In this document: positions 1 to 64,000 of the stretch, in pieces | Position numbering within the stretch: the first letter of the stretch is position 1 | Layout: each line of letters starts with the position of its first letter | DNA from: a bacterium | GTDB taxonomy: Bacteria; Arandabacterota; Arandabacteria; Arandabacterales; Arandabacteraceae | DNA: 64,000 bases | Reading direction: 5' to 3' | NCBI GenBank assembly: GCA_029933125.1 | Contig: JAOZOU010000009.1 | Coordinates: 10,194 to 74,193 of the forward strand | Position numbers and translations under genes: made by a program | Notes under the pieces: model-generated | Databases searched by the model: none | What the model was told of the DNA's origin: nothing | The model's input: the letters and a program-made list of their open reading frames with translations, nothing else

Positions 1-776
1 GGAAGGACAACTGGCTTAAGGGCATTTGCCAGCTCATTAACATTCAAAACCCTTATTCCATGAAGCTGAGCAACTTTGTTGAGATTGAAATCATTGGTTA
101 TAATCTTGGCATGTCGCTGACGTGCAAGGCGAACGAGTTTGGCATCGACTTCTGTCTCCCCGGGCGGATCATAGTCATCGATTATAACGACGAGATCCTT
201 GCGAAGCTGCATTCTTCTCAGCACATCAAGTCCCCGCCTACCCCGATTCCTCTTTATGGGATCTGCTGAGTCAGCAATTTGCTGAAGCTCATCAAGCACG
301 AACTTGGGAATGATTATCTTGCCCTCGATGAAGTGGCTCTCGCATATGTCTGCAATGCGTCCGTCAATGATGACACTGGTATCGAGTACCTTGGGAATCC
401 CGTCTTCCCCGTGGTGCCAGCTTGCAAGCCTGAGCTCACCACGCTTCCTTATTCCTACAACTGCTCCCATGTAGCCCAGGACCAAGGCTATTACTATGAT
501 GACGAAGTAACGATACTGATATTCGTTGACCGCCGGGATTTGAAGCAAGAACCATCCAAGGAGCATGGCAACTATGAGTCCCAGGATAAGACCGAGTACA
601 CCAGCCAAAATCTCCCTGCCTGAACGCCCCTGTAACTTGATTTCGCCGAGGATTATGGCTGATGCGATTCCGAAGCCAACTCCCAGGCCTACGACAGGAT
701 ACCAGCCCTGGGACCTAAAGAAATAATAGCCTGCAAGGCTAAAAAGTGCTAGCAAAACCATTCGGATTATTATCAC
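1..776 (-). CDS. PIN-domain membrane protein, YacL-like (PIN/TRAM family); 3' end lies outside the window
   Basis: Not in ORF track (no in-window stop). Reverse-strand frame reads MVLLALFSLAGYYFFRSQGWYPVVGLGVGFGIASAII (two hydrophobic helices) followed by PIN-like segment VLDTSVIIDGRIADICESHFIEGKIIIPKFVLDELQQIADS...RGRRGLDVL...VVIIDDYD...AKIITNDFNL. GGGAGG precedes candidate starts GTG 776 / ATG 761. Family call from motif memory only. Confidence 0.55.
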   Translation of the reverse strand, partial: MIIIRMVLLALFSLAGYYFFRSQGWYPVVGLGVGFGIASAIILGEIKLQGRSGREILAGVLGLILGLIVAMLLGWFLLQIPAVNEYQYRYFVIIVIALVLGYMGAVVGIRKRGELRLASWHHGEDGIPKVLDTSVIIDGRIADICESHFIEGKIIIPKFVLDELQQIADSADPIKRNRGRRGLDVLRRMQLRKDLVVIIDDYDPPGETEVDAKLVRLARQRHAKIITNDFNLNKVAQLHGIRVLNVNELANALKPVVL

Positions 777-812
777 CGCCGCTCCTACCTCCCGGACCAC
801 CCACAAGCCAGG

Positions 813-1694
813 CTAGAATATCTCAATGGTGACATAGCGCTCGGGGTGTTCCCTAATGTCTTCAATTAGTAAGTTAAGATTCTCAAGCGCTGAGTCCAGC
901 TCTTCATACAACTTTTTCTCTTTGATGAGCTTTCCCAGACTTCCCTCACCACGATCAATACCATCTGTTATCTCCTTCAATGTGATTGTGAGGGAATCCA
1001 GCCTGCTAGCTGCTCTCGAGAATCTCTCAATTCCCATCTTGATCTCATCTTTCCTGGTACCGACTATGTCATTGAGACCTTCAGACGCACTTCGCATGTT
1101 CTCAGCTGTCGCCCTTATGTCATCACGCGTCTCCCTAAGAAGCCTCACAGCCTCTCTTAACATTTCATCGAGATTGGCAAGACTCTCCCCAAGACCCCGA
1201 CTTTGCTCTTTACTCCCAAAGACATTCTGCAAGACAGCAACCAATTGCTTCACATCTTGCATCATCTCACCTGTGCCTGCAACAACCTCTGTAAGCCCTG
1301 GGCGATACTTTCCTTCAACAGCTGAGCCCGGTTTGAGGACCTCGCCGGTCTTGCCAGGAAGGATATGAATATATTTCTCCCCCATTAGCCCAATACTGCG
1401 TATCTCAACTGAGCAGTCCTTTCTGAGGACAACCCCCTGCTGGATAAGAAGATCAGCCCTTACCCTGCCATTCTCTAGTGTGATCTTGCCAACCTTGCCA
1501 AGCTCAAGGCCTGAGACATCGACAGGATCGCCAACCTCGAGCCCACCAACCTGGTCAAAATAGACCGAATAGGTTTCCCAACGACGATTCCATCTCACCT
1601 CACCAATCCACATTACCCCAACAACGAGAATTACAGCACCGAGGATCACGGCTATCCCGACCTGAATCTCAGTTCTGCGTGTAGTCGTAGCCAT
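813..1694 (-). CDS. mlaD: MCE-family lipid transport periplasmic protein MlaD
   Basis: 293 aa; N-terminal TM anchor then MCE domain (YFDQVGGLEVGDPVDVSGLELGKVGKI); directly downstream of permease and ATPase genes on same strand. Confidence 0.8.
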   Translation of the reverse strand: MATTTRRTEIQVGIAVILGAVILVVGVMWIGEVRWNRRWETYSVYFDQVGGLEVGDPVDVSGLELGKVGKITLENGRVRADLLIQQGVVLRKDCSVEIRSIGLMGEKYIHILPGKTGEVLKPGSAVEGKYRPGLTEVVAGTGEMMQDVKQLVAVLQNVFGSKEQSRGLGESLANLDEMLREAVRLLRETRDDIRATAENMRSASEGLNDIVGTRKDEIKMGIERFSRAASRLDSLTITLKEITDGIDRGEGSLGKLIKEKKLYEELDSALENLNLLIEDIREHPERYVTIEIF

Positions 1695-1698
1695 TTAT

Positions 1699-2466
1699 CT
1701 ACCCCTCGTAAATGGGAATTGGACCTTCAGCTCTGCCCTCGACAAACTGACGGACAACTGGATCTTGAGTCGCCTTGACTTCCTCTGGTGTGCCTTCGAA
1801 AACGATTCTGCCACCGTAGAGCATCGCCAGCCTGTCGCCTATCTTCATTGCACTATTCATATCATGAGTTACAGCAATTGAGGTGACTTGAAGGGTTGTC
1901 TGGAGTCGCCTTATGAGCTGGTTTATGACATCAGCCATAATTGGGTCAAGCCCCGTTGTGGGCTCATCGTAGAGAACAACAGGTGGATCCATTGCAATTG
2001 CTCTTGCAAGCCCCACCCTTTTCTTCATGCCACCGCTGAGCTCGGAAGGCCGAAGATCTTCAACCTGAGTAAGCCCAACAAGCTCGAGCTTCTCCCTTGC
2101 AATCCTTCGAACCTCGTTCTCGTCAAGATCGGTATGTTCAAGAAGCCCGAGTCCAACGTTTTCCCAAACAGAAAGTGAATCGAAAAGAGCCGAACTCTGG
2201 AAAAGCATTCCAAAGCGCTTCCTGAACTCTATGAGCTCCTCACCAGCCAGAGCTGTTACCTCTACCCCATCAACAACGATTCTGCCGCTATCAGGTTTCA
2301 TAAGCCCGATTATGTGCTTGAGCAAAACGCTCTTGCCACACCCACTTCTGCCGATGACGACGACTGTCTCGCCCCGGCGTACCCGAAGGTTAACACCTTT
2401 CAAGACAGCATTGTCTCCAAAACCTTTTTTAAGATCCGTAATCTCTATCATCACTTGATCCATCAT
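1699..2466 (-). CDS. mlaF: ABC transporter ATP-binding protein MlaF
   Basis: 255 aa; Walker A GRSGCGKS, ABC signature LSGGMKKR, Walker B VVLYDEPT; 4-bp overlap with upstream permease stop. Confidence 0.85.
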   Translation of the reverse strand: MMDQVMIEITDLKKGFGDNAVLKGVNLRVRRGETVVVIGRSGCGKSVLLKHIIGLMKPDSGRIVVDGVEVTALAGEELIEFRKRFGMLFQSSALFDSLSVWENVGLGLLEHTDLDENEVRRIAREKLELVGLTQVEDLRPSELSGGMKKRVGLARAIAMDPPVVLYDEPTTGLDPIMADVINQLIRRLQTTLQVTSIAVTHDMNSAMKIGDRLAMLYGGRIVFEGTPEEVKATQDPVVRQFVEGRAEGPIPIYEG

Positions 2467-3248
2467 CGGGAAAAGACCCCTCTGAAAAGCAGTGAGGCAA
2501 GCACATAGTCAGTTATGAGAACAAGAAGACAGGAGGAGACTACTGCACGCGTTGTTGCAAGTCCAACCCCTTCTGCTCCACCTTCGGTTCTGAGTCCATG
2601 ATGTGAGCCCATCATAGCGATGATTATTCCAAAAAAGATCGCCTTGATGAGGCCGCTAAAGACATCGAGGGTATCCAGGAAAAGCTTGAGACTTGAAAAA
2701 TAGACATGCGAGGTTATCCCCAACCCGATGAGGGCAACCACATAGCCTCCCATGATTGCAATGAAGTCAGAAAAAATCGTTATGACAGGGAGCATGATGA
2801 TCCCTGCAATAAGCCTTGGCGTGACAAGATAGCGAATGGGGTCAATTGCAAGAGTCTCGAGTGCATCTATCTGTTCAGTCACTTTCATTGTGCCAAGCTC
2901 GGCAGCAATCGAAGCACCGACTCTTCCCCCAACAACAAGTGCTGTGAGAACGGGACCAAGCTCGATTACAACAGACTTGCCTATGACACTACCAAGATAG
3001 CGAAGTGGCACATAGTTCTGAAACTGGTATGCAGCCTGTACAGCTGCGACACCACCCGTGAAGACTGAGGTTACAAGCACGAGAGGGATTGAACCTACAC
3101 CGATCCTGAGCATCTGCTCAACGACGAGGTGCTTCTGCTTGAGCGCTTTTGGAATCCGCCTGGCAGCTGAGCAGAGCAAGATGAAAACCGCACCCACCTC
3201 AGCGACAGAAAAACCAACGCTTCTTCCAACATACTGGGCTAAGTTCAT
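2463..3248 (-). CDS. mlaE: ABC transporter permease MlaE
   Basis: 261 aa multi-pass membrane protein immediately upstream of MlaF/MlaD homologues; MlaE-like length and hydrophobicity pattern. Confidence 0.8.
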   Translation of the reverse strand: MNLAQYVGRSVGFSVAEVGAVFILLCSAARRIPKALKQKHLVVEQMLRIGVGSIPLVLVTSVFTGGVAAVQAAYQFQNYVPLRYLGSVIGKSVVIELGPVLTALVVGGRVGASIAAELGTMKVTEQIDALETLAIDPIRYLVTPRLIAGIIMLPVITIFSDFIAIMGGYVVALIGLGITSHVYFSSLKLFLDTLDVFSGLIKAIFFGIIIAMMGSHHGLRTEGGAEGVGLATTRAVVSSCLLVLITDYVLASLLFRGVFSR

Positions 3249-3257
3249 GTCACCTGA

Positions 3258-4646
3258 TCACTCGGTTTCAATACGGGATTTATCCTCAAAGCGCGTATAT
3301 TCTTGGAAGAAAAGGAGCTCGACTTTGCCAGTTGGCCCATTGCGTTGCTTGCCAATGATGATTTCAGCAAGGCGCTTCTCCTCAAGCTGCTCGTGGTCAA
3401 TTGCATCGGGTGGAAGCTCATCGGTGTGCTTGTAAACCGCTGGACGATAGATGAAAAGTACAACATCAGCATCCTGCTCAATTGCACCAGATTCTCTCAG
3501 ATCCGAAAGAATGGGACGCTTCTCTTTGCGCTCACGCTGCTCGACAGCTCTTGAAAGCTGTGAGAGGGCAACAACCGGAATATTGAGCTCCTTTGCTAGT
3601 GCCTTGAGCGATCTTGAGATGTGGGATATCTCCTGCTGCCTGTTCTCAGCTCTGCCATGCCCCCTTATGAGCTGAAGATAATCAACAATCACAAGACCGA
3701 GATCCACCTCAGACTTAAGCCTGCGAGTCTTCGCTCTCATCTCAAGCACATTAAGATCGGGACTATCATCAATAAAGATCGGCGCATCGTGGAGGACTCC
3801 GGCTGCCGTTGTGAGTCTTCCCCAATCCTGCTTGCTTACGTATCCACGCCTCACACTCTCAGCCTTCACCCTTGCTTCCGAACACAGCATTCGAAGCATG
3901 AGCTGTTCCTTCGTCATCTCGAGACTGAAGATGGCAACGGGGATCTTATGACGCAGAGCCACATGACCGGCAATGTTTAGGGCGAAGGATGTCTTACCCA
4001 TCGAGGGTCTTCCAGCAATGACTATGAACTCACCTCGTTGCAAACCGCTTGTTTTGGTATCAAGATCCTTGAAACCTGTTTCAAGACCTGTGACATATCT
4101 TTTCTGCTGATAAAGCTGCTCAACTGTCTCAAAGCTGTCCTTAACGATGTCTTGCATCGCAACAAAGCCCTGCCTGAGCTTAGAATCCGATATGGCAAAG
4201 ATCTTGCGCTCAGCACGATCGATTATCTCACTGACATCAGCCTGGCCGTTGTAGGCTTCATGAATTATCTGGGTAGAAGCATCGATGAGCTTTCTCAAGG
4301 TTGCCTTCTCAAGTACAATCTTGGCATGATGTTCGATGTTTGCTGATGTCGCAACACTACTCAAAAGATTTTCAAGATAGACAGCTCCACCGAGGGATTC
4401 AAGCTCTCCGCGCTTTCTTAATTCCTCCGTGAGTGTGATGAGATCAACGGCTTCATTTCGATCATAAATCGAAAGAATACAACTGAAGATCTTAGCATGC
4501 TGATTCAAGTAGAAACATGATTCATCCAGTATCTCTATGGCTTTAGCGATTGCATCTCTGTCAAGCATCATTGCACCGAGAACTGCCATCTCAGCTTCAA
4601 TTGCCTGAGGGGGTATCTGATCAGCACTGGCTCTTACTTGCGCCAT
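3258..4646 (-). CDS. dnaB: replicative DNA helicase DnaB
   Basis: 462 aa; N-terminal IEAEMAVLGAMML motif, Walker A GRPSMGKTSFAL, Walker B LVIVDYLQL, C-terminal RecA-like fold motifs. Confidence 0.9.
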   Translation of the reverse strand: MAQVRASADQIPPQAIEAEMAVLGAMMLDRDAIAKAIEILDESCFYLNQHAKIFSCILSIYDRNEAVDLITLTEELRKRGELESLGGAVYLENLLSSVATSANIEHHAKIVLEKATLRKLIDASTQIIHEAYNGQADVSEIIDRAERKIFAISDSKLRQGFVAMQDIVKDSFETVEQLYQQKRYVTGLETGFKDLDTKTSGLQRGEFIVIAGRPSMGKTSFALNIAGHVALRHKIPVAIFSLEMTKEQLMLRMLCSEARVKAESVRRGYVSKQDWGRLTTAAGVLHDAPIFIDDSPDLNVLEMRAKTRRLKSEVDLGLVIVDYLQLIRGHGRAENRQQEISHISRSLKALAKELNIPVVALSQLSRAVEQRERKEKRPILSDLRESGAIEQDADVVLFIYRPAVYKHTDELPPDAIDHEQLEEKRLAEIIIGKQRNGPTGKVELLFFQEYTRFEDKSRIETE

Positions 4647-5334
4647 TGTGCATCACTCCTTGTATTGGCAAACCAAGAAATTTCATTACCTGTTTGATGT
4701 CTTCCCAGACAAGCTTCTTGATTGCTGGCTTGCGTAGGCAAGCAGCTGGGTGGAATGTAGGCATTACAGGGATTCCAAGATACTCATGGAATCTCCCACG
4801 CAGGGAAGTGATACCATTATGTCTTCCCGTTAGAGTCTGAGCTGCCACTGATCCCAGAGCACAAATTACCTTAGGTTTTACAAGCTCAATTTGCTTTTCA
4901 AGATAAGGGAGACATTCGGTTATCTCATCAAGCTGAGGATTGCGATTGCCTGGAGGACGACACTTGACAATATTGGCAATGTAAACATCCTCTCGCCTCA
5001 ATCCCATAGCTTTGATGATCTTTGTCAGAAGCATGCCTGCCCTGCCGACAAATGGACGTCCCTGGAGATCTTCATCTCTACCAGGTCCCTCACCGATAAA
5101 CATGAGATCGGCCCTGGGATTACCTTCTCCAAAAACAACATTCGTGCGCGTCTTGTGGAGATCACATCGCGTGCAACCTCTCACAAGGCGGCTAAGATCC
5201 TCAAGTGTAGGCTTGAAGACATCGTCGATTGGAAGATAGACTTCCTTTATACCACATGCATCAATAAGACCAAGTAGGTTGCAAATCTCATCTCTCAAGT
5301 TTGCTCTATGAGAAGGATTCAAGCCTCTGCTCAT
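4621..5334 (-). CDS. uracil-DNA glycosylase, family 4
   Basis: 237 aa; motifs GEGPGRDEDLQGRPFVGRAG and FHPAA typical of family 4 UDG, N-terminal Cys residues; stop overlaps dnaB start by 26 bp. Confidence 0.8.
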   Translation of the reverse strand: MSRGLNPSHRANLRDEICNLLGLIDACGIKEVYLPIDDVFKPTLEDLSRLVRGCTRCDLHKTRTNVVFGEGNPRADLMFIGEGPGRDEDLQGRPFVGRAGMLLTKIIKAMGLRREDVYIANIVKCRPPGNRNPQLDEITECLPYLEKQIELVKPKVICALGSVAAQTLTGRHNGITSLRGRFHEYLGIPVMPTFHPAACLRKPAIKKLVWEDIKQVMKFLGLPIQGVMHNGASKSQC

Positions 5335-5341
5335 TACTGAC

Positions 5342-6526
5342 TTAGCCTCTTGCCTTAAGATCAGAGGTTACAGCATCTATGATCTTGCGAGCAAGATCAC
5401 GTTTTGACATAAGCGGTATTTCTTCAACCTTGCCATGCTTGTCAATCAGGTAGCCGCAGTTGGTTTCACTTCCAAAGCCAGCTCCAGAGACAAGTGGATT
5501 GTTGACCATCACGTAGTCGAGGTTCTTTGAGAGAAGCTTCTGCTTGCCCCGCTCGACCTCGTCTTGAGTTTCAAGGGCAAATCCAACAACGATTCGCTCG
5601 CCTTTCTCAGAGGCAAGTTCGGCAAGAATATCAGTGGTCGCCTCAAGATCGAGTTTGAGTCCCGTATCTCGCTGTAGCTTGCCCTCGTGGGTCTTTCTCG
5701 GTCTGAAATCGCAAACAGCAGCAGCCATGATGAGGCAGTCAGCATCCTGCCACTCAGCCTGAAGCTCCTTACGCATCTCATCGGAGGTTTCAACCTCGAC
5801 TACCTTGACACCGTATGGATAGGCTATTGCGATAGGCCCAGTTACAAGAACAGTCTCGGCACTCCTCGAAGCTGCCTCTGCCGCAAGTGCAACTGCCATC
5901 TTGCCAGTCGATCTGTTAGAGATGAATCGCACATCATCGATTGGCTCAAGTGTTGGGCCACCACTCACAACAACCTTCCTACCCTCAAGGTCATGTGTTT
6001 TTCTTGCAGCCTCAAAGATAGCCTCAACAATCTTCTTAGGATCTGCAAGCCTCCCCTTTCCCTCTTTTCCGCATGCAAGCCATCCACTCTCCGGTTCGAC
6101 AATGTAGAAGCCTCGCCTGTTGAGTATTGCGAGATTCTCCTGCACTGCCGGATTGAAATACATAGCCTCATTCATTGCAGGAGCAATGACTACAGGAGCA
6201 GTTGTTGAAAGCACAATTGTCGAGAGGAGATCATCACAGATACCACCTGCCACCTTGCCAATAAAGTTTGCTGTTGCAGGTGCTATGGCTACCACATCCT
6301 GACTCGTCGCAAGATCAATGTGAACTGGTTGGCGTGTGCCTGGTTCGAAAAGATCCACTCGGACATCATTACCCGTTAGCCCTCGAAAGGTTGCCTCTCC
6401 AATCAAGCTGATAGCATGTTTCGTCATAACAACTAAGACCTCAGCCTGCGCCTTTACAAGCTGGCTCACTATCTCGGCTGCCTTATAAGCTGCTATTGAG
6501 GCTGTAACTCCAACGAGTACTTTCAT
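5342..6526 (-). CDS. coaBC: bifunctional phosphopantothenoylcysteine decarboxylase / phosphopantothenate-cysteine ligase
   Basis: 394 aa; N-terminal flavoprotein domain (MKVLVGVTASIAAYKA) and C-terminal CoaB ligase domain; conserved gmk-rpoZ-coaBC neighbourhood. Confidence 0.9.
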   Translation of the reverse strand: MKVLVGVTASIAAYKAAEIVSQLVKAQAEVLVVMTKHAISLIGEATFRGLTGNDVRVDLFEPGTRQPVHIDLATSQDVVAIAPATANFIGKVAGGICDDLLSTIVLSTTAPVVIAPAMNEAMYFNPAVQENLAILNRRGFYIVEPESGWLACGKEGKGRLADPKKIVEAIFEAARKTHDLEGRKVVVSGGPTLEPIDDVRFISNRSTGKMAVALAAEAASRSAETVLVTGPIAIAYPYGVKVVEVETSDEMRKELQAEWQDADCLIMAAAVCDFRPRKTHEGKLQRDTGLKLDLEATTDILAELASEKGERIVVGFALETQDEVERGKQKLLSKNLDYVMVNNPLVSGAGFGSETNCGYLIDKHGKVEEIPLMSKRDLARKIIDAVTSDLKARG

Positions 6527-6870
6527 GCGGTTTTCTTCCTGCGCCTTGTCCTGGGCCTTGCCTTAGGCTCCGTCTCTTCAATCTCGTATTCCACCTTGCC
6601 CTCAACAAAATTCTCCACAGCCTTTGGAACGGCTTTCTCGCCATCCTCGAGGAAAACTCCCGGAACAGCATTGAGTCGCCTGGCTTCCTTCGATATGGCT
6701 ACAACTGCTTCATAAAGACTCGAAGCGCGTTTGAGCAGCTGCTCTCTGTCGATTACTGGTTTCTCATTCTCCCCCACTGGTTTCGTCTTGCAAGTTGCAC
6801 ATCTACGCCCGTCAATCACTGCCTTCCCTTCATCGATCACAGGTTTTCCCACATCTTGAGTCTTGTTCAA
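6523..6870 (-). CDS. rpoZ: DNA-directed RNA polymerase subunit omega with N-terminal extension
   Basis: 115 aa; C-terminal part (LLKRASSLYEAVVAISKEARRL) resembles omega core; start codon overlaps gmk stop (coupling); conserved position between gmk and coaBC. Confidence 0.6.
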   Translation of the reverse strand: MNKTQDVGKPVIDEGKAVIDGRRCATCKTKPVGENEKPVIDREQLLKRASSLYEAVVAISKEARRLNAVPGVFLEDGEKAVPKAVENFVEGKVEYEIEETEPKARPRTRRRKKTA

Positions 6871-7535
6871 CTTTTCACCCCCCTCTCATCGAGACCGAGA
6901 AGCTGGCGCCAGGTTATACCTTCGAGGATACGATCCCGCCGCAATCTTTCAGCTCGAACGATGCTATGCATCTTCTCCACGGCTGCACCGACCGTATCAT
7001 TGACAACGACATAGGTGTACTTGGTGATGTAGTCCATCTCGCCAAGTGCATTTTCGAGGCGTAACCTCAAAACCTCCTCAGTCTCGCTACCACGGTTCCG
7101 TAGCCTTTCCTCAAGAATCTTGAAAGAAGGTGGGATGATAAAAATCGAAACACTTCCGGGATAAGCCCTCATTATCTGAGTCCCGCCCTGGACATCTATA
7201 TCCAGGAGAATACTTATCCCGCGATTAAGTTGCTCGTCCATCCACCTCTTGGGTGTACCATAGTAGTGCCCATGAACATAAGCCCATTCTGCAAGTTCCC
7301 CTTCCTTCTTCATGCGTTCAAACTCATCCTGACTTACAAAGAAATAATCCTTACCGTCCACCTCGGTTGCTCTTGGCGGACGGGTGGTCGCGGAGATTGA
7401 GAAAGCCAGTTGGTCATCTTTCTCGAGAAGGTGATGGCAAAGTGTTGTCTTGCCCACGCCTGATGGTCCTGAAACTACGATAGGAAAAGATACCAACCCT
7501 GTTCTACTCATCCTGGTCACCGCTGACTTTCTCAA
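6867..7535 (-). CDS. gmk: guanylate kinase
   Basis: P-loop GPSGVGKTT and guanylate-kinase motifs; probable true start at internal Met (7511), giving 8-bp overlap with remA. Confidence 0.9.
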   Translation of the reverse strand: MRKSAVTRMSRTGLVSFPIVVSGPSGVGKTTLCHHLLEKDDQLAFSISATTRPPRATEVDGKDYFFVSQDEFERMKKEGELAEWAYVHGHYYGTPKRWMDEQLNRGISILLDIDVQGGTQIMRAYPGSVSIFIIPPSFKILEERLRNRGSETEEVLRLRLENALGEMDYITKYTYVVVNDTVGAAVEKMHSIVRAERLRRDRILEGITWRQLLGLDERGVKS

Positions 7536-7764
7536 GGCGCTGCGTTATTGTTTCTGCACCTATTGCTGAGAGCACTATATGGTCACTGTCCATCACGATT
7601 ATCGAGCGGGTTCTCCGTCCCTGGGTAGCATCAACCAGCTTTCCCATCTTGCGAGCATGATCTTTGAGTCTGCGGATTGGTGACGATCCAGGGGTGATTA
7701 TAGCAACTATCCTGTGACTGGCGACAACGTTACCGAAGCCTATATTGATAAGATGACCTTTCAA
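7504..7764 (-). CDS. remA: DUF370 family regulator RemA/YlzA
   Basis: 86 aa; close match to DUF370 consensus (INIGFGNVV...IDATQGRRTRSIIVMDSDHIVLSAI); canonical position between yicC and gmk. Confidence 0.8.
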   Translation of the reverse strand: MKGHLINIGFGNVVASHRIVAIITPGSSPIRRLKDHARKMGKLVDATQGRRTRSIIVMDSDHIVLSAIGAETITQRLEKVSGDQDE

Positions 7765-7777
7765 AACGTCACCCCCG

Positions 7778-8656
7778 TTACTCGATGTTCTGAACTTGTT
7801 CCCTTATCTTCTCTAATTCTTCTTTTATCAACACAACATTTGTTGAGACGGTTGCGTCAGATGCTTTTGCCCCCATTGTGTTGACTTCTCTTGCCATCTC
7901 CTGAAGCAGGAAATTTAGCTTTCTTCCGACTGCACCTCCTTCGGAAAGATAACGCTTAAAGTTATTGAGGTGAACACGATAGCGAACGCACTCCTCAGTA
8001 AAATCTGTCCGTTCAGCAAAGAGAACCACTTCCTGAGCAAGCAGGGCATCATCATATTCGCCCTTTTCAGTCAACTCAGCAATCTTTGCCTTGAGACGCT
8101 GGCGAAGCTCTTCCACACGCCGAGGTAAGCGACTTTCTATTTTCTCAAGGTAGCTCAGGGTTTGGTCCACGCGATTCTCAATGTCTTTTGCGATTGCTTG
8201 TCCCTCTCTCGATTTCATCTCAAGAAGATCATCAAGCGCAATCGAGACTGCTTCCTTCACAAAGGGCAGAGCTCTTGCTGGTTCCCATTCTTCAGCCTCG
8301 CGCTTGAAAAGATCAGGCAGCAGGGCGAAGGTCTGGAGGTCAACCTTGCCTGGAAGATTGTAGCGCTGTCTGAGATTTTCAAAGAGGGCGTAATAACGAT
8401 CCGCAACTTCCTCATCGAGCTTTATTACCTCAGCAAGCCCCTCGGTATCGTCCCAGCTCACGTTTGCAAGAATTCGACCTCTCGAGATCTTTTCTTGAAT
8501 CATGCTCTTTATCTCTGGCTCAAGGGGAGTCAGAAACTTGGGAAGCTTCATTGTCATCTCAAGGAAGCGATTGTTGAAAGATCTGAGTTCTACTGTGACT
8601 CTCACCCCCTTCTCTTCAATTTCGCCCCGACCATAACCAGTCATGCTACGGATCAC
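7778..8656 (-). CDS. yicC: YicC-family stress-induced protein
   Basis: YicC N-terminal motif MTGYGRG; GTG 8656 preceded by GAGGAG at 7 nt spacing; ORF-track start 8764 is probably too long. Confidence 0.8.
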   Translation of the reverse strand: MIRSMTGYGRGEIEEKGVRVTVELRSFNNRFLEMTMKLPKFLTPLEPEIKSMIQEKISRGRILANVSWDDTEGLAEVIKLDEEVADRYYALFENLRQRYNLPGKVDLQTFALLPDLFKREAEEWEPARALPFVKEAVSIALDDLLEMKSREGQAIAKDIENRVDQTLSYLEKIESRLPRRVEELRQRLKAKIAELTEKGEYDDALLAQEVVLFAERTDFTEECVRYRVHLNNFKRYLSEGGAVGRKLNFLLQEMAREVNTMGAKASDATVSTNVVLIKEELEKIREQVQNIE

Positions 8657-8826
8657 TTCTGTACTCCTCACGCCTTCGTAGTTGTCTAAAGGAGGGACTA
8701 CTGAGCCCCCACCCCGCATCCCACTCAATTGAGAATAAACCCAAAAAGGGGTGGTGTCAATCAATTCGATCGAGAGCCGCTTATTCTCAGGGCTGTAGCG
8801 TGTTTGGCTCCCTTGGAATCAGCTGG

Positions 8827-8855
8827 TTGACACAGAAGTTGAGTGCGGGGATAAT
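8827..8855 (+). promoter_or_regulatory. candidate sigma70-type promoter (TTGACA-17 nt-GATAAT) in divergent intergenic region
   Basis: TTGACA at 8827-8832, 17-nt spacer, GATAAT at 8850-8855, read directly; about 200 nt upstream of the aldo/keto reductase start. Confidence 0.25.
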
Positions 8856-9055
8856 GACTGTGGAACGCGAATTGTAGTACATCAGGCTCAGACCACTTTG
8901 CTATCCAGCGCTACCTCTTGCAATTGGATTGATATCTCGAGGTCGGTTGAGAGAAAAGCCTTGTAGAGCGACGAAATCTGACTTTCTTCTGTGGATTAAC
9001 GATCCAAGGTGTGGTTCAAGACCATCTTGCTTCTGAGAGTTTGAGGAGGGTAGCT

Positions 9056-10237
9056 GTGGAGTATCGCAGGCACAAGGACTTGAGGATCTCGGAGGTTGGA
9101 GTTGGTTGCTATGCTCTGAGTGGAGCTTACGGGAAAAAAGATGTTGATGAGTTCAAGCGAATGCTAAGGCGTGCGTATGAGCTTGGCGTCAACTTTTTCG
9201 ATACAGCTGAAGCATACGGCAATGCAGAAAAGATTCTGGGGGATGCCATCAAACCCTTTCGATCAGAAGTGCACGTTGCCACCAAGGTGGGTATTCGTAA
9301 GGGAGTCGAGCCCAATCTTTCGAAATCGTATGTAACTGCGGCATGTGAGGAAAGTCTCAGGCGGCTTGATACCGACTATATCGACCTCTACCAGGTTCAC
9401 TTTGACGATCCCAAGACACCCGTTGAGGAAACCGTCGAGGCTCTTGAAGGGCTGAAGGCTGCAGGCAAGATACGTCACTACGGGCTTGGACATCTGCCTG
9501 CCGAGAAGGTCAAGCAGTACATGTCAGTTGGAGAAGTCTTCTCTGTGCTTGTCGAGCTCAGTGCCGTTGCAACTGACGCTCGCAACAAGATGCTACCACT
9601 ATGCAGGAGCAAGCAGGTTGGTGTCATTGCCTTCAGCGTAACAGGAAGAGGATTGCTTACGGGTAGATTCAAGCAGCACCCCGAGTTTGAACCCCAGGAC
9701 ATCCGTAACGTCGATCCCTTGTTCAGGCGAGAGCGTTTTGAATCCGGGCTGCGCGTAGCAAGCGAGCTCACCAACATTGGCAAACGGTATGGCAAGACCC
9801 CAGCTCAGGTGGCGATTGCCTGGGTGCTTGCTCAGGCGGGCATCATCTGTGCACTTTGTGGTCCTTCGACTGTTGCTCATCTTGAAGAGAACGTTGGCGG
9901 GAGCGGCTGGCAACTGACCGATGAGGATCTTGCCAGGCTTGAAGACTTACTTGAGCACGAAGCAGCCTTTGTCACAGAACAGCAGAGGGTTGGGATTAAG
10001 GAGATTCTTTCGGGTCGGCTACCAGACGAACCACACCAGGCCTTTAGCGATCTTATCTATGCAATTGAGACAGCAGTCTCGCTTGACCTGACAACCGAGG
10101 CGGAGGTGCTGCCTACCTTCAAAGAACTCTACGCGCTCCGGGGTAAGCTCGATGAGAGCAGCCGTTCCAAACTTGAAGAAGTTCAGGACAGGTTGCGCAG
10201 TCTCATTGGCTTTGTTGACGGAGACACCAATCCGTGA
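9056..10237 (+). CDS. aldo/keto reductase family oxidoreductase with C-terminal extension
   Basis: N-terminal AKR signature (EYRRHKDLRISEVGVGCYALSG, FFDTAEAYGN); GTG 9056 preceded by GAGGAGG; about 80 aa beyond typical AKR length. Confidence 0.8.
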   Translation: MEYRRHKDLRISEVGVGCYALSGAYGKKDVDEFKRMLRRAYELGVNFFDTAEAYGNAEKILGDAIKPFRSEVHVATKVGIRKGVEPNLSKSYVTAACEESLRRLDTDYIDLYQVHFDDPKTPVEETVEALEGLKAAGKIRHYGLGHLPAEKVKQYMSVGEVFSVLVELSAVATDARNKMLPLCRSKQVGVIAFSVTGRGLLTGRFKQHPEFEPQDIRNVDPLFRRERFESGLRVASELTNIGKRYGKTPAQVAIAWVLAQAGIICALCGPSTVAHLEENVGGSGWQLTDEDLARLEDLLEHEAAFVTEQQRVGIKEILSGRLPDEPHQAFSDLIYAIETAVSLDLTTEAEVLPTFKELYALRGKLDESSRSKLEEVQDRLRSLIGFVDGDTNP

Positions 10238-10243
10238 GCCCTC

Positions 10244-10383
10244 GGGGTCGGAGCTAAAAATCGGCAAATCCCCCCAATTGGGGTCGGAGCTAAAAATCTG
10301 CATTCCAGCTTCTTTGGCACGGTCTGTGCAATTGCAAGTTAGGTGCCAGCCACGCCTTCGTGCACGTTTTTAGCTCCGACCCC
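10244..10383. repeat. repeat element locus 1: two direct copies of GGGGTCGGAGCTAAAAA core plus one inverted copy
   Basis: Core at 10244-10260 and 10280-10297 (direct), inverted copy 10365-10383; same core recurs at 43543-43732 and 53976-54066. Confidence 0.8.
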
Positions 10384-10410
10384 GGAGGCCGGGTGTGGTA
10401 TGATGGAGGT

Positions 10411-12111
10411 ATGGCGATTGGGCTGGATTCGTTTGGCGTAACCTTTCTCGCAAGAGACCTTAAGCAAGCAATAGTCGACCTTGAAATTGGCGGCGTTCTG
10501 CTTGCTGGCGATAGGCTGCTGACACTAAACCTCAGTGGACGATCCCGACTCGACCTACGCATCCTTCTCGATCCAACCTTACCACTGGCTTGTGCTGGTC
10601 CAGCCTCCAAGCGCAACACCAAACACGAAGACCCCCCTCATGTGCAGAGGTTTGAAGAGCACCTCTTGGGAACAACCATCGTCGATGTCTCCCAGATAGA
10701 CCTTGATCGCATTCTGCTACTTACAGTTGAAACCGAAAGGGCGAGACTGCGGCTCTATGTCGAGCTCATTCCTCCATTCCCCAACGTGTTCTTGACCGAC
10801 ACTAACGATATACTCATAGAGCCTTTGTTTAAGACTGGAATGCGGACGCGGAGGCGAGCGCTTTCAAGAGGTAAGCCCTATGTCGTCCCTGAGCCCACCG
10901 CCAAGATTCATCCGAGTGACGCTGACGACACCTTGCTCGAAAAGATTGGCTCAAACGCTGACCCCGAGATTCTGAGCAAGCAAATAGTCGGCATAAGCCC
11001 CTTTGTGTCTCGTGAGATAGTTACTCGCAGCAAGGCATCGAGTCTCGGTCGGGCTTTGAAGGAGTTGCTTTCATCCTATAGGTCTGCCTCGATTGAGCCG
11101 TGTATCTTCGAGACTGTACCTGAGCTCAGTCCCAACCCACCGCATCTTGGGATAGCCTGGTTTAGACCAAGGCTTGATGGCGTAAGCAACGTAAGACGAG
11201 TCGGCTCAATGAATGAAGCCACGTGCCGGCTGCTCGAGCACTACCTCGAAACTACCCAGCTTGAACGCCAGCGAGCACATCTTGCAAGGCTTATAGGTCG
11301 AGAGATCAAAAGGCTCGAACACAAACTCAGAGAGATCCCACCGAGAGAGGCTGAGCTGGCAAAGGCTGATTCATATCGCAAGCTCGGAGAACTCCTCGTC
11401 GCTAACCTCAATAGGGTCAAGAAGGGTGACGCCAAGATAAGTGTGATTGACCTCTATGATCCGGATCAGAAGGCAGTTGACATTCCGCTTGAGCCAGCCT
11501 TGAGCCCCCAGGAAAATGTCGAACTCTATTTCAAGAAGGCGAGAAAGGCAAGGCGACGGGCTGAGATGGCTGACATGAGGCGAACCGAGATAACCAAGCG
11601 CATCACCCAACTTGGCCACCTGCTCGATGCGCTCAAGCAAGCCAGTATTTCAGAGCAACATCTCCAGGGTATCGCCTCCAGGGTCGAGCGCAAAAAGCAC
11701 GGAGTGAAGCAGGAAGCAAAGGATATCGATGCCAGAGCCTTGAGCCTTGGGATTCGCCCTCGCCGCTATGTCGTAAGTGGCAGCTGGACGGTACTTGTCG
11801 GAAGATCTGCCAAGGAAAATGACATCCTCACCCATAAGTATGCTCGGCCCTCAGACCTTTTCTTCCATGCTCGCCAGGCTCAAGGCTCACATGTGATTCT
11901 TAAAAAGGGTAAGACCAAGACCGAGGTCTCAAAAGAGGCAATCCTTGAGGCTGCTGCAATCGCTGCCTACTACAGCAAGGCTCGCACCTCAAAGCATGTG
12001 CCGGTCTCCTATACTGAGAAACGCTATGTCAAGAAGGTGAGAAAAGGTCCACCCGGACTCGTCACCCTCCTCAGAGAAAAGGTCGTCTTCGTCGATCCCA
12101 CCCTCCCCTGA
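10411..12111 (+). CDS. rqcH: NFACT-family ribosome quality control protein RqcH (FbpA-like)
   Basis: 567 aa; NFACT-N region, central coiled coil, C-terminal NFACT-R/DUF814 motif (ARPSDLFFHARQAQGSHVILKK); ATG 10411 chosen over track GTG 10360, which lies inside the repeat element. Confidence 0.8.
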   Translation: MAIGLDSFGVTFLARDLKQAIVDLEIGGVLLAGDRLLTLNLSGRSRLDLRILLDPTLPLACAGPASKRNTKHEDPPHVQRFEEHLLGTTIVDVSQIDLDRILLLTVETERARLRLYVELIPPFPNVFLTDTNDILIEPLFKTGMRTRRRALSRGKPYVVPEPTAKIHPSDADDTLLEKIGSNADPEILSKQIVGISPFVSREIVTRSKASSLGRALKELLSSYRSASIEPCIFETVPELSPNPPHLGIAWFRPRLDGVSNVRRVGSMNEATCRLLEHYLETTQLERQRAHLARLIGREIKRLEHKLREIPPREAELAKADSYRKLGELLVANLNRVKKGDAKISVIDLYDPDQKAVDIPLEPALSPQENVELYFKKARKARRRAEMADMRRTEITKRITQLGHLLDALKQASISEQHLQGIASRVERKKHGVKQEAKDIDARALSLGIRPRRYVVSGSWTVLVGRSAKENDILTHKYARPSDLFFHARQAQGSHVILKKGKTKTEVSKEAILEAAAIAAYYSKARTSKHVPVSYTEKRYVKKVRKGPPGLVTLLREKVVFVDPTLP

Positions 12112-12121
12112 GCCAACTGCA

Positions 12122-15100
12122 TCAGCGCATAAGAACCACCTTAGCAGTCGCCGACTGCCTGCCAGATGAGATTCTTACAAAATAGATACCAGCCGAGACG
12201 GCTCTCTCATTCCTTGACATACCGCTCCAGACCAAGGAGTGCATACCAGGTGATAGATGCCCTGCCTCGCTCTCCCACACCAGCCTACCTGCAACGTCAT
12301 AAACAGAGACCCGTACATCACCAAAGGTCGGAATTGTAAAAGATATCTGGAAATTCTCGTGGCTCGGGTTGGGTACAATTTTGGCGATGCCAAAGGCGAG
12401 GTGCTGGCCCCCACCTTGAGAAACACCCGCTATGTCAACATCTCCCTCCCACCGCCGTGCATATATCTCAGGATTACCATCCCTCTCATCCCGCCACACA
12501 ACGGCTATCTTGCCTAAGGCATCGGCAGCCACAGAAGGCAAAGCACAAGAGCCGCTCTCGGATGACAGCCTCGCCTCCCTTGACCAAATCGAAGTGTACG
12601 ACTTGTAGTAGATTGCCTCAGCCTCGTCATAGGTGTCCTCCCAGACCAAATGAAAGCGGCCCCTTCCATCACCACAGATATTGGGCGTCGTGCCAGTACC
12701 AAAAATTTCACCCAGGTCAGTCCACGACCCGCCTTCGTAAAGCATCCCCCGTATGGATGTATCACTCCCATCTTGCTCCTCCCACACCACCATTACCCTG
12801 CCACCGTCGTCGCAGCCAACCGATGGACGCGTCGAGAGACCCGGAGTCGCTACCAGCCTAGTAGAACTGCTCCACACCGAACCATCCCAGACCTTGTAGT
12901 AAATCTCACTATTGCCATCACGTGTATCTTCCCAGACCACGTAGACATTGCCAAGGCTGTCAGCTGCCCCAGCCGGATAGCGTGACACTGCCCCATCGCT
13001 GGTGAGCCTTTCTTCAGTCCACCCTAAACCATCCCATCTAACGCAGTATATCTCCCAGTTGCCATCACGACTGTCCTGGAAGAATATGAATGGCTCATCA
13101 CCCGCACTCACTGCCAACGAAGGATAGTCTGACACACCACTATTGCTGGTCAGTCTTCGATTTGCCTCCCAGATTAAGCCATCATAGTGCTTATAGTATA
13201 TCTCCCAGTTGCCATCACGACTGTCCTTCCAGCACAAGTGGAGCTCGTCACCCACCCCACCACAAATTGAAGGGAGCTGGGATGAAGCCGCATCATAAGT
13301 CAGCCGCGTCTCCGGTAGCCAGCTCACTCCATTCCACTTGCGGTAGTAAATCTCATAATTGCCATCACGATTGTCATACCAGACAACATGCACGTGACCA
13401 CTTGCCTCCCTTACAACACACTTACTGTTGTTCCACGAAGTTGTCGATGAGTAAGTATCGAAGCTTACGCGCTCTTCTTCACCCCAAGGTGTGTCAATGA
13501 TGAGAATGGCGTCAGCGAGGAACGCCTCCTGCAGGTCAGAATCGGAATTCTTAAGCCAGACCTGCCAGTAGCCCGGCTCTGCCCCGCAGAGATCAAAATC
13601 ACATTTGATGTAAGAGTCCGAAAGCCTTGTCACATTCTGTGCAAAAATCGGTTCCTCACCCACCCGCTCGAGCCAGACTGAGGGATTGCCAGCAAAACCG
13701 GTCCCTGTTAGAACGGCATTTACAGGGAAGACGTTGCCAGCTTCCGTTGGGGAAAACCTCGCTATAGCTGCACGTGTCTCACTAGCTGACCAATGCTTAT
13801 AGTATATCTCACTGTTGCCGCCGCCTTGATCATGGCACCAGACGACGTGCACATTCCCGACCGCATCAGTATCCAGGCGACCGGCTTCATCGCGGGTCGA
13901 ATTATATGTCAACCGCTCATCCGGCCACCATCTCACGCCGTCGTACCGCTTGTAATATATCTCATAGTTACCATCACGGCCATCTTGCCACACCACATGC
14001 ACATTACCACTTCCATCAGTCGCTACTGACGGAGCCTCAGAACTGCCTGAAGCATTCGTCAGTCGCTCATCTGGCCCCCAACTCACACCGTCATACCGCT
14101 TGTAATAAATCTCATAGTTACCATCACGGCCATCTTGCCACACCACATGCACATTACCACTTCCATCAGTCGCTACTGATGGATGCCAGGAGTCGCCTGA
14201 AGCATCAGTCAAACGCTCATCTGCTCCCCAACTCACACCATCATAAATTTTATGGTATATCTCCCAGTTACCGTCACGATAATCTTGCCACACAACATGG
14301 ATGTTCCCACTAGTGTCCACGGTCACCTCAGGCATTCGAGATTCGCCTGAAGCAACAGTCAATCGCTCATCCGGCCCCCAACTTGCACCATCATAAACTT
14401 TGTGGTATATCTCCCAGTTACCATCACGGCTCTCTTCCCATACAACGTGCTGATTGCCATCGCTATCCACGGCAACCGCAGCCCACTCAGAATTGCCAGG
14501 ATCGTTCGTCAACCGCTCATCCGGCCCCCAACTTACACCATCATAAACTTTGTGGTATATCTCCCAGTTGCCGTCGCGATAATCCTTCCAGAAAACGTGT
14601 AAGTTTCCGCCGAGGTCTCTTAGTAGCCGTGGATGGAACGAGCTCCCCGAAGCATTAGTTAAGCGTTCATCTGGCCCCCAGGTCACGCCATCATAGCGCT
14701 TATAGTATATCTCTCCATTCCCATCTCGCTCATCCCACCACACAACATGGAGACAGACCCCATCGACGAGTACCCGAGGAGATTGGGAACTGTCATTAGC
14801 ATAGGTAAGCTGCTCTTCAGGTAGCCACTCCCCAGCTGGCATAACATAGAAACCGAAGGGGAGCGTGTCTGGCTGTCCATCTGGATTCTTGACAATAACA
14901 TCCCAGTAGCCAGGGGCAGCGTTCTCGAGATCTGCGGTACAGGTTAGCCTGTCAGAACTCTCAACGCGGATGTTATGACACACGATCCGGGGTTCACCAG
15001 GCTTTTCAAGCCAGACAGAATCAGGAAAGAAAAAGCCAGAACCCGATAGATTTGTGATGCGCACTAATTCATGGCTGTAGCCTTCATCGGGTTCAATCGA

Positions 15101-16279
15101 GTTAATCTGCGGCTTCTCAAGTGTGCCGTTATACCATTCCTTCCAGTATAGCTCCCAGCCGCCATCACGGTTGTCATACCACGCAACATGCACGTTCCCA
15201 CTTTCATCCGTCACTACTGATGGATACCAGGAGTCGCCCGAAGCAACAGTCAAACGCTCATCCGGTCCCCAACTCGCCCCATCATACCGCTTATAATAAA
15301 TCTCATAGTTACCATCACGATTGTCATACCACACCACATGCACGTTACCGCCGGTGTCCGTTCCTACAGAAGGGCTATATGAGTCTCCTGAGGCATTTGT
15401 CAACCGCTCATCTGGTCCCCAGCTCATACCATCATACCGCTTGTAGTATATCTCATAGTTGCCATCACGATTGTCATGCCACACAACATGCACATTACCA
15501 CTTCCATCAGTCGCCACTGATGGATACCGAGAGTAGCCCGAAGCAACTGTCAATCGCTCATCAGAACCCCAACTCATACCATCATACCGCTTGTAATAAA
15601 TCTCATAGTCGCCATCACGATTGTCATGCCACACAACATGCACATTACCACTTCCATCAGTCGCTACTGATGGATACCGAGAGTAGCCCGAAGCAACTGT
15701 CAATCGCTCATCAGAACCCCAACTCACACCATCATACCGCTTATAGTATATCTCTGAGTCGCCATCCCGATGATCCCACCACACCACATGTACATTCCCG
15801 CTCATATCGACTGCGACCGAGGGATCCTGGGAGAGCCCAGCTGAGTTCGTCAACCGCTCATCTGCCCCCCAACTAACACCGTCATATCGCTTATAGTAAA
15901 TCTCCCAGTCGCCATCACGATAGTCCTCCCACACGATATGAACATTACCACTTACGTCCGCAGCCATCCACGCACCCCTAGACTGTCCACCTGCATTCGT
16001 CAAGCGTTCAACAGGGCTCCAACCCGTCCCATCGTAACGCTTGTAGTAAATCTCATCGCTGCCATCGCGAGTGTCCTCCCACACCACATGCACGTTACCA
16101 AACAAGTCCGTGGTCACACACCTACCCATTTCAGCCGAAACCTGGGAAGTGGGTGGATCAGTCAGACGCCAGTCAAAGAACCAGCCAGCAGCTGCCCGAC
16201 TTGCAAAGCACAGACCCAGTGCTATCAAGATCGCAAAAGACCAACCGAACGCTTCGCTTGTGGGTCTATCACGACGCAT
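12122..16279 (-). CDS. giant secreted repeat protein (about 28 x ~50-aa propeller-like repeats, two Ig-like inserts) with T9SS/FlgD-like C-terminal sorting domain
   Basis: Signal peptide MRRDRPTSEAFGWSFAILIALGLCFASRAAAG; repeat unit GNVHVVWxDxRDGNxEIYYKRYDGxSWGxDERLT; C-terminal 85 aa match the T9SS CTD pattern (VPNPSHENFQISF...VYDVAGRLV...GIYFVRI). Start 16279 chosen for signal peptide and SD spacing. Confidence 0.8.
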   Translation of the reverse strand: MRRDRPTSEAFGWSFAILIALGLCFASRAAAGWFFDWRLTDPPTSQVSAEMGRCVTTDLFGNVHVVWEDTRDGSDEIYYKRYDGTGWSPVERLTNAGGQSRGAWMAADVSGNVHIVWEDYRDGDWEIYYKRYDGVSWGADERLTNSAGLSQDPSVAVDMSGNVHVVWWDHRDGDSEIYYKRYDGVSWGSDERLTVASGYSRYPSVATDGSGNVHVVWHDNRDGDYEIYYKRYDGMSWGSDERLTVASGYSRYPSVATDGSGNVHVVWHDNRDGNYEIYYKRYDGMSWGPDERLTNASGDSYSPSVGTDTGGNVHVVWYDNRDGNYEIYYKRYDGASWGPDERLTVASGDSWYPSVVTDESGNVHVAWYDNRDGGWELYWKEWYNGTLEKPQINSIEPDEGYSHELVRITNLSGSGFFFPDSVWLEKPGEPRIVCHNIRVESSDRLTCTADLENAAPGYWDVIVKNPDGQPDTLPFGFYVMPAGEWLPEEQLTYANDSSQSPRVLVDGVCLHVVWWDERDGNGEIYYKRYDGVTWGPDERLTNASGSSFHPRLLRDLGGNLHVFWKDYRDGNWEIYHKVYDGVSWGPDERLTNDPGNSEWAAVAVDSDGNQHVVWEESRDGNWEIYHKVYDGASWGPDERLTVASGESRMPEVTVDTSGNIHVVWQDYRDGNWEIYHKIYDGVSWGADERLTDASGDSWHPSVATDGSGNVHVVWQDGRDGNYEIYYKRYDGVSWGPDERLTNASGSSEAPSVATDGSGNVHVVWQDGRDGNYEIYYKRYDGVRWWPDERLTYNSTRDEAGRLDTDAVGNVHVVWCHDQGGGNSEIYYKHWSASETRAAIARFSPTEAGNVFPVNAVLTGTGFAGNPSVWLERVGEEPIFAQNVTRLSDSYIKCDFDLCGAEPGYWQVWLKNSDSDLQEAFLADAILIIDTPWGEEERVSFDTYSSTTSWNNSKCVVREASGHVHVVWYDNRDGNYEIYYRKWNGVSWLPETRLTYDAASSQLPSICGGVGDELHLCWKDSRDGNWEIYYKHYDGLIWEANRRLTSNSGVSDYPSLAVSAGDEPFIFFQDSRDGNWEIYCVRWDGLGWTEERLTSDGAVSRYPAGAADSLGNVYVVWEDTRDGNSEIYYKVWDGSVWSSSTRLVATPGLSTRPSVGCDDGGRVMVVWEEQDGSDTSIRGMLYEGGSWTDLGEIFGTGTTPNICGDGRGRFHLVWEDTYDEAEAIYYKSYTSIWSREARLSSESGSCALPSVAADALGKIAVVWRDERDGNPEIYARRWEGDVDIAGVSQGGGQHLAFGIAKIVPNPSHENFQISFTIPTFGDVRVSVYDVAGRLVWESEAGHLSPGMHSLVWSGMSRNERAVSAGIYFVRISSGRQSATAKVVLMR

Positions 16280-16690
16280 AGCCATTCCCCCTTTTGAAAG
16301 CCTTTGAAGCATTCTACTCAAAAACATAGCGGCCAACCCGCAGCCACGAACAAAAACCCGGAGAGACGCTCACAATGTCACAGCAGCCCAGCCTGCGCCA
16401 ACATTGGAACCAATTAGCCATTATAGCACACAAGATGCGCTATTTCAACACCTTCTCGTACTTTTGCGGGGAATGGGTGGGGAGAACCCGCTTTCGATGA
16501 AACTGTTTTACATCCTCCACTTCGTTTGATAAAATGGGCGGCCGGCAAGAGAATCTTAACCAAAGGCTGCTGATTGTTCTGCGGGTCTGTCCGAGAGTGC
16601 AGGAAGGGCTAGGGATAGCAGCTACCCAAATCCCTTCCTCACGGTTGATGGGAAATATCGCTTCTGCCTTTCAATTGGGGGTGATTTTCC

Positions 16691-19153
16691 ATGGCGCGCC
16701 TTGACTGTCCCCGGTTGGTGCTGCCACTTGCGGTTCTTATTTTCACATTGGTGTCCCCTCCAACGCCTGTGCTGGGTGATTGGCTCTTTAGCACGAGACA
16801 GGATTTTGCGGTGGGTAGCAGACCTTCACAAGCTGCCCTCCATGACTTCAATAATGATTTCATACTCGACGCTGTCGTCGCCAACAGTGAGAGTGACAAC
16901 GTATCCATCCTCATTGGAAGAGGTGATGGGACATTTACCAGAGCGGAGGACGTAGACGTGGGGGATTACCCTGCCTCCATTTTGGCAACCGATGTTGACC
17001 TTGATCAGGATTGCGACCTTGTCGTAGCCAACACGTGGAGTAATACCATCTCGGTCCTCCTTGGTCATGGCGACGGAACATTCACCCCATCAGCGGAGAT
17101 TCTTGTTGGTGGAGGACCTTGTTTCGTCATCGGTGGCGACTTTAACTGCGACTGGATCCCTGACTTTGCTGTTGCCAACATGTACAGTGATGATATCTCC
17201 GTCGTGTTAGGCAATGGGGATGGAACATTTGATGCCCCGATACGCTTTCCTGTTGGCGGGTACCCGAACTCAATGGTTTCGGGCATGCTGAATGCAGACG
17301 GGTTTTCCGACATCGCTGTAACATGCTATTACGACAACAAAGTCTCAATCCTCTTCGGAAACGGTGATGGCACATTCACAAAGGCAGCCGACCATCCTGT
17401 TGACCACCCAAACGAAGTCTCAACTGGAGACTTTGATTCGGACGGCGATCTTGATCTTGTAGTGGTCAGAGTGTCTTCGACAAACCAATCGGTCCTCGTC
17501 TTCCTAAATGACGGCAATGGAACATTTCAGCCACCGGTTGCATATGAGGCTTACAACTACGGGATCTCAGTTGCTGTATCAGATGTTAATCTTGACGGAC
17601 ATCAGGACTTGGCAGTCGGTGATTTCAACGAGTCATTCTACATTCTCCTGGGAAACGGGGATGGCACTTTCCAGTCGTCGATTTACCACGATGCTGGGAA
17701 CTCCGTCGTCTGCATCCGAGTGGGAGACCTGGACAGAGACGGGCTACCGGATATCCTCGCTGTCAATAGGTATGAGGATACGGTCTCAAGCATCATAGGA
17801 AACGGAGACGGCACGTTCAAAGTCGCACCGTGGTACATGTGTGATTCCGGACTCTGCTCCGTGGCACTAGGCTATCTCAACGCCGATTCATTTCTCGACA
17901 TCGTTACTGGTAATGCTGACGCCCGCAATGTTTCAGTGCTCATTGCAAACGGTGATGCCACCTTTATGCCTGCTGTCAGCTACTTGATTGGGCTCGGTCT
18001 GAGCTGGGTAGTCATCGACGATTTTGGCGGCGACGCAGTTATGGATCTGGCTGTCTCCAGTGATATGCGCTATGTCGCTGTACTTATGGGAAACGGTGAT
18101 GGCACCTTCCAGGATCCAGTGACCTACTGGGTAAAGGGAGGTGCTGCGCATCTCGCCTCCGGCGATGTGGATGGCGACGGCGATGCAGATCTAGCTGTCG
18201 CAATCAAAGACAGTGGCGAGGTAGCGCTCCTACTTAACAACGGTGATGGCACCTTCGCTCCGGCAGTTGGCTACGCGGCTGATGGTGGCACCAATTGTGT
18301 CTGCCTCGATGACTTTGATTGTGACGGTGATCTAGATATCGCTACGGCCAATTGCTATGGGGATAATGTCTCTATCCTGCTGGGCAATGGGGACGGGACC
18401 TTCGCTGCAGCCGTGAACTACCCTGCATCCTTTGGTCCTTGCAGCGTGGTCTCAAACTATCTCGATGGAGATTCTCTTCCAGACCTTGCGGTCGTAAACG
18501 AATATAGCGACAATGTCTCAATACTACTCGGCAACGGTGACGGGACGTTTGACCTGGCCCGAAACTACCCTGTAGCCAACTCTCCTCTCTCACTTGCTAC
18601 AGGAGACTTCAATCGTGACTGCGTACCAGATCTTCTGGTCGTGCATCAGTTCCACTACTTTGTCTCTGTCCTTCTCGGAAACAGAGACGGTACTCTCAGG
18701 GAGCCAGTACTGTATGGCGCTCATATTTTCCCGCGGGCTGCAGCAGTCGGTGACCTAAACGCCGATGGGTCGGATGATGCTGTTGTTGCCAATCAGGGCT
18801 GCCTCAGCGTTTCGGTCCTTCTGGGGGAAATTTGCGCTGGTGTACCTATCGATGGAGACAGGAAACAAGCAGACTCAATTTGCCAGCTGAGGGTCGCGCC
18901 AAATCCATGCACTGGCAGTGCCGCGATTTGGTTCGACATTCCGTCAGAGCAATCTCTAAGAAGTGTCGCTGTCTATGATGTTTCAGGTGCTCTGGTCCGG
19001 CAATGGGTGTTGGAAGCGACGATAAGTAATGGAAACTGTGTTATCTGGGACTGCAGAGACAATTACGGAAGGCGTGTCGCACCGGGCGTTTACTTCGCAA
19101 GTATCCAAAGCGAAGGCGTGTTGGCCACACGCAAGCTCATAGTACTTCGCTAG
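16691..19153 (+). CDS. FG-GAP/VCBS repeat protein with T9SS/FlgD-like C-terminal sorting domain
   Basis: 820 aa; signal peptide; about 13 repeats with D-x-N-x-D-G-x-x-D and GNGDGTF motifs; C-terminal APNPCTGSAAIWFDIP...VYDVSGALV...GVYFASI sorting domain. Confidence 0.8.
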   Translation: MARLDCPRLVLPLAVLIFTLVSPPTPVLGDWLFSTRQDFAVGSRPSQAALHDFNNDFILDAVVANSESDNVSILIGRGDGTFTRAEDVDVGDYPASILATDVDLDQDCDLVVANTWSNTISVLLGHGDGTFTPSAEILVGGGPCFVIGGDFNCDWIPDFAVANMYSDDISVVLGNGDGTFDAPIRFPVGGYPNSMVSGMLNADGFSDIAVTCYYDNKVSILFGNGDGTFTKAADHPVDHPNEVSTGDFDSDGDLDLVVVRVSSTNQSVLVFLNDGNGTFQPPVAYEAYNYGISVAVSDVNLDGHQDLAVGDFNESFYILLGNGDGTFQSSIYHDAGNSVVCIRVGDLDRDGLPDILAVNRYEDTVSSIIGNGDGTFKVAPWYMCDSGLCSVALGYLNADSFLDIVTGNADARNVSVLIANGDATFMPAVSYLIGLGLSWVVIDDFGGDAVMDLAVSSDMRYVAVLMGNGDGTFQDPVTYWVKGGAAHLASGDVDGDGDADLAVAIKDSGEVALLLNNGDGTFAPAVGYAADGGTNCVCLDDFDCDGDLDIATANCYGDNVSILLGNGDGTFAAAVNYPASFGPCSVVSNYLDGDSLPDLAVVNEYSDNVSILLGNGDGTFDLARNYPVANSPLSLATGDFNRDCVPDLLVVHQFHYFVSVLLGNRDGTLREPVLYGAHIFPRAAAVGDLNADGSDDAVVANQGCLSVSVLLGEICAGVPIDGDRKQADSICQLRVAPNPCTGSAAIWFDIPSEQSLRSVAVYDVSGALVRQWVLEATISNGNCVIWDCRDNYGRRVAPGVYFASIQSEGVLATRKLIVLR

Positions 19154-19404
19154 GGTCCTAAATCCAGAAGCAGAGCCCGACAAGTAGCCCGCTGTGATGG
19201 TGTCAATTCCACCCCGCAGATGTGGCCTAAGCATTACTCGAAGGTGAGGGCACTTTCACATTCCCCTTAAGTGCAACTAGGCCGGTAACAGCCGGCATCA
19301 CAAGAATAGGGTCGGTCCTGCAATCACGCGGTACTGATGGCATCTCCCTTTAACATGCCTTGCTTGCTGTGTTCCATCGACAGTGCCCCAAGCTGCGATA
19401 CAAG

Positions 19405-20646
19405 CTAGTCCGCCGGGTTCACGAGGCGCCCCATGAAGAGGATGGTGCCGGTTGTGTTCTCCTTTATAAGGAAAATGAAAGGATGATCGGCTCGAAATGT
19501 CTTGGCTGGCGTAGGTGCCATCGCGAGCGCCATGGTAACCCCTGTTGCCGCAGCTGCCTCTGTCCCACGCTCATTCACATCGACATATGCTTTGTGCACA
19601 ACAGCTGAGATGAAAAGATCACGCTTGCCTGTCATACCTGAGAAATCCGCTCTTGTTGGCTCGAATGCATCCTTCATGCCAAGTTCTTCAAGAGCTCCAT
19701 CAACCCGAAACTTAGTCTCGAGCTTAAAACGCGGAAGGCTTATGTCCACCCGCTCAGGCGCAAGACGCCCAAGCCAGGCGGAAAGGGAATCAGGGGCAAG
19801 CCCCGCCTCGAGCCCTTTGAGCCCCTCAACCTTCCTTGGAAGCAGAATCACCATTGAAAGATCTCCACCCTTGTAGGGGAGCTCAAGTGCCTGAAAGTCA
19901 TCTCTCTCAAAATAGTGAAAGTGTCCTTCCTGATGCATCATGGGAATGGTGACCGTCGTTGTGTCATCTACATGGAAGGGCTCATCCGAGGTGCGCTTCT
20001 CCTTGAAAGGATGCTCCCAGTTGCCCAGAAAATAGATGGCGTTGGTAAGCACAAGCCTTACGTCGGGGGTAAGAAGCCCCCTGCCTATGAGCTCCTGTAT
20101 CTTGCCCTCAGTCTTCTCAGACACCCACTCATTTATGCGCTCCCTTGCACCAGCGGCATCATTGGCAAAATCAACCTGAAAAAGGCCTGCCCCATAGTAT
20201 TTTTTGGTTAAACCTATGAACTCAGCCTCAAACTCATAGCCCTCCTGTGCCCAAAGTGCATTCGCCACACTGAGCTTGAAGTTGCCTTTCCTACCAAGGG
20301 CATTGAGTGAATCTGTAAGCTCCCCAAATGCCTTGTGGATACCCTCACCACCTACCCCACCAAGCCCACCAAAATGCAATGCCCGAGCCATCTCCTCAGC
20401 AGTCTTACCCCGCGCTCCTGCATATGTCATCGCAAGCGCACTTGAGATGCTGTATGGGGAAAAGAATAGATTTCCTTCCCCAAGTTGCTGGTAAAGATCA
20501 AGCGCAAAAGCATTGTTTCTTGCCGCAAGTGTGTCCATCGTAACCTCTTGTGTTGGCTTTGCCTGGTCGCTTCCACAGCTAGATGCTCCCATCAGCGACA
20601 TTCCGATAAGCATTACCGCTATGAATCGCCAATCTCGCAGTCCCAT
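19405..20646 (-). CDS. serpin (serine protease inhibitor) with signal peptide
   Basis: Serpin hinge and reactive-centre-loop signature GTEAAAATGVTMALAMAP...HPFIFLI...ILFMGRLVNP plus N-terminal FSPYSISSALAMTYAGARG; ATG 20646 preceded by AGGAGG; track start 20790 likely too long. Confidence 0.85.
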   Translation of the reverse strand: MGLRDWRFIAVMLIGMSLMGASSCGSDQAKPTQEVTMDTLAARNNAFALDLYQQLGEGNLFFSPYSISSALAMTYAGARGKTAEEMARALHFGGLGGVGGEGIHKAFGELTDSLNALGRKGNFKLSVANALWAQEGYEFEAEFIGLTKKYYGAGLFQVDFANDAAGARERINEWVSEKTEGKIQELIGRGLLTPDVRLVLTNAIYFLGNWEHPFKEKRTSDEPFHVDDTTTVTIPMMHQEGHFHYFERDDFQALELPYKGGDLSMVILLPRKVEGLKGLEAGLAPDSLSAWLGRLAPERVDISLPRFKLETKFRVDGALEELGMKDAFEPTRADFSGMTGKRDLFISAVVHKAYVDVNERGTEAAAATGVTMALAMAPTPAKTFRADHPFIFLIKENTTGTILFMGRLVNPAD

Positions 20647-20865
20647 CCTTCTCCTCCTTCCTATGTACCCAACCCCCATATTATGATAACCACTCTCCAA
20701 GGTCAAAACCAAACCTTCGGGGGAGATTCCCTCGAAGACCACATACCAGACGCGTGAAATGCATCGCTCGAGGGTATGCTGAGATCTCATGTGTGGTTCC
20801 TTCAGCCCAGATGGAACCTTCTACGCCAATTTGAGAATTTTAGAGTGGAGAGAAGGAGGGTGAGA

Positions 20866-22065
20866 ATGAAACACAAGAATCCTGATCGCTATACCAAAAT
20901 TGCATTCTGCCTGACAGTCACTCTTGTTGCAGGGCTCGTCGGGGCTTTGAGTTTTCTCGGTGACCATGCTGTCGCCTATGCACTTGAGAATTCGAAAGCC
21001 TCATTTGGTACCAGCTACACTACTACCTGCCTTTTTGAAGGCTTCGAAGATGGTTGCCGCCTCAACCCCCCAATCACCACTGCCCGAGATATCAATCTCC
21101 TTGGCACATCCCATAGTCACATTCGTTCACACGAGCTGGTTGGGTTGGTGTCTTCCTCTTCATATGCGGCAGGCTCAGAAGGCTTTGTCCCCCAGCTGGA
21201 ATCGGGTTCCACCGCTTCCTCTGCTGCTCAACTAAGGCTAGCCTCTGCCGAACAATCCTCAATTTCGCCTGCGAATCTGCGTGCCGCCAAAGCCACCTAC
21301 ATCGTGTGGCCAACTCACCTGGATTTTGGGACCATAAGCACTTACAGCTACGCCGATAGGACATTCATGATAAAGAACAAGGGATCGACGAAACTCAGCG
21401 GTACAGTTCAGGCATCGCTACCATTTGTGGTTATAGAAGATAATCACTTCGATCTGGATCCAGGGCAGTGGAAGCATTTCACAATCAGGTTTCTCCCTAT
21501 CCTGCCTGGGAGTTCCACCTGCATGGTGACGCTTGGAGATAGCGTAGATACTAAAGTAATCTGCACCGGCAAGGGGAAACCTCGACCGTTCTCTGGCATA
21601 CTCTACCTCGAGTTCTTAGCATCCCTTCTCGCTGCTCACGATGGGGCTCTTATCTTCTCCAGTAATGCTTTTGTGCAGGCTGATTCTTGCAAAATAGAGG
21701 AAAGGCTTGCCAGATACGCAAAGGCTTGCGACGCCGCCAAGTGGATCTATGACGCCAGATCCATGTATAGAGATGATCATCATACACCGACTACTCCCAC
21801 ATGGCACAGCGACTTCCCAACATGGCACAACGACTTCCCAACATGGGGTGGACATTCAACCCATCAGAGTGGCTCAAATACCTCTCACATCAGCATTGGA
21901 GAGATGAACTGGACACATCATGTGCCCTCAGCGATAGTTGCGCCACTCCCTGTCGCAACCCCACCTTCCTGGCATGCCACGATACCAACCGCTGGTATTT
22001 CCTCCTCGATGTCCCATACATCGGATAGACGTCACCATATATCGCACCCACGTGTCCACCACTAG
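20866..22065 (+). CDS. secreted protein with Ig-like (ASH / choice-of-anchor-D-like) domain and His/Trp-rich C-terminal tail
   Basis: Signal anchor MKHKNPDRYTKIAFCLTVTLVAGLVGALSFLG; central motif YIVWPTHLDFGTISTYSYADRTFMIKNKGSTKLSG; C-terminal low-complexity tail with about 15 His and repeated TWH/PTWH. ATG 20866 preceded by AGGAGGG. Confidence 0.45.
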   Translation: MKHKNPDRYTKIAFCLTVTLVAGLVGALSFLGDHAVAYALENSKASFGTSYTTTCLFEGFEDGCRLNPPITTARDINLLGTSHSHIRSHELVGLVSSSSYAAGSEGFVPQLESGSTASSAAQLRLASAEQSSISPANLRAAKATYIVWPTHLDFGTISTYSYADRTFMIKNKGSTKLSGTVQASLPFVVIEDNHFDLDPGQWKHFTIRFLPILPGSSTCMVTLGDSVDTKVICTGKGKPRPFSGILYLEFLASLLAAHDGALIFSSNAFVQADSCKIEERLARYAKACDAAKWIYDARSMYRDDHHTPTTPTWHSDFPTWHNDFPTWGGHSTHQSGSNTSHISIGEMNWTHHVPSAIVAPLPVATPPSWHATIPTAGISSSMSHTSDRRHHISHPRVHH

Positions 22066-22154
22066 CCATGCCAAACAGGAATTGTAAGTCTGCAGGTGAG
22101 CTGATCTCTTGACCGTAACTTCCCCTAGTGGTATGAGTTCAAATCAAAGGTGCC

Positions 22155-23360
22155 ATGAGGAAAAGATCGCTTCTTTCGACAATTCTCTTGATCACGATAG
22201 GTGGCTCTGGGCTATTGTTAGCCCCCCTTGCCCGAGCTGCCGCTGGCTGGACTCCTGCAATCCGGCTGACTAATAGCGATGGCTCCCTAACGCTTTCGGG
22301 TCCCCCCGGACTTAAGCAGATAGCTGCAGGCCCTGACGGGAGGATACATGTAGTTTGGGCTGATAACCGAGATGGGATGTATCACATCTATTACAAGTGC
22401 TTTGATGGAAAAGCTTGGAGCAAAGACGAATGCATAAGCCAGGGCTATGGCTTAGACCCCAGTATCTCGCTCCTTCCTCACGGTCGGATACTGGTAGCGT
22501 GGTACTGGTTCGGCTACGACACCTTTGCTCGGATCTTCGACGGGTCAAGATGGCAGAACGAGACCAAGCTCAGCGATTGCACACCGATCAATAGCACCTG
22601 GCCTTCTACGGTGACCGACGCTGCAGGACGTGCCCACGCATTCTGGCCAGTCTCAAGCTTCTGTGAGGCGTTCCTAATGCATCGTGTCTATGATGGCCAA
22701 AGGTGGCTTCCCTGTGACACGATACCAGGCACCACAGGTAACCCCATGCTGACGGCTGCTGCGTGTGATAGCAAGGGAAATCTTCATCTCGTGTGGACGG
22801 ATGGAAGAGATGGCAACTTTGAAATCTACTACACGACGTATGATGGCTCGCGGTGGGGTGCTTTTCAAAGACTCACGAGTGACCCAGCAGCATCAGAGCT
22901 TCCGGATGTTGCAATCTCCTCAAAGGATGTCATCTATGTGGTTTGGCAGGACTCTCGTACAGGAGTCCCTGAGGTCTATCTTAAGACATTCAACGGCAAA
23001 TGGTCTCCTGATCAGAGACTTTCAGCAGACGACGGCAGACTATCGGGCAATCCCAAGATAGCTATAGATTCAATGGACAGGGTACACATCGTTTGGGGAG
23101 AGCAAAGGCATGAGAAGATCAAGTTCCATGACATCTATTACCGCAGGTCGCGTCCCAGGGGTAAGCTATGGTCGCCCCCTGTAAGACTGACAAGTGATGC
23201 AGCAATCCCGAAATACTACTCCCTCTGTGTTGACTCTGCTGGTAACGCCTATGTGGTTTGGATGGATTTCCGCAATTTCAGGTGGGATATCTATTTCAAA
23301 ACTCAGTGTAAATCCAACGACCCTGCCTTCTGGACAAGGGGGCTCACCCAGGCCAATTAA
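22155..23360 (+). CDS. secreted propeller-repeat protein, paralogous to the repeats of the 12122-16279 protein, no sorting domain
   Basis: 401 aa; signal peptide; repeats RIHVVWADNRDGMYHIYYKCFDGKAWS, LHLVWTDGRDGNFEIYYTTYDGSRWG, IYVVWQDSRTGVPEVYLKTFNGKWS share the giant protein's repeat motif. Confidence 0.7.
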   Translation: MRKRSLLSTILLITIGGSGLLLAPLARAAAGWTPAIRLTNSDGSLTLSGPPGLKQIAAGPDGRIHVVWADNRDGMYHIYYKCFDGKAWSKDECISQGYGLDPSISLLPHGRILVAWYWFGYDTFARIFDGSRWQNETKLSDCTPINSTWPSTVTDAAGRAHAFWPVSSFCEAFLMHRVYDGQRWLPCDTIPGTTGNPMLTAAACDSKGNLHLVWTDGRDGNFEIYYTTYDGSRWGAFQRLTSDPAASELPDVAISSKDVIYVVWQDSRTGVPEVYLKTFNGKWSPDQRLSADDGRLSGNPKIAIDSMDRVHIVWGEQRHEKIKFHDIYYRRSRPRGKLWSPPVRLTSDAAIPKYYSLCVDSAGNAYVVWMDFRNFRWDIYFKTQCKSNDPAFWTRGLTQAN

Positions 23361-23387
23361 TCTTCAACTGCGAAGGATATGGGTCAC

Positions 23388-26300
23388 CTACCTCCAGTCA
23401 CCAGAGGAAACAAAAGCAGCCCATCGTACCGGATGATCTATCATTCCATGCGAGCGCAGTTCTTTGAGCACTTTGAGCTCAACCGCGTTAAGGGTGAATG
23501 CAATATTCTCTGGGGGCGTGCTGTAGATGGCACTACAAACTTCGGCAGCAAGTCTGTCAGACACTGGCCACATTGCACCGATTATTGTGCGCGCCCCAGC
23601 CAGCCGAAAGGCACGCACGGGGCCATAAACGCCTTCGGCATCTTCAAGCTCGCCAGTTGCGGTTTCGCACCCCGAAAGCACCACGAGATCGGTTCCTCTG
23701 AGATCAAGGGCAAGGATCTCCTCAGAGGTAAGTGTGCCATCATCAATCATTGGGTTCTCAAAGCCTCTACCATGGAGATTTGCTCGAGCCAGAAAAAGCC
23801 CTGATAAGACCAGGGGATTGAGACTATCAGGGTTGATACTTACCCTATCTGCTGAAGGGTAGATCTTCCCCGGCGAGCAAGATGCCAGGTGATAACCATG
23901 GGTTGCAAGGTGAAGCACGCGCTTCCCAGGAGCATCAGCTTTTACCCTTTCCTCAGTTGCGTCTTTGCCGACATAGATATACGCGGGCTCACCTGTGACC
24001 TCGCGCCACCTATGAGCTACAGCTTCTACCTCACGGCGGCTCTCAGGGAGAGGTGGAACAACAATGTTGAACCGTTCCTTGCAGGGAATCGATGTCTGAC
24101 CATGCTCAAGTAAGTCAAGCTCAGGCTTGAGGGCACCCCTCTCAGGTAAGGCATCGTAGTCGGGGGCACCAATTGCCAGAAGCCCCTTACCCCGCTTAGG
24201 ATTTTTCCCAAGCGCAAGGAGGTCGCGAGCAGCTGCGATGTAGTGTACGGGATAATGTTCGATAAGATACTTGCCATCACCTGCTATCAAGCCTGCAAAG
24301 GAAATGCGCGAAATCTCAGCATCAGAGCAAATGATCACAAGATCCGAACCCTCGAGGTGACCTTCAATCGGCTCAACAAGGATCTCATAGAGCCTTCTTC
24401 CAAGCCTTGTGTAGTATTCCATATCCTCAAGTGTGGGACCTGACCTGGAATCAGCTAACTTCCTCATGTGGTGGCAATAAAGGCGGACAGCAAAGTCGAT
24501 GTCAGCAGCATCGCCCAGCTGTACAATACGCACCTCGGAATCACTGGTTAGCACGAGCGCAAGGTATCTGAAAAAGTAGCCGTTAGGCTCAACCCAGTAC
24601 TGATACTTGAAATACTCAACAACTGTAGTTCTCATAGGAAATCTTCTCAGGGCACTGAGCACCTTGGCTACACTGGTGTCAAGTACCTGCGCTGCGTCGG
24701 CATGATCAGCTATCAAACTGGCAAGTCTTCGCTCAAGGCGCTCCTTTCGCTTTCTGAGATTTTTGAGCATTGTCTCTAAGTCTTTGCTGCTGGGGATCTC
24801 AGAAGTGTAGAGCACCGAGATTTGCTGGTGAATGAGGCTAAGGGAATCCACAACCGCAGTTGCATAATCTGTCGTTCCACGTAAGGCGTGTCTTTGAGCA
24901 AGGAGATCAGTGACACCGCCTTTGGACTGCAATACGGCATCTGCAACCTCGAGCGTGGCATGCTCTTCCCTTTCGGGGAGATCGAAGTAAGTAGTAAGTA
25001 GCCTATCCACACAGGCGAGCTGAACCTCTCGATACTTAAGAGCCTCTCTTTCCGGCATTAGCAGAATCTGATCCGCTACGGTTTGCCATCCGAGCTCGAG
25101 TGTCTCCAGGGCAGCGTCCCAGGCCGCCCGGACGTCACCTCTCATCCTATGAAATCTGCTGAGATCCAGGAGATTCATGGTTGCATCTGGACCAAGCGAA
25201 CCGAGTGCTTTCTGCATAGCAATTGCCTTCTCATACATTGGCATTGCTTCACCATAGCGCCGCTCATCTCGATAGCAATTTGCGAGGGTCATCAAAATGG
25301 AAACAATTGCCGGGCTCGCCGTCTCAGCCTCCGTCTCGCAGGAAGCTATTGCTGAAGCACACAGGCTTTCAGCCCTGCTATAGTCATGGATGTAGCGGTA
25401 GACAGTTGCAAGGGCTGCGATTGCCCGTAGGAGAGCGGGATGCTGAGGACTAAAGGGCTTATTTAAAATTGCAATAGCACGTTCCAGGTTGTCTATAGCC
25501 ATTCTAATGTACTTTGTGTGGTTATTGCTACGCAGCTCGTAGTTCAGGGATCCGAGCTCGGCAAGTACCATACCAATGCCTGGATGATTCGGTCCAAGAC
25601 CTACCTCACCTCTCCCGAGAGCATCCTTGAGCACAACATGTGCCTGATCAAACCGCTGGGATGCAACGAGCACTCTTGCAAAACCGAGCATTGCCTCAAG
25701 ACGGTGGGTATTCATAGCAGGTGACGTGCGATCAAAAATGGCAAGAGCCTCTTCATAAAGCCTTTCAGCCTCGACAAGGTTGGCTTGACAATATCTGAGG
25801 CGTGCCATATTGGTGATTGTTGAGGCAACGAAAGGGTGCCAGTAACCAAGGCTGATGCCGAGCAATCTTCTGGCCTCAAGCAAGTGGTATTCTGCCGAAA
25901 GATAATCCAGTTTGTAAGTATCTATCAACCCTTGCAGGTTCAGGGTATGCGCTAATGTAACACTGTCGGCCCTGTCCGATATCTCAAGAAGGAAGCGTGA
26001 CTCATCAAGCCAATCTTGAGCCCTGGTATAGTAACCCTGGGCAACCGCGAGATGAGCAAGAGCGAGATCGATGTGTGCTTCCCAGCAAGGGTCGGGGTAG
26101 TTCTGAGAAAGATAGCGAGCCTGAGATAGATAGCCTTGCGCTTCAGCATAGTGTCCCAGCTCAGTTCCTATCTCACCAAGGTAGGTAAGAAGTGGCAGGG
26201 CCTGCTCGCGCAATTCCGAAGGGGGAGTTCGGGTGATTAATCGCTCCAGCTTCCCGTACAGGCTTGAAAGTTCTTCGTGACCACCATACTGGAGATAGAA

Positions 26301-26594
26301 CGCAGCCAAGACTGCAATCTGTGAAGGGAGGGATTGAAATTCCCTTCCCTCACCAATCGACCTCAATGTCCTTGCTAGCTTGGCCTGGGCATCACGGTAA
26401 CTTTCATACTTTAAGAGTCGAGTCGATCCGCATTGGGAATCTACAACAACAATCGGCAGGTAGCCCCCACCAACACTTGACGGAGACCCTCCAGCAAGCC
26501 TAATTAACCCAAGAGTGCACACTGCTGCGAGGAGGACCTGATTGACTTTCGATGAATCCATTCCTCCCTGCCTTTGCTTTTCGAGAAAACGCAT
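23388..26594 (-). CDS. TPR-repeat protein with C-terminal CHAT (caspase-like) peptidase domain, predicted secreted
   Basis: CHAT catalytic dyad context VLHLATHGYH (His) and LVVLSGCETATGE (Cys) at C-terminus; multiple TPR-like helical repeats centrally; signal-peptide-like MRFLEKQRQGGMDSSKVNQVLLAAVCTLGL. The first 140-150 aa of the track ORF would overlap the divergent sigma-factor region and are rejected; alternative start ATG 26561. Confidence 0.75.
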   Translation of the reverse strand: MRFLEKQRQGGMDSSKVNQVLLAAVCTLGLIRLAGGSPSSVGGGYLPIVVVDSQCGSTRLLKYESYRDAQAKLARTLRSIGEGREFQSLPSQIAVLAAFYLQYGGHEELSSLYGKLERLITRTPPSELREQALPLLTYLGEIGTELGHYAEAQGYLSQARYLSQNYPDPCWEAHIDLALAHLAVAQGYYTRAQDWLDESRFLLEISDRADSVTLAHTLNLQGLIDTYKLDYLSAEYHLLEARRLLGISLGYWHPFVASTITNMARLRYCQANLVEAERLYEEALAIFDRTSPAMNTHRLEAMLGFARVLVASQRFDQAHVVLKDALGRGEVGLGPNHPGIGMVLAELGSLNYELRSNNHTKYIRMAIDNLERAIAILNKPFSPQHPALLRAIAALATVYRYIHDYSRAESLCASAIASCETEAETASPAIVSILMTLANCYRDERRYGEAMPMYEKAIAMQKALGSLGPDATMNLLDLSRFHRMRGDVRAAWDAALETLELGWQTVADQILLMPEREALKYREVQLACVDRLLTTYFDLPEREEHATLEVADAVLQSKGGVTDLLAQRHALRGTTDYATAVVDSLSLIHQQISVLYTSEIPSSKDLETMLKNLRKRKERLERRLASLIADHADAAQVLDTSVAKVLSALRRFPMRTTVVEYFKYQYWVEPNGYFFRYLALVLTSDSEVRIVQLGDAADIDFAVRLYCHHMRKLADSRSGPTLEDMEYYTRLGRRLYEILVEPIEGHLEGSDLVIICSDAEISRISFAGLIAGDGKYLIEHYPVHYIAAARDLLALGKNPKRGKGLLAIGAPDYDALPERGALKPELDLLEHGQTSIPCKERFNIVVPPLPESRREVEAVAHRWREVTGEPAYIYVGKDATEERVKADAPGKRVLHLATHGYHLASCSPGKIYPSADRVSINPDSLNPLVLSGLFLARANLHGRGFENPMIDDGTLTSEEILALDLRGTDLVVLSGCETATGELEDAEGVYGPVRAFRLAGARTIIGAMWPVSDRLAAEVCSAIYSTPPENIAFTLNAVELKVLKELRSHGMIDHPVRWAAFVSSGDWR

Positions 26595-26834
26595 ACCATG
26601 CACTATTTGGGATGTCAAGCCTGCCAACTCGGATGTGCCCGTCCCAACGCCATAAACAATATTGCACTCCATGCGATTAAGCTTGAAGATATGGCGTTCG
26701 TGAGGTAACATTTGCAGTAGCACACGGTTCCTGCTCGGATCTGCTACGAAAGAGAGCTGGCGGAGGGCAGACTCATCGACTTCTCGCTCGAAGATAAGGA
26801 CACCCGGGAAACCGTCAGGCAATGGATTCAGCCT

Positions 26835-27317
26835 GTGGTAAGAAGTCCAAGGTGGTATCAGCGCATCAAGCACGAAGAGCAGGATATTTACAATGAAGTT
26901 ATGTTGAGATTCCTGATTGCATGTCAGAAAGGCCGCGTCGATACTGCAAGAGATCCCAGGCCTTATGTTCAGAAAATTGCCTTTCACGTCTGCGTTGACT
27001 GGATCAGGCGTAACCATCGAGAGGTCCCTTTCGACGACATCACCGAAGAGATTAGCAGGAAGCTTTTCAGGCGTGAGCCCAGTATTCTCGAAAAGCTCAC
27101 ACGTGATGAAACGGTTGAGGTTCTAGTGGAGCTGATTGGAACCTTGCCTGAGAAATGCCGAAATATATTACGGATGACATTTTATGAAGAAAAATCAGAG
27201 AAGGCGATTGCAGATGCTCTTGGTGTACCCGTTGGAACCGTAAAATCTAGAAAGTCGAGATGCCTCGACAAGCTCAGGCATCTCTTGAAAGGAAAAGACA
27301 ATCAAGCTATGGATTAG
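26835..27317 (+). CDS. ECF-type RNA polymerase sigma factor (sigma-24 family), N-terminally short
   Basis: Region 2 (EQDIYNEVMLRFL...IAFHVCVDWIRRN) and region 4 (AIADALGVPVGTVKSRKSRCLDKLR) motifs; first canonical start is GTG 26835 after in-frame stop at 26718. Confidence 0.75.
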   Translation: MVRSPRWYQRIKHEEQDIYNEVMLRFLIACQKGRVDTARDPRPYVQKIAFHVCVDWIRRNHREVPFDDITEEISRKLFRREPSILEKLTRDETVEVLVELIGTLPEKCRNILRMTFYEEKSEKAIADALGVPVGTVKSRKSRCLDKLRHLLKGKDNQAMD

Positions 27318-27393
27318 AAAACGATCGGAATTGAGGATCGATGCTTTGTAGAAGGAGCATTCATGGCGTGAGAATCTGAAGTGAGGTTGGGAT

Positions 27394-28476
27394 GTGTATG
27401 CGCAGGGTAGCAGGCATGTAGCAGATTTACTTGACGATTACATCAATAGAAAACTCAATGATTCTCAATCCAAAGTGGTCGAGGCCCATGTAGCTACCTG
27501 TAAGGCCTGTGCCGTTGAGCTTGCCTTCAGGCTGGCAGTAGCCAAAGCCACGAAAAGGTACTATGCGAGGCAATCTCTCGACCACGTGGATACCGCCATT
27601 CTGGCAGATCTTGCCCTGGGAGGGCATAATCTCAGCCCCGAATCGAAGAACAAAGCTCTCGAGCATATCGCCTCATGCCCCCAGTGCCGGAAACACTATG
27701 AGACAGCAAAGGGTGTTGCCGATGATCTTAATCTGGAGCCGATCCCGTCTCCCAGTGAGTCCCATCCCGGGCCTGACCTTGCGAAGGAATCTGAGATGCG
27801 GCGTGGCCTCATGGTAAGAAACTTCTTTTTGTTTCTATTCGGAAGATGGCGTTATGCTGCCGTAGCCTTTGCCGCTGCTTTCTTAACCTTTGCAATCATC
27901 GAACTAAGCAAGCCATCGTATCCTCCAGGGATAACATCCAGCCCTTCCCTTGGGGAAGGCTCCTCACAGCCCTTTGCAACATCACAGGTCCGAGGAGTAA
28001 AGTCCCCGCCTGAGAAGGCTCTCTCTGAGACAGGTGCGGCTACTTCTCCTACCTCAACGATCGGAGCCACCTTGCCCCCAAGAGTGCTATACTTTGATGC
28101 GGGAACAAAGGTGGGACCCGACGAAGAACTTGACTTAGCCAGACTGGAGGTAACAGCTCGGGTGGTTACACTCGCAAGGCAAGAGAATCTGCTTCTTATA
28201 ATCGAACGCCCACGAGAGCTTGTAGGCAAGACCATCGGCTGTGTTCAGATCTACAAAGTCGAAGGCTCGGCAGCCATCTTAGAAACTGAGTGGAGTAAGT
28301 TTGCGATTCCAAGGGAAGGGAAAATCCCCCTGATGATACCCTCAGAAATTCTTCAACCCGGCACTTACGCAATCTCAGTCCAGCCTACCGAACCAGACCA
28401 GACTGCAACCTTCTTCCCTGTCAAGGTGAACCTGGAGTCGGCATATTCTTCCGAACAGAAGGAATCCTCAAAGTAA
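27394..28476 (+). CDS. anti-sigma factor, zf-HC2 type, single-pass membrane protein
   Basis: N-terminal H-x3-C-x2-C motif (EAHVATCKAC) plus second Cys pair (CPQCRKH); one TM helix (AVAFAAAFLTFAIIEL); periplasmic C-terminal domain; GTG start 76 bp downstream of the ECF sigma gene. Confidence 0.6.
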   Translation: MYAQGSRHVADLLDDYINRKLNDSQSKVVEAHVATCKACAVELAFRLAVAKATKRYYARQSLDHVDTAILADLALGGHNLSPESKNKALEHIASCPQCRKHYETAKGVADDLNLEPIPSPSESHPGPDLAKESEMRRGLMVRNFFLFLFGRWRYAAVAFAAAFLTFAIIELSKPSYPPGITSSPSLGEGSSQPFATSQVRGVKSPPEKALSETGAATSPTSTIGATLPPRVLYFDAGTKVGPDEELDLARLEVTARVVTLARQENLLLIIERPRELVGKTIGCVQIYKVEGSAAILETEWSKFAIPREGKIPLMIPSEILQPGTYAISVQPTEPDQTATFFPVKVNLESAYSSEQKESSK

Positions 28477-29107
28477 GTTCAATTGTCTCAGGTTTCTCAA
28501 TCCGCTTTAGAGTGGTAACGAAGCCTGTGATGACACCAGTTAGTGACTTTTGCACAAAGTCATTCATAGCCACTGGCTTCCCATTGACGATAAGATTTAT
28601 ATGGCCCCCTTTGGGCTTAAGGATTCCCCGCTTGAGAAGAAATTCCCCGAGTGCGTCAATTTCGTCAAAACCGAAACTTTCGTGCTCCCCTTGCTGCTTA
28701 GACTCAGTGACAACGGCAACAATCTGACTGAGGCCCTCGGGAGCGCTTTGACCACTCTTTACGAGAATCTTGGGCATCTCCTCCTGCTTGAAGCCCTCAA
28801 TTATCACGAGATCATATATGCCAAGAAACCTCGAGACAGCTTCCTGCCAGTCAAGCGATTCGGGTATGAAGACGAGAGAAACATTTTCGGATACCACAAT
28901 AGAAGCGCGAGCTCCAGCAGCGAGATGCCTTTCTGAATCTGTTGAGCGATTGAGCTTAAGATCTTCAGTCGTGTGTTTTAGCGTCCCCACCCTGAGCCCC
29001 TTCCTGTTAAAGAACCCAACCAGTCCCTCGACTACCCTGGTCTTGCCACTGTCCTTCCAGCCAACTACTCCTATCACTCTTCCCTCAAGCGTGGATAGCA
29101 TCTTCAC
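28421..29107 (-). CDS. MobB-like P-loop protein (molybdopterin-guanine dinucleotide biosynthesis protein B family) with C-terminal extension
   Basis: P-loop VIGVVGWKDSGKT and MobB-like N-terminal 160 aa; extra C-terminal about 70 aa; 3' end overlaps the convergent anti-sigma gene by 56 bp. Confidence 0.55.
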   Translation of the reverse strand: MKMLSTLEGRVIGVVGWKDSGKTRVVEGLVGFFNRKGLRVGTLKHTTEDLKLNRSTDSERHLAAGARASIVVSENVSLVFIPESLDWQEAVSRFLGIYDLVIIEGFKQEEMPKILVKSGQSAPEGLSQIVAVVTESKQQGEHESFGFDEIDALGEFLLKRGILKPKGGHINLIVNGKPVAMNDFVQKSLTGVITGFVTTLKRIEKPETIELTLRIPSVRKNMPTPGSP

Positions 29108-30201
29108 CGTCTCCTCGGCTTGCCCCTCCGTTTGACAACCTGCTTCATCTCTTTGAGCAATGCATCAACAGCCTTAGATGGTGTTACCTTCTTTATGATC
29201 TCACCTTTTCTAAAGATTAGAGCTGTGCCCTTGCCAGCTGCAATCCCGACATCGGCTTCACGAGCCTCACCAGGCCCGTTTACCACGCACCCCATGATTG
29301 CAACAACCGTTGGCTCCTTGACTTTGGCAAGTTTCTTCTCAACCTGCCTCACAATTCTCATAAGATCTATTTCGCATCTGCCGCATGTTGGGCATGAGAT
29401 TATGATTGGACCTTTCTGGCGAAGCATTAGTGCTTTGAGTATCTCATGGCCAACCTTGACCTCTTCCTCTGGTGGAGCTGTGAGACTCACCCTGATAGTG
29501 TCCCCAATCCCCTCGGCAAGCAGCGTTCCAATTCCAACAGCTGATCTTATGATGCCCGATGGCGGAGGACCAGCCTCGGTAACACCAACATGAAGAGGAT
29601 AGCGGAAGCGGTTGGCTATCATCCGATAGGTTTCAATTGTGACCTGAACACGCGATGACTTGGCCGATAGGATGATTTCAGTAAAACCAATATCCTCAAG
29701 TAGGCTCACTGTTCGTGAGATACTTTCAACAAGAGCTTCCGGGATTGGAGTACCATATTTCTGTAAGAGCGGCTTCTCAAGCGAGCCTGCATTGACACCG
29801 ACCCTTACAGGGACCCCATGGCGTCTTGCAGCTTCAACAGTTCTTATGATGTGTTCACGGCCACCAATGTTGCCAGGGTTTATTCTTATGCAGTCGACAC
29901 CCGCCTCAAGTGCCATAAGCGCAAGCTTATAGTTGAAATGGATGTCAGCAATTATCGGAATCTTCACCTTCTGCTTTATCGCAGCAAGCGCCTCGGCTGC
30001 TTCATAGTCAGGTACAGCTATACGCACCATATCACAGCCTACTTTCTCAAGACTCTTTATCTGCCTTAGCGTCGCCTTGACATCGCGTGTATCAGTCTTG
30101 GTCATCGTTTCAACGGCGATAGGCGAACCACCACCAATTGGTACATCACCAACGTAAACCGTCCTTGTCATTCTTCTCACATATGATTCTCTCAGATGCA
30201 A
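29104..30201 (-). CDS. ispG: 4-hydroxy-3-methylbut-2-en-1-yl diphosphate synthase (flavodoxin)
   Basis: 365 aa; GcpE motifs (VGDVPIGGGSPIAVETM, ISCPTCGRC, MGCVVNGPGE). Confidence 0.9.
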   Translation of the reverse strand: MHLRESYVRRMTRTVYVGDVPIGGGSPIAVETMTKTDTRDVKATLRQIKSLEKVGCDMVRIAVPDYEAAEALAAIKQKVKIPIIADIHFNYKLALMALEAGVDCIRINPGNIGGREHIIRTVEAARRHGVPVRVGVNAGSLEKPLLQKYGTPIPEALVESISRTVSLLEDIGFTEIILSAKSSRVQVTIETYRMIANRFRYPLHVGVTEAGPPPSGIIRSAVGIGTLLAEGIGDTIRVSLTAPPEEEVKVGHEILKALMLRQKGPIIISCPTCGRCEIDLMRIVRQVEKKLAKVKEPTVVAIMGCVVNGPGEAREADVGIAAGKGTALIFRKGEIIKKVTPSKAVDALLKEMKQVVKRRGKPRRR

Positions 30202-30217
30202 TTTGCTACCTCCTTAG

Positions 30218-31222
30218 TCAGGCTCGCTTGAAGTGATCAAATCCCTTAGGCTCGAGCAGCTGCGCTCCGCCTTTTGAGCTGAGTTTTACGCCTTCGCCCT
30301 TGACGGTCACCGTTCCAATTGGAGTCACCGCCAGATTGAGCTCATCGGCTAAACGGTCAATCTTTGCCTCTGAAGCTTTGGGCAGTGTAAAGAGAAGCTC
30401 GTATTCCTCACCGCTTGATAGGGCATGAGAAAGAGCCTCATCACGCTTGCCGAAATATTCCATCACACCTTCACCAACGGGTATGGCTTCGGCATCAAGC
30501 ACGGCTCCAACTCCACTCGCATCGAGAATATGCCAGAGATCGGAGAGTAAACCGTCGCTTATATCTATCATCGAGGAAGGATTGAGTTCGGCAATTATCT
30601 TGCGAGCCTCAGTGAGGCGCGGTCTGGGTCTACGAAAATGCTCAATTGCTTTTCTGGCAGCATCGCTTTCAACCTGTGCGTTCTCCTCAAGATAGTGCAG
30701 CCCAAGCCAAGCATCACCAAGCGTACCTGTCACTACAATAAGATCCCCATGGCGAGCTCCTGACCGCAGAACAATCTCATCACGTTCACATGTGCCTGAG
30801 AGTGTTACCGAGATGGCAAATGGACCGATAGTATGCACAATGTCACCGCCAACGATAGTTACCTCATAGGCGCTGGAAAGTTCATCCATGCCATCATAGA
30901 TTTCATCCACCTGCTTTGCTGTAAAGTCATCGGGCAGAAACAAGGTTACAAGAGCATGCCTTGGAAGAGCACCCGTTGCAGCTATGTCACTTACATTTAC
31001 GGCGAGCACCTTCCAACCGACATCCCTCATAGTCAACCAGCCTGACTTAAAGTGGGTTCCTTCTACAAGGCAGTCGGTTGTAAGAACCTCGAGAATCTCA
31101 CCACGCCTTATGACGGCGCAGTCATCACCAATGCCTACGATAACATCCTCATCAGGATGTGTCTGCCTCGCCTTGATACGATCGATAAGCCCAAATTCGC
31201 CAATCTCGCTTATCTTGCCCAT
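30218..31222 (-). CDS. thiL: thiamine-monophosphate kinase
   Basis: 334 aa; AIR-synthase-related fold, ThiL N-terminal motif (GEFGLIDRI, IGDDCAVI). Confidence 0.85.
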   Translation of the reverse strand: MGKISEIGEFGLIDRIKARQTHPDEDVIVGIGDDCAVIRRGEILEVLTTDCLVEGTHFKSGWLTMRDVGWKVLAVNVSDIAATGALPRHALVTLFLPDDFTAKQVDEIYDGMDELSSAYEVTIVGGDIVHTIGPFAISVTLSGTCERDEIVLRSGARHGDLIVVTGTLGDAWLGLHYLEENAQVESDAARKAIEHFRRPRPRLTEARKIIAELNPSSMIDISDGLLSDLWHILDASGVGAVLDAEAIPVGEGVMEYFGKRDEALSHALSSGEEYELLFTLPKASEAKIDRLADELNLAVTPIGTVTVKGEGVKLSSKGGAQLLEPKGFDHFKRA

Positions 31223-31343
31223 TTTAGCCTCTTGTTCCCATTTGACCGGGCTCTTTGCAAGCCGGAAGCCGCCACGATTGCATTTCCTATCGACTTAACT
31301 TCAGACCTCATGCGGCGAACTCCATCCCTTTCACAAGCAAGCC

Positions 31344-32555
31344 TCAAGACGAAGATTCGAGCCATCTATAGGCAGAGTAAGCCAGGGCAGTCACCCCAAC
31401 CCTTAAGGCACTTTCATCAATGTCAAACCTGGGATGGTGGAGCTCGAAAACTTTCCCTTTGCGCCGGTTCATGATGCCAACAAAGAGCACTGTCCCTGGC
31501 ACCTTCCGAGCATAGTAGGCAAAATCCTCTCCACCCATTTCAAATTCAGTCGTTTGCTTGACATTTGCCTTCCCCAAAAGATCGCGACATGCCTGCTCGG
31601 AAAGTTGAGTTAGTGCGTCGTCGCAGACAACCGCTGGATAACCACAGATGTAGTCGAGCTTGGCCTTGGCACCAAAACTTGCACATGTTGCATCGAGAAT
31701 CTGTGAAAGCATGCGTCGAACCTTCCTACGCATCCTCTCACTTCGCGTACGGACAGTTCCCTCGAGGTGTACAGTGTCTGCAATGATGTTGTCACGATAG
31801 CCGCCCGCAATCTTTCCGATCGATACGACAACACTTTCAAGGGCTGAGACCCTTCGCGAGACGATTGTCTGCACATGGGTCATGAAATAAGCTGCAACAA
31901 CGATGGCATCAATTCCTGAATGAGGCGAAGAGCCATGCCCGCCCTTTCCTTTGATGGTTATCTTGAAGTCATCAGCCGCAGCTGAGATCGCTCCGCGATT
32001 GAATCCAACCTTGCCCGATGGGATTGATGCACTCACGTGGGTACCGATTATCGCATGCACCACGGGTTTCTCGAGTACACCTCTTCTTATGAGTTCGAGA
32101 GCGCCACCAGGTGGACTCTCCTCGGCTGGCTGGAAGATGAGCTTTATCCTACCTGGAAGATCCTTTCCCAATTGTTTAAGCAGCCAGCCAGCACCCCATA
32201 CCATCGTCATGTGAGCATCATGACCACAGGCGTGCATGTAGCCCTTGTTGCGAGACTTAAAAGGTAGATCAGTTTGCTCATCCATACTCAAGGCATCCAT
32301 GTCAGCACGAAGAGCTATAGTTTTTCTCCCACTGCCTTCGACAATGCCAACGACGCCTGTCGTTCCAGCAATACGCTCGTGCGGTATGCGCACCTGTTTG
32401 AGCAAGGAGCAGATCTTTGCCTGGGTCTTGTGCTCCTCAAATGAAGGCTCGGGTATTTGGTGTAGAGCTCTTCTTGTTGCAATGAACTTTGCCTCAAGGT
32501 TCTTGCTAAGGCTTAGTAGCCTCTCCTTCACATCATCTTTACCGGCTTTTCTCAT
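31344..32555 (-). CDS. M20-family amidohydrolase (peptidase M20D, N-acyl-amino acid amidohydrolase-like)
   Basis: 403 aa; metal-binding motifs MHACGHDAH and typical M20D architecture. Confidence 0.8.
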   Translation of the reverse strand: MRKAGKDDVKERLLSLSKNLEAKFIATRRALHQIPEPSFEEHKTQAKICSLLKQVRIPHERIAGTTGVVGIVEGSGRKTIALRADMDALSMDEQTDLPFKSRNKGYMHACGHDAHMTMVWGAGWLLKQLGKDLPGRIKLIFQPAEESPPGGALELIRRGVLEKPVVHAIIGTHVSASIPSGKVGFNRGAISAAADDFKITIKGKGGHGSSPHSGIDAIVVAAYFMTHVQTIVSRRVSALESVVVSIGKIAGGYRDNIIADTVHLEGTVRTRSERMRRKVRRMLSQILDATCASFGAKAKLDYICGYPAVVCDDALTQLSEQACRDLLGKANVKQTTEFEMGGEDFAYYARKVPGTVLFVGIMNRRKGKVFELHHPRFDIDESALRVGVTALAYSAYRWLESSS

Positions 32556-32557
32556 TC

Positions 32558-34111
32558 TTAACTCTCCGGTGAAAGAATCGATGCTATCGCATTGGGAATG
32601 CGCTCGGCAAGCTCTCCTGCCAGGAAACCATAGTAGCCCTTCTCATCCAGCAGCATGTCTCCAAGGAGACCATGGATGAAAACACCTGCGCAGGCAGCTT
32701 CAAGTGGAACGGTCCCCTGCGCAAGCAATCCAGCGATAATTCCTGTAAGTACATCGCCTGAACCCGCTGTTGCAAGTCCCTGATTACCGGTTGGATTTAT
32801 GAAGACGTAGCCATCGGGTGAGGCTATGAAACTCGGTGCACCTTTGAGAACAAGAATCAAGCCAAGTTCCTCGGCAACTTTGCGTGAGAACTCAATCGGG
32901 CCAGCCAGAATTTCGCTCTTTTCTTTGCCGAGAAGCCTGGCTGCTTCACCTGCATGGGGCGTGAGCACAAGAGGAAAATCAAGGCCTTTGAGAAGCTCGC
33001 TTTGTCCAGCAAATGCATTGATCCCATCCGCATCCAGCACACATGGCTTACCTAGAGTGGGAACGATTTCTCTTATGAGCTCAGCCGTCTCAGCATTCTG
33101 CGACAGCCCAGGACCGATTGCTACCGCATCTGCTCTTGCAACAAAATCGAGAAGCTTGGACTTGGCTCTCTCCGCAAGCGTACCCTCGTGTGTTTCCTCA
33201 ACAGGTAAGGTCATCACCTCAGTTAGTTTGACCTCAAGAATTGTATTGAGACTTTTGGGCACAGCGAGTGTAACAAGACCTGCACCAGCCTTGAGCGCCG
33301 ATATAGAGGTCAGGGTTGCGGCGCCTGTAAAACCAGTTGAGCCGCAAATTGCCGCGACGAATCCACATGTCCACTTGTGAGCCTGAGGAGATCGATCGGG
33401 CAGAGCGGTAACAACATCTGAGCGCGTGAGGATAAAAGTCTTAAGCCCCGCCTTCACGATGACCTCGGGAGGAACACCGATGTCATGAACAATTACTTCA
33501 CCAGTAAGAGACCTTCCAGGGAAGAGCAGGTGTCCTCGTTTGGGTAGCGCCATTGTAACAGTGAGATCTGCTCCAACTGCAAGTGACGCCTCCCCGGTTG
33601 AAGAGTTGACTCCTGATGGAACATCGATGGCAACCTTTATCCCTGGCGCCGCGTTTATCATCTCTATAGCCTGCCTTGCAAGCCCTCGCGGCTCCCCCTC
33701 GAAGCCGGTGCCGAAGATGGCATCCACAACAAGAGCAGCTTTCTGGAGGGAGGCTTCGAGATCGCTCAGATTGTCCTTATCCACTTCCCTGACTTTCACA
33801 CCTGAATTCTGGCATTTCTTCAAATGGAAAGCAGCATCACCTTTAACATCCTTTATCTTCCCAAGAAGATAGGTCTTTACAGCATAGCCCTTACGCTTAA
33901 GAAGGCGCGAGACAACGAAGCCGTCACCACCATTGTTGCCCTTGCCGCACACAACGACAATAGATAATCGCTTCTTTGGCTTGAAACTTCGGATTATCTC
34001 CTCAGCCACACCTCGGCCCGCATTGTCCATGAGTTTGGAACCTGGCACGAAGTCCCGAATTGTCTCTTCATCGATCCTTCGCATCTCTTGAGCAGTTACA
34101 ACAGGGATCAA
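32558..34111 (-). CDS. nnr: bifunctional NAD(P)H-hydrate epimerase / ADP-dependent NAD(P)H-hydrate dehydratase
   Basis: 517 aa; N-terminal YjeF-N domain (VVCGKGNNGGDGFV) and C-terminal carbohydrate-kinase-like dehydratase domain (GSGDVLTGIIAGLLAQG). Confidence 0.85.
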   Translation of the reverse strand: MIPVVTAQEMRRIDEETIRDFVPGSKLMDNAGRGVAEEIIRSFKPKKRLSIVVVCGKGNNGGDGFVVSRLLKRKGYAVKTYLLGKIKDVKGDAAFHLKKCQNSGVKVREVDKDNLSDLEASLQKAALVVDAIFGTGFEGEPRGLARQAIEMINAAPGIKVAIDVPSGVNSSTGEASLAVGADLTVTMALPKRGHLLFPGRSLTGEVIVHDIGVPPEVIVKAGLKTFILTRSDVVTALPDRSPQAHKWTCGFVAAICGSTGFTGAATLTSISALKAGAGLVTLAVPKSLNTILEVKLTEVMTLPVEETHEGTLAERAKSKLLDFVARADAVAIGPGLSQNAETAELIREIVPTLGKPCVLDADGINAFAGQSELLKGLDFPLVLTPHAGEAARLLGKEKSEILAGPIEFSRKVAEELGLILVLKGAPSFIASPDGYVFINPTGNQGLATAGSGDVLTGIIAGLLAQGTVPLEAACAGVFIHGLLGDMLLDEKGYYGFLAGELAERIPNAIASILSPES

Positions 34112-34497
34112 CTTTGCACCTCCGGAAGAAGCAAGACCATCGCCACTGCATAGTCACCATCATGGGAAATACTCAGCAATGCTTGCCTGTCACCGAGAGC
34201 ATCTTTGGCTGCACCTCGAAGATGAAGTACGGGCAAGCCCTTCTCGGTGAGCACAACTTCTATTGTGCGATGAGTGATTTTAGGAGTCTGGTGAGTTGCA
34301 AGAGCTTTGAAAAAAGCCTCTTTTGCTGCGAATCTTGCAGCCAGAGCCTCAGCAGGCACAGGGCGGGCAAGGCTGTAAGCTATTTCGCTCTGGGTGTAGA
34401 TGCGTTCGAGAAAGCGTCTTCCCCAACGATCGAGGAGGCGCCTGATGCGAGGCACTGCAACAAAGTCGATTCCTATGCCCACATGTGCATACGGCAT
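34108..34497 (-). CDS. acpS: holo-[acyl-carrier-protein] synthase
   Basis: AcpS N-terminal motif VGIGIDFVAVPRI and FAAKEAFFKA; start taken at internal Met (track start 34515 also possible). Confidence 0.85.
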   Translation of the reverse strand: MPYAHVGIGIDFVAVPRIRRLLDRWGRRFLERIYTQSEIAYSLARPVPAEALAARFAAKEAFFKALATHQTPKITHRTIEVVLTEKGLPVLHLRGAAKDALGDRQALLSISHDGDYAVAMVLLLPEVQS

Positions 34498-34678
34498 GGC
34501 ATCCTCCGCACGCAATCATATGCAAGTGGGCTTGAGGATTCAAGAAGGATATACGTTGTGATTGACCGTCTCGAAGACGCTCAGGCTGCACCCTGGCAAA
34601 ATACGGTCCTGCTTGCTTAGTTGGGTTGCTTTAGCAAACTTTCTCTCGCAACTCCTTTCACAGGGGCTAGTCTTGGAC

Positions 34679-34870
34679 CTACTTCATGGACTGGCCAATC
34701 GTCCGCCCAACGCTTATCTCACCATTGTCTATCCTGAGATTGAACCCACACTCAGGATTGGAGCATACCCAGGCCTTGTAAGTAATTGGTGCCCCTTCAC
34801 GACCGTAGTCGGAAAGAGGAATAAGGACACCATCATGACACTTCCTACATTTAGGGAATGATCCTTCCAT
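34679..34870 (-). CDS. small zinc-ribbon protein (hypothetical)
   Basis: 63-aa product from internal Met with CxxC...CxxxxC (CRKC ... CSNPEC) arrangement; weak evidence, could be longer (track 34969). Confidence 0.35.
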   Translation of the reverse strand: MEGSFPKCRKCHDGVLIPLSDYGREGAPITYKAWVCSNPECGFNLRIDNGEISVGRTIGQSMK

Positions 34871-35263
34871 TACGCTAACCTCCCATCCCTTCGCATTCAC
34901 AATACAAACCCTCCGCGGTGAAAGCCCACACAACTTTGCCGGGCCAGTCCTTGTCTTACAATATAGCACTCGCTGAGGAAGTTAGTCAAGCCATCCCATA
35001 GACTCATGAATCAATCTCGCCACCTGTTGGGATCATAAACAATTGTATTGTAGTGAACAATTGCTTCTTGGGGTGAGCTCTGTCATCCTCTTCTTCCCGA
35101 ATCCACTACACATGCATCCAAGAGTCACATTATCAACGAATGTTACGTGTGCAATAAGCAGAGCGCGCCACTTTCGCAGTGCGGAGCCTTAGTCTGGAAC
35201 TTCATAGCCACAGCGAACCACATCTCAGGTTGAGCTTAGTCTGCCAGAATCACGCTGCCGCTA

Positions 35264-35920
35264 TCATCTTTCCCTTACATTTAGACGGCACCACTCTCGT
35301 TCCCAAGCTCTCACCCTCATCCCGGCTCCCCGCAGAGGAGCAGGCAAGCGCGCATCCTTAGCCAGTGCTTTGACTATATTCTGAGCATCTTTGAAAGTCA
35401 CAAGATTACCTGCAACAACTGCAATTGGAGTGCGATGGCCTGCTATCTTGACTGGACCAGAAATCTTGATTCCATCATGCCCCTTCCTGCCCTTGAATCC
35501 TGAGCCCCTTTCACTCACACCTATTGTTGGCTTCCCAGCTATAACTCCAACATAAGCTGCAAGAGGGATCTCATCCCTTAACGATAACTCTTTCACAAGA
35601 ATCACATCAGGATTGCGTTTGAGCATCTTGAGAACATTCATTATGAGTGGGACAAAAATGGGGTTGCCAACATCCGCGTAGAGCACTCTATCGATCTCAT
35701 CTGTGGCAATTGCTTCTTCAAGCACTTGCATCTTGGGGAAGGATACCAGACAGGCAGCAGCATGAGCCTTGCCAGCCTGGAGAGTTGTCACAACATCGAC
35801 TCCCACAACTCTCCTCATGCGTTTGGGGGCTGGCTTAAACTTTAGGCGCTTTAGCACGCGCTCCCTTAACTGGCTGAATTCTGTGAGTCTTAGCTTTCGC
35901 AGTGCTTCAATCTCAACCAT
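35264..35920 (-). CDS. endonuclease V (Nfi) family homologue with divergent active-site motifs
   Basis: Aligns by eye to EndoV over full length (GVDV, PTIGV, AGHR, RLPAP blocks) but lacks the Y-I-P-G/F-R-E block; start at internal Met 35920 gives 8-bp overlap with upstream radical SAM gene. Confidence 0.5.
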   Translation of the reverse strand: MVEIEALRKLRLTEFSQLRERVLKRLKFKPAPKRMRRVVGVDVVTTLQAGKAHAAACLVSFPKMQVLEEAIATDEIDRVLYADVGNPIFVPLIMNVLKMLKRNPDVILVKELSLRDEIPLAAYVGVIAGKPTIGVSERGSGFKGRKGHDGIKISGPVKIAGHRTPIAVVAGNLVTFKDAQNIVKALAKDARLPAPLRGAGMRVRAWEREWCRLNVRER

Positions 35921-37061
35921 TGCCTTCCTCCAGCTCACGCGACCAACGGCGATAATCTCTAAGATAGAAATCCATTCTCCCACCCCTGCCCATCGCTAAA
36001 TCCTGTATGCCACAGCGCGCATCAGTGCACCTGAGACAAGCACCATCACATGATGCCGCTGGCTCAAACTTCTCCCCTCTCTTCACATAAACCGGTACAT
36101 CAATTCCTTCACAGTTTACAGAGCTCATAAATTCCCTGTTCAACCCAACCGCGACACCATCGACGAGCTCGTATTCCATACAAAGAGCGAAAGTCACACC
36201 AAGCCTGTCACAAATGTTGCGCATCTTATCGAAGATGCGTTTGCGGTAGTCGATCCCTGCATGGAGATAACCATCTATACGCTCGACGTACAAGCGCTCG
36301 AGGTCGTAAACGAATCCTACACCAAAGCGCCGAAATTTTGCAAACACTTCCGTTGCGATCTTCATCGGAATGTCCATAACGCTTCCTATGATGTGCCTCG
36401 CTCCGCAATCAATGCCCCTTGTAATCATCGCCCGAAGTTCATCGTCTGAATCGGTAAGGAAGGGAATAACGGGATCAACTCTTAAGACGACAGGAATGCC
36501 ACTGGAAGCGCAAGCACTCATTGAGCTAAACAGCTCATCGAGAGTTGCTCCACGCGCCATGAGTCGCTTGCGAACCTCCTCCCTCGATGTAGAAACGGAG
36601 AATTGCCCGAAGGAGTGCTTCTGCTTCTTAAGCAATCCTATGACATCCCCCGGAACTTCACACTTGGTTATGAATTCTATTGGGATATTTCGCTCGATGA
36701 ACTCACGAATTACCTTCTCTGAAAGTTGGTAGCGCCTGTTCACCTCCTGAAATGGATCACAAACGGGGGAAAGATAACCGCATGATGCAACTCTGATGGA
36801 ATCGAGCTGATGGGCGACCACTTTGTCAAAATCTTTAAAGACTGTGACTATGCCTTTCTCATTGAAGAGTCTGAAATAGTGTGCTGGAAGAGCTCGTGCA
36901 TAGCAGAAGATGCAAGCCACGGAACAGCCATTGTAAGGATTTATGAGCATCCTCTCGCCCGTGCATTCACGCTTTCCCTTCCACCAGCCGTGGAGCTCCT
37001 TTTTTGAAGAGACGATTATGTGAGGATAGGGTTCTCTGATTACTTCCTGCGCTTCCACCAC
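35913..37061 (-). CDS. radical SAM protein, SplB/DNA-repair-photolyase-like (COG1533-type)
   Basis: 382 aa; CxxxCxxC radical SAM motif in NPYNGCSVACIFCYA, characteristic of spore-photoproduct-lyase-like family. Confidence 0.65.
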   Translation of the reverse strand: MVEAQEVIREPYPHIIVSSKKELHGWWKGKRECTGERMLINPYNGCSVACIFCYARALPAHYFRLFNEKGIVTVFKDFDKVVAHQLDSIRVASCGYLSPVCDPFQEVNRRYQLSEKVIREFIERNIPIEFITKCEVPGDVIGLLKKQKHSFGQFSVSTSREEVRKRLMARGATLDELFSSMSACASSGIPVVLRVDPVIPFLTDSDDELRAMITRGIDCGARHIIGSVMDIPMKIATEVFAKFRRFGVGFVYDLERLYVERIDGYLHAGIDYRKRIFDKMRNICDRLGVTFALCMEYELVDGVAVGLNREFMSSVNCEGIDVPVYVKRGEKFEPAASCDGACLRCTDARCGIQDLAMGRGGRMDFYLRDYRRWSRELEEGNG

Positions 37062-38611
37062 TATCTCCCGAAGACGCTTAGAATCCTTGCACCATCGACT
37101 CTGATTGTGTAGAGCTCTTTACCTCGAGGCTTACCACGTTCCCATCTGAAGTTGGTTATATAGTATTGAGCCGCATTGGGGTTGGCAACAAAGATAAGCC
37201 GTCTGCGGTCGGGAGCTTTGAGAATGTAAGCATTGTATCTACCAGGAGCCGTTGCAGCATGAATGAGGATCTGGTCGGCGCTATCGTTTGCTGCAATCCA
37301 TTCAAGTCCCTGTCTGTATGAAAGTCCCCAGTAGTCAAGTTCAAACTTGCCCTGAGCTCCTCTGACACCATGAGTGAGTGCATTAAAGTAAACATTCTCA
37401 TGGGGATGATTGCGAATTACAAAGAATGTGATTGCTGTGAGATTGATTATTAGCGCTGAAGCTAATAGCCCAATGAGGCTCGTTCGCAACAGGCGCTTCC
37501 CCGATGGTATCCATGTGACAATCCTTTCTATGGTGAAAACCGAAGCAAGTACCATCGCCGGATAGATAAAAAAGGCATGACGCCACGCATCATAGAGCAC
37601 AACTCTCGCAAACATGAGATAGCTTAAGGGAACCCAGAACCATAAGAGGATAACAAGAGCGCTTATCCGGATAAGCCCTGGCTCCTGCCTGCTTGCAATC
37701 TTCCAGGCAAGCAATATGAAGCCAATGGTGCCAAGTGCGATTACGATAGGCGGTGAAGATACCCCTATCCAGACTGGAAGATAATACCAGGGTAGATTTG
37801 TTGACCAGACCTCGCGCCCGAGGAAAAGAACCGGGGCCTCCCAGGGAAAGCTTCGCATTACCTCAAAGCTATGAACAAAATTGCTTAAAGGGTGCCGCCA
37901 AAGAGTGGGCCACATAATAATTGTAAGACCGATCAAAGAACCGAGGTATGTTCCAAGGGATGAAATTGCGCGGCCGAGTGACTGTGACCGATAGTCGCTG
38001 AGTAAGGCGAGAAGCGTTGCGATGAGCGTAATTACCACAATCAAGATTCCAATGATACGGATGTCAAGGAGAAGAGCGCAGATAAAGCCATGCAAAATCG
38101 CTGACCTCAGGCTTCTTTTCTCAAGAAAATGCACAAGGCTGTAGATGCCAACAACAAAGACAACCATGAAGGGAATATCTTTTGTGTTGTAGAAACCATG
38201 AGCAAGGATGCGTGGACTCATGAAAAGCAGAATTGGTGAGAGGAGGGCAATTCGCCAGTCAGCGATGAGGCGCTTTGTAAGTTTATAGAGAAAGATAAGG
38301 CCAATCCACGATATGAGAAAGGTGGCAAGGTGACGCATGAGGTAAACTTTTCTTATATCTCTAAGTGACAGAATCTGCTCAAGCCAGTAGAGAAAGCTCT
38401 CGACCACTGGTCCGTAGTAGCGATGACGATCCCTGAAGAGCTCTTCATCATGGCTTGTCAGGAAGTTGTATACCTTAGCTCCGTACTCACGCTGAACAGG
38501 TTCGTCCCAGGAGATACCATAATCGTCATAGGCAAAAAGACCAATAACAAGTAGTGCCACAAAAAAGATAGGGACAACAGCAGAGGTTTTGGTGACTTGC
38601 ATTGCCGCCAT
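37061..38611 (-). CDS. GT-C fold membrane glycosyltransferase (GT39/ArnT/PMT-like)
   Basis: Multi-pass membrane protein with DE motif in first periplasmic loop (ISWDEPV); start chosen at internal Met to avoid overlap with upstream gene (track 38668). Confidence 0.6.
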   Translation of the reverse strand: MAAMQVTKTSAVVPIFFVALLVIGLFAYDDYGISWDEPVQREYGAKVYNFLTSHDEELFRDRHRYYGPVVESFLYWLEQILSLRDIRKVYLMRHLATFLISWIGLIFLYKLTKRLIADWRIALLSPILLFMSPRILAHGFYNTKDIPFMVVFVVGIYSLVHFLEKRSLRSAILHGFICALLLDIRIIGILIVVITLIATLLALLSDYRSQSLGRAISSLGTYLGSLIGLTIIMWPTLWRHPLSNFVHSFEVMRSFPWEAPVLFLGREVWSTNLPWYYLPVWIGVSSPPIVIALGTIGFILLAWKIASRQEPGLIRISALVILLWFWVPLSYLMFARVVLYDAWRHAFFIYPAMVLASVFTIERIVTWIPSGKRLLRTSLIGLLASALIINLTAITFFVIRNHPHENVYFNALTHGVRGAQGKFELDYWGLSYRQGLEWIAANDSADQILIHAATAPGRYNAYILKAPDRRRLIFVANPNAAQYYITNFRWERGKPRGKELYTIRVDGARILSVFGR

Positions 38612-38621
38612 CCGATTCTTG

Positions 38622-40055
38622 TCAGCTTCCTTGAATGGTATGGCCCTGTCTAAGGAGCGGCTCAACAACTTCAGGAGATAGCCTGATCATGCGATAAATC
38701 TGGACTCGGTGCATACGCTGCTTCCTCGGATTGATCCACTCCCAAACTATTTCACCGTCCGGAGTAACCTCAAATGCACGGCCTCGATCGCCCTCACAGA
38801 TGAGGGTGTTGCCATTGGCGAGGCGCTGGGCAGAGCCTTTCTCATAGGAGTAGAAACTCTCAGGTGGATCCCCAACATACTGCCATACGATCTCATAGGT
38901 GACCGGATCAAGCTCGATGACTCTTGAATAGCCTCTAACTGGTCCATTGTCAAAGATGAGGATGTGCCCATTGGCTAGCATTGTCGGATGGTGTGGCCAC
39001 TGGAGCTCGCCTTCTCCCCAAACCCAAAGAATCTCACGTGTATCCTTATCAAGAATTGCAATTTGATTTACATTTCGAAAGCATATGAGAAGATTCCCTG
39101 GCTTGAATCTTCTATCCTTAGCCAGAGCATTCTCTGGAAGCACCGTGACCGTATTCATGTGAAAATAATCGTAGATGTTCTTACCACTGCGTTTATAGAC
39201 CTCGAGTTTGCCAGGGACCGTTGCCTTGAAGGAATCAATACCCCCACGTCCTGATAGACTATCAATCAGATTGTCAAGGAAGGATCGTGTATCGAAGGCT
39301 TGCTTTATCTCATCAAGATGGTCATATGTTGACCAGCGACCAATCTCCTTACCATCGAGGGTGAGGTGAAGAATAGCTGCAAATCTGACCTGAAGTCCTC
39401 GATAGTTCTTGATGTCGCGTACAATTGTGTAAATTGTGCTATCCGGAGCAAGTGATGCCTCATGATGGGCAATGGCATCGACCTTCCAGATAAGATTTGA
39501 ATTCCAATCGAGACGCTTGATGTCCCTCATTCTGCTTACAACAATGACATCGCCATTGGGTAGCATGAGCGCAGGTGCCCATACCCAGTGACGCTTACGC
39601 TTCTCAGGGTAGTACCACCTGTGAACCATTTTCCCATACATGTCCATAAGATAGACCTCTGGCGAGATGGCTGAGCAAAAAATCTGATAACCGCGCCATG
39701 AGCGGAGGCTGTCATAGACAGTAACTCCCGAAGGGCCGCTCACTTTCTGGGGAGTCATCGTTGTATAAGGGATTGAGCGAAGACGTTCGAGCTTTCGCTT
39801 CAGATTCTGATCATTGTTAGTCTCACGAGGTGTGTTGCGGGCTAGGGATAGGATAATCACAGCTGCCAGACCCGATGCAACTGCAAGTGAGCCTATGAGC
39901 AGTCGTCTTCTCATTCTGCCTGGAGCCTCTCCTTTCAGGCGAATCTCGCTGAGATTTTCACTGATAACTTCGACAACTTCATAGCCAACTTCATCAAGAA
40001 GTTTCTGGCGAACTTTACCAAAATCATACCATTTGGAGCTAGCTGGTTTAAACAT
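38622..40055 (-). CDS. arylsulfotransferase (ASST)-like beta-propeller protein with N-terminal membrane anchor
   Basis: 477 aa; TM anchor RRRLLIGSLAVASGLAAVIILSLA; His-containing motifs HHPTMLANGHILIFDNG and AQRLANGNTLICEG reminiscent of ASST family; call is tentative. Confidence 0.45.
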   Translation of the reverse strand: MFKPASSKWYDFGKVRQKLLDEVGYEVVEVISENLSEIRLKGEAPGRMRRRLLIGSLAVASGLAAVIILSLARNTPRETNNDQNLKRKLERLRSIPYTTMTPQKVSGPSGVTVYDSLRSWRGYQIFCSAISPEVYLMDMYGKMVHRWYYPEKRKRHWVWAPALMLPNGDVIVVSRMRDIKRLDWNSNLIWKVDAIAHHEASLAPDSTIYTIVRDIKNYRGLQVRFAAILHLTLDGKEIGRWSTYDHLDEIKQAFDTRSFLDNLIDSLSGRGGIDSFKATVPGKLEVYKRSGKNIYDYFHMNTVTVLPENALAKDRRFKPGNLLICFRNVNQIAILDKDTREILWVWGEGELQWPHHPTMLANGHILIFDNGPVRGYSRVIELDPVTYEIVWQYVGDPPESFYSYEKGSAQRLANGNTLICEGDRGRAFEVTPDGEIVWEWINPRKQRMHRVQIYRMIRLSPEVVEPLLRQGHTIQGS

Positions 40056-40218
40056 TTCATTAGCACGGGGCTGTGAAGCAGCCGAATGCTTAGGATCTTA
40101 GTTCTTGTGAGCCAATTGCTATGGTCGGGATCTTTATAACATCTGAGGTGGTAAGTAAATAGGTGGTTACGAGTGCGAGGGGTTATGGGATGGCTTCGGT
40201 TAAGGGTACCAAGGGGGC

Positions 40219-40252
40219 GCAGGATGCCAAGGAGCGCAGGATGCCAAGGAGC
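40219..40252. repeat. perfect 17-bp tandem duplication GCAGGATGCCAAGGAGC x2
   Basis: Read directly at 40219-40235 and 40236-40252 in intergenic region between two reverse-strand genes. Confidence 0.6.
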
Positions 40253-40275
40253 ATGCGACCTCTAGGGTGGTGGGG

Positions 40276-42027
40276 TTATGGAGTGTGAGGGTATGAGGTG
40301 CCTGAGCAGTCTCTTGTGTCCTTGATATCGTCACGAGGTTTAAGTTCGAAGATCACATAGGAATATCCTATGTGATCCACGGGTTCATAGTTCTCTCTAA
40401 GCCACTTGTAGCGGTCGGGATCAAAGATACCAACAAGGTTGTTTACACTAACGACTATCTTGCCCGAATCAGGAAACTCAGGATGTAAGTACTTCTCGCT
40501 GAAGCGCCTGCGGACGCGTTTCATCCACCATTCTCCCTTCTCATAGTATGCATCTGGATGTTCTCGCAGATAGCGTTGGAGAGCATTTCTGTCCTGCCCC
40601 CAATCTATATTCGAATCAGCAAGCACTTTGTATGCCTTCTTGCGGTCCCAGACGAGTTCATTGAAGTAAGGGATGTAGTGAGGGAAATAGGAAAGAACCG
40701 AAACTGTCTGATAACAAATAAGAACGCCAAGCGCTGCAGTAAGCTTTGCTTGCCTCGGCAAGCCCTGCTTGAGCAAGCTTCCGCAGAAGACGTGCAGCAG
40801 GGGCAAAACGATCAGGAAGTGCCGAATGCCTATCTGGAGTTTGAAGAAGAAATTGAAATAGATGGCGAAGAAGACCATGGGAGCGACGAGGAAGAGCTCA
40901 TCTTCGAGAAAGCGATAGCGTTTTCGCCTTTTTGTATAGGCGACCATGGCGATTATGGCGATGGCCTGGGTAGCAAGGGGAACCTTAAAGAGATACGCAA
41001 AGAAATAGTAACCCTTGAAGCCACCAATTTCTTTGAGTCGCCCGAGAAGATACATCTTACCGAAGCCTTTGCCGGTTTCGGTCCGATAGATTCCCCAATC
41101 TATTCCTTCGAGATAGGGATATGGCAAAGGGAGAGGAAGTCTTGCAAGTTCTCCGAGGCGAGAGCGTAGGCTTTTGAAGGCGTCACTTCGCAGGGCATAG
41201 TCGTCGAGAGAGCTAAACGTACGGTTGAAGAGAAAAGCTGCATTTATGATAAGGATGCTTACAGCAATGAAAACAACTGTATAGAGCAAGGTGCGAAGCA
41301 AACCCTTTCGCATGGCTTTAAGATCTGCCTGCCTTGCCTGTCTCAGAATCTCAGGACTGTAGCGAATCGCAAGGATGATAGCCTCAAGGGGATAGAGAAG
41401 GATGCAAACATATTTAGAGATCTGACCCATCCCCAGAGCAACTGCTGCAAGGATGCCCCTTCGTGGTGAAGGATGTTTGGTGAATCTCCAGAGTGTCCAT
41501 AGGGAAACAAGTACCATACCTGCTGCATAGACATCTGTAGTTATGAGGCGTGCATGGGCAATCATATTGGGGCTTAAGGCAAAGAGTGTGAGTGAGAGGA
41601 TTGCTCCCTTTGTTCCGTAAAGTTCTCTACTCCAGGTGAAAACAACGAGAGCCACGATGACGCTAAGGATAATTGTTACATATCTGCCCGTGGGAACGGA
41701 TTTTAGAAACGCCTGGTATCTTGCTGCCGCCTTGAGCTCACCTATTTCGGCCGGCAATGCGTTTAGGGCTGTTATGGGCATCGTTCCATCAACGAAACGA
41801 GAGGAATTGCCCGATAGGATGCTGGCGCCATAGCGAAAGTGCCAGGGTTCATCCTGGGTAAGGGACTTATGGCGTATGCTAAGAACCTCAAGAGCAACCA
41901 TAAAGGATAAGAGACCAATTACGACCAGGATTGTTGATGTGGGAATGCGGTCTGCGAACTTTGCGTCGGAGAGGTCGCTGTTGTTCATAACAATATGAAG
42001 GTAAGCCAAAGCAAGGACATCTTTCAA
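40276..42027 (-). CDS. GT-C fold membrane glycosyltransferase (GT39/ArnT/PMT-like), second copy
   Basis: 583 aa multi-pass membrane protein; DE motif in first loop (LTQDEPWHF); start may be at a downstream Met. Confidence 0.6.
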   Translation of the reverse strand: MKDVLALAYLHIVMNNSDLSDAKFADRIPTSTILVVIGLLSFMVALEVLSIRHKSLTQDEPWHFRYGASILSGNSSRFVDGTMPITALNALPAEIGELKAAARYQAFLKSVPTGRYVTIILSVIVALVVFTWSRELYGTKGAILSLTLFALSPNMIAHARLITTDVYAAGMVLVSLWTLWRFTKHPSPRRGILAAVALGMGQISKYVCILLYPLEAIILAIRYSPEILRQARQADLKAMRKGLLRTLLYTVVFIAVSILIINAAFLFNRTFSSLDDYALRSDAFKSLRSRLGELARLPLPLPYPYLEGIDWGIYRTETGKGFGKMYLLGRLKEIGGFKGYYFFAYLFKVPLATQAIAIIAMVAYTKRRKRYRFLEDELFLVAPMVFFAIYFNFFFKLQIGIRHFLIVLPLLHVFCGSLLKQGLPRQAKLTAALGVLICYQTVSVLSYFPHYIPYFNELVWDRKKAYKVLADSNIDWGQDRNALQRYLREHPDAYYEKGEWWMKRVRRRFSEKYLHPEFPDSGKIVVSVNNLVGIFDPDRYKWLRENYEPVDHIGYSYVIFELKPRDDIKDTRDCSGTSYPHTP

Positions 42028-42179
42028 TCGCTTCCTTATACGGTCTCTACGAAAATCCCCCTCTCCGCTCTTCCCTTTGCTTCATCTCTGGCCCCCTACT
42101 GGCAGGATTGACCCATCCCAAGAGCTATGTTAGATTGGGAATTGGAGAGGATCAGTGTTTATACTCGAAGGGGGAAGTT

Positions 42180-43541
42180 TTGCGCAGATGGTTCTGGATT
42201 CTCGTTGTACTGGCGATTCTAACCTGCGCACGTGAGCCCAAGCCCAATGTGGTCATCGTTACGATCGATACACTTCGTGCCGATCATCTGAGCTGCTATG
42301 GTTATTCCAAGCCTACGAGCCCACGCATAGATGACTTCGCAGGCAGGGCTATCCTCTTTGAGAAAGCATTCTCACAGGCACCCCAAACGCTTCCATCGCA
42401 TGCGTCCATCTTTACAGGCCTGCATCCCCGCCACCACAAATCAATCACGCATGAAAGTCCTCTTGCCGATGATGTAACGACCCTCGCTGAGATTCTCAAA
42501 CATAAGGATTACGAGACTGCTGCCTTCATTAGCAGTCATGCCCTCGACAGCAAGTACAATCTGACTCAGGGATTCAATACCTATTGGGAGATTCAAAGGG
42601 AATACAGTGTCCCGGAACGCCAGAATGCACACCACTGGGGCAAGGATCTTACCACCGATGCTGTTCTTCGCTGGCTCAAGGAGCACCACAGCGACCGCTT
42701 CTTCCTCTGGGTACACTGGTTTCATCCTCATCGGCCTTACAATCCCCCAGAAGATTATCGAACGAGATTTGCTGGTCCCTATGAGGGCGATGCTAACAGT
42801 TCGCCCGATTTTATTATCACTGTGTGGCAAAACAAGATTGAACTCGCTGATGAAGATGTGGCTTACCTGAGAGGATGTTATGATGGGGAGGTAGCCTTCA
42901 CTGATTATCAGGTAGGAAGATTACTTGATGAGCTCACCTCACTCGGGCTCATGAACAATACAATAATCATTCTAACATCCGATCATGGTGAGATCCTTTA
43001 TGAGCATGAATATTACTTCGGACACGATATCGGACTTTATGATGAGTGTCTTTGGGTTCCTCTCATCTTCTATGGACCCGGCATTCTGGATGAGCATAAA
43101 CGTATAGATAAGCCTGTTGAGACAATCGACATCATGCCAACTGTGCTGGATCTCCTTGAGATAGCAAAGCCGCAAGGCATGGATGGTAAGAGCTTGCTTC
43201 CCCTCATTGCAGGTGGAAAGTTTGAGGGGTGCACCTATTTCTTCTCAGAGACATTTCCCTTCCCCGAGAAATCCTTGCCACGTCATGCAGTAAGAACGAG
43301 AACCGCTAAACTGATCTGGCGCGAGACAGCGACCGGTGGAATTGAGAAGCATTTCTTTGATCTTGTAAAGGATCCAGAGGAAACTGAGAACGTCTATGAC
43401 GTGAGCAATCCTGCCTGTGCACGCCTCGATTCAGTGCTTGGTGAATGGATCAAACCGGAGGGTCTTCATCCCGCACGCATCCCGAGTGCCCGCGAGTCGG
43501 GAAGGTGGCGCATCCTCAAAAGCCTCGGCTACGTCAACTAA
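42180..43541 (+). CDS. sulfatase-fold (alkaline phosphatase superfamily) enzyme with Thr at nucleophile position
   Basis: N-terminal metal-binding motif VTIDTLRADHLSCYGY; nucleophile motif reads T-L-P-S-H instead of C-x-P-x-R; TTG 42180 (MRRWFWILVVLAILTCA anchor) preferred over track TTG 42108. Confidence 0.65.
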   Translation: MRRWFWILVVLAILTCAREPKPNVVIVTIDTLRADHLSCYGYSKPTSPRIDDFAGRAILFEKAFSQAPQTLPSHASIFTGLHPRHHKSITHESPLADDVTTLAEILKHKDYETAAFISSHALDSKYNLTQGFNTYWEIQREYSVPERQNAHHWGKDLTTDAVLRWLKEHHSDRFFLWVHWFHPHRPYNPPEDYRTRFAGPYEGDANSSPDFIITVWQNKIELADEDVAYLRGCYDGEVAFTDYQVGRLLDELTSLGLMNNTIIILTSDHGEILYEHEYYFGHDIGLYDECLWVPLIFYGPGILDEHKRIDKPVETIDIMPTVLDLLEIAKPQGMDGKSLLPLIAGGKFEGCTYFFSETFPFPEKSLPRHAVRTRTAKLIWRETATGGIEKHFFDLVKDPEETENVYDVSNPACARLDSVLGEWIKPEGLHPARIPSARESGRWRILKSLGYVN

Positions 43542-43542
43542 C

Positions 43543-43732
43543 GGGGTCGGAGCTAAAAACCTCCAAATCACCCATTTTGGGGTCGGAGCTAAAAAAACGC
43601 AAATCACCCAAAATGGGGTCGGAGCTAAAAAAATGCAAATTGGCTGGAATTGCCTCTTCCACAAGGCCCATGGCTCCTTAACTCATTTACACACAAAGGG
43701 ATACGCGTGTGCAGATTTTTAGCTCCGACCCC
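43543..43732. repeat. repeat element locus 2: three direct 36-bp-unit copies plus inverted terminal copy (MITE-like arrangement)
   Basis: Core GGGGTCGGAGCTAAAAA at 43543-43559, 43579-43597, 43615-43633; inverted copy 43716-43732; the inverted copy overlaps the last codons of the DUF89 gene. Confidence 0.8.
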
Positions 43733-44591
43733 GGGTGAGGAGGTTGGAGGCGGTGGGGACGCCAAGACGTTCAGCAACTATGGGGCATTTGGCTTTGAGG
43801 ATAAAGAAGATTTGGCGCTCAGCGTCATCGAGAGTCTCATAATTTGCCTGCCCCTTGGATATCACCACACCAGCCTTAAAGAAAACATCCTTAAACTGGT
43901 CACTACATTCGCCGAGGATAATGCCGAGACTATCTGAGCCTGTCTCAATTATCTTTATCGGCTCACCAATTCCTGCTCTGATTGCATCTTCGTAAGTTGC
44001 GTCATTGAGAATGCCTCGGCTTTTCACACTCACATAGACATCCTTTCCACGACGCACGAACTCATCGAGCAGAAATCGGTCGAAGACGATCTCACCGGCA
44101 TTGTCACTTATGAGCAATATGTTCCTGGAGGCGATAACAGCTTCTAAGAGCTCCTCAGATTCATCAACCACAAGCTCCCCACTTATTGTTTCCCTGAGAG
44201 TTTTCTCAAGATCAAATTCGCTGCCGACACCAAAATCTATAATGTTACCCGCCGCAGCAAGCTTAACACAGAGCTTTATTCTGCCTACCTCATCAAGTTG
44301 CAAGAATCTCTTTTGAATTTCAGGCTTGATATGCTCGTACATCGCAAGAGCTTCGACAGTGGTTTCCCACTTTAGCTTCTCAAATGGATCAACATTGCTG
44401 AGCAAGTGATCACCTGAGCGAATTGCCCTTGTCGCAAGAATCGCCGGGGGCACACCGTGGTCGAGATCCATTAAGGCTTCCATCGCCTTACGAGCAATCT
44501 CAACCTGGCTATTCTCATCAAGTCCAGCAATCCTTGCTGTCCGTATAGCCTGTCTGACTGAACACGGAATGCACTCAGGGGAAGATTTCAC
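43719..44591 (-). CDS. DUF89/ARMT1-like damage-control phosphatase family protein
   Basis: 290 aa; signature ISKGQANYE and N-terminal Cys pair (PECIPCS). Confidence 0.7.
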   Translation of the reverse strand: MKSSPECIPCSVRQAIRTARIAGLDENSQVEIARKAMEALMDLDHGVPPAILATRAIRSGDHLLSNVDPFEKLKWETTVEALAMYEHIKPEIQKRFLQLDEVGRIKLCVKLAAAGNIIDFGVGSEFDLEKTLRETISGELVVDESEELLEAVIASRNILLISDNAGEIVFDRFLLDEFVRRGKDVYVSVKSRGILNDATYEDAIRAGIGEPIKIIETGSDSLGIILGECSDQFKDVFFKAGVVISKGQANYETLDDAERQIFFILKAKCPIVAERLGVPTASNLLTRGRS

Positions 44592-44601
44592 TTCTTGCTC
44601 C

Positions 44602-45885
44602 TCACGTTTTTTGTTGCTTCTTACGAGCCGCAGGGAAGAGAACGTTGTTTAGAATCAGCCGATAGCCAGGGGAATTCTTATGAAGTGCAAGATCCGTCGG
44701 TGGATCTCCAATCATATGCTGATAATCCTCGGGGTCATGGCCCCCATAAAATGTGAAGGTGCCACGTCCATAGGTTCCATGAAGATACTTGACCTCATCT
44801 TGCCCTTCGGTCTCAGCCAGAATCGTGACTGTTTTCTTTATCAGGTGCTTCTCGTATCCAGTTGTCTGCCCCATGAAACCCTTTATGACCGAGACATGAT
44901 TCTGCGTCAGCATAGTTGGAATGGGATCGTGTTTGGCTGAGAATTCAAAAAGTGTGAAGTAATCATTTGCCTGACCTCGCCTTGCCGCACGCGGGCTGGT
45001 ATCAATATCGGAATATTCGTAGACAAACGGATTGGGTATAACTTTAAAACCCGTGAAGCAAAGTGTTTTGGAATAGTCGAGTTTCTCCTGATAGTTGGGA
45101 TCTGGTGGATCACCATCAAAAACACTATCAACGATATCGTCATTTTCTGCAGCGAGAGCGATATCATAGGAATCGGTTGCTGAACACATCGCAAAAAGGA
45201 AGCCGCCCCTCGCCACATAATCTTTTATCCTCCTTGCAACAGCCTTCTTGAGTTCTGAAACTTTGCTAAAGCCCAGCTTATGGGCAAGCGCCTCAGATGT
45301 AGCCACCCGTTTCTTATACCAATCTGCATTACGATAGCTCGCATAGAATTTCCCATATTGACCCGTGAAATCCTCATGATGAAGGTGCAGCCAATCATAT
45401 TCGTCTAGTTTGCCAGCAAGTACTTCTTCATCATAGACGATGTCATAAGGTATCTCAGCATAGTCGAGTGCAAGTCTTACAGCATCATCCCATGGCTCAC
45501 GATCTGGTGGGACATAGACGGCAATAGCAGGAGCTTTCTCAAGAAGCACGACTTCCATATTCTCCTCTTCAATTGTTCTATATATCTTGGCAGCGTCACC
45601 TTCTGATATCACACTGTAACTAACGCCCATTAGGGTTGCCTTCCTCGCCATTACATCCCTTGCATCCACCATGAAGGATCCACCGCGATAGTTGAGCAAC
45701 CACTCAACGTTGAAGCCTTGCTCGAGACACCAATAGGCAAGCCCATAGGCTTTGAGGTGATCTGTCTGATTGAGATCCATATAGATAAGGATACGATCGG
45801 CTACCGCTGTCGCTGCAAGACCGAGGACAATGAAACAGACAAGAAGGACTTTAAGAATCTGATGATTGACTTGATCTAAGGCCAT
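44602..45885 (-). CDS. hypothetical exported protein (possible GATase1-like fold)
   Basis: 427 aa; N-terminal hydrophobic segment; no firm family; motif GGFLFAMCSATDSYD; start overlaps upstream TPR gene by 35 bp. Confidence 0.5.
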   Translation of the reverse strand: MALDQVNHQILKVLLVCFIVLGLAATAVADRILIYMDLNQTDHLKAYGLAYWCLEQGFNVEWLLNYRGGSFMVDARDVMARKATLMGVSYSVISEGDAAKIYRTIEEENMEVVLLEKAPAIAVYVPPDREPWDDAVRLALDYAEIPYDIVYDEEVLAGKLDEYDWLHLHHEDFTGQYGKFYASYRNADWYKKRVATSEALAHKLGFSKVSELKKAVARRIKDYVARGGFLFAMCSATDSYDIALAAENDDIVDSVFDGDPPDPNYQEKLDYSKTLCFTGFKVIPNPFVYEYSDIDTSPRAARRGQANDYFTLFEFSAKHDPIPTMLTQNHVSVIKGFMGQTTGYEKHLIKKTVTILAETEGQDEVKYLHGTYGRGTFTFYGGHDPEDYQHMIGDPPTDLALHKNSPGYRLILNNVLFPAARKKQQKT

Positions 45886-47674
45886 CTATCTTCCTCCTCG
45901 CCTCACCTGCCGCAACACTTTCGGGAAAGCGCAGAATAAGATCCTCATATGTCTCCTTCGCCTTTTCAATCTCATCAAGCTCAACATAGATGTCAGCAAT
46001 TGCCTCAAGTGCAGCTGGTGCTATATGACTTGCGAGGCTGTCAGCTATTACTCTGTAGATCGCGATCGCCAGGTTGGGGTTACCAGCCCTACGATAGATC
46101 TCAGCTAGTCTTCTCAGACTTTCAACCTTGATAGGTTTCAATTGAATCTTGCTAAGACTAAGATATCTATCCTTTGCCTCCTCGATGCGTCCCCGCCTCT
46201 CGAGAAGATAAGCCTGCGCGAGTTGTCCAAGCTCCTGGGGGTACTTCTCGCCAGCCTTGCTTGCCCTTATCAGCATCAGCCTTTCAATGCAGTCGTTGGC
46301 AAGATCCTCCTGGGGATATTGCCTCAAAGCGACATTGTAATAGGATACTGCTTCATCAAACTTTCCCTCATACAAACTTATCTCGCCAAGATTGTAGAAT
46401 GCCTCCTGAGCAAGTGCGCCTTGCCATTCAATCTCAACAAGATCATATGTCTCGAAAGCTTTCTCAAGATCACCAAGTTTTACAAGGCAGTCCCCTTTGA
46501 TATTGACAGCCCTCGCAAGCAACTCAGGTGATCTGGTATTGCTTATAACCTTATCAGCCTCCTTAACTGCATTTTGAAAATTGTCACTGTTGTAATAGAT
46601 ATCAGCGCGAGCAAGCACAGCATCCCATGCCCACTTGGTTCCCACAAAACGGTCTACCAGATCTTGATACGTCTTCAAGGCGTCCTCAACATCATTGCCA
46701 AGGTACTCACATTGCGCTTTCTTGAGAAGAACATCAGCCAGATTTAGGCCGGATTGCTTAAGCTTTGCAACCAGTTCATATGCCTTAGCACACTCCTCAA
46801 AACAGCCTCTCCTCGTTGCCTCTCGAGCAAACAGGGGCAGACTGCGCGCTAACTCGCGTTCGTTGCCAGCGCCGGCTTGGATCTCCTCAAGCGCAGCCTT
46901 GCAGTTGCCATCCAGAAGATAAAGTTGCCAGAGTACTCGACTGACGACGTCTGCAAATTCCTTGCGAGATTTTTCAGCAACAAGAGCACTTATGACCTCA
47001 GCCCTGGCTTCATCATCACTGGCAAGATCAAGAATCTTCTGAGCAAACCTTTGAGGTACCCCCTTCTCACCTCCTCGGTTCTCGCTTGCAAATCGCAGCA
47101 GATACTCATGGACTGCATCACCAACCCTGCCTGCGTCGATATAAAGACGAATAGCTTCAGGCCCGAAAAGGGTGGAATCCCCGGTCGCCTTCCGAGCTCT
47201 TGTGATAATATCTATCACACCTTCCCTATCCCCGATCTCCGCAAGCACATTCATTGCAAGGGTGTAAGTCCATTCCTCATCGGGTGCAGTCGAGATTATT
47301 TTCTCAAGAATCTCCATCCCCCTTTTCGTGTTACCCTTGAGGAAGCTTACAAGTGCAAGTTTTGCTTTCAGCGCATTCTCATTGGGGTGATTCTTAAGAA
47401 AAGAGGAGAGTATCTTTTCAGCCTTTGAATAGTTGTGTGTCTCTATCAGAACATCTGCGTAGACTCTGACAACCGTAGCATCATCACTTGCTTTCCTGTA
47501 AAGTGCGTCCAGCTCGGCGAGAGCCTTATCAATCTTGCCCTCAGAAAGGTACCTTCGCGCAGTTGCTAAGCTGCGATCCCTTGTCTGCGGTGTAACATCA
47601 GCCGCCAGGCAAGTCCCAACAGCAAGCAAGACAAAAGCAAATGTAAGAGTGGCACAAAACAATTTCTTCATCAC
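45851..47674 (-). CDS. TPR-repeat protein with signal peptide
   Basis: 607 aa; signal peptide MMKKLFCATLTFAFVLLAVGTCLA; multiple TPR-like helical repeats; 4-bp overlap with upstream gene. Confidence 0.7.
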   Translation of the reverse strand: MMKKLFCATLTFAFVLLAVGTCLAADVTPQTRDRSLATARRYLSEGKIDKALAELDALYRKASDDATVVRVYADVLIETHNYSKAEKILSSFLKNHPNENALKAKLALVSFLKGNTKRGMEILEKIISTAPDEEWTYTLAMNVLAEIGDREGVIDIITRARKATGDSTLFGPEAIRLYIDAGRVGDAVHEYLLRFASENRGGEKGVPQRFAQKILDLASDDEARAEVISALVAEKSRKEFADVVSRVLWQLYLLDGNCKAALEEIQAGAGNERELARSLPLFAREATRRGCFEECAKAYELVAKLKQSGLNLADVLLKKAQCEYLGNDVEDALKTYQDLVDRFVGTKWAWDAVLARADIYYNSDNFQNAVKEADKVISNTRSPELLARAVNIKGDCLVKLGDLEKAFETYDLVEIEWQGALAQEAFYNLGEISLYEGKFDEAVSYYNVALRQYPQEDLANDCIERLMLIRASKAGEKYPQELGQLAQAYLLERRGRIEEAKDRYLSLSKIQLKPIKVESLRRLAEIYRRAGNPNLAIAIYRVIADSLASHIAPAALEAIADIYVELDEIEKAKETYEDLILRFPESVAAGEARRKIDGLRSSQSSDS

Positions 47675-50600
47675 TTCGCCTCTTTCCCCGCCGCAATTGC
47701 CTCAAGGTAGGCTCTTATGAGATTCTCATATTCAGGTGGATAGTAGCCCTTCTTGCGATAGAGCATGTCCTGAAGAAACCTTTCTCTTTCCTCAAGCGAA
47801 AGCTCTGGCGGCGGTTTAATCTCATATTCTCCACCAGGTCTCGATTGACGCCTCCTCGAATAGTCTCTTCGCCTCAATGATTTTTGTGCATTGAGCAATC
47901 GGGTGAGAATCTTCTCCTGACGGCGTATTGTTTCCTCATCCACATGTTGATTCTTAAGATCATCAACAACTTTACGAGCTTCCTCTGCAAGATCGTCCAA
48001 TCTGCCAAGGATCTCACTTCGACCCCTAAGCTCCCGAGCAATATCTTCGATCCCTTTTCTCACAGTCTCCTGCTCCGCTGCAAGCCGAGCCATCTGAGCA
48101 CGCTGCTCCATAGAGAGCCCTCCCTGACTCAGATCCTGCAACTGCTGTGTCCCCATGTTGATTCCCATCTGCATGCAACACATGCTCTCAAGATTCTTGA
48201 AGGTTTCGCACAATCCACTCGGCGATGAGCAACTACTTGCCTGATCCATTGCATCCATGAGTGCTGTAACAAGCTGATTCATCTTACCCAGAGCAGCTCT
48301 ACCTTGCTGCCTGGCAAGTCCGGGCTTCTGCTGAGCAATGATTTCAGATGTACTCTCAAGATCTTTTGCTATCTGAAGAACAGCTCCGCCAAGGCGTGGA
48401 CCGATAAAGAGACTCTTGCGGGCTGCCTTGAAAATGTGATCGGCAACACGATCAAGCGCTTCCTTGTAGATAACCTCACGTCTGGCAAGATCCGAAAGCC
48501 TCTTCCCACGAGTTGTATCAATCTCAGCAAGGACCTCTTCATGGCGTTGCGATACATCTCTAAGTACATCGATGGCATTTCTGAGAGCTTCCATGAGGGC
48601 CCTCTTATCCTCACCCATAAGAGCATCGCGTGTGGTTTGAAGCATCATGGCGAGTTTAGCCATATCGACTTCAGCCTGCTTACCTTGTGCACTCGCTTCA
48701 GCCTGATTGCCAGCCTGCATCGCGGACATAGCCATTGACATCGAGCCCGAAATGTTTTGGGCCTTCAGGAATTCGCCCGCCTTGCGGATCTCTCCCTCGA
48801 GAGGATTACCCTGCTCCTTGAGAAGTTCGGCGAGCTGGTTCATCATCTCCTCAAGCGCATTTGTCTTATCAATTAGAGCCTTCTCCTTTGAAGCCGCCTC
48901 CTTAAGATCGCCACCCTCTTCAATCTTCTTGTTGAGCCCGCTCTGCTCATCTGCTATCTGCTTTGCAAGATTGGTGACGGCCTCCATCCTTTGTTGTAAT
49001 TTCATCTTCTTCAGGAGCTCAATTGTCCTATCGAGACGCCGCAGAAGATCCTCCTGAGATATGTTGAAGTTCTCCATCGCCTGTCTTATTTCCTCAGGTG
49101 AGAGCTGCTGGAGGGCTTGCTGCATCTTCTCAATAGCCTTGAGTAATTCCTCAGACGCAACCTCATTTATGAGCTGCCTCACCTCTTCCATCTTCTCAAT
49201 TATTTCAAAAGTGATGAGATTATTTTCGTTCATGCGGTTGAGTGTTTCATCGAGAGATGCTGAAATATCCTCGAGGCGATCAAGAAGTTCCTTGTGCTTC
49301 TCAAGATTCTGCTCGAGGGCTTGTTGCTCCTCCCATCCAACTTCTGACTTGCGCTTCATGTTTTCGATGAGATTGTCGATTTCCTCCTTAAGCTCGGAAG
49401 CTTCATCAGCAACCTCTTCCAGCTCACCGATATCCTGCTCCTGCTCATTCTCAATAGCCTGGTAAATCTCATGGATGGCCGGAACCTTGAATGTATGGAC
49501 ATCGCTCTTTGCATACTTGGGACCTTTGAGAGCATCGTTGTCAGCCACAGCAACCCAATAGGTCACAACGTCTCCAGGGAAAAGATTCAGTTCACTCACA
49601 TTCCAATCAAGATCTGCTCTTGCATGAGTGGTGCCTTTGAAATCGAGGGCTATGGATGAAGTCTCTGAAGGCGCAGCATAGTGAAGTCGCATCTGCGATA
49701 TGCCATAGTCATCAACAGCCACAACTGAAAGGGGGACAAGCATGTCAGCCTCAAGCATCATCTCTTCCTGCGGGCTTTCGATGCGAACGTAGGGTGGATC
49801 ATCAGGGACAACATTGATCGTGTGAGGCCCGTGGGGCTCGGAACTAAGCCCACCGGCTGCAAGGTTAATGGTGTATGATAGGTTCTCATGTATGGTCACC
49901 GAGATTGCCAGGGAGTCTTTGCGCTCGACGAGCTTCAGACGGTGCTGCTTCGGCTTGTTATCTTCTATTGTGAGCCAAGCGCTGTCAGGTTCACAATTGG
50001 CTTCAAGCAGGAATTGGACACGTGTACCATAGGGAGCAGTTATATCCCAGATTCCTTTGGGGAGGATCTGTTCATCTCTACCTGTGTAGGCTGGATAAGT
50101 GAGTTTAACTATGCCTCCGACTATTCTGGGTTTCTCATAGACTGAGATTGCATAGGTCGTACTCCTCTCATCTCCGTAAGTGACAAAGTAAGCTATGTCC
50201 CTGTCAACGCTTGGCAAGATGGTTGCGAAAACTCGCTTAGCCTTGCCCTCGGATTCAGCGAGATTCATTTCAAAGGCTGTCTCTGCACCATCTTGAAGCA
50301 TGTGAAGCGTGGCTCTTCCTGGGGTGAAGCCTGTAATCTCAGCCGAAACTGTGAGGCTATCGCCGGCAAGCATCTTGTGGTTACCAGGGCTTACCCGGAG
50401 TTCAATTCCACTTGAAGGCGTAAGAGCAAGGAAATATCCGAATCGCTCAAGGGAGTAGGAAAGAGTTGGGGAATCGTAGCTTCTCCAGGCAGCTGCAAAT
50501 GCAACTGTGGCGAGCAAGGGAATAGCCCAGAGAAGCAATCTCTTCTGACTTGCTATTACATCAATGCGCACACTTTCTATCTTCTGGTTTATATCCTCAA

Positions 50601-50991
50601 GCACTCGCTTGATGAGGATATTGGAATAGCCAAGGCGCTCACTATCAACCTCACTGAGCTCAAGAGCGGTTAAGACATCGTGCCCGATCTCTCGGAGCTC
50701 AGAAGCTATGCGAGCAGCATAGGCTTTTAGGGAATGGGAAACGGAAAAAACCCTTACCATCCCATAGACAAGCCCCGCAAATGCGCTGACTGCCGAGACA
50801 AGGGCAAGCAATCTCAACCACATCCTCGCAATTCCAAAGCCTAAGTCAAGAAAACTTGTCACAAGCCACCCGAAGCCCAAGATGGTGCAAGCGATGACAA
50901 TCGCAGTTGCAACTGCAATGAGAATGCTTTTAAGCCTGACCCTCTCAAGTCTGGAAACTATTTTCTCGATCGGTCCGTAGCGGGTTGGCAT
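47671..50991 (-). CDS. large membrane-anchored coiled-coil protein (DUF4175-like)
   Basis: 1106 aa; N-terminal TM helices, long E/K/L/Q-rich coiled-coil region, C-terminal YPPEYENLIRAYLEAIA motif; family call from memory, tentative. Confidence 0.5.
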   Translation of the reverse strand: MPTRYGPIEKIVSRLERVRLKSILIAVATAIVIACTILGFGWLVTSFLDLGFGIARMWLRLLALVSAVSAFAGLVYGMVRVFSVSHSLKAYAARIASELREIGHDVLTALELSEVDSERLGYSNILIKRVLEDINQKIESVRIDVIASQKRLLLWAIPLLATVAFAAAWRSYDSPTLSYSLERFGYFLALTPSSGIELRVSPGNHKMLAGDSLTVSAEITGFTPGRATLHMLQDGAETAFEMNLAESEGKAKRVFATILPSVDRDIAYFVTYGDERSTTYAISVYEKPRIVGGIVKLTYPAYTGRDEQILPKGIWDITAPYGTRVQFLLEANCEPDSAWLTIEDNKPKQHRLKLVERKDSLAISVTIHENLSYTINLAAGGLSSEPHGPHTINVVPDDPPYVRIESPQEEMMLEADMLVPLSVVAVDDYGISQMRLHYAAPSETSSIALDFKGTTHARADLDWNVSELNLFPGDVVTYWVAVADNDALKGPKYAKSDVHTFKVPAIHEIYQAIENEQEQDIGELEEVADEASELKEEIDNLIENMKRKSEVGWEEQQALEQNLEKHKELLDRLEDISASLDETLNRMNENNLITFEIIEKMEEVRQLINEVASEELLKAIEKMQQALQQLSPEEIRQAMENFNISQEDLLRRLDRTIELLKKMKLQQRMEAVTNLAKQIADEQSGLNKKIEEGGDLKEAASKEKALIDKTNALEEMMNQLAELLKEQGNPLEGEIRKAGEFLKAQNISGSMSMAMSAMQAGNQAEASAQGKQAEVDMAKLAMMLQTTRDALMGEDKRALMEALRNAIDVLRDVSQRHEEVLAEIDTTRGKRLSDLARREVIYKEALDRVADHIFKAARKSLFIGPRLGGAVLQIAKDLESTSEIIAQQKPGLARQQGRAALGKMNQLVTALMDAMDQASSCSSPSGLCETFKNLESMCCMQMGINMGTQQLQDLSQGGLSMEQRAQMARLAAEQETVRKGIEDIARELRGRSEILGRLDDLAEEARKVVDDLKNQHVDEETIRRQEKILTRLLNAQKSLRRRDYSRRRQSRPGGEYEIKPPPELSLEERERFLQDMLYRKKGYYPPEYENLIRAYLEAIAAGKEAK

Positions 50992-51203
50992 CGGCTACCT
51001 CTGTTGTTATATCTGGCTGCTACCGCTGTTGGCCAGCCCCTTGGGCGTGTCTATTACCAGGCCTTATAGATACCTCTCTAGCATATGTCCATTGGTCATT
51101 GAGTGCTTCATCGGTGCCACACAGGCGCACCTTAAAATTAGTGGTCTCGCATGAAATCTGTGCCCGTGCTTCACCAAACTCCTCTAAGATGCACCTAACC
51201 TAT

Positions 51204-51872
51204 CTAATGAGTGAGTGCATAGGCGACTATGTTGATTGCCATCTTCATCGCAGCTTCACGCTTCTCAGGTGGATCGTGGTGAACCTCAGCATCCTCGAGC
51301 CCACAGCCTATGTCAGTATTATACGAGTAGAAAACGACAAGCCTGCCGTTGTGGATGATACCATAACCATGCGGTGGACCGCCATGGTGCTCATGTATTT
51401 TAGGAAGTCCTGAGTTGAAGTCGTAGACCATGTGATAGATTTCATGGTCAAAAGGCAATTCAACGAGCTCGTCATCTGGGAAGACCTTGCGGATCTCACG
51501 CCGGAAATACTCATCCATACCATAGCAATCATCCGCCCACAGGAACCCTCCTGATTCAAGATAAAGCCTGAGTTTGGCAGCTTCCTCACCCGAAAATTTC
51601 ACCTTACCATGACCAGTCATGTAGATGAAGGGATAAGCGAAAAGGTGTTCGTCGAGAAGGGTTACTCGAGCCTCTTCACCAGTCGGTATTCCTAGGACCT
51701 TTTCAACCTGAGTAAGGAGATTGGGAAGCGATGTGGGATCGGTATACCAATCGCCACCACCCCGGTACTTGACCCTCGCAATTGTGAACTCGCCGGGACG
51801 GGCCTCTGCCATGGCAGCTTGAGATGTGGTGAGCAAGAGCAAGATGGCCGCTACAACGAATTTTCTTAGCAT
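51204..51872 (-). CDS. DUF4159-like exported protein
   Basis: 222 aa; signal peptide; motifs RVKYRGGGDWYTDP, FIYMTGHGKVKFSGEEAAKLRLYLESGGFLWADDCYG, HDPPEKREAAMK; tentative family assignment from memory. Confidence 0.5.
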   Translation of the reverse strand: MLRKFVVAAILLLLTTSQAAMAEARPGEFTIARVKYRGGGDWYTDPTSLPNLLTQVEKVLGIPTGEEARVTLLDEHLFAYPFIYMTGHGKVKFSGEEAAKLRLYLESGGFLWADDCYGMDEYFRREIRKVFPDDELVELPFDHEIYHMVYDFNSGLPKIHEHHGGPPHGYGIIHNGRLVVFYSYNTDIGCGLEDAEVHHDPPEKREAAMKMAINIVAYALTH

Positions 51873-51906
51873 CTGCTACAGTTAAACCCCTTAAATAGCC
51901 TACCTC

Positions 51907-51936
51907 AATATAATTTGATGTTTGGAACTAAGTCAA
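51907..51936 (-). promoter_or_regulatory. candidate sigma70-type promoter for the DUF4159 operon (TTGACT-18 nt-TATATT on reverse strand)
   Basis: Reverse-strand TTGACT (51936-51931), 18-nt spacer, TATATT (51912-51907), about 35 nt upstream of ATG 51872. Confidence 0.3.
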
Positions 51937-52865
51937 CCAGCGTGAATCCACATTGTGTCTTCCCGAATTATGAAACCCCTGAAGGAGAACAAGCGTTCCC
52001 GTGGTTGGCGTTTCGGTCCTTTCGGTGAGATTCGCTGGCTGGGGTGCGGCTGGGTGAATCAGACTTGCCGGAGGCTAGCTGGAGACCTGGGGCTTGCGGA
52101 CTGGGTGGATCAGGCTTGCTGGAGCTGCCCGGGATAAGCGGCTGAGTTACGAGGGATGCGCCTCCTATACCATTGCCGTACTGTCTTGGCTCGTCCAATT
52201 CTCCCCTTTTCGTATCTCATCCATTTTGCTGTCTCATCTCTTCCTTCCGCCTCATCTTCTCCATTCCACCCTCCCCAATATATCACCTTTTGCCTCTCGT
52301 CCTTTCTCGTGTCATCTTGCCATCCTTTATCATCTTGCCTCTCTCTGTTGTGCAAGCCAATTGTCATCCTGGCAAACTCAACTCATGGCTCCTTTCGGCC
52401 TCGTCCTTTTGCAATTGTCCTCTTGCCACGCGCCCTCCCCAGCGCCCTCCCCCCGACCTCCACGCTCTCATCCTCTTGCCCTCGTCCGACTGAGCAGTAC
52501 CAGCCTGGCTCTAATGCTTAACACCCTGGTTTGAATGGCTTAGCCAGCAATCATGAGCCAGTGCTCGCGCAATCACCATCCAGCAATTGCCACCTATGCC
52601 ATCCAAATGTAGCGAATTGGCTCCACCGCATGAATGCACCTCGCACCCCATCCGTCTTGAGAAAGCAAGAATGAGACCTGTGACAGGTTAGCGGTTAGCC
52701 AGGGTCTTGGACAGTAATCAGATTCGCAGGTGGATAACCCTTGGAAAAGCCTTAATGTCGAGCAAAAGCCATCGAATGCAATCTAAAAATTCATAACACG
52801 ATCCGGGTGGCACGGAAGGGGGGCAAGAACATGCCCTCAGCCACAGCCTAAAGCCTCCAGATAGC

Positions 52866-53177
52866 CTAAAACAGGCCCTGATCATCCTCAGTATCGAGGA
52901 GATCCATCAACTCCATGTCGATGTAATCTTCTGATTCTAAGTCCTTCTCGCTTTCCTCCAATTGATCCCTTTCATTGTAGCAATCTTCACAATAAATCTC
53001 TCCAGCCTCCTCGATCTGACAAAGTTTGCACAGTGGCACTCCACAAACACAACAGATAGAGTCGGCATCTGCTTTCGGATGAAAGTGACACTTCACGTTG
53101 CCCACCCCCTCAGGCGGTGCCACCTCGGCACCTGGTTTTCTCGCAATCCCATTAATACCAACCCCATCGCTTGTCAA
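52866..53177 (-). CDS. small B-box-type zinc-finger protein with acidic C-terminal tail
   Basis: 103 aa; CHFHP...CCVCGVPLCKLC...YCEDC cysteine/histidine arrangement; C-terminus rich in D/E. Confidence 0.5.
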   Translation of the reverse strand: MTSDGVGINGIARKPGAEVAPPEGVGNVKCHFHPKADADSICCVCGVPLCKLCQIEEAGEIYCEDCYNERDQLEESEKDLESEDYIDMELMDLLDTEDDQGLF

Positions 53178-53269
53178 GAGGAATATTTTGCTCGGTTTTG
53201 GGCTGCTTAGCGAGGCTTAGCAATCACATGGGGCGATGGGAAGGAGTCTGCGGGATTCAAAGCTCGGCC

Positions 53270-53839
53270 TCAGGCTTTTCCTGCGATGACAAGATAGTGG
53301 TAGGAGCTAATCTCGAGGTTTTTCTCTACCGAAAAGGAGGCTGCTTCTAGATATGCTGTCAGCTCATCTGGCGAGATTCTCACCCCGAGTGGTGGACCAG
53401 GGGGCCCCTCTATCTTCTTAAACTCGACTATCATGAATCTCCCAGATGGCTTGAGAATTCTCGAAACCTCTCTCACCGTTGAGATGCGATCTCCATCTTG
53501 GAGAATGTCATGGAGCACTGTGAAAGCAAGAGCAACATCGATGCTTCCGTCACTCAGGGGAATTCGCGATCTTATATCAGCGACAATTGGTATCACATTC
53601 TCAACACAATTGCGAGCCATCTTCTCCTTCAACATCCTAATTCCTTCCTCCCAGAGATCGATGGCAAATACAAGGGCACGTCCCGATAGGTTTCGAGCAA
53701 CAGCGAGTGCGTATTCTCCAACGCCGCACCCAAGATCTGCAACCTTAAGATCCTTGCCGATGGCGAGCTCGGCGAGCAAGCGCTCGGAGTCGATCAGACC
53801 AAAACTGCTTCTCCCTGCCCCTCTTGGCTTATCTTGCAT
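53270..53839 (-). CDS. class I SAM-dependent methyltransferase
   Basis: SAM-binding motif VADLGCGVGEY, motif II/III region (VDVALAFTVLHD, ILKPSGRFMIVEF); start at internal Met preferred (track 53947). Confidence 0.75.
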   Translation of the reverse strand: MQDKPRGAGRSSFGLIDSERLLAELAIGKDLKVADLGCGVGEYALAVARNLSGRALVFAIDLWEEGIRMLKEKMARNCVENVIPIVADIRSRIPLSDGSIDVALAFTVLHDILQDGDRISTVREVSRILKPSGRFMIVEFKKIEGPPGPPLGVRISPDELTAYLEAASFSVEKNLEISSYHYLVIAGKA

Positions 53840-53975
53840 GATCCGTAACCTCGGGACAATCTCACGAGGTGGTTGCCATCGCGAGATTATCTTTGTGACG
53901 CTAACGTAAACTTTTGCTTGGTGCGCGTCAATCGTTTGGAGGTACAAGGCTCAAAGCCAGAGGAGCGAGATTGCA

Positions 53976-54066
53976 GATTTTTAGCTCCGACCCCAAAATC
54001 AGCAATTTGAAGATTTTTAGCTCCGACCCCAAAATCAGCAGTTTGAAGATTTTTAGCTCCGACCCC
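53976..54066. repeat. repeat element locus 3: three tandem 36-bp units containing the same 17-19 bp core, reverse orientation
   Basis: GATTTTTAGCTCCGACCCC at 53976-53994, 54012-54030, 54048-54066 with near-identical 17-bp spacers; lies between divergent genes. Confidence 0.8.
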
Positions 54067-54111
54067 GAGGGGGGTTGACAGGGTGGGGCGTGGCTCTTAG
54101 CATAGGGTTGT

Positions 54112-55188
54112 ATGGGAAGAAGGTGGCTTTCATCGATTGCAGTAGCTTTGGTGCTCATTGGCACGGTGGTCTCCACCCACACAGCTGAGACCAATACTCC
54201 CCTAACCCGCGCTCCCGATTTCATCTTGCGAGAATGTGTCCTTGCCGATAGTATCCACCTTGCAGATTTCAGCGATCACCCTGTCTTGCTCTTCTTCTTT
54301 GACGCTGGCGACGCAGCCATGCGCCCAGCCTATCCCTACCTCAACGAATGGCAACGCCGCTACAAGAATGACGGCCTTAAGGTGATCGGAATTCACTGTC
54401 CTCAATATGAACCGCTCAAGAAGATGGAAAACGCCTCAACCGCAATTGGACGTGCTGGCCTTAAGTTCCCGGTTGGTATGGATTGGGATTGGAAAGTTTT
54501 CAATTCTTTTCATCTTGAGCAACTCCCAACCTTTGTCTTGCTAGGTCCAGGACTTAAACCTTCCTATTCAGTTTCGCGGCTGAGAGCATATACTGAGGTT
54601 GAACAGGCTATCCAGAATCTCCTCAAGCAACTCAAACCAGGCATAATCCTCCCGTTTCTCGTAAAGCACATAAGACCTGAGGACAATCCTCAGCTTAGGC
54701 TGCTTGAGACCACGCCTAAAATCGAATTGGGCTATACCTCGGGGAGCATTGCCAACTGTGATTCCTCAGATTTTGGGAAGTTTGCCGTTTACACAGATCC
54801 AGGTGATAGGAAAAAGGGAGTTGTCTATCTCGATGGACGATGGCGGGTCGATGAGAAAGGCATTACATGCAAGCTGGACTCATCCTACACCAGAGCACGT
54901 CTGCGTGTGCTCTATAGCGGCAAAGCGGTTTGGCTACTCGCAGATTTTCCCCCAGGCAAACCACCCAGGATCTACGTGAAACAGGATAGATCATATCTTC
55001 CTTCCGAGCTCTGGGGCAATGACATAAGATTTGACGAGATGGTTCACCCATTTGTCCTCATACGCTATGCAGTCCCTCTGCACATTGTTGAGAACAAAAC
55101 CCATGGAGCTCACCAGCTCGAACTCATTATCGAGGACGGCGCTGCGACTTTCTATTATCTGTTTTTCGAGAGCGCCGTTGAGCGTTAG
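54112..55188 (+). CDS. exported thioredoxin-like fold protein lacking CxxC, with C-terminal domain of unknown function
   Basis: Signal peptide; TlpA/redoxin-like pattern (PVLLFFFDAGDAAMRPAYPYL...GLKVIGIH...FPVGMDWDWKVF...LPTFVLLG) with FDAGDAAM in place of W-C-x-x-C. Confidence 0.55.
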   Translation: MGRRWLSSIAVALVLIGTVVSTHTAETNTPLTRAPDFILRECVLADSIHLADFSDHPVLLFFFDAGDAAMRPAYPYLNEWQRRYKNDGLKVIGIHCPQYEPLKKMENASTAIGRAGLKFPVGMDWDWKVFNSFHLEQLPTFVLLGPGLKPSYSVSRLRAYTEVEQAIQNLLKQLKPGIILPFLVKHIRPEDNPQLRLLETTPKIELGYTSGSIANCDSSDFGKFAVYTDPGDRKKGVVYLDGRWRVDEKGITCKLDSSYTRARLRVLYSGKAVWLLADFPPGKPPRIYVKQDRSYLPSELWGNDIRFDEMVHPFVLIRYAVPLHIVENKTHGAHQLELIIEDGAATFYYLFFESAVER

Positions 55189-58100
55189 GTCGTTCAGGTA
55201 GTGGTAGTCTGACCCTCACCGTCGTTCCTTCTCCAGGTGTGCTCTCAATAACGATCTCCCCGGCATAGCCATCAACGATGTTCTTGCAAATAGCAAGTCC
55301 TAGCCCAGAGCCTTGCGTTTTGGTCGAGAAATTAGGCTCAAAGAGATATTCGGAATTCTCGGGATCAATTCCTACACCGGTATCTGCAAAGCTTATCTCT
55401 ATGTATCCCCGCAGAGGCTCAGCGCCAGGAGGTCGAGTGCTTACCCTGAAAGCCTTGGTGGTCGAAGTCCGACCCCAGGAGCGTGCAGTCCTTACAGTTA
55501 AAGTGCCTCCATTCGGCATAGCCTGGACAGCATTTTCTATGAGATTGAGAAAGACTCTCTTTAACTCGTCTCTATCGAGTCTGAGCTTGGGAATTGCCTC
55601 ATCGAGCATCTTCCTTATCTCAATACCCTCACCTGGCGCTTGCTCATATTGTTTGATGCATTCCTCAAGTACGGCATTCACATCGGTCATTTCAAGGCGA
55701 CGCTCAGGCATTCTCGCAAATTGAGAAAATTCAACTGCGATTCGGCGAAGTGATTCAATCTGCTCAACTATTGTTGCAACACTATCCTCGAGGATACGAT
55801 CAAAATCACCAACTCCATCGCGATGACACTGCAGAAGATGTTGAATCGAGAGTTTCATAGGTGTAAGTGGATTTTTTATCTCATGGGCAACCTGCCTTGC
55901 CATCTCACTCCAGGCAATAAGCTGCTTCGACCTTATAAGCTCGGTGACATCCTCGAAAACCATGACCCGCCCCATGGGTTTCCCACGAGGACCCTTAACT
56001 ATGGACGCAACTGCTCTAAGCGTCGCGATCCTACCATCCTTACGAGCGATGGTTACTTCCTTTGCAACAATGTCGCGCCTCGCATTGACTTCCCTCATAA
56101 CAGCCGCCAAGCCCGAGGCACCGATCTTGGTAAGCAAGCGAGTTGCATCCCCTCCCCTTGCATTCCTCCCTTTGACACCGAGGATCCTCTCAGCAGTTGG
56201 ATTAAAGGTGTCAATGCGCCCCCTACTATCTGTGGATATTATGCCTGCGCCGACATTGCTTATTATTGTCTCTATGTAGCGCTTCCTCTCACTCAACGCC
56301 TTCCGACTACGAGCCAGAGCCTGAGTCATCCTGTTGAAGGAATCCACTAGATCCCCAATCTCATCGTCTCCTGAACGTGGAATGGTGAATCGCAAATCCC
56401 CTGAACCGATCCTTAAGGTTCCCTGAATCAATTCCCTTATGGGTTGCGATATTCTTCTAGCAAGAAGAAGCCCAAGGATAAATATTGCACCTATTACAAC
56501 GACGATGAGGTAGGATATCGCTGCTGAGGTCCATTCCATGCGTCTGCCGATTTCATCTTTCCTGAAAACAACCGGAACTGATATGGCACCTATCACATTA
56601 CCCCTGAAGTCCCTCAAGGGGCTGTAGCCCATGACGACATCTGCCTTGCCGATCTTCTCCCAGGCGAAATCGCGCTCACGACCCTCAAGAAAACAATTGG
56701 CATAGGCTTCCGGGGAGACGCGATCGCTCACAAGTTCTGAGACAAAGACCTCGCGAGAGCTTGAAGCGGCAAGTTTGCCGAGACTGAAGAAATTGATGTC
56801 TCTGCCCAGCTCTATTGCGAGCTGGCGAGCCAGCCTATCGTCTATTGGACGTGAAACAAAAGCGCATCCGGTTATTATGCTCGGCGTTATCTCATCCTTT
56901 ATGGGAAATGCCGACTTGGCGACAAGTCCACCTTCAACTGAGAAAAAGCTTAAGGCTTCCCCTCGCTTAAGAGTCCTGTCAAGAACCTCATTAGGCACAA
57001 CAGGATTGCCATACCTGGCAACGACGTTACCGTCTGCATCGAAGACTTCGGCGGTGCTGCCTGGCTTCACGAGATTAGCAATAAGTGATGGTTCATCCTC
57101 AAGAGCAGCCATGAGAATTGGATTCTCAACAAATCTTTCTGCATCGTCACGAACAAGCCTTTCAAGAGCAAGCCGTGCAAGTTTGAGCCCTTCCTCAGCT
57201 CGGGATTCCATAACTTCCCTAAATCTCACTCCAAGAAAGCCCCTGCTGGCTGTCCCGAGAATGAGGGTTGGCACTATGGCAATGAGCACAAAGCCAAGGG
57301 CGAGCTTGTGTGCAAAACTCCAGCGCAGCCTCAATCTTGATGCTCCGCGCATCCTGCGGATGCTATAGCTTAGAGCTTGAATGAGCCCTGATATCACAAG
57401 GAGGCAGAAACCGAGGATGGCATAGCCAACTAAAACAGCCATGTAATAGACAGCGAGATCACTCACGCCGGGTATGGGAAAACTGAAAAGGATTCCCTCG
57501 AAACGGCCCTCAGGTCTGATCACGTAGCAACGGTAACGAGTCCCACCAATCCTATGTTCAAACCAGAAGGGCTTGGTTATATCTCTGCCCTCAAGTGCTT
57601 TTATCCTTTTGCCAACCTCAAACACGCTTGATGTTGTGCCCACCACCCTGCCTGATTTCACAACACTCGCATCGAGGTCATAGGTGAGCTCAGCGCCACC
57701 GGCACCCCTTCCACCGACAACGTCAAAAAGGCCCGGGGAAGATGCAACGAGTGATTCAACATCGCTATAGCCATGCGGAATAGCAATCACTATACAACCC
57801 AGATACCTTTCCCCTTCGAAGAACGGAATGAGGCCAAGATGGACAGGAAGCGTTCGAGGTCCGATTGTTGCAGTGGTGACTTCTATTATCTTCTGCATTG
57901 AAAGGCGTGCACGCCTTATCACGCTTTCTATTCCAGAGATATCCCCAACTTCACCAGGAGCAAATCTTCCAACTATGTTGTCATGAGGGCCAAGAATATA
58001 GATGCCACCATTTAAGCCTGCGCGACTTATGATCGAATTTGCCCAGAGCCTGAGGGCAAAAGCATCAAGCCCACCTTTCGCATCCTTCAAAGCCTCAAGC

Positions 58101-59950
58101 ACATCTGGCGATTCCTCAATCTCACCTGCTGTCTTCTCGAGCACGAGGAGCTTCCACTCATCAGTCTGATAAGCCACCTGTGAAGCGAGGACTTCAACTG
58201 CAGCCTCCTTCTTGGCAATGTGATCACGGAAGGCTATAGGAAACTCGACAATTGAGGCAGCTGCCACAAGAAGTAGCACTGCTGCTATGAGGCTAAATTC
58301 TACCTGGCGAGCAAGAAGATGATCGAGAAGAAATGCAAATGCCACAGCCAATGCGCCTACCAAAACGGCAAGCGGATTGACACCGGCAATGCTAAATATC
58401 GCAAGCAAACCAAGGTGAACAATCCCTATGAGAACGAAGGCCATCCATCTCGTTCGGAATGACTTCGAGATGCGTCTCAGCAGGTTCACCTGCCACTGAA
58501 GGATTGCCCCGCTGGCAAGGATCGTCCCCAGTATGACAGAAAGCATACCCAAACGCAGAAGCAGTGTGGTTGGGTGAAAATCAAAGGGTGAAACCATAAG
58601 AATATCTTCCGATGCATCACTGTGGAAGCGCTCGAGGGCAAGCGTGAAGATGATGACAACAGCGGCAGCAACAATAGCACAAATCACAGCGAGAAGAGCC
58701 ATCGGCAAAGCCTCACTTGACTTAGTCTGAGGCTTAAAGCGGGAAGCGGGACGTCTTGCCTTGGCAACCAAAACTATGACAATTGCAATGACGATGATGA
58801 GAGCTGAAAGTGCAAGGTCGAATGGCGAACGCAAGATTCCCAGAGGTGCCTGGGTTGCATAATCAACGGATGAGAAAGCCCGGAAACGATCGAGGAAGAG
58901 GTGATCGCGAACAAGCGCGAATCCCAGGCGCACGCCAAGCAAGGCGAGCACAAGGAGAAAGAGGTTCAGGTTAGATGCATACTCGAACCTATATCCAAGG
59001 AGTATCCTCACAGCAATGCTCAAGGTGATGCCGATGAGAAGTAGACTCAGGATGGATGCTATGAAAAGACCTCGCTCTTTTACTCTGGCGATCTCATCAT
59101 CGACAGGAGGCATGCGCACGCTAAGATAGCCAAGCAGACTACCATCTGGCAGCCTCACTTCCTGTGTAACCACATCAGGCGCTTGTGCGATCCCCTTAGT
59201 CTCGCTTGCAAGATCAAAATGAACATCGTAGCCAGTAAGTGAGACAAGGTAGGCCCCAATGTCAGCCTCATTTCGTCCATGAATAAGGTTGGGGAAGAGG
59301 GGTCTAATCTTCCTATAAGCGACCACAAAGCCAGATTCCTTATCACCTGCCTTGATGGGCTGACGAGCTTCAAGCCACTCACATGTAGTGCTTATGGTAA
59401 CCCTCAAGCCCGTTGGGGGACCATCCACACGGATTCCAATGCTATCGGGTAGGTTCCCCTGCCAGGCAAGTATCTTGCCCTCTCGATCTGCAATGACGAG
59501 TCCTGAGATCTTATTAGCTTTCCTCCACTCGCTCCTGAGCTCGGCAAGAGCATCAAAAAGAGCTTTAGCAGATCCGGCTCGAAATGCCTCACTGATCGCT
59601 TCATCCTTAGCTACTTCGGCTGCCGTGGAGGAAACCCCGCCGACGATACCTTCGATAGCTTGTTGGGAATCCGAAAGAATATCTGCTGCATGTGCCCTTG
59701 ATATCTGCTGCCAGTTGTTCTCAATATGGTGAAGATAGGCTATTGTGCCAGCATGGAGGGCAAAGCAAAGGGTTGCAATCAGCGCTATTATGCGCCTAGC
59801 CGAGCGCTTCTCGATTGCTGCCGCACCAATTCCCACCCCTACACCAAGCAATGGAAACCAAAGTTGGCTCAGCCTCCAGCCTGTAAAAACATCGAATAGT
59901 GCAAACCCAACAATGATCGGGATGGCAAAATTGGCAAATCTTCTTAGCAT
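55127..59950 (-). CDS. giant multi-domain sensor histidine kinase (many TM segments, HAMP, PAS, HisKA, HATPase_c)
   Basis: 1607 aa; H-box AHEIKNPLTPM, HATPase motifs (FLNLIENAVQAM, DTGVGIDPE, GSGLGLAICK), HAMP-like and PAS-like segments; numerous hydrophobic helices in N-terminal 1000 aa. Confidence 0.85.
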   Translation of the reverse strand: MLRRFANFAIPIIVGFALFDVFTGWRLSQLWFPLLGVGVGIGAAAIEKRSARRIIALIATLCFALHAGTIAYLHHIENNWQQISRAHAADILSDSQQAIEGIVGGVSSTAAEVAKDEAISEAFRAGSAKALFDALAELRSEWRKANKISGLVIADREGKILAWQGNLPDSIGIRVDGPPTGLRVTISTTCEWLEARQPIKAGDKESGFVVAYRKIRPLFPNLIHGRNEADIGAYLVSLTGYDVHFDLASETKGIAQAPDVVTQEVRLPDGSLLGYLSVRMPPVDDEIARVKERGLFIASILSLLLIGITLSIAVRILLGYRFEYASNLNLFLLVLALLGVRLGFALVRDHLFLDRFRAFSSVDYATQAPLGILRSPFDLALSALIIVIAIVIVLVAKARRPASRFKPQTKSSEALPMALLAVICAIVAAAVVIIFTLALERFHSDASEDILMVSPFDFHPTTLLLRLGMLSVILGTILASGAILQWQVNLLRRISKSFRTRWMAFVLIGIVHLGLLAIFSIAGVNPLAVLVGALAVAFAFLLDHLLARQVEFSLIAAVLLLVAAASIVEFPIAFRDHIAKKEAAVEVLASQVAYQTDEWKLLVLEKTAGEIEESPDVLEALKDAKGGLDAFALRLWANSIISRAGLNGGIYILGPHDNIVGRFAPGEVGDISGIESVIRRARLSMQKIIEVTTATIGPRTLPVHLGLIPFFEGERYLGCIVIAIPHGYSDVESLVASSPGLFDVVGGRGAGGAELTYDLDASVVKSGRVVGTTSSVFEVGKRIKALEGRDITKPFWFEHRIGGTRYRCYVIRPEGRFEGILFSFPIPGVSDLAVYYMAVLVGYAILGFCLLVISGLIQALSYSIRRMRGASRLRLRWSFAHKLALGFVLIAIVPTLILGTASRGFLGVRFREVMESRAEEGLKLARLALERLVRDDAERFVENPILMAALEDEPSLIANLVKPGSTAEVFDADGNVVARYGNPVVPNEVLDRTLKRGEALSFFSVEGGLVAKSAFPIKDEITPSIITGCAFVSRPIDDRLARQLAIELGRDINFFSLGKLAASSSREVFVSELVSDRVSPEAYANCFLEGRERDFAWEKIGKADVVMGYSPLRDFRGNVIGAISVPVVFRKDEIGRRMEWTSAAISYLIVVVIGAIFILGLLLARRISQPIRELIQGTLRIGSGDLRFTIPRSGDDEIGDLVDSFNRMTQALARSRKALSERKRYIETIISNVGAGIISTDSRGRIDTFNPTAERILGVKGRNARGGDATRLLTKIGASGLAAVMREVNARRDIVAKEVTIARKDGRIATLRAVASIVKGPRGKPMGRVMVFEDVTELIRSKQLIAWSEMARQVAHEIKNPLTPMKLSIQHLLQCHRDGVGDFDRILEDSVATIVEQIESLRRIAVEFSQFARMPERRLEMTDVNAVLEECIKQYEQAPGEGIEIRKMLDEAIPKLRLDRDELKRVFLNLIENAVQAMPNGGTLTVRTARSWGRTSTTKAFRVSTRPPGAEPLRGYIEISFADTGVGIDPENSEYLFEPNFSTKTQGSGLGLAICKNIVDGYAGEIVIESTPGEGTTVRVRLPLPERPNAQRRSRKTDNRKSQRRPR

Positions 59951-59981
59951 ATTCGCTTGAGCAGCTGATGGTGAGTGGAGA

Positions 59982-60548
59982 CTACCTGGCGGGCACTATT
60001 CTCATCTCTGATATGACCCAGCGGTTGTCTTCAAGAGACAGGGAAACGAAGACAAATTGCTTGGTGACAGCTCCGTTTCTGTACCTGCACACTCTCTCAA
60101 GAAGGGCGGAAGGATGTCCACGTTTGATTTTCGTCCCAGCAGTTTTGACAAAATTCATGCTCGTAGTCTGGGCTCGCCTCAGGTACTGTGAGAGCAGATA
60201 GTAAGCTTGACTCCTGGTAAACAACCCGCCGCGCGGTCCCCCCTCACCAAAATCTAGCCGCACTCTCCCTTTCCCAAAATACCCTACAAATGCCTCGGGC
60301 CTACTCGAGTGGAAACCCCTTGCTACCGCCTTAAAGATATCATGGGGTTCTATCTCTGCTCGAGCCCTACCGTGACGCTTTGGAGCAACTTCGTCTCCTG
60401 CTTGGGTGGTTCCGACCCTCGCCTCGCTTGGACCCAAGATCTCCCGAGCAGTGTTCCCTTTGCTTCGGGCTTCACTCCAACCTAAATTCACAGTCAGTAG
60501 CCCCAAGACCAGAAGGAAGACCGCGCTGACACGAGCTATTCTTACCAT
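59982..60548 (-). CDS. hypothetical exported protein
   Basis: Signal peptide MVRIARVSAVFLLVLGLLTV from internal Met; no recognised family; co-directional between secF and the histidine kinase. Confidence 0.45.
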   Translation of the reverse strand: MVRIARVSAVFLLVLGLLTVNLGWSEARSKGNTAREILGPSEARVGTTQAGDEVAPKRHGRARAEIEPHDIFKAVARGFHSSRPEAFVGYFGKGRVRLDFGEGGPRGGLFTRSQAYYLLSQYLRRAQTTSMNFVKTAGTKIKRGHPSALLERVCRYRNGAVTKQFVFVSLSLEDNRWVISEMRIVPAR

Positions 60549-60709
60549 TCTGCGTCCTCCGAGAGTCTTCGATTGCAATAGTCGTGCCAGCAATCTCAGC
60601 CATCTCCCTTCTCTAAGGGGCTATCAAACATAGACTTACCCATAGGTATGATTCGACACCCATAATAAATGTCTTAAATGAAAGCCAAGATGTCCACCAA
60701 AAGGTACAT

Positions 60710-61606
60710 TTAGCGCCTGCGCACTGGCGACTTGTTGTACCATTCGATAAGAATTGGGCTCGCAACGAAAATGGAAGAATATGTACCAACTATGACACCG
60801 ACGAGCAGCGCAAAGGAGAAATCACGCAAGACCTCGCCGCCCATTGTGAAAAGGAACAGGACCACGATCAAGGTCGTGAGTGACGTCATTATGGTTCTGC
60901 CAAGTGTCTCATTTATGCTTGAATTCACGACACCGCTATAAGTCTCCTTGTGATATTTCCTGAGGTTCTCCCTTATACGATCAAAAACCACAATGGTATC
61001 GTTGAGCGAGTAACCCACTATCGTGAGGAAGGCAGCAATGACTGCAAGCGATATCTCCCTTCCCGTAAGTGAGAAAAGGCCAAGGGTAACAAGGACATCA
61101 TGGAAAAGAGCTGCAACTGCAGCAATTGCAAACCTGAACTGAAAACGAAAGGCAATATATCCGAGGATGGCTATGAGTGAGCTTATGATTGCCCAGATCG
61201 CCTTCCTTCCGAGCTCGCCCCCAATCTTAGGACCGACCAATTCCTCACGCCTCACCTCGAATTGATTGTTGGGCAAGGTTTCGGCAAGCGATTTCTTAAT
61301 GGCTTCAGCTACATCGACCTCCTCGCTGTAAGGTGCTCTGATGAGAAATTCATTGCCAGTGGCAAAAGCCTGGATTTCAGACTTACCGTATCCGCTTTGA
61401 TCCAATGCCTGCCGAATCTGCTCGGTTTCAACAGGCCCATTGAAACGGACTTGAAGAAGAACACCACCTTCAAAATCGATGCTTAAATCTGGACCGCCTT
61501 TTGCTATGAGTGAGACAAGCCCTGCTCCAATGACAAGACCTGAAAGAAGGAATGCACGCCGCCTTGCGCCAATAAAGTTGATATGCGTCTTACCGAAAAA
61601 GCGCAT
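60710..61606 (-). CDS. secF: protein translocase subunit SecF
   Basis: 298 aa; six-TM SecF architecture, conserved motifs (GPDLSIDFEGG, YSLNDTIVVFDRIRE). Confidence 0.9.
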   Translation of the reverse strand: MRFFGKTHINFIGARRRAFLLSGLVIGAGLVSLIAKGGPDLSIDFEGGVLLQVRFNGPVETEQIRQALDQSGYGKSEIQAFATGNEFLIRAPYSEEVDVAEAIKKSLAETLPNNQFEVRREELVGPKIGGELGRKAIWAIISSLIAILGYIAFRFQFRFAIAAVAALFHDVLVTLGLFSLTGREISLAVIAAFLTIVGYSLNDTIVVFDRIRENLRKYHKETYSGVVNSSINETLGRTIMTSLTTLIVVLFLFTMGGEVLRDFSFALLVGVIVGTYSSIFVASPILIEWYNKSPVRRR

Positions 61607-61617
61607 CTCTTACCTCG

Positions 61618-63276
61618 CTATATGCTAAGTTTAGTCAATCTCCGAGCACTTGTGATAGCATCAAAGATTGCTCGTGTGACAACAATCGCTGTAAACATGC
61701 TTGCAAGGATACCGATTGAAAGTGTCACAGCAAAACCCTTAATGGGTCCAGTGCCGAATTGATAGAGCACAGCAGCTGTTATCAAAGTTGTAACGTTTGC
61801 ATCGAGAATAGTTACGAATGCACGTGAATATCCATCCTTTATGGCACGCCTTACGGTTTTGCCAGCACCTAGCTCCTCCCTGATCCTTTCAAAAATCAAA
61901 ACGTTTGCATCGACCGCCATTCCAATTGTAAGAATTATACCTGCGATTCCTGGAAGAGTAAGTGTACCCCTGAAACCGGCGAGAGCAGCCATAAGAATAA
62001 AGAGATTAAGCGCAAGAGCGAGAACTGCCAGCAGGCCAGAAAGGTTGTAGTACATAATCATAAAGATAGCAACTGCTATGCCACCTGCAATTGCCGCCCT
62101 CACCCCACGCCTGATTGAATCATTGCCAAGTGAAGGACCAACCGTACGTTCTTCAACAACCTTAAGTGGTGCAGGAAGAGCTCCAGCTTCGAGAACAATC
62201 TGGAGGTCTTTCGCCTGTTCAGCAGTGAACTTTCCAGTTATGGAAGCAGCACCTCTTATCTTCTCCCTTATCCTTGGAGCAGAATGAACCTTCCCATCGA
62301 GTACAATCGCAAGTCTGCTGCCAACATTCTCACCGGTCACCCGCGAGAAAATTGCTCTTCCAGTTCTGTTGAACTGGAGCGAGACTCCGGGAGCATTGGG
62401 ATACTGAGGATCAAGGCCCCACCTTACTGTTGCAGACTTAAGATACTGCCCTGTTATGGCTGCCTTCCTTTTTACAAGATATACACGCTGGAACTTGCCT
62501 TCTCTTCCCTGCTCAACATCGCGATTCCAGAGAATCTCAACATCAGGCGGAATCAAACCCCGCTTCTCAGCGAGCTCAAAAATCCGCTCAACGATTGGAA
62601 TATCCTGTTCGGAGACTATGGCATCCTCATGGGTACCAACACGCACAAACTGTATCATTGAGCTCAGCGTTCTGCCCTCTCCAGCCTCTGCTTCCATCTC
62701 AGCTCGCAAACCAGTTGTGTCCATCTCGCTTGCGAGCTCCTTAAGCTGAGCTTCAACATCAACCTCTTCCTTGCCTGCTGTCAGTGCTGTAATCTCATCC
62801 TTAAGTTCTTCGTCTATCTTGGTAATGAGTTTCCTAAAGTCATCGCCTTCTTTTACGAGCTTAAACTCAAGTAGAGCAGTCTGTCCTATGAGTTGCTTGG
62901 CTCGCTTCTCATCAGTTATGCCGGCAAGCTGAACAACTATGCGGTCGTTACCCTGCTTCTGGATGACAGGCTCGGAAACGCCGAACTTATCAACTCTATT
63001 GCGAATGATGAGCTCGGCTCTGTCAACAACAGATCGCAAATCCGTGCCCTGCTCGAGACCCGACTTATCAACCTCAAGCACGAGATGCATCCCACCTCGC
63101 AGATCAAGCCCGAGGTGAATCGCCCTCTTTTCAAGTTCCCGAAGCTGAGCCTCTTCCAGAGCGGCCCTCTCCTCCTCGCTCATCGTGGCGAGTTTGAGCG
63201 TTGGGTAGAGGTAATAGATGGCAACAGCCAAGATGGCAAGAATAAGAAGTGCTCTCCATTTGAGGGTTCTATCCAT
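61618..63276 (-). CDS. secD: protein translocase subunit SecD
   Basis: 552 aa; SecD motifs (LGLDLRGGMHLVLEVD, GPSLGNDSIRRG), C-terminal six TM helices; immediately upstream of secF. Confidence 0.9.
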   Translation of the reverse strand: MDRTLKWRALLILAILAVAIYYLYPTLKLATMSEEERAALEEAQLRELEKRAIHLGLDLRGGMHLVLEVDKSGLEQGTDLRSVVDRAELIIRNRVDKFGVSEPVIQKQGNDRIVVQLAGITDEKRAKQLIGQTALLEFKLVKEGDDFRKLITKIDEELKDEITALTAGKEEVDVEAQLKELASEMDTTGLRAEMEAEAGEGRTLSSMIQFVRVGTHEDAIVSEQDIPIVERIFELAEKRGLIPPDVEILWNRDVEQGREGKFQRVYLVKRKAAITGQYLKSATVRWGLDPQYPNAPGVSLQFNRTGRAIFSRVTGENVGSRLAIVLDGKVHSAPRIREKIRGAASITGKFTAEQAKDLQIVLEAGALPAPLKVVEERTVGPSLGNDSIRRGVRAAIAGGIAVAIFMIMYYNLSGLLAVLALALNLFILMAALAGFRGTLTLPGIAGIILTIGMAVDANVLIFERIREELGAGKTVRRAIKDGYSRAFVTILDANVTTLITAAVLYQFGTGPIKGFAVTLSIGILASMFTAIVVTRAIFDAITSARRLTKLSI

Positions 63277-63435
63277 CCTCTAACCTTCCACTGGACGTTA
63301 TAACCAATTAAACTTAGTGCCTGGCTTAAGTCTATGTGATTAAAGATACAAGCCGCTACAGCGGCTGCTAACCAGCAAATTCTAACGTGTTAGTTTAAGT
63401 GACGCTCAAAAGCGTGTCAACCGATAATTGCGGTA

Positions 63436-64000
63436 ATGCCGTTGACAATACCAGCTTCGGAGATTACAATCAAACTGGAGCTAGCCTTCAAGAAGCAGGA
63501 GCTGTTGACAGGATTCCGCGGACGTATACCCACAATGCCGAGTCATTTCGGAGCAATCGGATTGCCAATGGAAAGCGCCGAGGAAATGGAGGAGCTGCTC
63601 GATAGGGTGATCGACAAGTGTGAAAGCCTCAACGTCGAGGGTGGACGCTATCTTTACTGGGCGGCTCCGAGTGGCGCTGAGTTGTGGATCCAGGTTGATA
63701 CCAATGGTGACTACATTGGCATAAATCCCCACTTCTGGGGTAAATCTCGCTTTCGGGCACGTATCGAGAGGTCGCTGGTTCGATCGGACTTCACCGAGCT
63801 CGACGGTTCATATCTCATTCGCCTGGTCAGCGATGAAGTTGGCGTAGATGGTTTGCCCATCGTCTTCGACGTACCAGACTTCAAACTTCACCACCGTAGC
63901 CTTCCTGAGATTGTCACCTTCCAGCTCACCGCCTTTGCGCATGATGAGTTGGAGATCTTCGAATCCGAAGAGGCTTTCAATGAAGCCGAGGAGGAGGAAT
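63436..64000 (+). CDS. hypothetical protein, 3' end outside window
   Basis: Open frame from ATG 63436 (alternative ATG 63535) to the window end, not in track because no stop is present; acidic C-terminal region; no family recognised. Confidence 0.35.
   Translation, partial: MPLTIPASEITIKLELAFKKQELLTGFRGRIPTMPSHFGAIGLPMESAEEMEELLDRVIDKCESLNVEGGRYLYWAAPSGAELWIQVDTNGDYIGINPHFWGKSRFRARIERSLVRSDFTELDGSYLIRLVSDEVGVDGLPIVFDVPDFKLHHRSLPEIVTFQLTAFAHDELEIFESEEAFNEAEEEE

Follow-up and report, generated by a model that had tools for sequence, protein, structure and literature searches.

Canonical anti-sigma RIP is known for sigmaW/RsiW with PrsW and RasP and for sigmaE/RseA with DegS and RseP; RseB is co-transcribed with rpoE-rseA, and ECF operons are typically autoregulated. 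In Myxococcus xanthus, a periplasmic TPR-CHAT region is joined through a TM helix to a zinc anti-sigma domain within one polypeptide, DdvA, the partner of the ECF sigma factor DdvS, and CHAT-mediated self-cleavage was proposed by the authors as the site-1 step (PMC11506125). DdvA without its TPR-CHAT domain becomes an RseP substrate, and the TPR-CHAT domain sterically blocks RseP; the catalytic-dyad mutants had no phenotype under the tested conditions and the inducing signal is not known (PMC11506125). Reports of the fused form are confined to Myxococcota and a single Comamonas, and only a subset of DdvA-like pairs is located near defence systems (PMC11506125). In the type III-E Craspase, comprising Cas7-11/gRAMP, the TPR-CHAT protein Csx29, Csx30/Csx31 and RpoE, the protease controls an ECF sigma factor via Csx30; the system is cytoplasmic, RNA-guided and CRISPR-associated (PMC10028731). 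CHAT-domain proteins, together with a carboxypeptidase and a subtilase, were also documented as neighbours of the actinobacterial ECF54, for which proteolytic control was proposed (PMC8999054). According to the ECF classification, conserved ECF neighbours may be regulators and/or targets (PMC7826278).

Here we describe a locus in which a TPR-CHAT gene and an ECF sigma/anti-sigma pair stand side by side as separate genes. The window, i.e., the whole stretch analysed, covers 64,000 nucleotides of a contig from a bacterium of the Arandabacterota. The features of the locus are as follows.

23388..26561, minus strand: gene of the TPR-CHAT protease, with its stop codon at 23388-23390 and 1057 aa if read from the proposed ATG (26559-26561)
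23397..24407, minus strand: CHAT (caspase-fold) domain, from Pfam, dyad alignments and motif coordinates
25200..26195, minus strand: TPR array, extent as given by the Pfam model matches
26490..26561, minus strand: N-terminal hydrophobic segment MDSSKVNQVLLAAVCTLGLIRLAG, read off the sequence (AF2 helix at residues 3-23)
26562..26756, no strand: divergent intergenic/promoter region, ~195 bp with the revised starts
26757..27317, plus strand: ECF sigma factor gene, from Pfam r2 and r4, TIGR02937, BLASTP and alignment to CHAT-linked sigmas
27394..28476, plus strand: single-pass zf-HC2 anti-sigma gene, from Pfam, NCBIfam anti-sigma models and hydropathy

The two parts of this arrangement had been named in an earlier note on the same DNA, and both were confirmed: the CHAT gene with the His of ATHG, the Cys of LSGCET, a TPR array and an export-type N-terminus by Pfam, alignments and the sequence itself, and the ECF sigma gene followed by a zf-HC2 membrane anti-sigma gene by Pfam, TIGR02937 and the TM helix. 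For the CHAT protein, the Pfam query was the 1209-aa stop-to-stop ORF 23388-27017(-), to which the residue numbers refer. CHAT (PF12770) was matched at residues 871-1207 with E 5.7e-51, its 174.1 bits exceeding the gathering score of 24, and three TPR_12 models along with other TPR models were matched within residues 275-606. In the AF2 model (pLDDT 82.9, pTM 0.80) the helical repeats span from ~26399 to 24642. When this model was compared with the PDB by Foldseek, separase, Csx29 and DdvA were among the matches, with E-values between 1e-11 and 1e-13 (6e-13 for Csx29, 8eey_B; 4e-12 for DdvA, 8rot_A). The catalytic His (HLATHG, codon 23898-23900) and Cys (VLSGCET, codon 23667-23669) were both invariant in an alignment of 10 sequences; in an alignment of 31, the His was invariant and the Cys at least 90% conserved. 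The dyad is thus retained in the family, and the CHAT protein of the window is a putative endopeptidase.

Although the CHAT reading frame extends without a stop to 27017, its first 152 codons, which overlap the sigma gene, have no counterpart in the relatives, which themselves start with a short signal peptide. Because of this alignment and the GGGAGGA found upstream, ATG 26561 (MDSSKVNQVLLAAVCTLGLIRLAGG...) was chosen as the likely start. The start MRFLEK at 26594, preferred in the earlier note, and TTG 26822 of the deposited gene call (P0001) were judged less likely. The hydrophobic segment at the N-terminus is probably a Sec signal peptide or a signal anchor, and a signal-peptide-like N-terminus is present in most of the close relatives P0002-P0010.

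The TPR-CHAT gene (minus) and the sigma gene (plus) are divergently transcribed, as had been claimed, although the distance between their starts is ~195 bp with the revised starts and not ~240 bp. The promoter search proposed along with that claim gave a negative answer, as no ECF-type signal above chance was identified upstream of the CHAT gene or in the divergent spacer. A weak lead of the form GCTTGA-N17-GGTA occurs on both strands, at ~26603-26632 toward CHAT and at ~26680-26712 toward sigma.

The sigma ORF consists of Sigma70_r2 and Sigma70_r4 domains only (160-186 aa) and passes the NCBIfam sigma70-ECF model TIGR02937 with 75.8 bits against a cutoff of 42.9; it is of the SigW/RpoE type. 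Its annotated start is GTG 26835. Nevertheless, alignment and BLASTP to P0048 show that homology to other ECFs reaches at least 23 codons further upstream, to nt 26766. Between the stop at 26718-20 and 26835 there is no in-frame ATG, GTG or TTG, only CTG 26757 and ATC 26739, both rare but permitted start codons; a truncated product initiated at GTG 26835 is also possible. Since no canonical start codon of the sigma gene takes in the whole of region 2, expression of the module in the window genome may be weak, or the module may be in decay. The window sigma scores 47 bits against unrelated ECFs and 32.5 bits against the CHAT-linked sigmas, and therefore membership of the window in one co-evolving clade rests on the CHAT protein and the gene arrangement.

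The anti-sigma gene follows directly downstream of the sigma gene, 76 nt behind its stop codon. Its zf-HC2 match (PF13490) reaches 43.1 bits, above the cutoff of 22.2 (E 4.4e-11), and the protein matches NCBIfam anti-sigma models and is weakly similar to RsiW. The cytoplasmic anti-sigma domain, aa 1 to ~140, contains two HxxxCxxC motifs (nt 27487-27510 and 27664-27687) and is followed by a single hydrophobic TM helix at aa 154-172 (nt 27853-27909, hydropathy). The remaining part (nt 27910-28473) is a Ser/Pro/Thr/Gly/Ala-rich linker leading to a C-terminal Ig-like domain, which matches Ig-like repeats only, and in sequence comparison this ectodomain is a near-orphan. An HMM of the C-terminal part of CHAT-linked anti-sigmas, built without the window sequence, retrieves L013, L068 and L066; its match to the window anti-sigma is weak (9.1 bits, E 0.14 in 5544 ORFs, conditional E 7e-5) and sits at the expected position, aa 289-335. 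The zf-HC2 protein is predicted to bind and inhibit the adjacent sigma factor.

Comparison with the described systems places the locus nearest to DdvS/DdvA. Both have an ECF sigma factor, a zinc-finger anti-sigma, a single TM helix followed by a flexible linker, and a TPR-CHAT region that carries a His/Cys dyad and lies outside the cytoplasm, a location that for the window is a prediction. The AF2 model of the window TPR-CHAT also matches DdvA (PDB 8ROT, 8rot_A), although sequence identity is only ~15%. In contrast to DdvA, the anti-sigma (360 aa, Ig-like ectodomain) and the TPR-CHAT protein (1057 aa, own export signal) are encoded by separate genes on opposite strands, the split triad occurs in other phyla than the fused form, and the window has neither a CBASS/CRISPR island nor a PADLOC match nearby. 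The module looks like an unfused version of the DdvA/DdvS system, one that has apparently not been described so far.

With Craspase the locus shares a TPR-CHAT protease tied to ECF-type sigma control as well as the structural match to Csx29 (8eey_B), but the window CHAT protein carries an export signal, and no Cas7-11/gRAMP, Csx30/Csx31 or CRISPR array was found in the window. Pfam scans of the surrounding ORFs gave no gasdermin-like or cas gene and PADLOC matched no defence gene, in line with the earlier statement that such partners are missing. The further conclusion drawn there, that known CHAT defence architectures do not apply, is incomplete, since a CHAT/ECF architecture exists in DdvA/DdvS (PMC11506125) and an ECF sigma is also under the control of the Craspase protease (PMC10028731). 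Canonical RIP is resembled in the SigW/RpoE-type ECF, in the single-pass, weakly RsiW-like zf-HC2 anti-sigma and in the dedicated extracytoplasmic protease proposed as site-1 enzyme; it differs in that the role of serine proteases or metalloproteases would here fall to a cysteine protease of caspase fold that has a TPR sensor and whose gene shares the locus of the sigma/anti-sigma pair. ECF54 likewise has a CHAT-domain protein in a conserved neighbourhood, but it was described without an anti-sigma and from different taxa, while the window has a zf-HC2 anti-sigma.

Conservation of the linkage was followed in 83 loci carrying relatives of the window CHAT protein. An ECF sigma gene lies within 3 kb of CHAT in 25 of these 83 loci, from at least five phyla. 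The 437 kb within 0-3 kb of CHAT contained 25 ECF sigma genes and the 705 kb at 3-10 kb contained 7, a ~5.8-fold higher density near CHAT (83 loci; binomial p 5e-6, Poisson 9e-12), and the far-flank background was ~1 per 100 kb. The linkage is not coincidental. About 70% of the sampled relatives, including cyanobacterial, planctomycete and myxococcal ones, are without a nearby sigma. Four of the six closest relatives (L004, L006, L007 and L008; Ignavibacteria/Bacteroidota) have the CHAT-sigma pair within ~1.1 kb, and L006, L007 and L008 show the same divergent layout as the window. A 220-360-aa single-pass protein usually adjoins the sigma gene, several of these proteins being marginal zf-HC2 matches. 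Defined as a TPR-CHAT gene that has an ECF sigma gene no more than 3 kb away, plus an adjoining single-pass anti-sigma, the split triad is present in the window and was found in Acidobacteriota, Ignavibacteriota, Bacteroidota, Gemmatimonadota and Eisenbacteria. None of the CHAT relatives searched for PF13490 carries zf-HC2. In L003, L016, L026, L029 and L035 a membrane Ser/Thr kinase and a C11 peptidase take the place of the anti-sigma. Similarity of the sigmas correlates with that of the CHAT proteins (Mantel r 0.47, p 2e-4), which may simply reflect species phylogeny.

The reverse test was seeded with an Acidobacteria-type anti-sigma in an independent collection of metagenomes. The sigma gene was directly upstream of the anti-sigma gene in 48 of 55 metagenome loci, and a CHAT ORF began less than 400 nt downstream of the anti-sigma gene in 18 of 25 and was elsewhere in the locus in 3 more. 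In the forward set, at least seven loci have a sigma/anti-sigma/CHAT operon with CHAT in third place; the anti-sigma and CHAT genes of the operon forms overlap by 4 nt at one extreme and are 89 nt apart at the other. Overall, the gene order among the CHAT-sigma loci is co-directional, divergent, convergent or CHAT-first. Adjacency that persists despite rearrangement is a classic signature of functional coupling, and since it is kept here across variable gene orders, coupling of the exported TPR-CHAT protein to the ECF sigma/anti-sigma pair is well supported by the genomic comparison. Neither outcome that the earlier note had named as refuting was seen: the adjacency recurs in related genomes from both directions (25/83 and 18/25 loci), and the dyad is kept on alignment. 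Its hypothesis of a circuit with the protease as target or effector of the sigma factor is supported as regards coupling; for the target role, no ECF-type promoter was identified in the searched region.

Taking the DdvA precedent as a guide, we tentatively favour, at slightly below even confidence, a split DdvS/DdvA-like module in which the exported TPR-CHAT protein senses a signal and cleaves the periplasmic part of the anti-sigma as site-1 protease. At rest, the zf-HC2 domain would hold the sigma factor at the inner membrane face. Most close CHAT relatives have signal-peptide-like starts, so the protease and the anti-sigma ectodomain, with its Ser/Pro-rich linker and Ig-like C-terminal domain, should share the periplasm. 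A signal, probably a protein ligand bound to the TPR superhelix, would activate the His/Cys dyad, and the protease would then cut the extracytoplasmic part of the anti-sigma. This site-1 cut would license RseP-type intramembrane and cytoplasmic proteolysis and hence release of the sigma factor. The periplasmic location, the physical interaction, the anti-sigma as substrate and the downstream proteolytic steps are the parts that we infer. Several observations speak against this reading: the dyad mutants of DdvA had no phenotype, the window ectodomain resembles the CHAT-linked anti-sigma family weakly, the window sigma scores better against unrelated ECFs and has an irregular start, and most sampled CHAT relatives are without a sigma neighbour. 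By analogy, the DdvA single-polypeptide fusion is a Rosetta-stone precedent for the CHAT/anti-sigma pairing. Recurrence of the same trio in many unrelated bacteria suggests that the protease switches the sigma pathway from outside the cell.

The best-placed alternative, which we regard as unlikely, makes CHAT the output. The ECF sigma factor would drive CHAT transcription, via the operon or, in the window, via a divergent sigma-dependent promoter, and the exported protease would have its substrates elsewhere in the envelope or outside the cell, with a role, for example, in remodelling, competition or programmed cell death. The third position of CHAT in the operons of at least seven loci, and its place in 18 of 25 metagenome loci, fit this reading, as autoregulation of ECF operons would induce CHAT along with sigma; so do the secreted and surface proteins clustered with a serpin beside the window CHAT gene. 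Co-transcription is equally compatible with a regulatory role, as in the case of RseB, and the search upstream of CHAT revealed no ECF-type promoter. Conserved ECF neighbours may be targets as well as regulators (PMC7826278), but the DdvA fusion puts TPR-CHAT in the sensory part of the anti-sigma and not in the regulon (PMC11506125).

It is improbable, to a greater degree, that TPR-CHAT is an accessory modulator and not the site-1 protease, whether as a protector or co-sensor in the manner of RseB, with its TPRs bound to the ectodomain, or as a protease that acts on a separate signal molecule or protein. A large TPR superhelix is a protein-binding scaffold, the TPR-CHAT of DdvA sterically blocks RseP (PMC11506125), and the kinase and C11 peptidase loci indicate that the CHAT partner need not be a zf-HC2 anti-sigma. 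Nevertheless, family-wide conservation of the His/Cys dyad argues for selection on catalysis.

That the adjacency in the window genome is a relic or coincidence, with the sigma start codon lost, the module non-functional and CHAT acting alone, would agree with the absence of ATG, GTG or TTG upstream of the conserved sigma N-terminal region, the near-orphan sigma and anti-sigma and the lack of a sigma neighbour in most sampled CHAT relatives, but it is highly improbable, as the sigma frame is otherwise intact with both domains above family cutoffs, the CTG/ATC starts or a truncated GTG 26835 product are available, the divergent layout is repeated in L006, L007 and L008, and at a background of ~1 ECF gene per 100 kb chance would hardly place a sigma gene within a few hundred bp of the CHAT start.

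A generalization of the site-1 reading is more doubtful than the reading itself. Exported TPR-CHAT proteins might be widespread, unrecognised, dedicated periplasmic sensors and site-1 proteases for ECF anti-sigmas in Acidobacteriota and FCB-group phyla, the DdvA fusion being one derived form and co-encoded serpins keeping them in check in some lineages. If true, bacteria would use caspase-fold proteolysis as a general trigger for signalling across the membrane, beyond the CRISPR-linked and cell-death pathways.

As to the wider surroundings, the window neighbours are housekeeping or secreted proteins, and secreted and surface proteins together with a serpin are clustered beside the CHAT gene. 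A 1106-aa ORF without Pfam match (47671-50991) is over 20 kb away from CHAT. Other large ORFs of the window encode a histidine kinase, a beta-propeller T9SS protein and a TPR protein.

The association of CHAT genes with ECF sigma genes is seen whether the search starts from the CHAT protein or from the anti-sigma, and in each of two collections. The forward test covered 80 loci from species-representative genomes, encoding CHAT relatives of 24-34% identity, and three exact look-up loci; their six-frame ORFs were searched with an ECF profile iterated from the window sigma as seed. Of the 83 loci, 31 have an ECF sigma somewhere in the flank, and in 25 it lies no more than 3 kb from the CHAT ORF. 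Normalised to the sequence available, the density of sigma genes falls from 25 in 437 kb at 0-3 kb to 7 in 705 kb at 3-10 kb, a 5.8-fold difference (binomial p 5e-6; Poisson 9e-12 with the far-flank rate), and four of the six closest relatives of the window CHAT protein have the pair within ~1.1 kb. For the reverse test, metagenomes were scanned with a seed alignment of five Acidobacteria-type anti-sigmas. The sigma lies directly upstream of the anti-sigma at 48 of 55 loci with enough flank, and at 18 of 25 a CHAT ORF on the same strand begins fewer than 400 nt beyond the anti-sigma; three further loci have a CHAT ORF elsewhere in the locus. The pairing of a CHAT protease with an ECF sigma/anti-sigma module, proposed in the earlier note for the window, is thus conserved in related genomes.

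Gene maps revealed a recurrent triad of sigma, an adjoining single-pass membrane protein of 220-360 aa (with marginal zf-HC2 matches in several cases) and the CHAT gene, in loci from Acidobacteriota, Ignavibacteriota, Bacteroidota, Gemmatimonadota and Eisenbacteria. The following arrangements were observed, L numbers denoting loci of other genomes that encode relatives of the window CHAT protein.

Co-directional operon in the order sigma, anti-sigma, CHAT: L010, L037, L038, L046, L050, L058, L073
Divergent triad, as in the window: L006, L007, L008
Convergent triad: L001, L062, L064, L066
CHAT-first triad: L004, L036, L060

In L003, L016, L026, L029 and L035, which make up a fifth variant, the sigma is accompanied by a membrane Ser/Thr kinase and a C11 peptidase stands 5' of the CHAT gene. 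In this variant (Acidobacteriota/Vicinamibacterales; in L026 at 4765-6525, 6522-7208, 7383-8771 and 8789-12238) the kinase, which has a DUF4384 ectodomain, comes after the sigma, and the C11 (clostripain-like) peptidase and TPR-CHAT genes form a divergent operon. A relationship between the anti-sigma ectodomain family and this DUF4384 was rejected (hhalign probability 0.1). In the cyanobacterial L002, a C14 caspase with DUF4384 adjoins TPR and CHAT genes, and there is no sigma. In L082 (Flavobacterium MAG; 7093-9463, plus strand) two genes separate the sigma from the TPR-CHAT gene; the product of one of them joins an M48-peptidase-like domain to TPRs, which puts a second protease in the cluster.

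In the window, Pfam and a motif check found the trio as it had been described from the sequence: a CHAT protein with the dyad motifs, an ECF sigma and a zf-HC2 anti-sigma.

27017 to 23388, minus strand: open frame of the TPR-CHAT ORF (Pfam)
23898-23900, minus strand: catalytic His codon in HLATHG, read in the sequence
23667-23669, minus strand: catalytic Cys codon in VLSGCET, read in the sequence
~26757-27317, plus strand: ECF sigma gene
27394-28476, plus strand: zf-HC2 anti-sigma gene
27487-27510 and 27664-27687, plus strand: HxxxCxxC motifs HVATCKAC and HIASCPQC, ~60 residues apart

The CHAT domain occupies residues 871-1207 of the ORF (E 5.7e-51) and several TPR models match residues 275-606 (Pfam). 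The dyad survives alignment, His and Cys being both invariant among the window protein and nine relatives; in a 31-sequence alignment, every protein has the His, and conservation of the Cys is 90% or higher. The deposited protein P0001 starts at TTG 26822 (1144 aa), and both this call and the 1209-aa ORF run over the N-terminal coding region of the sigma gene. The relatives open with a short signal-peptide-like segment directly followed by TPRs, and alignment found no part in them matching the first ~90-150 residues of the window ORF. The extension at 26562-27017 (minus strand) is probably an over-extended annotation. The best start appears to be ATG 26561 (MDSSKVNQVLLAAVCTLGLIRLAGG...), which follows a GGGAGGA sequence and yields a 1057-aa product with a predicted export-type N-terminus. 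A long N-terminal cytoplasmic extension (ORF residues 1-152), of the kind present in DdvA, the TPR-CHAT anti-sigma of Myxococcus xanthus, was rejected because this stretch lies opposite the coding region for the conserved N-terminus of the sigma, has no counterpart in relatives and holds internal ATGs lacking ribosome-binding sequences.

The window sigma is a sigma-70 r2/r4 protein (Pfam) that scores 75.8 bits with the NCBIfam ECF superfamily model (cutoff 42.9). Its BLASTP alignment to an unrelated ECF sigma, P0048, begins at nt 26766, 23 codons 5' of the annotated GTG 26835. The N-termini of CHAT-linked sigmas also align to codons 5' of this GTG, and addition of the upstream codons stretches the region-2 match from profile positions 18-70 to 3-70 (Pfam). 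From the stop at 26718-20 to 26835 there is no in-frame ATG, GTG or TTG, only CTG 26757 and ATC 26739. Since the conserved N-terminus lacks a canonical start, the gene would have either a rare start, a truncated product, a start-codon mutation or an assembly error. The divergent spacer measures ~195 bp once both starts are revised.

The 360-aa anti-sigma is encoded by a gene that begins 76 nt past the sigma stop codon. The zf-HC2 match (43.1 bits, cutoff 22.2) spans the first HxxxCxxC motif, a single hydrophobic helix lies at aa 154-172, the linker is 62% Ser/Pro/Thr/Gly/Ala, and the C-terminal region matches only Ig-like repeats in databases. A word-indexed homologue search with the anti-sigma returned only itself, and an exhaustive search with its ectodomain returned just Ig-like repeats in giant proteins.

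Judged from sequence and layout, the CHAT protein and the gene order place the window alongside the divergent loci L006-L008, while the window sigma and anti-sigma are weaker evidence of triad membership. The anti-sigma shares with the linked anti-sigmas the overall plan and the second, RsiW-like HxxxCxxC motif. Against a profile of linked ectodomains built without the window it scored 9.1 bits (E 0.14 for 5544 ORFs), a weak match at the expected position with a conditional E of 7e-5. For the window sigma, the score with unrelated ECFs (47 bits) exceeds that with CHAT-linked sigmas (32.5 bits), and a search with this sigma gave generic ECF matches only, at ~30% identity. A CHAT neighbour was absent at both matches with usable contigs, a reverse test which is uninformative because the similarity of these matches does not exceed that among ECFs in general. 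Sigma and CHAT similarity correlate in a Mantel test (r 0.47, p 2e-4), a result that species phylogeny alone could give and that we therefore do not take as evidence of co-evolution.

The 31-sequence alignment was employed for an AlphaFold2 model of the window CHAT protein, which is confident (pLDDT 82.9, pTM 0.80) and runs from an N-terminal helix through a long helical-repeat solenoid and a beta-hairpin insertion to the alpha/beta CHAT domain. Foldseek against the PDB matched the model to human separase, Csx29 of type III-E Craspase (8eey_B, E 6e-13) and DdvA (8rot_A, E 4e-12) at 11-16% identity. PDB sequence searches with the protein and the family profile gave TPR proteins only, among them kinesin light chain, so that the structure route was needed for this link.

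Full-text literature searches on CHAT with ECF or anti-sigma factors found DdvA/DdvS, Craspase (Csx29-Csx30-RpoE), the SAVED-CHAT cascade and a review sentence on ECF54, an actinobacterial group described there as having CHAT proteins in the neighbourhood and no anti-sigma. The ECF re-classification paper does not name CHAT in its main text; the database group descriptions may still list it. The window module belongs to neither the Craspase nor the ECF54 arrangement, and the closest known system is DdvS/DdvA of M. xanthus. DdvA is one polypeptide of cytoplasmic zinc anti-sigma domain, TM helix, flexible linker and periplasmic TPR-CHAT, an architecture reported in Myxococcota and one Comamonas only (PMC11506125). 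Without TPR-CHAT it is an RseP substrate, and signal-induced self-cleavage of the linker by CHAT was proposed as the site-1 step, the first, extracytoplasmic cut; dyad mutants have no phenotype without the signal (PMC11506125). The window lacks this single-polypeptide hallmark, its anti-sigma and TPR-CHAT being two genes. The interpretation in the earlier note is partly supported, namely in the linkage and the dyad; it had overlooked the DdvA precedent.

Because the two parts are fused in DdvA, a Rosetta-stone argument suggests that the anti-sigma and TPR-CHAT cooperate on the outer side of the membrane. By analogy, the window module may work like DdvA/DdvS, and we tentatively favour an exported TPR-CHAT protein that is both ligand sensor and cleaver of the anti-sigma, releasing the sigma. 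The TPRs would sense the ligand, CHAT would cut the extracytoplasmic linker or domain of the anti-sigma, and this cleavage would set off regulated proteolysis that frees the sigma. To our knowledge, the way signals are sensed has been worked out for only a minority of ECF anti-sigma factors. If the sensor-cleaver reading is true, a split three-gene form, common in soil Acidobacteria and FCB-group bacteria, would widen the paradigm to many phyla and a caspase-fold enzyme would join the short list of site-1 protease types. Protease and substrate would then be different, genetically separable genes, which makes the site-1 hypothesis directly testable.

That CHAT is instead an exported effector under sigma control seems rather unlikely; its third position in the operon-type loci speaks for it. 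An ECF-type promoter in the CHAT/sigma spacer was looked for, as the earlier note had advised, and none was found above chance. A sigma-70-type scan gave a site count not above shuffles, a bipartite-motif comparison of four divergent loci found nothing in common, and ECF-like AAC...CGT patterns were absent. GCTTGA-N17-GGTA is shared by two candidate divergent promoters, one on each spacer strand, which is not significant (chance expectation ~0.15-0.6).

~26603-26632, minus strand: candidate promoter toward CHAT, TTGACA-17-(TGg)TATGCG
~26680-26712, plus strand: candidate promoter toward sigma, TTGAAG-17-TAACAT

The promoter searches provide no evidence discriminating between CHAT as input, effector, modulator or relic. 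A role as non-cleaving modulator, or as processor of another signal, is improbable, and a decayed or coincidental arrangement in the window genome is very improbable.

Nothing similar to CRISPR, cas, gasdermin or PADLOC defence models was found within the 64-kb window, in agreement with the earlier claim that no CRISPR or gasdermin partner is present. The trio is surrounded by chromosomal housekeeping genes (DnaB, CoaBC, IspG, MobB, SecD) and genes of secreted or surface proteins.

12122-16336, minus strand: secreted beta-propeller/BNR protein, 1404 aa, T9SS sorting domain at its C-terminus
16691-19153: FG-GAP protein
19405-20790, minus strand: serpin gene (Pfam E 6.5e-130), 2.6 kb past the CHAT 3' end
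20776-22065: choice-of-anchor-D-like protein
22155-23360: BNR-like protein

The T9SS/BNR, FG-GAP, choice-of-anchor-D-like and BNR-like proteins form an exported-protein cluster beside the CHAT gene. The T9SS sorting domain is indicative of an FCB-group organism. The 12122-16336 gene contains long near-exact internal DNA repeats offset by 150 bp (e.g. 13045/13195, 13959/14109). Bacterial serpins are rare, and one lies within 3 kb of CHAT at 2 of 84 CHAT loci. The serpin might be an inhibitor of the predicted exported caspase-like CHAT protease. In L071 (Planctomycetaceae MAG), a serpin gene (7894-9522, plus strand; E 4.6e-100) overlaps the start of the TPR-CHAT ORF (9494-13222, plus strand) by 29 nt and the two are therefore operonic there.

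What the first reader, a model, noticed from the sequence alone, without database searches (positions are those of the whole stretch)
37061..43541. Envelope-modification cluster: two GT-C glycosyltransferases, an ASST-like propeller protein and a sulfatase-fold enzyme
Two PMT/ArnT-like membrane glycosyltransferases with first-loop DE motifs flank an arylsulfotransferase-like membrane-anchored protein, and a sulfatase-fold enzyme is encoded divergently. Together they suggest a locus that glycosylates and possibly sulfates or phospho-modifies a lipid or protein acceptor, perhaps the nearby T9SS cargo proteins.
Basis: inference. Interest (0 to 1): 0.5.

Follow-up and report, generated by a model that had tools for sequence, protein, structure and literature searches.

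The report
Membrane glycosyltransferases with sulfotransferase-like partner
Four neighbouring genes for enzymes that act on the outer face of the cell membrane are really there, but the "sulfatase" lacks the residue true sulfatases need, and what the group modifies remains unknown.

Summary
Two PMT_2 (GT-C) glycosyltransferases flank a membrane-anchored ASST-like beta-propeller on the minus strand. A sulfatase-fold gene is divergent. All four pass Pfam's curated cut-offs.

New details:
- The "sulfatase" has T-L-P-S-H where sulfatases have C/S-x-P-x-R, so it cannot form formylglycine. It is more likely a phosphoester enzyme.
- The link between the genes is real but loose. The closest relative has the same gene order. 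Unrelated Phycisphaerae contigs carry tight operons of the three families. One ASST–sulfatase-fold fusion protein exists. However, only 17 of 79 ASST loci have either partner adjacent, and most distant homologues of the first GT-C stand alone.
- The cluster lies in a housekeeping block collinear with a Ca. Eisenbacteria contig.
- I found no link to T9SS cargo. The window holds no sulfate-activation, FGE or sugar-donor genes.

Best reading, at about 0.4 confidence: a tailoring module for an unknown envelope glycoconjugate, acting outside the cytoplasm. Interest is moderate.

The parts
42108..43541 (+). Enzyme with a sulfatase fold (alkaline-phosphatase superfamily) and a Thr nucleophile. It has a signal or lipid anchor. 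The start is probably near 42180. It is transcribed divergently from GT-C#1.
   Evidence: Pfam Sulfatase 1.2e-54, SGSH_C and Phosphodiest. NCBIfam scores are far below every equivalog cut-off. In the alignment to solved sulfatases, T94 falls on the formylglycine Cys/Ser and H98 on the Arg. T94, D292 and H293 are invariant in 33 homologues.
42387..42401 (+). Codons for T94-L-P-S-H98, which replace the sulfatase C/S-x-P-x-R formylglycine motif.
   Evidence: All but a few of the sulfatase-fold genes found in ASST loci have Thr at this position. The exceptions are the four true C-x-P/A-S-R sulfatases of L062 and two other genes, in L023 and L025.
40276..42027 (-). GT-C#1, a polytopic PMT_2 / 'GT39-like' glycosyltransferase with a C-terminal periplasmic domain. 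The start is probably at 41988.
   Evidence: PMT_2 3.8e-13 and PMT 3.3e-05. Sources name the homologues 'glycosyltransferase family 39' or 'ArnT-like'. The AlphaFold model has pLDDT 86.3 and pTM 0.88. Foldseek top matches are ArnT 5f15, Pmt4 and AglB.
41848..41853 (-). Codons for D59-E60 of GT-C#1, the acidic motif of the first external loop.
   Evidence: Invariant in alignment A4. The motif lies between model helices 30-51 and 60-71.
38622..40055 (-). ASST-like six-bladed beta-propeller with one N-terminal membrane anchor. The start is probably M58, at about 39884.
38991..38993 (-). Codon for H355, the counterpart of the sulfo-histidine His436 of E. coli ASST.
   Evidence: The hhalign register, extended without gaps from the shared FDNG motif, places H355 on precursor His463, which is mature His436. 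The same histidine aligns with the H of WQHD in Cpz4.
37061..38668 (-). GT-C#2, a second and only distantly related PMT_2 glycosyltransferase. The start is possibly the ATG at 38611.
   Evidence: PMT_2 2.8e-08. It shares 28% identity with GT-C#1 over only 76 residues. Orthologues lie next to ASST arrays in L020 and L092, and next to the radical SAM gene in L089.
38501..38506 (-). Codons for D55-E56 of GT-C#2 (WDEP motif).
   Evidence: Kept in all six full-length orthologues that cover this region.
35264..37061 (-). Downstream genes for a radical SAM protein (PA0069/Rv2578c-like) and endonuclease V. Both are probably co-transcribed with GT-C#2 but are not assigned to the module.
   Evidence: Pfam and NCBIfam. 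The radical SAM start shares one base with the GT-C#2 stop. The same order, PMT_2 / radical SAM / EndoV / ACPS / YjeF, is seen in L089 and in the window.

Best explanation
The four genes encode enzymes that all work on the outer face of the cytoplasmic membrane. Most likely they tailor the same, still unknown, envelope glycoconjugate.

Proposed roles:
- The two GT-C enzymes transfer sugars from polyprenyl-phosphate-linked donors to an acceptor in the periplasm. The family and fold are shown. The donor and acceptor are inferred.
- The membrane-tethered ASST-like propeller is a PAPS-independent group-transfer enzyme of the Cpz4/ASST type. It would work through a covalent histidine intermediate at H355. 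Most likely it moves a sulfuryl group from a small aryl-sulfate donor onto a hydroxyl, possibly a sugar hydroxyl as Cpz4 does. The fold and the conserved residues are shown. The chemistry and substrates are inferred.
- The divergently encoded enzyme has a sulfatase fold but a Thr nucleophile, so it is not a formylglycine sulfatase. Most likely it adds, trims or exchanges a phosphoester substituent. The absence of the formylglycine motif is shown. The phosphoester chemistry is inferred from what Thr-nucleophile members of the superfamily do.

The ASST gene is an accessory, swappable part of a conserved GT-C / GT-C block.
For: - Family and fold.
- Catalytic positions are conserved.
- All four products have N-terminal anchors or are polytopic.
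- Gene packing is tight on one strand, with a divergent intergenic region of about 80-190 bp.
- The closest relative, L086, has the identical order.
- The trio is kept in L003, L091 and L092.
- Independent tight operons exist in Phycisphaerae, in the orders sulfatase-fold / GT-C / sulfatase-fold / ASST and sulfatase-fold / ASST / GT-C-TPR / sulfatase-fold.
- Sulfatase and PMT_2 are the two commonest Pfam families among 73 immediate neighbours of ASST genes, with 6 each.
- All but a few partner sulfatase-fold genes share the Thr variant.
- P0401 fuses an ASST domain to a Thr-type sulfatase-fold domain, and P0462 fuses ASST to a PhoD-like phosphatase.
- According to a review, Cpz4 preferentially sulfates a sugar hydroxyl rather than a phenol: PMC13426309.
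- According to the SulfAtlas authors, Thr-containing PF00884 members cannot be regarded as sulfatases: PMC5066984.
Against: - Adjacency is a minority pattern. Only 17 of 79 ASST loci have either partner within 500 bp, and the density near the ASST gene is only 1.6-2.6 times that further out.
- ASST genes are heavily expanded into paralogues and are often found next to unrelated genes.
- More distant GT-C#1 homologues mostly stand alone.
- In L087, L088 and L089 the gene after GT-C#1 is an unrelated polytopic membrane protein instead of an ASST gene.
- The window holds no gene for sulfate activation, for an aryl-sulfate donor, for a polyprenyl-phosphate sugar synthase, or for a candidate acceptor.
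- The cluster lies inside a housekeeping synteny block, so some of the conservation reflects shared descent.
- No enzyme of this clade has been assayed.
Confidence: 0.4

Rival explanations
1. The genes are neighbours by descent only. Each gene has its own unrelated job: two general envelope GT-Cs, a periplasmic transferase and a periplasmic esterase. The clustering reflects a lineage-specific synteny block, not a shared pathway.
For: The block GT-C#1 ... GT-C#2 / radical SAM / EndoV / ACPS / YjeF is collinear with Eisenbacteria contig L089 and mixes envelope, DNA-repair and housekeeping genes. The ASST position is occupied by other genes in L087-L089. Most ASST paralogues and most distant GT-C#1 homologues lack the partners.
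Against: Operons of the same three families recur in Phycisphaerae with only 31-33% ASST identity and with different GT-C subtypes. An ASST–sulfatase-fold fusion protein exists. The partner sulfatase-fold genes almost all share the unusual Thr variant.
Confidence: 0.3
2. The ASST-like protein and the Thr-type esterase form a periplasmic pair that processes small organic sulfate or phosphate esters, for scavenging or detoxification in sediment. The GT-Cs are unrelated, or merely glycosylate these exported enzymes.
For: The known ASSTs act on small phenolic sulfates in the periplasm, and their physiological role is unclear (PMC13426309). Strong paralogue expansion and tandem arrays are typical of substrate-diversified enzymes. 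Fusions to sulfatase-fold and PhoD-like esterases exist. Neighbouring regions in relatives contain further sulfatase-fold and PhoD-like genes.
Against: The ASST-like and sulfatase-fold proteins are membrane-tethered rather than freely periplasmic. GT-C genes are the other top neighbour family and are interleaved within the operons. No transporter or regulator typical of scavenging loci is adjacent.
Confidence: 0.2
3. The locus glycosylates and sulfates nearby T9SS cargo proteins or lipid A.
For: The organism has T9SS-type C-terminal domains. Three of 73 ASST neighbours carry Por_Secre_tail. M10 or M6 peptidases with an FlgD_ig domain lie inside the cluster in relatives. The Phycisphaerae GT-Cs carry TPR domains, which suggests protein acceptors.
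Against: The two window cargo candidates are more than 18 kb away with unrelated genes in between. The window GT-Cs lack TPR domains. The sulfatase-fold enzyme lacks the multi-helix membrane domain of lipid A phosphoethanolamine transferases, and it scores far below their cut-offs.
Confidence: 0.07

Closest known systems
Cpz4, the ASST-type sulfotransferase of caprazamycin biosynthesis (Streptomyces; PDB 9kf4/9kf6)
   Different: Cpz4 is a soluble enzyme in an antibiotic gene cluster whose donor is made by dedicated enzymes. The window protein is membrane-anchored and extracytoplasmic, shares 21% identity or less, belongs to a very large environmental clade, and has no donor-synthesis genes nearby.
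E. coli aryl-sulfate sulfotransferase AssT (PDB 3ELQ)
   Different: The window protein has no beta-sandwich dimerisation domain and no adjacent dsbL/dsbI genes. Thr501 is not conserved. Profile-to-sequence alignment covers only the C-terminal 70 residues.
ArnT (GT83) and protein O-mannosyltransferases (GT39, PMT/Pmt4)
   Same: PMT_2 membership, the GT-C fold, an acidic DE motif in the first external loop, and presumably a polyprenyl-phosphate sugar donor.
   Different: TM-scores are only about 0.45-0.55. There are no MIR domains. A distinct, conserved C-terminal domain is present (YFNELVWDR...DSNIDWGQ). There is no sequence-level PDB match. No arn or dolichol/undecaprenyl-phosphate sugar synthase genes are nearby.
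Family S1 formylglycine sulfatases and phosphonate monoester hydrolases
   Same: PF00884 fold. The best sequence matches are sulfatases and phosphonate monoester hydrolases (E 1e-32). The metal ligands D54 and D292-H293 are conserved.
   Different: The formylglycine Cys/Ser is replaced by Thr, its stabilising Arg by His, and the downstream Lys by His306. No FGE or anSME gene is present in the window.
Thr-nucleophile alkaline-phosphatase superfamily members: NPP phosphodiesterases, and LtaS, EptA and OpgB phospho-alcohol transferases
   Same: Thr nucleophile. The T-x-P-x-H...TGL motif resembles the NPP signature (my recollection, not tested here). There is a Phosphodiest Pfam hit of 36.7 bits. 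The protein is extracytoplasmic. The pairing with a GT-C recalls LtaS with YfhO in lipoteichoic acid synthesis (established knowledge).
   Different: It has a single anchor instead of a five-helix membrane domain. HMM scores are far below the EptA, LtaS and CptA cut-offs. Overall, the sequence is closer to sulfatases.

Membership tests
GT-C glycosyltransferases (PMT_2; GT39/GT83-like) | Profile match above the curated cut-off | tested here: met
   PMT_2 scores 50.4 bits (GT-C#1) and 34.6 bits (GT-C#2) against a cut-off of 26.1. PMT scores 24.0 against 22.7 for GT-C#1.
GT-C glycosyltransferases (PMT_2; GT39/GT83-like) | Polytopic membrane fold resembling solved GT-C enzymes | tested here: met
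   GT-C#1 model: pLDDT 86.3, pTM 0.88, and all-helical until about residue 460. Foldseek top hits are ArnT, Pmt4, AglB, OST and ALG9, all with probability 1.0. GT-C#2 was not modelled. It has eight or more hydrophobic segments.
GT-C glycosyltransferases (PMT_2; GT39/GT83-like) | Conserved acidic (D-E) motif in the first extracytoplasmic loop | tested here: met
   D59 and E60 are invariant in 35 sequences. WDEP is kept in the GT-C#2 orthologues that cover this region.
GT-C glycosyltransferases (PMT_2; GT39/GT83-like) | MIR domains of eukaryotic-type GT39 PMTs, or arn-operon context for GT83 ArnT | tested here: not met
   There is no MIR hit. No arn, UDP-sugar or polyprenyl-phosphate sugar synthase genes occur in the window. 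The genes are therefore filed as GT-C / PMT_2, not as a PMT or ArnT orthologue.
PAPS-independent aryl sulfotransferases (ASST; PF05935/PF14269) | Profile match above the curated cut-off | tested here: met
   PF14269 scores 88.2 bits (cut-off 27) and PF05935 scores 43.8 bits (cut-off 24.2).
PAPS-independent aryl sulfotransferases (ASST; PF05935/PF14269) | Six-bladed beta-propeller that is specifically similar to solved ASSTs | tested here: met
PAPS-independent aryl sulfotransferases (ASST; PF05935/PF14269) | Catalytic histidine (His436 of E. coli ASST) that becomes sulfurylated | tested here: met
   H355 is invariant. It aligns to His436 when the hhalign register is extended without gaps, and it aligns to the H of WQHD in Cpz4.
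PAPS-independent aryl sulfotransferases (ASST; PF05935/PF14269) | Sulfuryl-binding residues His252, His356, Asn358, Arg374 and Thr501 | tested here: inconclusive
   The motifs and their spacing match by inspection: H198 in HHE, H299/N301 in FHMN, and R327 in FRN. All are invariant. No objective alignment covers this region. Thr501 aligns with a non-conserved Lys.
PAPS-independent aryl sulfotransferases (ASST; PF05935/PF14269) | Sulfuryl transfer from aryl sulfates | not testable with these tools
   This needs an enzyme assay.
Formylglycine (S1) sulfatases | PF00884 fold and metal-binding Asp and Asp-His/Asn residues | tested here: met
   Sulfatase scores 186 bits. D54 is at least 90% conserved, and D292 and H293 are invariant.
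Formylglycine (S1) sulfatases | C/S-x-P-x-R motif that is converted to formylglycine | tested here: not met
   T94-L-P-S-H98 aligns on this motif. T94 is invariant in 33 homologues. According to SulfAtlas, Thr cannot give formylglycine (PMC5066984).
Formylglycine (S1) sulfatases | A maturation enzyme (FGE or anSME) is available | tested here: not met
   No FGE-sulfatase or radical SAM/SPASM protein occurs in the window. The adjacent radical SAM protein is PA0069/Rv2578c-like and has no SPASM domain. The rest of the genome was not seen.
Phospho-alcohol transferases (LtaS, EptA/MCR, OpgB) | Thr nucleophile in a PF00884 domain | tested here: met
   T94.
Phospho-alcohol transferases (LtaS, EptA/MCR, OpgB) | N-terminal multi-helix membrane domain, and an HMM score above the family cut-off | tested here: not met
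   There is one weak hydrophobic segment. The EptA match scores 41.8 bits against 561, and the LtaS match 21.2 against 970.

The most novel reading that the evidence does not exclude
The membrane-tethered ASST-like propellers form a very large, uncharacterised clade in uncultivated Eisenbacteria, Zixibacteria, Planctomycetota, Acidobacteriota and other phyla. They may be the catalytic core of a PAPS-independent system that works outside the cytoplasm. That system would put sulfate, or possibly phosphate, esters onto envelope glycans installed by GT-C enzymes. The Thr-type 'pseudo-sulfatases' would act as the partner that supplies, exchanges or removes the ester group. If so, this would be a route for decorating the bacterial surface with charged esters without cytoplasmic activated donors.
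Probability: 0.2. Interest if true: 0.7.

Novelty: new variant of a known kind. Interest (0 to 1): 0.38.

Why it matters
Sulfation outside the cytoplasm is a puzzle, because the usual donor, PAPS, does not leave the cell. ASST-type enzymes avoid this problem, yet their natural roles are mostly unknown.

This clade is large, membrane-anchored and well conserved: 14,726 clusters at 50% identity match at E ≤ 0.001. It repeatedly sits next to GT-C glycosyltransferases and to a Thr-type variant of the sulfatase fold, and it is sometimes fused to that variant. That gives a concrete and testable handle on what these enzymes do in uncultivated sediment and soil bacteria.

There is also a practical point. 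The thousands of genes in this subfamily that are annotated "arylsulfatase A-like" should not be counted as sulfatases in metagenomic surveys of the sulfur cycle.

Tried and rejected
- Exact look-ups of the window's ASST and sulfatase-fold proteins found no contig on record, so the source genome could not be named. The cluster-member look-up gave no names either.
- PDB sequence searches with both GT-Cs found nothing meaningful.
- A direct profile alignment of the ASST family to E. coli ASST was too weak to map the whole active site. I therefore relied on the alignment register plus motif inspection.
- Promoter and terminator scans gave counts at the level of shuffled sequence, so they say nothing about operon structure.
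- Literature searches for PF14269, for Cpz4, and for ASST in these phyla found no description of this gene combination.
- I considered the adjacent radical SAM protein as an anaerobic sulfatase-maturing enzyme. I rejected this because it has no SPASM domain, its best match is the PA0069/Rv2578c family, and it travels with endonuclease V.
- I considered the long ORFs in L058 and L063 as ASST–sulfatase fusions. I rejected this because the two parts are in different reading frames in high-GC DNA. They are adjacent genes, not fusions.
- I considered a link to T9SS cargo and rejected it for lack of proximity.

Full report
**1. What is there**

The region holds four long ORFs. Three lie on the minus strand:
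- GT-C#1 at 40276-42027
- an ASST-like gene at 38622-40055
- GT-C#2 at 37061-38668

A sulfatase-fold gene at 42108-43541 is transcribed divergently from GT-C#1.

The minus-strand run continues without a break. A radical SAM gene at 35913-37061 starts on the last base of the GT-C#2 stop codon. An endonuclease V gene follows at 35264-35983.

Homologues indicate shorter true starts for three of the genes: about 39884 for ASST, 41988 for GT-C#1 and 42180 for the sulfatase-fold gene. For GT-C#2, the ATG at 38611 is a possible start, judged from the sequence alone. The window contains no further copies of these families.

**2. Family assignments hold**

*Pfam and annotation.* Pfam places both polytopic proteins in PMT_2 above the curated cut-off. 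The middle protein falls in Arylsulfotran_2 and Arylsulfotrans, and the divergent one in Sulfatase. NCBIfam has no specific model for any of them. Sources name the GT-C#1 homologues 'glycosyltransferase family 39' or 'ArnT-like'.

*DE motifs.* D59-E60 of GT-C#1 is invariant in 35 homologues. In the AlphaFold model (pLDDT 86.3) it lies between the first transmembrane helix and the first loop helix. The best Foldseek matches for that model are ArnT, Pmt4 and AglB/OST. GT-C#2 has WDEP at residues 54-57, and its full-length orthologues that cover this region keep it.

*Relationship of the two GT-Cs.* They share only a 76-residue core at 28% identity, so they are not recent duplicates.

**3. The ASST-like protein**

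*Family and architecture.* The family is well conserved, at about 55% identity among the listed relatives. It has an N-terminal anchor, and some members have a lipoprotein-like Cys instead. It is also very large: 14,726 clusters at 50% identity match at E ≤ 0.001, and 2,685 at E ≤ 1e-30.

Foldseek and a PDB profile search also put Cpz4 first.

*Catalytic residues.* I fetched E. coli CFT073 AssT and confirmed that the published numbering equals precursor numbering minus 27. The published active-site residues come from the review PMC13426309. The hhalign register, extended without gaps from the shared FDNG motif, puts the invariant H355 on the sulfo-histidine His436. By motif and spacing:
- H198 (HHE) corresponds to His252
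- H299 and N301 (FHMN) correspond to His356 and Asn358
- R327 (FRN) corresponds to Arg374

These last matches rest on inspection only. According to the same review, Cpz4 prefers a sugar hydroxyl as acceptor.

**4. The 'sulfatase' is not a sulfatase**

- Alignment to solved sulfatases places T94-L-P-S-H98 on the C/S-x-P-x-R motif.
- T94, D292 and H293 are invariant in 33 homologues. P96, S97 and H98 are at least 90% conserved. The Lys that follows the DHGE segment in sulfatases is His306 here.
- The SulfAtlas authors state that Thr cannot give formylglycine, and that such PF00884 members cannot be regarded as sulfatases (PMC5066984).
- All but a few of the sulfatase-fold genes found in ASST loci carry Thr at this position. 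The exceptions are the four genuine C-x-P/A-S-R sulfatases of a Fidelibacterota locus and two genes in L023 and L025.

Thr nucleophiles in this superfamily are characteristic of phosphoryl-transfer enzymes such as NPP, PafA, LtaS and EptA. This is established knowledge, not something tested here. The window protein has only one weak anchor segment, and it scores far below the EptA and LtaS cut-offs.

**5. Is the clustering meaningful?**

*Evidence for a functional link:*
- The nearest relative, L086 (74-81% identity), has the same order: ARMT1 / sulfatase-fold(-) / GT-C#1 / ASST.
- L003 and L091 have sulfatase-fold / GT-C#1 / ASST.
- L020 and L092 have GT-C#2 / ASST×3 / GT-C×2-3. In L092 a sulfatase-fold gene follows.
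- Two Phycisphaerae contigs, with ASST identity of only 31-33%, carry tight co-directional operons of the same three families. Their GT-Cs are PMT_2-TPR fusions.
- Among 73 immediate neighbours of close ASST homologues, Sulfatase and PMT_2 are the top Pfam families, with 6 each.
- P0401 fuses an ASST domain to a Thr-type sulfatase-fold domain. P0462 fuses ASST to a PhoD-like phosphatase.

*Evidence against:*
- Of 79 ASST-centred loci from different species, 11 have an adjacent sulfatase-fold gene, 8 have an adjacent GT-C, and 2 have both. The density near the ASST gene is only 1.6 to 2.6 times that further out.
- ASST genes are strongly expanded and often sit among unrelated genes.
- Of 80 metagenomic GT-C#1 homologues, only the closest ones and L142 have the partners.
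- The window block GT-C#1 ... GT-C#2 / radical SAM / EndoV / ACPS / YjeF is collinear with Eisenbacteria contig L089. There, a different polytopic membrane protein and an M10 peptidase occupy the ASST position.

The ASST gene is therefore a variable insert in a conserved GT-C block.

**6. Context**

The window looks like a relative of Ca. Eisenbacteria in the FCB group.

The T9SS-type cargo candidates are at 12122-16336 and 16691-19153, more than 18 kb away.

The window holds no sulfate-activation, FGE/anSME or polyprenyl-phosphate sugar synthase genes, and no obvious acceptor gene.

**7. Verdict**

The most likely function is a tailoring module for an envelope glycoconjugate that acts outside the cytoplasm. 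Two GT-Cs would add sugars. A Cpz4-like histidine-dependent transferase would add a sulfuryl-type ester. A Thr-type esterase or transferase would handle a phosphoester. My confidence in this is about 0.4.

The main rival is that the genes are independent neighbours (0.3). Periplasmic processing of small esters comes next (0.2). The T9SS-cargo idea is unlikely (0.07).

Each gene is a new member of a known family. The recurring combination, the membrane-anchored Cpz4-like clade and the Thr-type sulfatase-fold partner together make this a new variant of a known kind. I rate its interest as moderate.

Noticed in passing
P0401 and P0462 (representatives of the ASST family): These are fusion proteins. 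P0401 joins an ASST domain to a Thr-type sulfatase-fold domain. P0462 joins an ASST domain, DUF7800 and a PhoD-like phosphatase. Several other representatives (P0368, P0373, P0382, P0376) are tandem ASST-ASST duplications.
   Followed up: partly
window 35264-37061 (-), with 34108-34515 and 32558-34111: A PA0069/Rv2578c-like radical SAM gene starts on the last base of the GT-C#2 stop codon. Endonuclease V, ACPS and YjeF (NAD(P)HX repair) follow. The same order occurs in Eisenbacteria contig L089, and the radical SAM / EndoV pair also lies near sulfatase-fold / ASST genes in L008 and L013. This may be a DNA-repair pair that travels with the envelope genes.
   Followed up: partly
L087, L088, L089 and L006 (genes directly after GT-C#1 orthologues): Relatives carry an uncharacterised polytopic membrane protein of 515-552 residues in or beside the ASST position. 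It has no Pfam hit, or only a faint DUF6077 hit. The same regions also contain DUF6077 and YfhO-like membrane proteins, PhoD-like phosphatases and extra Thr-type sulfatase-fold genes. Together these form a larger island of enzymes that act outside the cytoplasm.
   Followed up: partly
L029, L030, L020/L092, L068; several contigs each from GCA_975969375.1 and from the MAGs Meg22_46_Bin_89 and CSMAG_463: ASST-like genes occur as tandem arrays of 3-4 copies. At least 3-6 paralogues are present in a single metagenome-assembled genome.
   Followed up: partly
L001:8560-9567 (-): A radical SAM/SPASM protein and a GT4 glycosyltransferase lie divergently next to an ASST / PMT_2 pair. The SPASM protein could be a maturase. 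This was not examined.
   Followed up: no
window 43719-44591 (-): An ARMT1-like damage-control phosphatase lies next to the sulfatase-fold gene. The same neighbour relationship is kept in L086 and L088.
   Followed up: no
window 44602-51872 (-): This is a run of genes: a 427-aa anchored protein with no Pfam hit, a 607-aa TPR protein, a 1106-aa protein with no Pfam hit, and a DUF4159 protein. It resembles a Bat/aerotolerance-type envelope operon. This was not tested.
   Followed up: no
window 23388-27017 (-) and 19405-20790 (-): A 1209-aa CHAT-protease/TPR protein and a bacterial serpin are encoded here.
   Followed up: no
window 12122-16336 (-), 16691-19153 (+), 22155-23360 (+): These are large BNR/SBBP and FG-GAP repeat proteins. 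Two of them have T9SS C-terminal sorting domains, one of which is weak.
   Followed up: partly
ASST family alignment A1 (window protein residues 88-101): A conserved stalk motif, RL..LRS(V/I)PYT, directly follows the membrane anchor. P96 and Y97 are invariant. C325 is invariant and C420 is at least 90% conserved, which may indicate a periplasmic disulfide. The function of these features is unknown.
   Followed up: no

Follow-up and report, generated by a model that had tools for sequence, protein, structure and literature searches.

The 190-bp segment between the convergent sulfatase and DUF89/ARMT1-like phosphatase genes, here called locus 2, is shown to be a member of a dispersed, lineage-restricted family of repeats with an invariant core, residing in an uncultured sediment bacterium. 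Comparison with orthologous junctions shows the copy to be a derived insertion, and it has rewritten the C-terminal tail of DUF89. With somewhat more confidence than doubt, we regard the segment as a non-autonomous dispersed mosaic repeat of the kind to which MITEs, BIMEs and BOX elements belong. The window referred to throughout is the whole stretch of DNA that was analysed, 64 kb in length.

Architecture of locus 2

The element at locus 2 consists of three direct 36-nt units, a filler and one inverted unit (architecture class FFFR; Table 1). The layout proposed in the initial annotation is borne out in each of its parts: three tandem 36-bp units that carry the core, about 80 bp of unique sequence followed by an inverted core, terminal inverted repeats around an element of roughly 190 bp, and an inverted copy that overlaps the last DUF89 codons. 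Every direct unit opens with an exact copy of the 17-mer GGGGTCGGAGCTAAAAA. Taken at the full period of 36, the third unit spans 43615-43650, and units 2 and 3 are 81% and 69% identical to unit 1, respectively. The last direct core and the inverted core, which is also exact, are 84 nt apart, with 72-84 nt of unrelated filler. The inverted arms match over 17 nt at 100% and, when extended to 23-24 nt, at 91-92% complementarity. The open reading frames within the copy are spurious overlapping ones only; the copy is non-coding and small (<~500 bp).

The 3' end of the DUF89/ARMT1 reading frame reads ...ACC CGG GGT CGG AGC TAA. The TAA stop (43721..43719, minus strand) lies within the inverted core together with the last 3 2/3 codons, so that the element now supplies the final codons and the stop codon of this gene.

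Table 1. Features of the three repeat loci and of the genes that flank locus 2
Feature	Position	Strand	Remarks
Exact 17-mer, start positions	10244, 10280, 43543, 43579, 43615	+	Exact scan of the window
Exact 17-mer, start positions	10367, 43716, 53978, 54014, 54050	-	Exact scan of the window
Locus 1	10244-10383	+	Direct units at 10244 and 10280; interior; inverted unit 10367-10383; class FFR
Sigma-54-type promoter TGGCACggtctGTGCA	10315-10330	+	18 nt past core 10280; faces NFACT start GTG 10393
Sigma-54-type promoter TGGCACctaacTTGCA	10348-10333	-	18 nt past inverted core; faces direct units and reductase 3' end
Sulfatase gene	42108-43541	+	Stop codon one base short of the start of unit 1 at 43543
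Locus 2	43543-43732		190 bp
Direct unit 1	43543-43578	+	Core 43543-43559, then 19-nt semi-conserved spacer CCTCCAAATCACCCATTTT
Direct unit 2	43579-43614	+	Core 43579-43595, then spacer AACGCAAATCACCCAAAAT
Direct unit 3 (innermost)	43615-43637	+	Core 43615-43631 and tail AATGCA; sigma-54 motif absent behind it
Interior filler	43638-43709	.	Unlike the interior of any other copy or of the L117/L118 orthologous element
Inverted unit	43710-43732	-	Core 43732..43716 and tail TCTGCA 43715..43710; sigma-54 motif absent behind it
DUF89/ARMT1-like phosphatase gene	43719-44591	-	Pfam domain ends at residue 283/290; tail ...RGRS* from repeat core
Locus 3	53972-54066	-	Three direct units (cores 54050, 54014, 53978); inverted partner absent; divergent intergenic region

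Other copies in the window

The 17-mer occurs in 10 exact copies at three loci of the 64-kb window, against 0.15 expected from shuffled sequences. Copies with one to three mismatches are absent from the window, as are degenerate units: a profile built from 88 family units recovers the ten window cores and nothing weaker. Locus 1 separates an aldo/keto reductase gene from an NFACT/RqcH gene of the same orientation. The closest homologues of this NFACT protein are at most 53% identical; an NFACT homologue labelled Eisenbacteria and a T9SS sorting domain in the window suggest that the bacterium probably belongs to the FCB group. The window is otherwise ordinary chromosome, with dnaB, coaBC, gmk, gcpE, secDF and a gene for a large T9SS-sorted repeat protein, and it contains neither transposase or recombinase genes nor tRNA genes. 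A search with Rfam 15 gave 0 gathering-score matches in the window, the sole match in 43450-43850 being due to chance (E = 0.68).

A Logan assembly made from another run (L032) matches window positions 43602-54004 with 100% identity, and both of its ends fall inside arrays. The arrays are thus real, and short-read assemblies break at them.

The repeat family

The family unit is composed of an invariant, non-palindromic 17-nt core and an NNTGCA tail, together 23 nt (GGGGTCGGAGCTAAAAACGTGCA). Internal units of arrays run on as gcTGCAAAtCCCC...TTT to the next core, and the 19-nt array spacers resemble one another and those of other loci (CAAATCnCCC). Units are found alone, in direct arrays of two or three with a period of 26-29 or 36-37 nt, or as an array accompanied by an inverted unit, with a filler of 6 to about 170 nt in between; the spacing classes in the family as a whole are 26-29, 36-37, 47 and 94 nt. 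The window and the fetched loci together contain about 100 family-type units. The non-redundant composites number 19, measure 49-264 bp and are arranged as F(n)R or FR(n): one end has one to three direct units, the other a single inverted unit. Their interiors are unrelated, similarity between copies being limited to the units and, where present, the promoter.

In a scan of one genome per species, the exact core was found on 10 contigs of the MAG JALGWB01 ("bacterium Meg22_1214_Bin_137"), on contigs of an Acidobacteriota MAG and in scattered single matches that resemble chance. A metagenome scan yielded 83 stretches, many with the same extended unit, arrays and inverted pairs; most come from a few sediment-type samples (Ga0164310/11/18, Ga0180300, Ga0190336/61). 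Viral contigs gave 0 matches to the core and the plasmid collection none. The copy-number census suggested in the initial annotation thus turned up further copies, both in the window (three loci) and in related genomes. A literature search with the core sequence returned only unrelated eukaryotic papers, and the literature searched contains no report of the 17-mer or of sigma-54 promoters on such elements. The repeat family is previously undescribed: short dispersed repeats are known as a general kind, and it is the modular design and the sigma-54 module that are unusual.

A predicted sigma-54 promoter module

The canonical -24/-12 promoter recognized by sigma-54 reads TGGCAC-N5-TTGCW, with its GG and GC elements exactly 10 nt apart. 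Many members of the repeat family are shown to carry a predicted module of this type, while the copy at locus 2 does not. In about half of the units with a cgTGCA tail, the tail is followed by 12 variable bases and then by TGGCAC-N5-TTGCT/A. The strict motif TGGCAC-N5-TTGC lies exactly 18 nt past the core in 17 of the 42 cg-tailed units and in 0 of the 58 others, and occurs only 23 times in 490 kb of family loci, both strands counted. The bases between the promoter elements vary from copy to copy, although a few sub-families can be recognized, so the elements are conserved individually.

Ten of the 14 non-redundant promoter-bearing units point into the composite, toward the inverted unit or units. 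Some of these predicted promoters then reach a gene, either comM/yifB-like or accC-like (translations judged by eye) or a putative lipoprotein reading frame; other unit promoters run antisense into a converging gene, for example DUF89 in L118. At locus 1, two predicted promoters stand face to face about a palindromic centre, TGGCACggtctG-TGCAATTGCA-agttaGGTGCCA (10315-10348). Locus 3 has a degenerate motif, TGGCTTtgagcCTTGT, 18 nt past the array, in which the GC element is missing. Locus 2 has no sigma-54 promoter; the expected positions hold TTGCCTcttccACAAG and TTTGTGtgtaaATGAG (TTGCCT...ACAAG and TTTGTG...ATGAG). Genes for sigma-54 activators do exist in the lineage, with two Sigma54_activat matches among the reading frames that neighbour units, and in L113 one activator gene lies directly upstream of a module made up of unit, promoter and gene.

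Orthologous junctions

The gene order DUF4159, large protein, TPR protein, 427-aa protein, DUF89 and converging sulfatase is kept in five relatives, and the search for empty sites recommended in the initial annotation could be carried out on these. The closest of them, L116 (DUF89 83% identical to that of the window, 84% by BLASTP), has an empty junction in which sulfatase and DUF89 overlap by 13 nt, with no unit in 6 kb. The junction is likewise empty in L119 (65%; 3-nt gap), L120 (64%; 84 nt of unrelated sequence) and L121 (61%; 21-nt gap), which contain no units in 52 kb together. It is filled in the window and, in mirror orientation, in L117/L118 (77.5%). In L118, the sulfatase TAA-ccct is followed by a single unit that bears a sigma-54 promoter, by 125 nt and by three inverted units, the last of which likewise supplies the DUF89 tail, ...WGRS*. 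Beyond the units, the interior of locus 2 does not align with that of L117/L118 in either orientation.

Since four relatives have an empty junction, the segment is inserted sequence rather than ordinary intergenic DNA; orthologous loci that all carried the same intergenic sequence, which would have spoken against an element, are not what was found. The tree drawn from the DUF89 identity matrix is ((window, L116), L118), (L119, L120), L121. Two histories are equally parsimonious on this topology, one gain followed by a loss in L116, or two independent gains. Whichever holds, the ancestral sulfatase/DUF89 junction was devoid of the element. On paper, a single inversion between the outermost cores would interconvert the arrangements of the window and L118. 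A possible relic of a unit in the empty L116 junction (AGCCCCCCTCG) was compared with the core and set aside, the resemblance being too weak to use. At locus 3, L118 retains the same TTGACA-N17-TAGCAT promoter as the window at its orthologue of the thioredoxin-like gene, but has no units; an adjacent 2.2-kb segment with a methyltransferase gene is also missing there.

Placement and constraint

The placement of units looks selection-filtered, with the ends of reading frames close to unit boundaries. At 24 of 75 outer unit boundaries an inward-reading frame ends within 10 nt, and 13 of these 24 stop at the TAA of the unit itself and end in ...GRS*, as do DUF89 in the window and in L118 and a fructose-bisphosphate aldolase/phosphatase-like gene (by eye) in L051. 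Around solo units, 12 stop codons lie directly against the GGGG side and at most one against the tail side, an orientation bias that random insertion does not predict. The 150 reading frames neighbouring units match 202 Pfam families, mostly housekeeping; such functionally diverse neighbours fit a dispersed element rather than a regulon.

Cores remain identical between genomes that share only 72-77% DNA identity in their orthologous genes. Between L070 and L118, which are 95.4% identical, all 8 substitutions in the element lie within the interior of about 100 nt and a ninth lies in the sulfatase coding flank, against none in the 113 nt that make up units and promoter (53 nt in the unit with its promoter, 60 nt in the two inner inverted units). 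Judged by these substitutions, and by the identical window cores beside unrelated interiors, constraint is on the units and not on the interior. Orthologous sites likewise retain their units in pairs with 70-90% identity (a post-tRNA site, L016/L062, L020/L047 and L100/L102). The homology of L070 and L118 breaks off inside the outermost unit, and L088 looks like a fusion, within a core, of the left part of L034 and the right part of L097; such junctions have arisen either by genuine recombination at cores or through chimeric assembly. A change in one arm, GCT/GCC for example, goes uncompensated in the other, which indicates that it is the sequence that is maintained and not the pairing.

Secondary structure

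The region 43530-43750 is predicted to fold as a long hairpin closed by the core arms, with -78.9 and -86.1 kcal/mol on the two strands (z = -4.1 and -6.6), so that the in-silico folding proposed in the initial annotation does give a strong paired structure on both strands. This hairpin follows from the inverted repeat itself. The further suggestion of a structured terminator or sRNA module fared less well. A canonical intrinsic terminator was ruled out at locus 2, since the scan called no terminator-like site in 43300-44000, the loop is 72-144 nt long, and the stem is followed neither by a U-tract nor, on the plus strand, by a T-run. As for an sRNA, the locus has no Rfam match and no promoter, whether of the sigma-54 type or, according to the promoter scan, of the sigma-70 type. 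A short variant that follows tRNA genes (L039, L049 and L115) does resemble a canonical terminator, with an 11-bp stem (GGGGTCGGAGC and GCTCCGACCCC) around a 13-nt loop, followed by TTTT.

Mobility

Target-site duplications, to be expected of the MITE-like arrangement that the initial annotation saw in the segment, were sought and found at none of the 19 non-redundant composites, two of which are window copies; the comparison of empty with filled junctions revealed none either. No transposase or recombinase recurs among the 150 reading frames that neighbour units on these genome fragments, families with a single match being unlisted. The small size, the terminal inverted repeats and the presence/absence polymorphism agree with a MITE, while duplications and a conserved interior are wanting and no matching transposase was found on the fragments covered. 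The family is not a textbook MITE.

A MITE-like family in the Acidobacteriota MAG CAVUJZ01 (L012, L022, L023 and L031) carries the 17-mer GGGGTCGGAGCTAAAAA in both of its terminal inverted repeats. Its members measure 227-373 bp and have a conserved, deletion-prone interior, whereas the interior of the window family is unconserved. Their inverted repeat extends outwards (GGGARAAAnT) and inwards (ATCAAA) and, unlike the window family, they possess neither tandem units nor a sigma-54 motif. Near L012, inspection by eye found only toxin-antitoxin-looking reading frames and none that is transposase-like. A match of 17 nt is unlikely to arise by chance and suggests a shared recognition sequence or horizontal spread.

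A tentative model and its rivals

The repeat entered a site at which sulfatase and DUF89, reading towards each other, once abutted or overlapped, and it replaced the DUF89 C-terminal tail; the steps that follow are more tentative. The core is invariant, non-palindromic and used in both orientations, from which we infer that it is probably a recognition site for a protein. Such a protein, acting in trans, would keep the core identical; it could be an enzyme that copies or recombines the module, or a DNA-binding protein of the host. Units or whole composites would be copied or recombined in trans. Some units would bring along a portable sigma-54 promoter at the fixed 18-nt register, and through these the family would spread promoters; at locus 2 the promoter may have been lost or never acquired. 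At present, the copy at locus 2 likely acts by giving each of the two convergent transcripts a long 3'-terminal hairpin. Both would end in a 17-23-bp stem, acting as a 3' barrier or stabilizer and not as a canonical terminator.

Several observations sit uneasily with this reading. Orthologous retention (at 70-90% identity) and the lack of decayed copies in the window fit a host-selected cis element better than a purely selfish one, and the unrelated interiors are unlike those of a recently amplified MITE family. The hairpin role, for its part, meets with a lack of covariation support and of a U-tract at locus 2. Four features keep rival explanations in play: duplications are missing, interiors are unconstrained, decayed copies are absent and solo units are biased in orientation. 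It is unlikely, though it accounts for several of these points, that the 17-23-nt core is a cis-regulatory site bound by a host protein tied to sigma-54 transcription. The core, at -61 to -39, could then serve for example as an upstream activator, architectural or insulator site and the arrays as multi-site enhancers or insulators; locus 2 would be such an array between two converging transcription units. The fixed 18-nt register, the activator gene of L113 just upstream of its unit, promoter and gene, the perfect conservation of the core with no decayed copies in the window, the persistence of units at orthologous sites over 70-90% identity, the orientation of solo units relative to the upstream gene and spacing classes that lie about 10 nt apart (26-29, 36-37 and 47) all agree with it. 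Sites for sigma-54 activators are typically found at -80 to -150, as dimer sites, whereas the core is non-palindromic and lies much nearer to the promoter; more than half of the units, all four of locus 2 included, have no sigma-54 motif; several promoters aim into the 3' end of a converging gene (DUF89 in L118, and the reductase from 10348(-) in the window); the neighbouring genes lack functional coherence; and the junction is empty in four relatives that possess the same genes. A still smaller probability is given to the idea that inverted cores are crossover sites at which a trans-acting, site-specific recombinase flips the interior and, where one is present, its promoter, locus 2 being a switch that lost its promoter. 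The same inverted repeat at many loci, with short variable interiors and a promoter beside one repeat, would suit such a system. So would a core that is non-palindromic, as shufflon sfx sites are, a lineage whose T9SS sorting domain points to membership of the FCB group, and the on-paper conversion of window into L118 by one inversion between outermost cores. Opposite orientations of the interior were seen in 0 of about eight near-identical contig pairs, however, and interiors of 6-15 nt (L016, L064, L086 and L034) are too short to invert. Face-to-face double promoters (window locus 1 and L035), the many solo units and the failure to find a recombinase gene nearby count against it as well, and the junctions that look recombined inside the core (L088/L034/L097 and the L070/L118 breakpoint), which would favour it, could stem from chimeric metagenome assembly at repeats.

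The same low weight is accorded to selection at the RNA level, with the pair of cores serving as a bidirectional 3'-end hairpin (a REP-like terminator or stabilizer) or as a small or antisense RNA. The strong predicted stem on both strands, units directly after stop codons and the terminator-like post-tRNA variant (L039, L049, L115) could be explained in this manner, and the sigma-54 promoters of some copies would transcribe the antisense strand of the arrays. Against this, no terminator was called and no U-tract follows at locus 2, Rfam gave no match, differences between the arms are uncompensated, the many solo units are unable to pair, arrays occur downstream of promoters with no terminator behind them, and locus 2 itself lacks a promoter. 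That the repeats arise from chance similarity or an assembly artefact has next to no probability. Metagenome assemblers do break or mis-join at such repeats, as the ends of L032 inside arrays illustrate, but ten exact 17-mers were counted where 0.15 are expected, the organism's independent assembly agrees at 100% identity across 43602-54004, which extends to the portions of both arrays that it covers, and the family recurs in many independent assemblies.

In a bolder and unlikely extension of the mobile-repeat reading, a recombinase or transposase acting in trans would use the core as its handle, moving portable sigma-54 promoter cassettes around the chromosome of an uncultured FCB-group lineage and perhaps flipping them; the Acidobacteriota MITE would share this recognition sequence, and locus 2 would be a spent cassette. 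If true, it would constitute a dedicated promoter-delivery or switching system for an enhancer-dependent sigma factor, and cross-phylum spread would be implied.

Short dispersed repeats break assemblies, move promoters, rewrite gene ends and seed rearrangements, and they are almost unstudied in uncultured phyla. The present family combines all of these effects: it supplies stop codons to genes (thirteen reading frames) and marks breaks of synteny and contigs; its 17-mer is a marker for the lineage and accounts for fragmented MAGs. Promoters of the sigma-54 type need a dedicated activator and are usually regarded as hard-wired to regulons. If they are copied on a small repeat, new genes could be recruited into enhancer-dependent control, or antisense transcription under such control could be created.

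Comparison with known systems

Some known systems were considered and discarded. A CRISPR-like mini-array, which would have repeats of 23-47 nt and unique spacers of similar length, is ruled out, as the invariant part is 17 nt, the spacers are mutually similar and there are no cas genes in the window; iterons or a replication origin are ruled out by the occurrence of three loci in 64 kb of ordinary chromosome with no rep gene. Ends of the Tn3 type (GGGG...TAAG, with a 5-bp duplication) do not fit either, there being neither TAAG nor a duplication. A likeness of the core to the 5' half of a tRNA, together with placement after a tRNA gene, was considered, found no support and was dropped.

BOX elements of Streptococcus pneumoniae have the structure boxA-boxB(n)-boxC, with a boxB of 45 nt. 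The family resembles them in being modular, dispersed and intergenic, with variable tandem internal units (36 nt here) and ends that can pair. BOX elements combine three different module sequences, whereas a single core is used here in both orientations, and there is no sequence similarity. In the invertible promoters of Bacteroides and in the R64 shufflon, one asymmetric inverted repeat recurs at many loci. The shared, asymmetric inverted repeat around short promoter-bearing segments is common to these systems and the window family; unlike them, the family has yielded neither an observed inversion nor a recombinase, its interiors are in many cases too short, and many of its units stand alone. 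The symbiotic plasmids of Rhizobium contain reiterated sigma-54 promoter repeats of the nifH type in front of unrelated genes. Those repeats are longer duplications of plasmid promoter regions, without the inverted-repeat or tandem-unit architecture.

The REP, BIME and REPIN sequences, which RAYT transposases mobilize, are likewise dispersed extragenic mosaics of a short unit in both orientations, often located between convergent genes and devoid of duplications, and they share with the window family a conserved unit sequence joined by variable linkers (PMC2817692). A REP is an imperfect palindrome of 20-40 nt with a 5' GTAG-type motif, and the RAYT gene is flanked by REPs, whereas the window core GGGGTCGGAGCTAAAAA has no internal dyad and no GTAG. 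A Y1 transposase (RAYT) is absent from the recurrent families among the 150 unit-neighbouring reading frames.

The propagation of promoters by repeats is an established general idea (PMC3488235). Correia (CREE/NEMIS) elements of Neisseria and ERIC/IRU elements of enterobacteria are, like the present family, short (~100-160 bp), non-coding, dispersed and intergenic, with inverted repeats of ~20-26 nt; they also adjoin or overlap gene ends, may carry promoters and form long hairpins in transcripts, as is predicted for the family (PMC3488235). Correia elements have a conserved interior, a TA duplication, promoter parts of the sigma-70 type and an IHF site. In contrast, the window family combines an unconstrained interior and no duplication with a direct array at one end and, in a subset of its members, a predicted sigma-54 promoter in fixed register.

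Sigma-54 promoters and the genes beside them

Within repeat locus 1 lies a pair of sigma-54-type promoters that face each other around a common, perfectly palindromic centre (TGGCACggtctG-TGCAATTGCA-agttaGGTGCCA; window 10315-10348). The two could be occupied only one at a time. The same face-to-face design is found in another contig carrying the core, L035 (1134-1236). A canonical sigma-54 motif, TGGCACgactaTTGCA, is also present on the minus strand at window 60574-60589, away from any repeat unit. It is flanked by secF and by the start of an unannotated 203-aa ORF (59982-60593), and it may be a genuine sigma-54 promoter that is independent of the repeat units.

In two further contigs, particular genes lie beside a unit and its sigma-54 promoter. 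L113 (1503-1886, minus strand, and 623-1233) holds the 3' end of a gene for a sigma-54 activator and, after it, in this order, a unit, a sigma-54 promoter, an ORF of 148 aa for a putative lipoprotein and an inverted unit; the result is a gene with inverted cores on both sides. The activator was called from a GNVRELRN motif and a Fis-type HTH, in a translation judged by eye. In L070, a repeat element and its sigma-54 promoter lie upstream of a 76-codon glutaredoxin/NrdH-like ORF (1121-1351, minus strand; MKKVTVYTQPG-TGA-VFCIG...), which has an in-frame TGA where the first Cys of CxxC is expected, making its product a candidate selenoprotein.

Breakpoints, an adjoining segment and other repeats

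Among contigs from different samples, one flank is common at 98-100% identity up to the core, and beyond it the sequences diverge (see the table). These shared-flank breakpoints reflect either recombination at the cores or chimeric assembly at the repeats. In the window, repeat locus 3 lies at the edge of a 2.2-kb segment (51873-54111) that contains two small ORFs besides the gene for a class I methyltransferase and is missing at the syntenic position in L118 (2322-2947), a relative with the same sulfatase/DUF89 gene order. The locus abuts the conserved TTGACA-N17-TAGCAT promoter of a thioredoxin-like gene.

Other tandem repeats are also present in the window. More than 10 copies of a 150-nt (50-codon) repeat, at 75-81% identity, occupy 13908-16100, within a 1404-aa ORF (12122-16336) matching BNR/beta-propeller and T9SS C-terminal sorting domains, and a perfect 17-nt tandem duplication of 2.1 copies (GCGCAGGATGCCAAGGA; 40217-40252) lies between the ORFs 38622-40055 and 40276-42027.

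The 17-nt core in other lineages

In gut Clostridia contigs, a hairpin with an AT stem lies upstream of dnaK, GATGATTTT-GGGGTCGGAGC-TAAAAATCATC, and its loop region contains the 17-mer; in sister hairpins GGGGCCGGAGC is found. This is probably a chance match, with no relation to the repeat family. The Acidobacteriota MAG CAVUJZ01 harbours a MITE-like family of the conventional type, with copies 227-373 bp long and an interior that is conserved but deletion-prone; the identical 17-mer lies within the family's terminal inverted repeats, which have the outward extension GGGARAAAnT.

Coordinates of breakpoint pairs and of the 17-mer in other lineages
Feature	Contig	Position
Breakpoint pair	L088 vs L034	1-174 vs 1628-1801
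Breakpoint pair	L088 vs L097	156-1624 vs 333-1800
Breakpoint pair	L070 vs L118	1538 vs 10861
CAVUJZ01 MITE-like family	L012	3300-3745 and 6557-6573
CAVUJZ01 MITE-like family	L022	6702-6976
CAVUJZ01 MITE-like family	L023	1365-1591 and 3792-4117
CAVUJZ01 MITE-like family	L031	793-1165
Gut Clostridia 17-mer	L003	5010
Gut Clostridia 17-mer	L010	302/411/3668
Gut Clostridia 17-mer	L044, L052, L068, L074, L101	

A variant behind tRNA genes

Immediately after a tRNA gene, four contigs (L039 215-260, L049 1803-1848, L115 1398-1443 and L015 2500) carry a unit with a truncated inverted half, and this post-tRNA site is kept across contigs that are 70-96% identical. The L015 copy has a decayed second arm. 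With its order of GGGGTCGGAGC, a 13-nt loop, GCTCCGACCCC and then TTTT, the variant looks like a canonical terminator.

Follow-up and report, generated by a model that had tools for sequence, protein, structure and literature searches.

Ordinary bacterial intergenic spacers are non-coding and may carry a sigma-70 promoter, which is recognized by hexamers near the consensus, a spacing of 16-18 nt, and the same position in relatives. Several other kinds of sequence described between genes can be told apart by comparable features. The rut regions of Rho-dependent terminators are stretches of about 80 nt that are C-rich, G-poor, and weakly structured, while cryptically simple sequence is built by slippage and local duplication and contains an excess of short words. 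Sponge RNAs, such as CsrB, RsmB, RsmZ, and the Hfq-titrating CrcZ, carry many repeated short motifs, which are GGA in hairpin loops for the CsrB/RsmZ type, with a promoter and terminator of its own, and (ARN)n triplet runs for CrcZ. Insertion sequences and MITEs are recognized by terminal inverted repeats, target-site duplications, other copies, or the remnant of a transposase, whereas genes and recent pseudogenes can be detected via homologues, codon usage, and 3-base periodicity.

Here we report the analysis of a 993-nt intergenic gap in a 64-kb stretch of bacterial DNA, hereafter the window. The gap (positions 51873-52865) extends from the stop codon of a small B-box-like zinc-finger gene (52866-52868, minus strand) to the ATG of a gene encoding a DUF4159 protein (51872-51870, minus strand; Pfam PF13709, E = 1e-67), a domain for which a literature search returned only the Pfam paper. 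In an earlier note on this DNA, the gap was described as an unusually long region of about 1 kb without a convincing coding frame, with a strong C+T bias on the plus strand at about 52190-52500 and an imperfect direct repeat of about 22 bp at about 52040-52125. A non-coding RNA, a decayed gene, and a regulatory region were offered as explanations, to be checked by a covariance-model scan, a six-frame homology search for pseudogene remnants, and comparative alignment. As result of these and other analyses, we found that the gap is non-coding, promoter-bearing, internally repetitive, and absent from relatives. The reading that we favor, with somewhat better than even confidence, is that it represents neutral, lineage-specific non-coding DNA, built by slippage or duplication between two separately promoted genes. 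The gap is real, and the feature itself is probably of an ordinary kind.

Spacer length, composition, and promoters in the source genome and its relatives

Both the unusual length and the pyrimidine bias reported in the earlier note were borne out. The other ORF-free stretches between large genes of the window measure 177-376 nt, with the partly checked gap at 34112-35912 left out of this comparison. The C+T content of the plus strand reaches 0.763 over the 300 nt at 52184-52483, which is the highest value in the window (mean 0.519, sd 0.047), and two 100-nt windows, with starts at 52200 and 52250, rise to 0.81-0.82. Read on the gene-sense (minus) strand, the zinc-finger stop codon is followed by a segment of mixed composition (about 365 nt; 52865-52501), a segment with 73% purine (about 350 nt; 52500-52150), a C-rich segment (about 160 nt; 52150-51990), and the promoter. 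The features of the gap are collected in Table 1.

Table 1. Features identified within the intergenic gap between the zinc-finger and DUF4159 genes (window coordinates)
Feature	Position	Strand	Remarks
Predicted short leader of the DUF4159 mRNA	51873..51906	-	Starts just past the -10 box and ends at the ATG (51872); alignable with L001 and L082; putative transcription start
Predicted sigma-70-type promoter of the DUF4159 operon	51907..51936	-	TTGACT-N18-TATATT; 10/12 positions match
C-rich, G-poor zone on the gene-sense strand	51990..52150	-	Holds the 51-nt duplication; possible Rho-loading (rut-like) stretch
Direct repeat, copy 1	52050..52073		CTGGGTGAATCAGACTTGCCGGAG; repeat family D3
Direct repeat, copy 2	52101..52124		CTGGGTGGATCAGGCTTGCTGGAG; 88% identical to copy 1
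146-aa ORF	52094..52534	+	Kept as a predicted protein in public data; singleton cluster in a 15-billion-protein collection, from an 89,073-bp contig
Strand-skewed low-complexity tract	52150..52500		C+T-rich on plus strand, 73% purine on minus strand; cryptically repetitive, unstructured as RNA
Four exact GGCAAGAKGA boxes	52312-21, 52330-39, 52418-27, 52471-80	-	Plus a variant at 52362-74; repeat family D1
Unique mixed-composition sequence directly after the zinc-finger stop	52501..52865		Without homology to anything searched; one weak terminator-like hairpin

The DUF4159 protein of the source, an uncultivated bacterium, was used as a query and retrieved 160 loci from genomes and metagenomes. 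The nearest of them belong to two metagenome-assembled genomes, L001 and L082, with 87% and 86% DUF4159 protein identity, respectively, and somewhat more distant ones are labelled Candidatus Eisenbacteria. In 24 loci the order of the zinc-finger gene, the DUF4159 gene, and a gene of about 1100 aa is kept, and in all 24 the zinc-finger/DUF4159 spacer is 87-299 nt long vs. 993 nt here. The distance from the zinc-finger stop codon to the -35 box is 36-251 nt in these relatives vs. 929 nt in the source genome. None of their spacers contains a purine tract, the highest purine fraction of any 60-nt stretch being 0.45-0.65. Comparative alignment retained the promoter region and little else: by blastn, the gap DNA could be aligned with L001 and L082 only at 51889-51938 (82-84% identity over 50 nt), the remainder being absent from relatives, with a weak and uncertain similarity between 52701-52763 and the L001/L082 spacers. 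Since the spacer of relatives is short and only its promoter region aligns, approximately 700-800 nt of the gap are specific to the source lineage.

We also scanned the relatives for similar tracts. Runs of masked N in L018, L026, L031, and L065, located in or near the DUF4159 neighborhood, mimic strand skew. The real purine-rich tracts (70-72%), found in L014 and probably in the unmasked part of L018, are coding and correspond to a charged region of the large downstream gene.

Between 51700 and 53300 a single promoter-like site was detected, the minus-strand one at 51907-51936, and a relaxed scan (at least 8 of 12 positions) of both strands of the gap gave no further candidate. Its hexamers are near the consensus, its spacing falls within the usual range, and it holds the same position in relatives; both boxes are near-invariant in all 25 loci aligned. 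The alignment of these 25 loci yields the consensus GTTGACTTAG ... TTATATTGA at a threshold of at least 75% per column, and the sequence upstream of it is unalignable. Judged by this conservation, the sole conserved functional piece of the gap appears to be an ordinary promoter of the downstream gene. The regulatory region proposed in the earlier note can therefore be retained for the approximately 65 nt adjoining DUF4159, which hold the predicted sigma-70 promoter, and not for the rest of the gap.

The zinc-finger gene is preceded by a box of its own at 53150-53187 on the minus strand, AATATTCC.CTTGACAA-N9-TTGGTATTAA, which is very strongly conserved in about 24 relatives. It contains a perfect TTGACA with a TATTAA only 14 nt downstream, and because of this short distance it was not scored as a standard promoter in the consensus scan; it may be an operator or else an unusually spaced promoter. 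The TTG at 53177, listed as the start of the 103-aa zinc-finger ORF, is that of this TTGACA box, and thus the true start is probably a GTG located past the conserved GGAGGGGG, near 53105-53093, giving a protein of about 76-79 aa. With each of the two genes apparently having its own promoter, the zinc-finger gene and the DUF4159 gene would form separate transcription units, and the gap would not be a 5' leader of DUF4159.

Several observations concern the wider neighborhood. The zinc-finger gene, the DUF4159 gene, and the gene of about 1100 aa, which has no Pfam match, occupy 47671-53177 in the window and occur in this order in loci L001-L011 and L082-L094. A thioredoxin-like gene and a gene of about 1600 aa with a sensor-kinase-like product are often located just upstream. 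In the window, a class I SAM-methyltransferase gene (53270-53947, minus strand) precedes the zinc-finger gene; it is absent from L001 and L082, where the thioredoxin-like and zinc-finger genes are direct neighbors, in this order. By this comparison the methyltransferase gene appears to be a second insertion specific to the lineage, next to the zinc-finger gene, and the neighborhood has evidently seen more than one gain or loss of DNA. A 36-nt tandem repeat (53971-54066; 2.7 copies, 96% identity; TTGAAGATTTTTAGCTCCGACCCCAAAATCAGCAAT) is located between the divergently oriented methyltransferase and thioredoxin-like genes.

Coding potential of the gap

All ORFs of the gap are short and mutually overlapping, with low-complexity products. 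Their codon usage was evaluated by a log-likelihood score trained on 37 long ORFs of the window, in which real genes have an in-frame mean of +0.177 per codon (sd 0.075) and an off-frame mean of -0.239. The three long plus-strand ORFs (146, 121, and 106 aa) score from -0.17 to -0.19 per codon. These three frames are open at once because the pyrimidine-rich strand is poor in stop codons. The spectral power at period 3 is 1.00 times the background in the tract and 0.57 times in the whole gap, as compared with 3.3-9.4 times in the neighboring genes.

Homology searches agreed with this picture. No Pfam match was found in five gap ORFs. A six-frame protein query, made by concatenating every open piece of at least 30 aa, gave no match at E up to 0.1 against 5.8 billion clusters (8000 word-sharing candidates), an exhaustive phmmer search of the best minus-strand frame against 1.84 billion representatives gave zero matches, and tblastx of the gap against the 161 related loci and the window returned chance matches only. 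The absence of a convincing coding frame claimed in the earlier note was thus confirmed by codon scores, period-3 power, Pfam, and six-frame homology, and no pseudogene remnant could be recognized by a homologue in any frame.

That the 146-aa plus-strand ORF or another ORF of the gap is a real orphan gene is hardly credible. The 146-aa frame is the longest of the gap and has been deposited as a predicted protein. Its score of -0.172 per codon, however, is that of an off-frame reading, its S-, L-, and P-rich product is of low complexity, it forms a cluster of its own without homologues or Pfam matches, and no promoter lies upstream of it on the plus strand; the simultaneous opening of three overlapping plus-strand frames is itself the signature of a stop-poor pyrimidine-rich strand. 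Exact-protein look-ups for this ORF and for the zinc-finger protein found nothing on record. We conclude that the 146-aa ORF is most likely a spurious call and a compositional artefact.

The minus strand deserves closer consideration, since the purine-rich strand is the sense strand of the flanking genes, as would be the case for a coding strand rich in E, K, R, G, and D codons. In its frame -0, the stretch 52236-52475 reaches +0.131 per codon, a score at the 27th percentile for windows of real genes. G is more frequent at codon position 1 (0.49) than at positions 2 (0.36) and 3 (0.42), and half of the offsets between shared 7-mers are multiples of 3. Together with the 70-72% purine coding tracts in operon genes of relatives (L014 and probably L018, where masked N inflates the skew) and the indel-prone neighborhood, in which the nearby methyltransferase gene is absent from the closest relatives, these features are consistent with the gap being an eroded, functionless remnant of a minus-strand gene or foreign insert that might once have encoded a highly charged low-complexity protein and now holds stops and frameshifts. 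Against this reading, the period-3 power of the tract equals the background, and the six-frame, phmmer, and tblastx searches described above were all empty. The codon score itself was reached by 3.2% of dinucleotide shuffles of the tract before correction for the choice of the best window, with which it becomes marginal, and frame -0 also carries a stop. We therefore regard an eroded gene as unlikely, and from the decayed-gene option of the earlier note there remains the weak codon-usage signal of one minus-strand frame, set against the lack of homologues and of 3-base periodicity.

Repeats, RNA tests, and integrity of the sequence

The direct repeat proposed in the earlier note was confirmed and could be defined as a 24-nt pair, with 21 of 24 bases identical at a spacing of 51 nt, which extends to 33 nt at offset 51. 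Neither the 200 dinucleotide shuffles nor the 200 block shuffles produced a pair with 21 matches, the best one giving 19, and hence the repeat is beyond chance.

The tract downstream of it on the plus strand is repetitive in a more degenerate manner. It contains 21 repeated 8-mers vs. 4.3 +/- 2.5 in dinucleotide shuffles, and degenerate repeats at offsets of 12-18 nt (12, 17, and 18). The box GGCAAGAKGA has six matches in the 64 kb, where 0.73 would be expected, and four of the six fall in 170 nt inside the tract; this 10-13-nt type of box is also present there in one or two variant copies. No clean tandem array was found in the gap by Tandem Repeats Finder, which reported only two tiny arrays.

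Two further interpretations of these sequences were tried and rejected. An H-DNA or triplex mirror repeat, which requires a long unbroken run of purines or pyrimidines, does not fit, with the longest pure pyrimidine run of the gap being 13 nt, while runs of up to 21 nt occur elsewhere in the window. Likewise, in a sigma-54 reading of a TGGCA...TTGCA box, checked by hand, the spacing is 3 nt too long.

To evaluate the RNA level, the whole window was scanned with Rfam 15 (4227 models, including CsrB/Rsm, CrcZ, OLE, GOLLD, HEARO, ROOL, and riboswitches), and no match was found at the gathering thresholds. In the region 51600-53200, with E up to 10, there were four chance-level matches of 12-20 bits vs. 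cut-offs of 40-80. As a whole, the gap is less stably folded than its shuffled versions (z = +1.45 for the minus strand and +2.62 for the plus strand), none of 46 local folding tests (23 positions of 120 nt on two strands) gave a z-score below -2, and a tRNA/tmRNA scan found none. The minimum free energy of 120-nt windows in the tract is 0 to -7.5 kcal/mol. Sponge RNAs were considered individually: the CsrB/RsmZ type was rejected, with GGA not above its frequency in dinucleotide shuffles and an unstructured tract that lacks its own promoter or a convincing terminator, and so was a CrcZ-like Hfq-titrating RNA, the longest (ARN)n run being 3 triplets, a length attained by 98.7% of the shuffles, whose mean is 3.8. 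With no Rfam match, no stable fold, no promoter of its own, and no counterpart in 24 relatives, the non-coding RNA suggested in the earlier note found no support.

The same repeats allow another reading, namely that the tract is a lineage-specific regulatory nucleic acid, either an unstructured RNA or a DNA array, whose GGCAAGAKGA boxes bind or titrate a protein. The RNA would be a purine-rich long 3' tail of the zinc-finger mRNA or, if transcribed from the plus strand, pyrimidine-rich. The density of exact and variant boxes speaks for it, as does an RNA nearly free of secondary structure, which would leave the boxes accessible, and the position downstream of the strongly conserved putative promoter of the zinc-finger gene. 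The tract is nevertheless absent from all 24 relatives, lacks a promoter and terminator of its own, belongs to no Rfam family including CsrB, Rsm, and CrcZ, and shows neither GGA enrichment beyond its dinucleotide composition nor (ARN)n runs; moreover, slippage alone yields such repetition. We consider a regulatory tract improbable, and its specific form, a newly evolved element of this lineage (mRNA tail or DNA array) that couples the zinc-finger gene to the DUF4159 operon by binding or titrating a protein, distinctly improbable.

Mobile-element features were sought as well. The inverted repeats of the gap (12-17 nt, with mismatches) are at chance level by estimate; MITE-like terminal inverted repeats (12 nt, 11/12) were rejected, about one such pair being expected by chance, again as an estimate. 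The gap has no second copy in the window or in the 161 related loci, searches of plasmid and phage collections in distant mode gave no match to it, and a 30-mer from the tract had no match in viral contigs. Convincing terminal inverted repeats, other copies, and protein homology, by which an insertion sequence or MITE would be recognized, are thus all lacking.

Since the source is metagenomic, a chimeric join or a mis-assembled low-complexity stretch within the assembled genome could in principle account for part of the gap. An exact look-up of the DUF4159 protein led to a Logan contig from run SRR22355235, which is the only independent contig found and ends inside the tract at 52265, leaving the distal 600 nt to rest on one assembly. 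Against an artefact, this contig is 100% identical over 51873-52265, which makes up the initial 393 nt of the gap and takes in the 51-nt duplication as well as the beginning of the tract; the gene order is conserved, with both promoters correctly placed on either side, and the window holds no long repeat elsewhere that might have led to a false join. An assembly artefact is accordingly very unlikely.

Proposed origin of the gap and comparison with known systems

The explanation that we favor is that the short spacer found in relatives was expanded in the source lineage. In relatives, the zinc-finger gene and the DUF4159 operon would be adjacent same-strand transcription units with conserved promoters of their own, and these working parts appear unchanged here, with the DUF4159 promoter and its short leader intact. 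The C-rich, G-poor stretch at about 51990-52150, just upstream of the promoter, would have been enlarged by the 51-nt duplication. The other approximately 700 nt, including the 350-nt tract, would be neutral filler, produced by replication slippage and local duplication of short units rich in purine, and would have no protein product, structured RNA, or conserved role.

In this scenario the zinc-finger transcripts would end within the C-rich stretch or earlier, probably through Rho. The GC skew of the plus strand in 51990-52150 is +0.15 to +0.23, and on the sense strand of the spacer the C/G ratio of 78-nt windows peaks at 2.47, a value placed in this zone via the skew profile rather than by coordinates. 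The folding energy of 52000-52119 on the minus strand is -17.9 kcal/mol, which indicates modest structure, and the zone agrees with the compositional definition of rut regions given above. In the spacers of all 24 relatives, C is at least as frequent as G on the sense strand (C/G 1.0-2.1). Two terminator-like sites were found in 51700-53300, one of them in the gap (hairpin at 52676-52688, minus strand), a count not above chance. Because there is no convincing intrinsic terminator, we infer that the zinc-finger transcripts, here and in relatives, probably end by a Rho-type mechanism in C-rich sequence.

Several points weigh against a neutral origin by slippage. The closest genome available for comparison is at about 87% protein identity, the four exact copies of GGCAAGAKGA may serve for binding rather than stem from slippage, the frame at 52236-52475 has gene-like codon usage, and a second assembly covers only 393 nt of the gap. 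Absence of function is accordingly a conditional part of the proposal, as are the slippage origin and Rho-dependent termination.

If the neutral reading is correct, a striking 1-kb gap with extreme strand bias would be the single-lineage expansion of an otherwise short promoter-bearing spacer. For annotation, it matters that the 146-aa "protein" in public collections is probably spurious and that the zinc-finger ORF as listed starts within a candidate promoter box. Across this uncultivated group, the zinc-finger gene and the DUF4159 operon each appear to have a very strongly conserved promoter; these promoters represent the firmer biology of the neighborhood and would repay study more than the gap. 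Should the repeated boxes bind a factor after all, they would provide an example of the very recent birth of a regulatory element.

Comparison with known systems places the gap at different distances from each of them. With the sponge RNAs CsrB/RsmB/RsmZ and CrcZ it shares many repeated short purine-rich motifs, which would be accessible in RNA if transcribed. It differs from them in having no Rfam match, no GGA enrichment beyond composition, no hairpin-presented motifs, no (ARN)n runs, no promoter or terminator of its own, and no conservation. As in pseudogene remnants, all frames are broken and one sense-strand frame has weak gene-like codon usage; unlike them, the gap has no detectable parent gene anywhere searched and no 3-base periodicity. 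The zone at 51990-52150 resembles the rut regions of Rho-dependent terminators in being C-rich and G-poor on the sense strand and in lying 3' of a gene without a convincing intrinsic terminator, and a C content at or above that of G is also seen in the spacers of relatives. This likeness is compositional, however, and the purine-rich tract, which makes up most of the observed feature, is the opposite of rut on the sense strand.

The likeness to cryptically simple sequence is closer, comprising the excess of short words, the degenerate periodic repeats of 12-18 nt and 51 nt, the biased composition, and a position without conservation. The gap lacks a clean tandem array, and its slippage origin is putative. 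Finally, the gap is 3 to 11 times longer than in the 24 relatives, none of which has the extreme skewed tract, whereas in its other properties it matches an ordinary bacterial intergenic spacer with a sigma-70 promoter: it is non-coding, and its canonical -35 and -10 boxes lie directly upstream of the gene and are kept in relatives.
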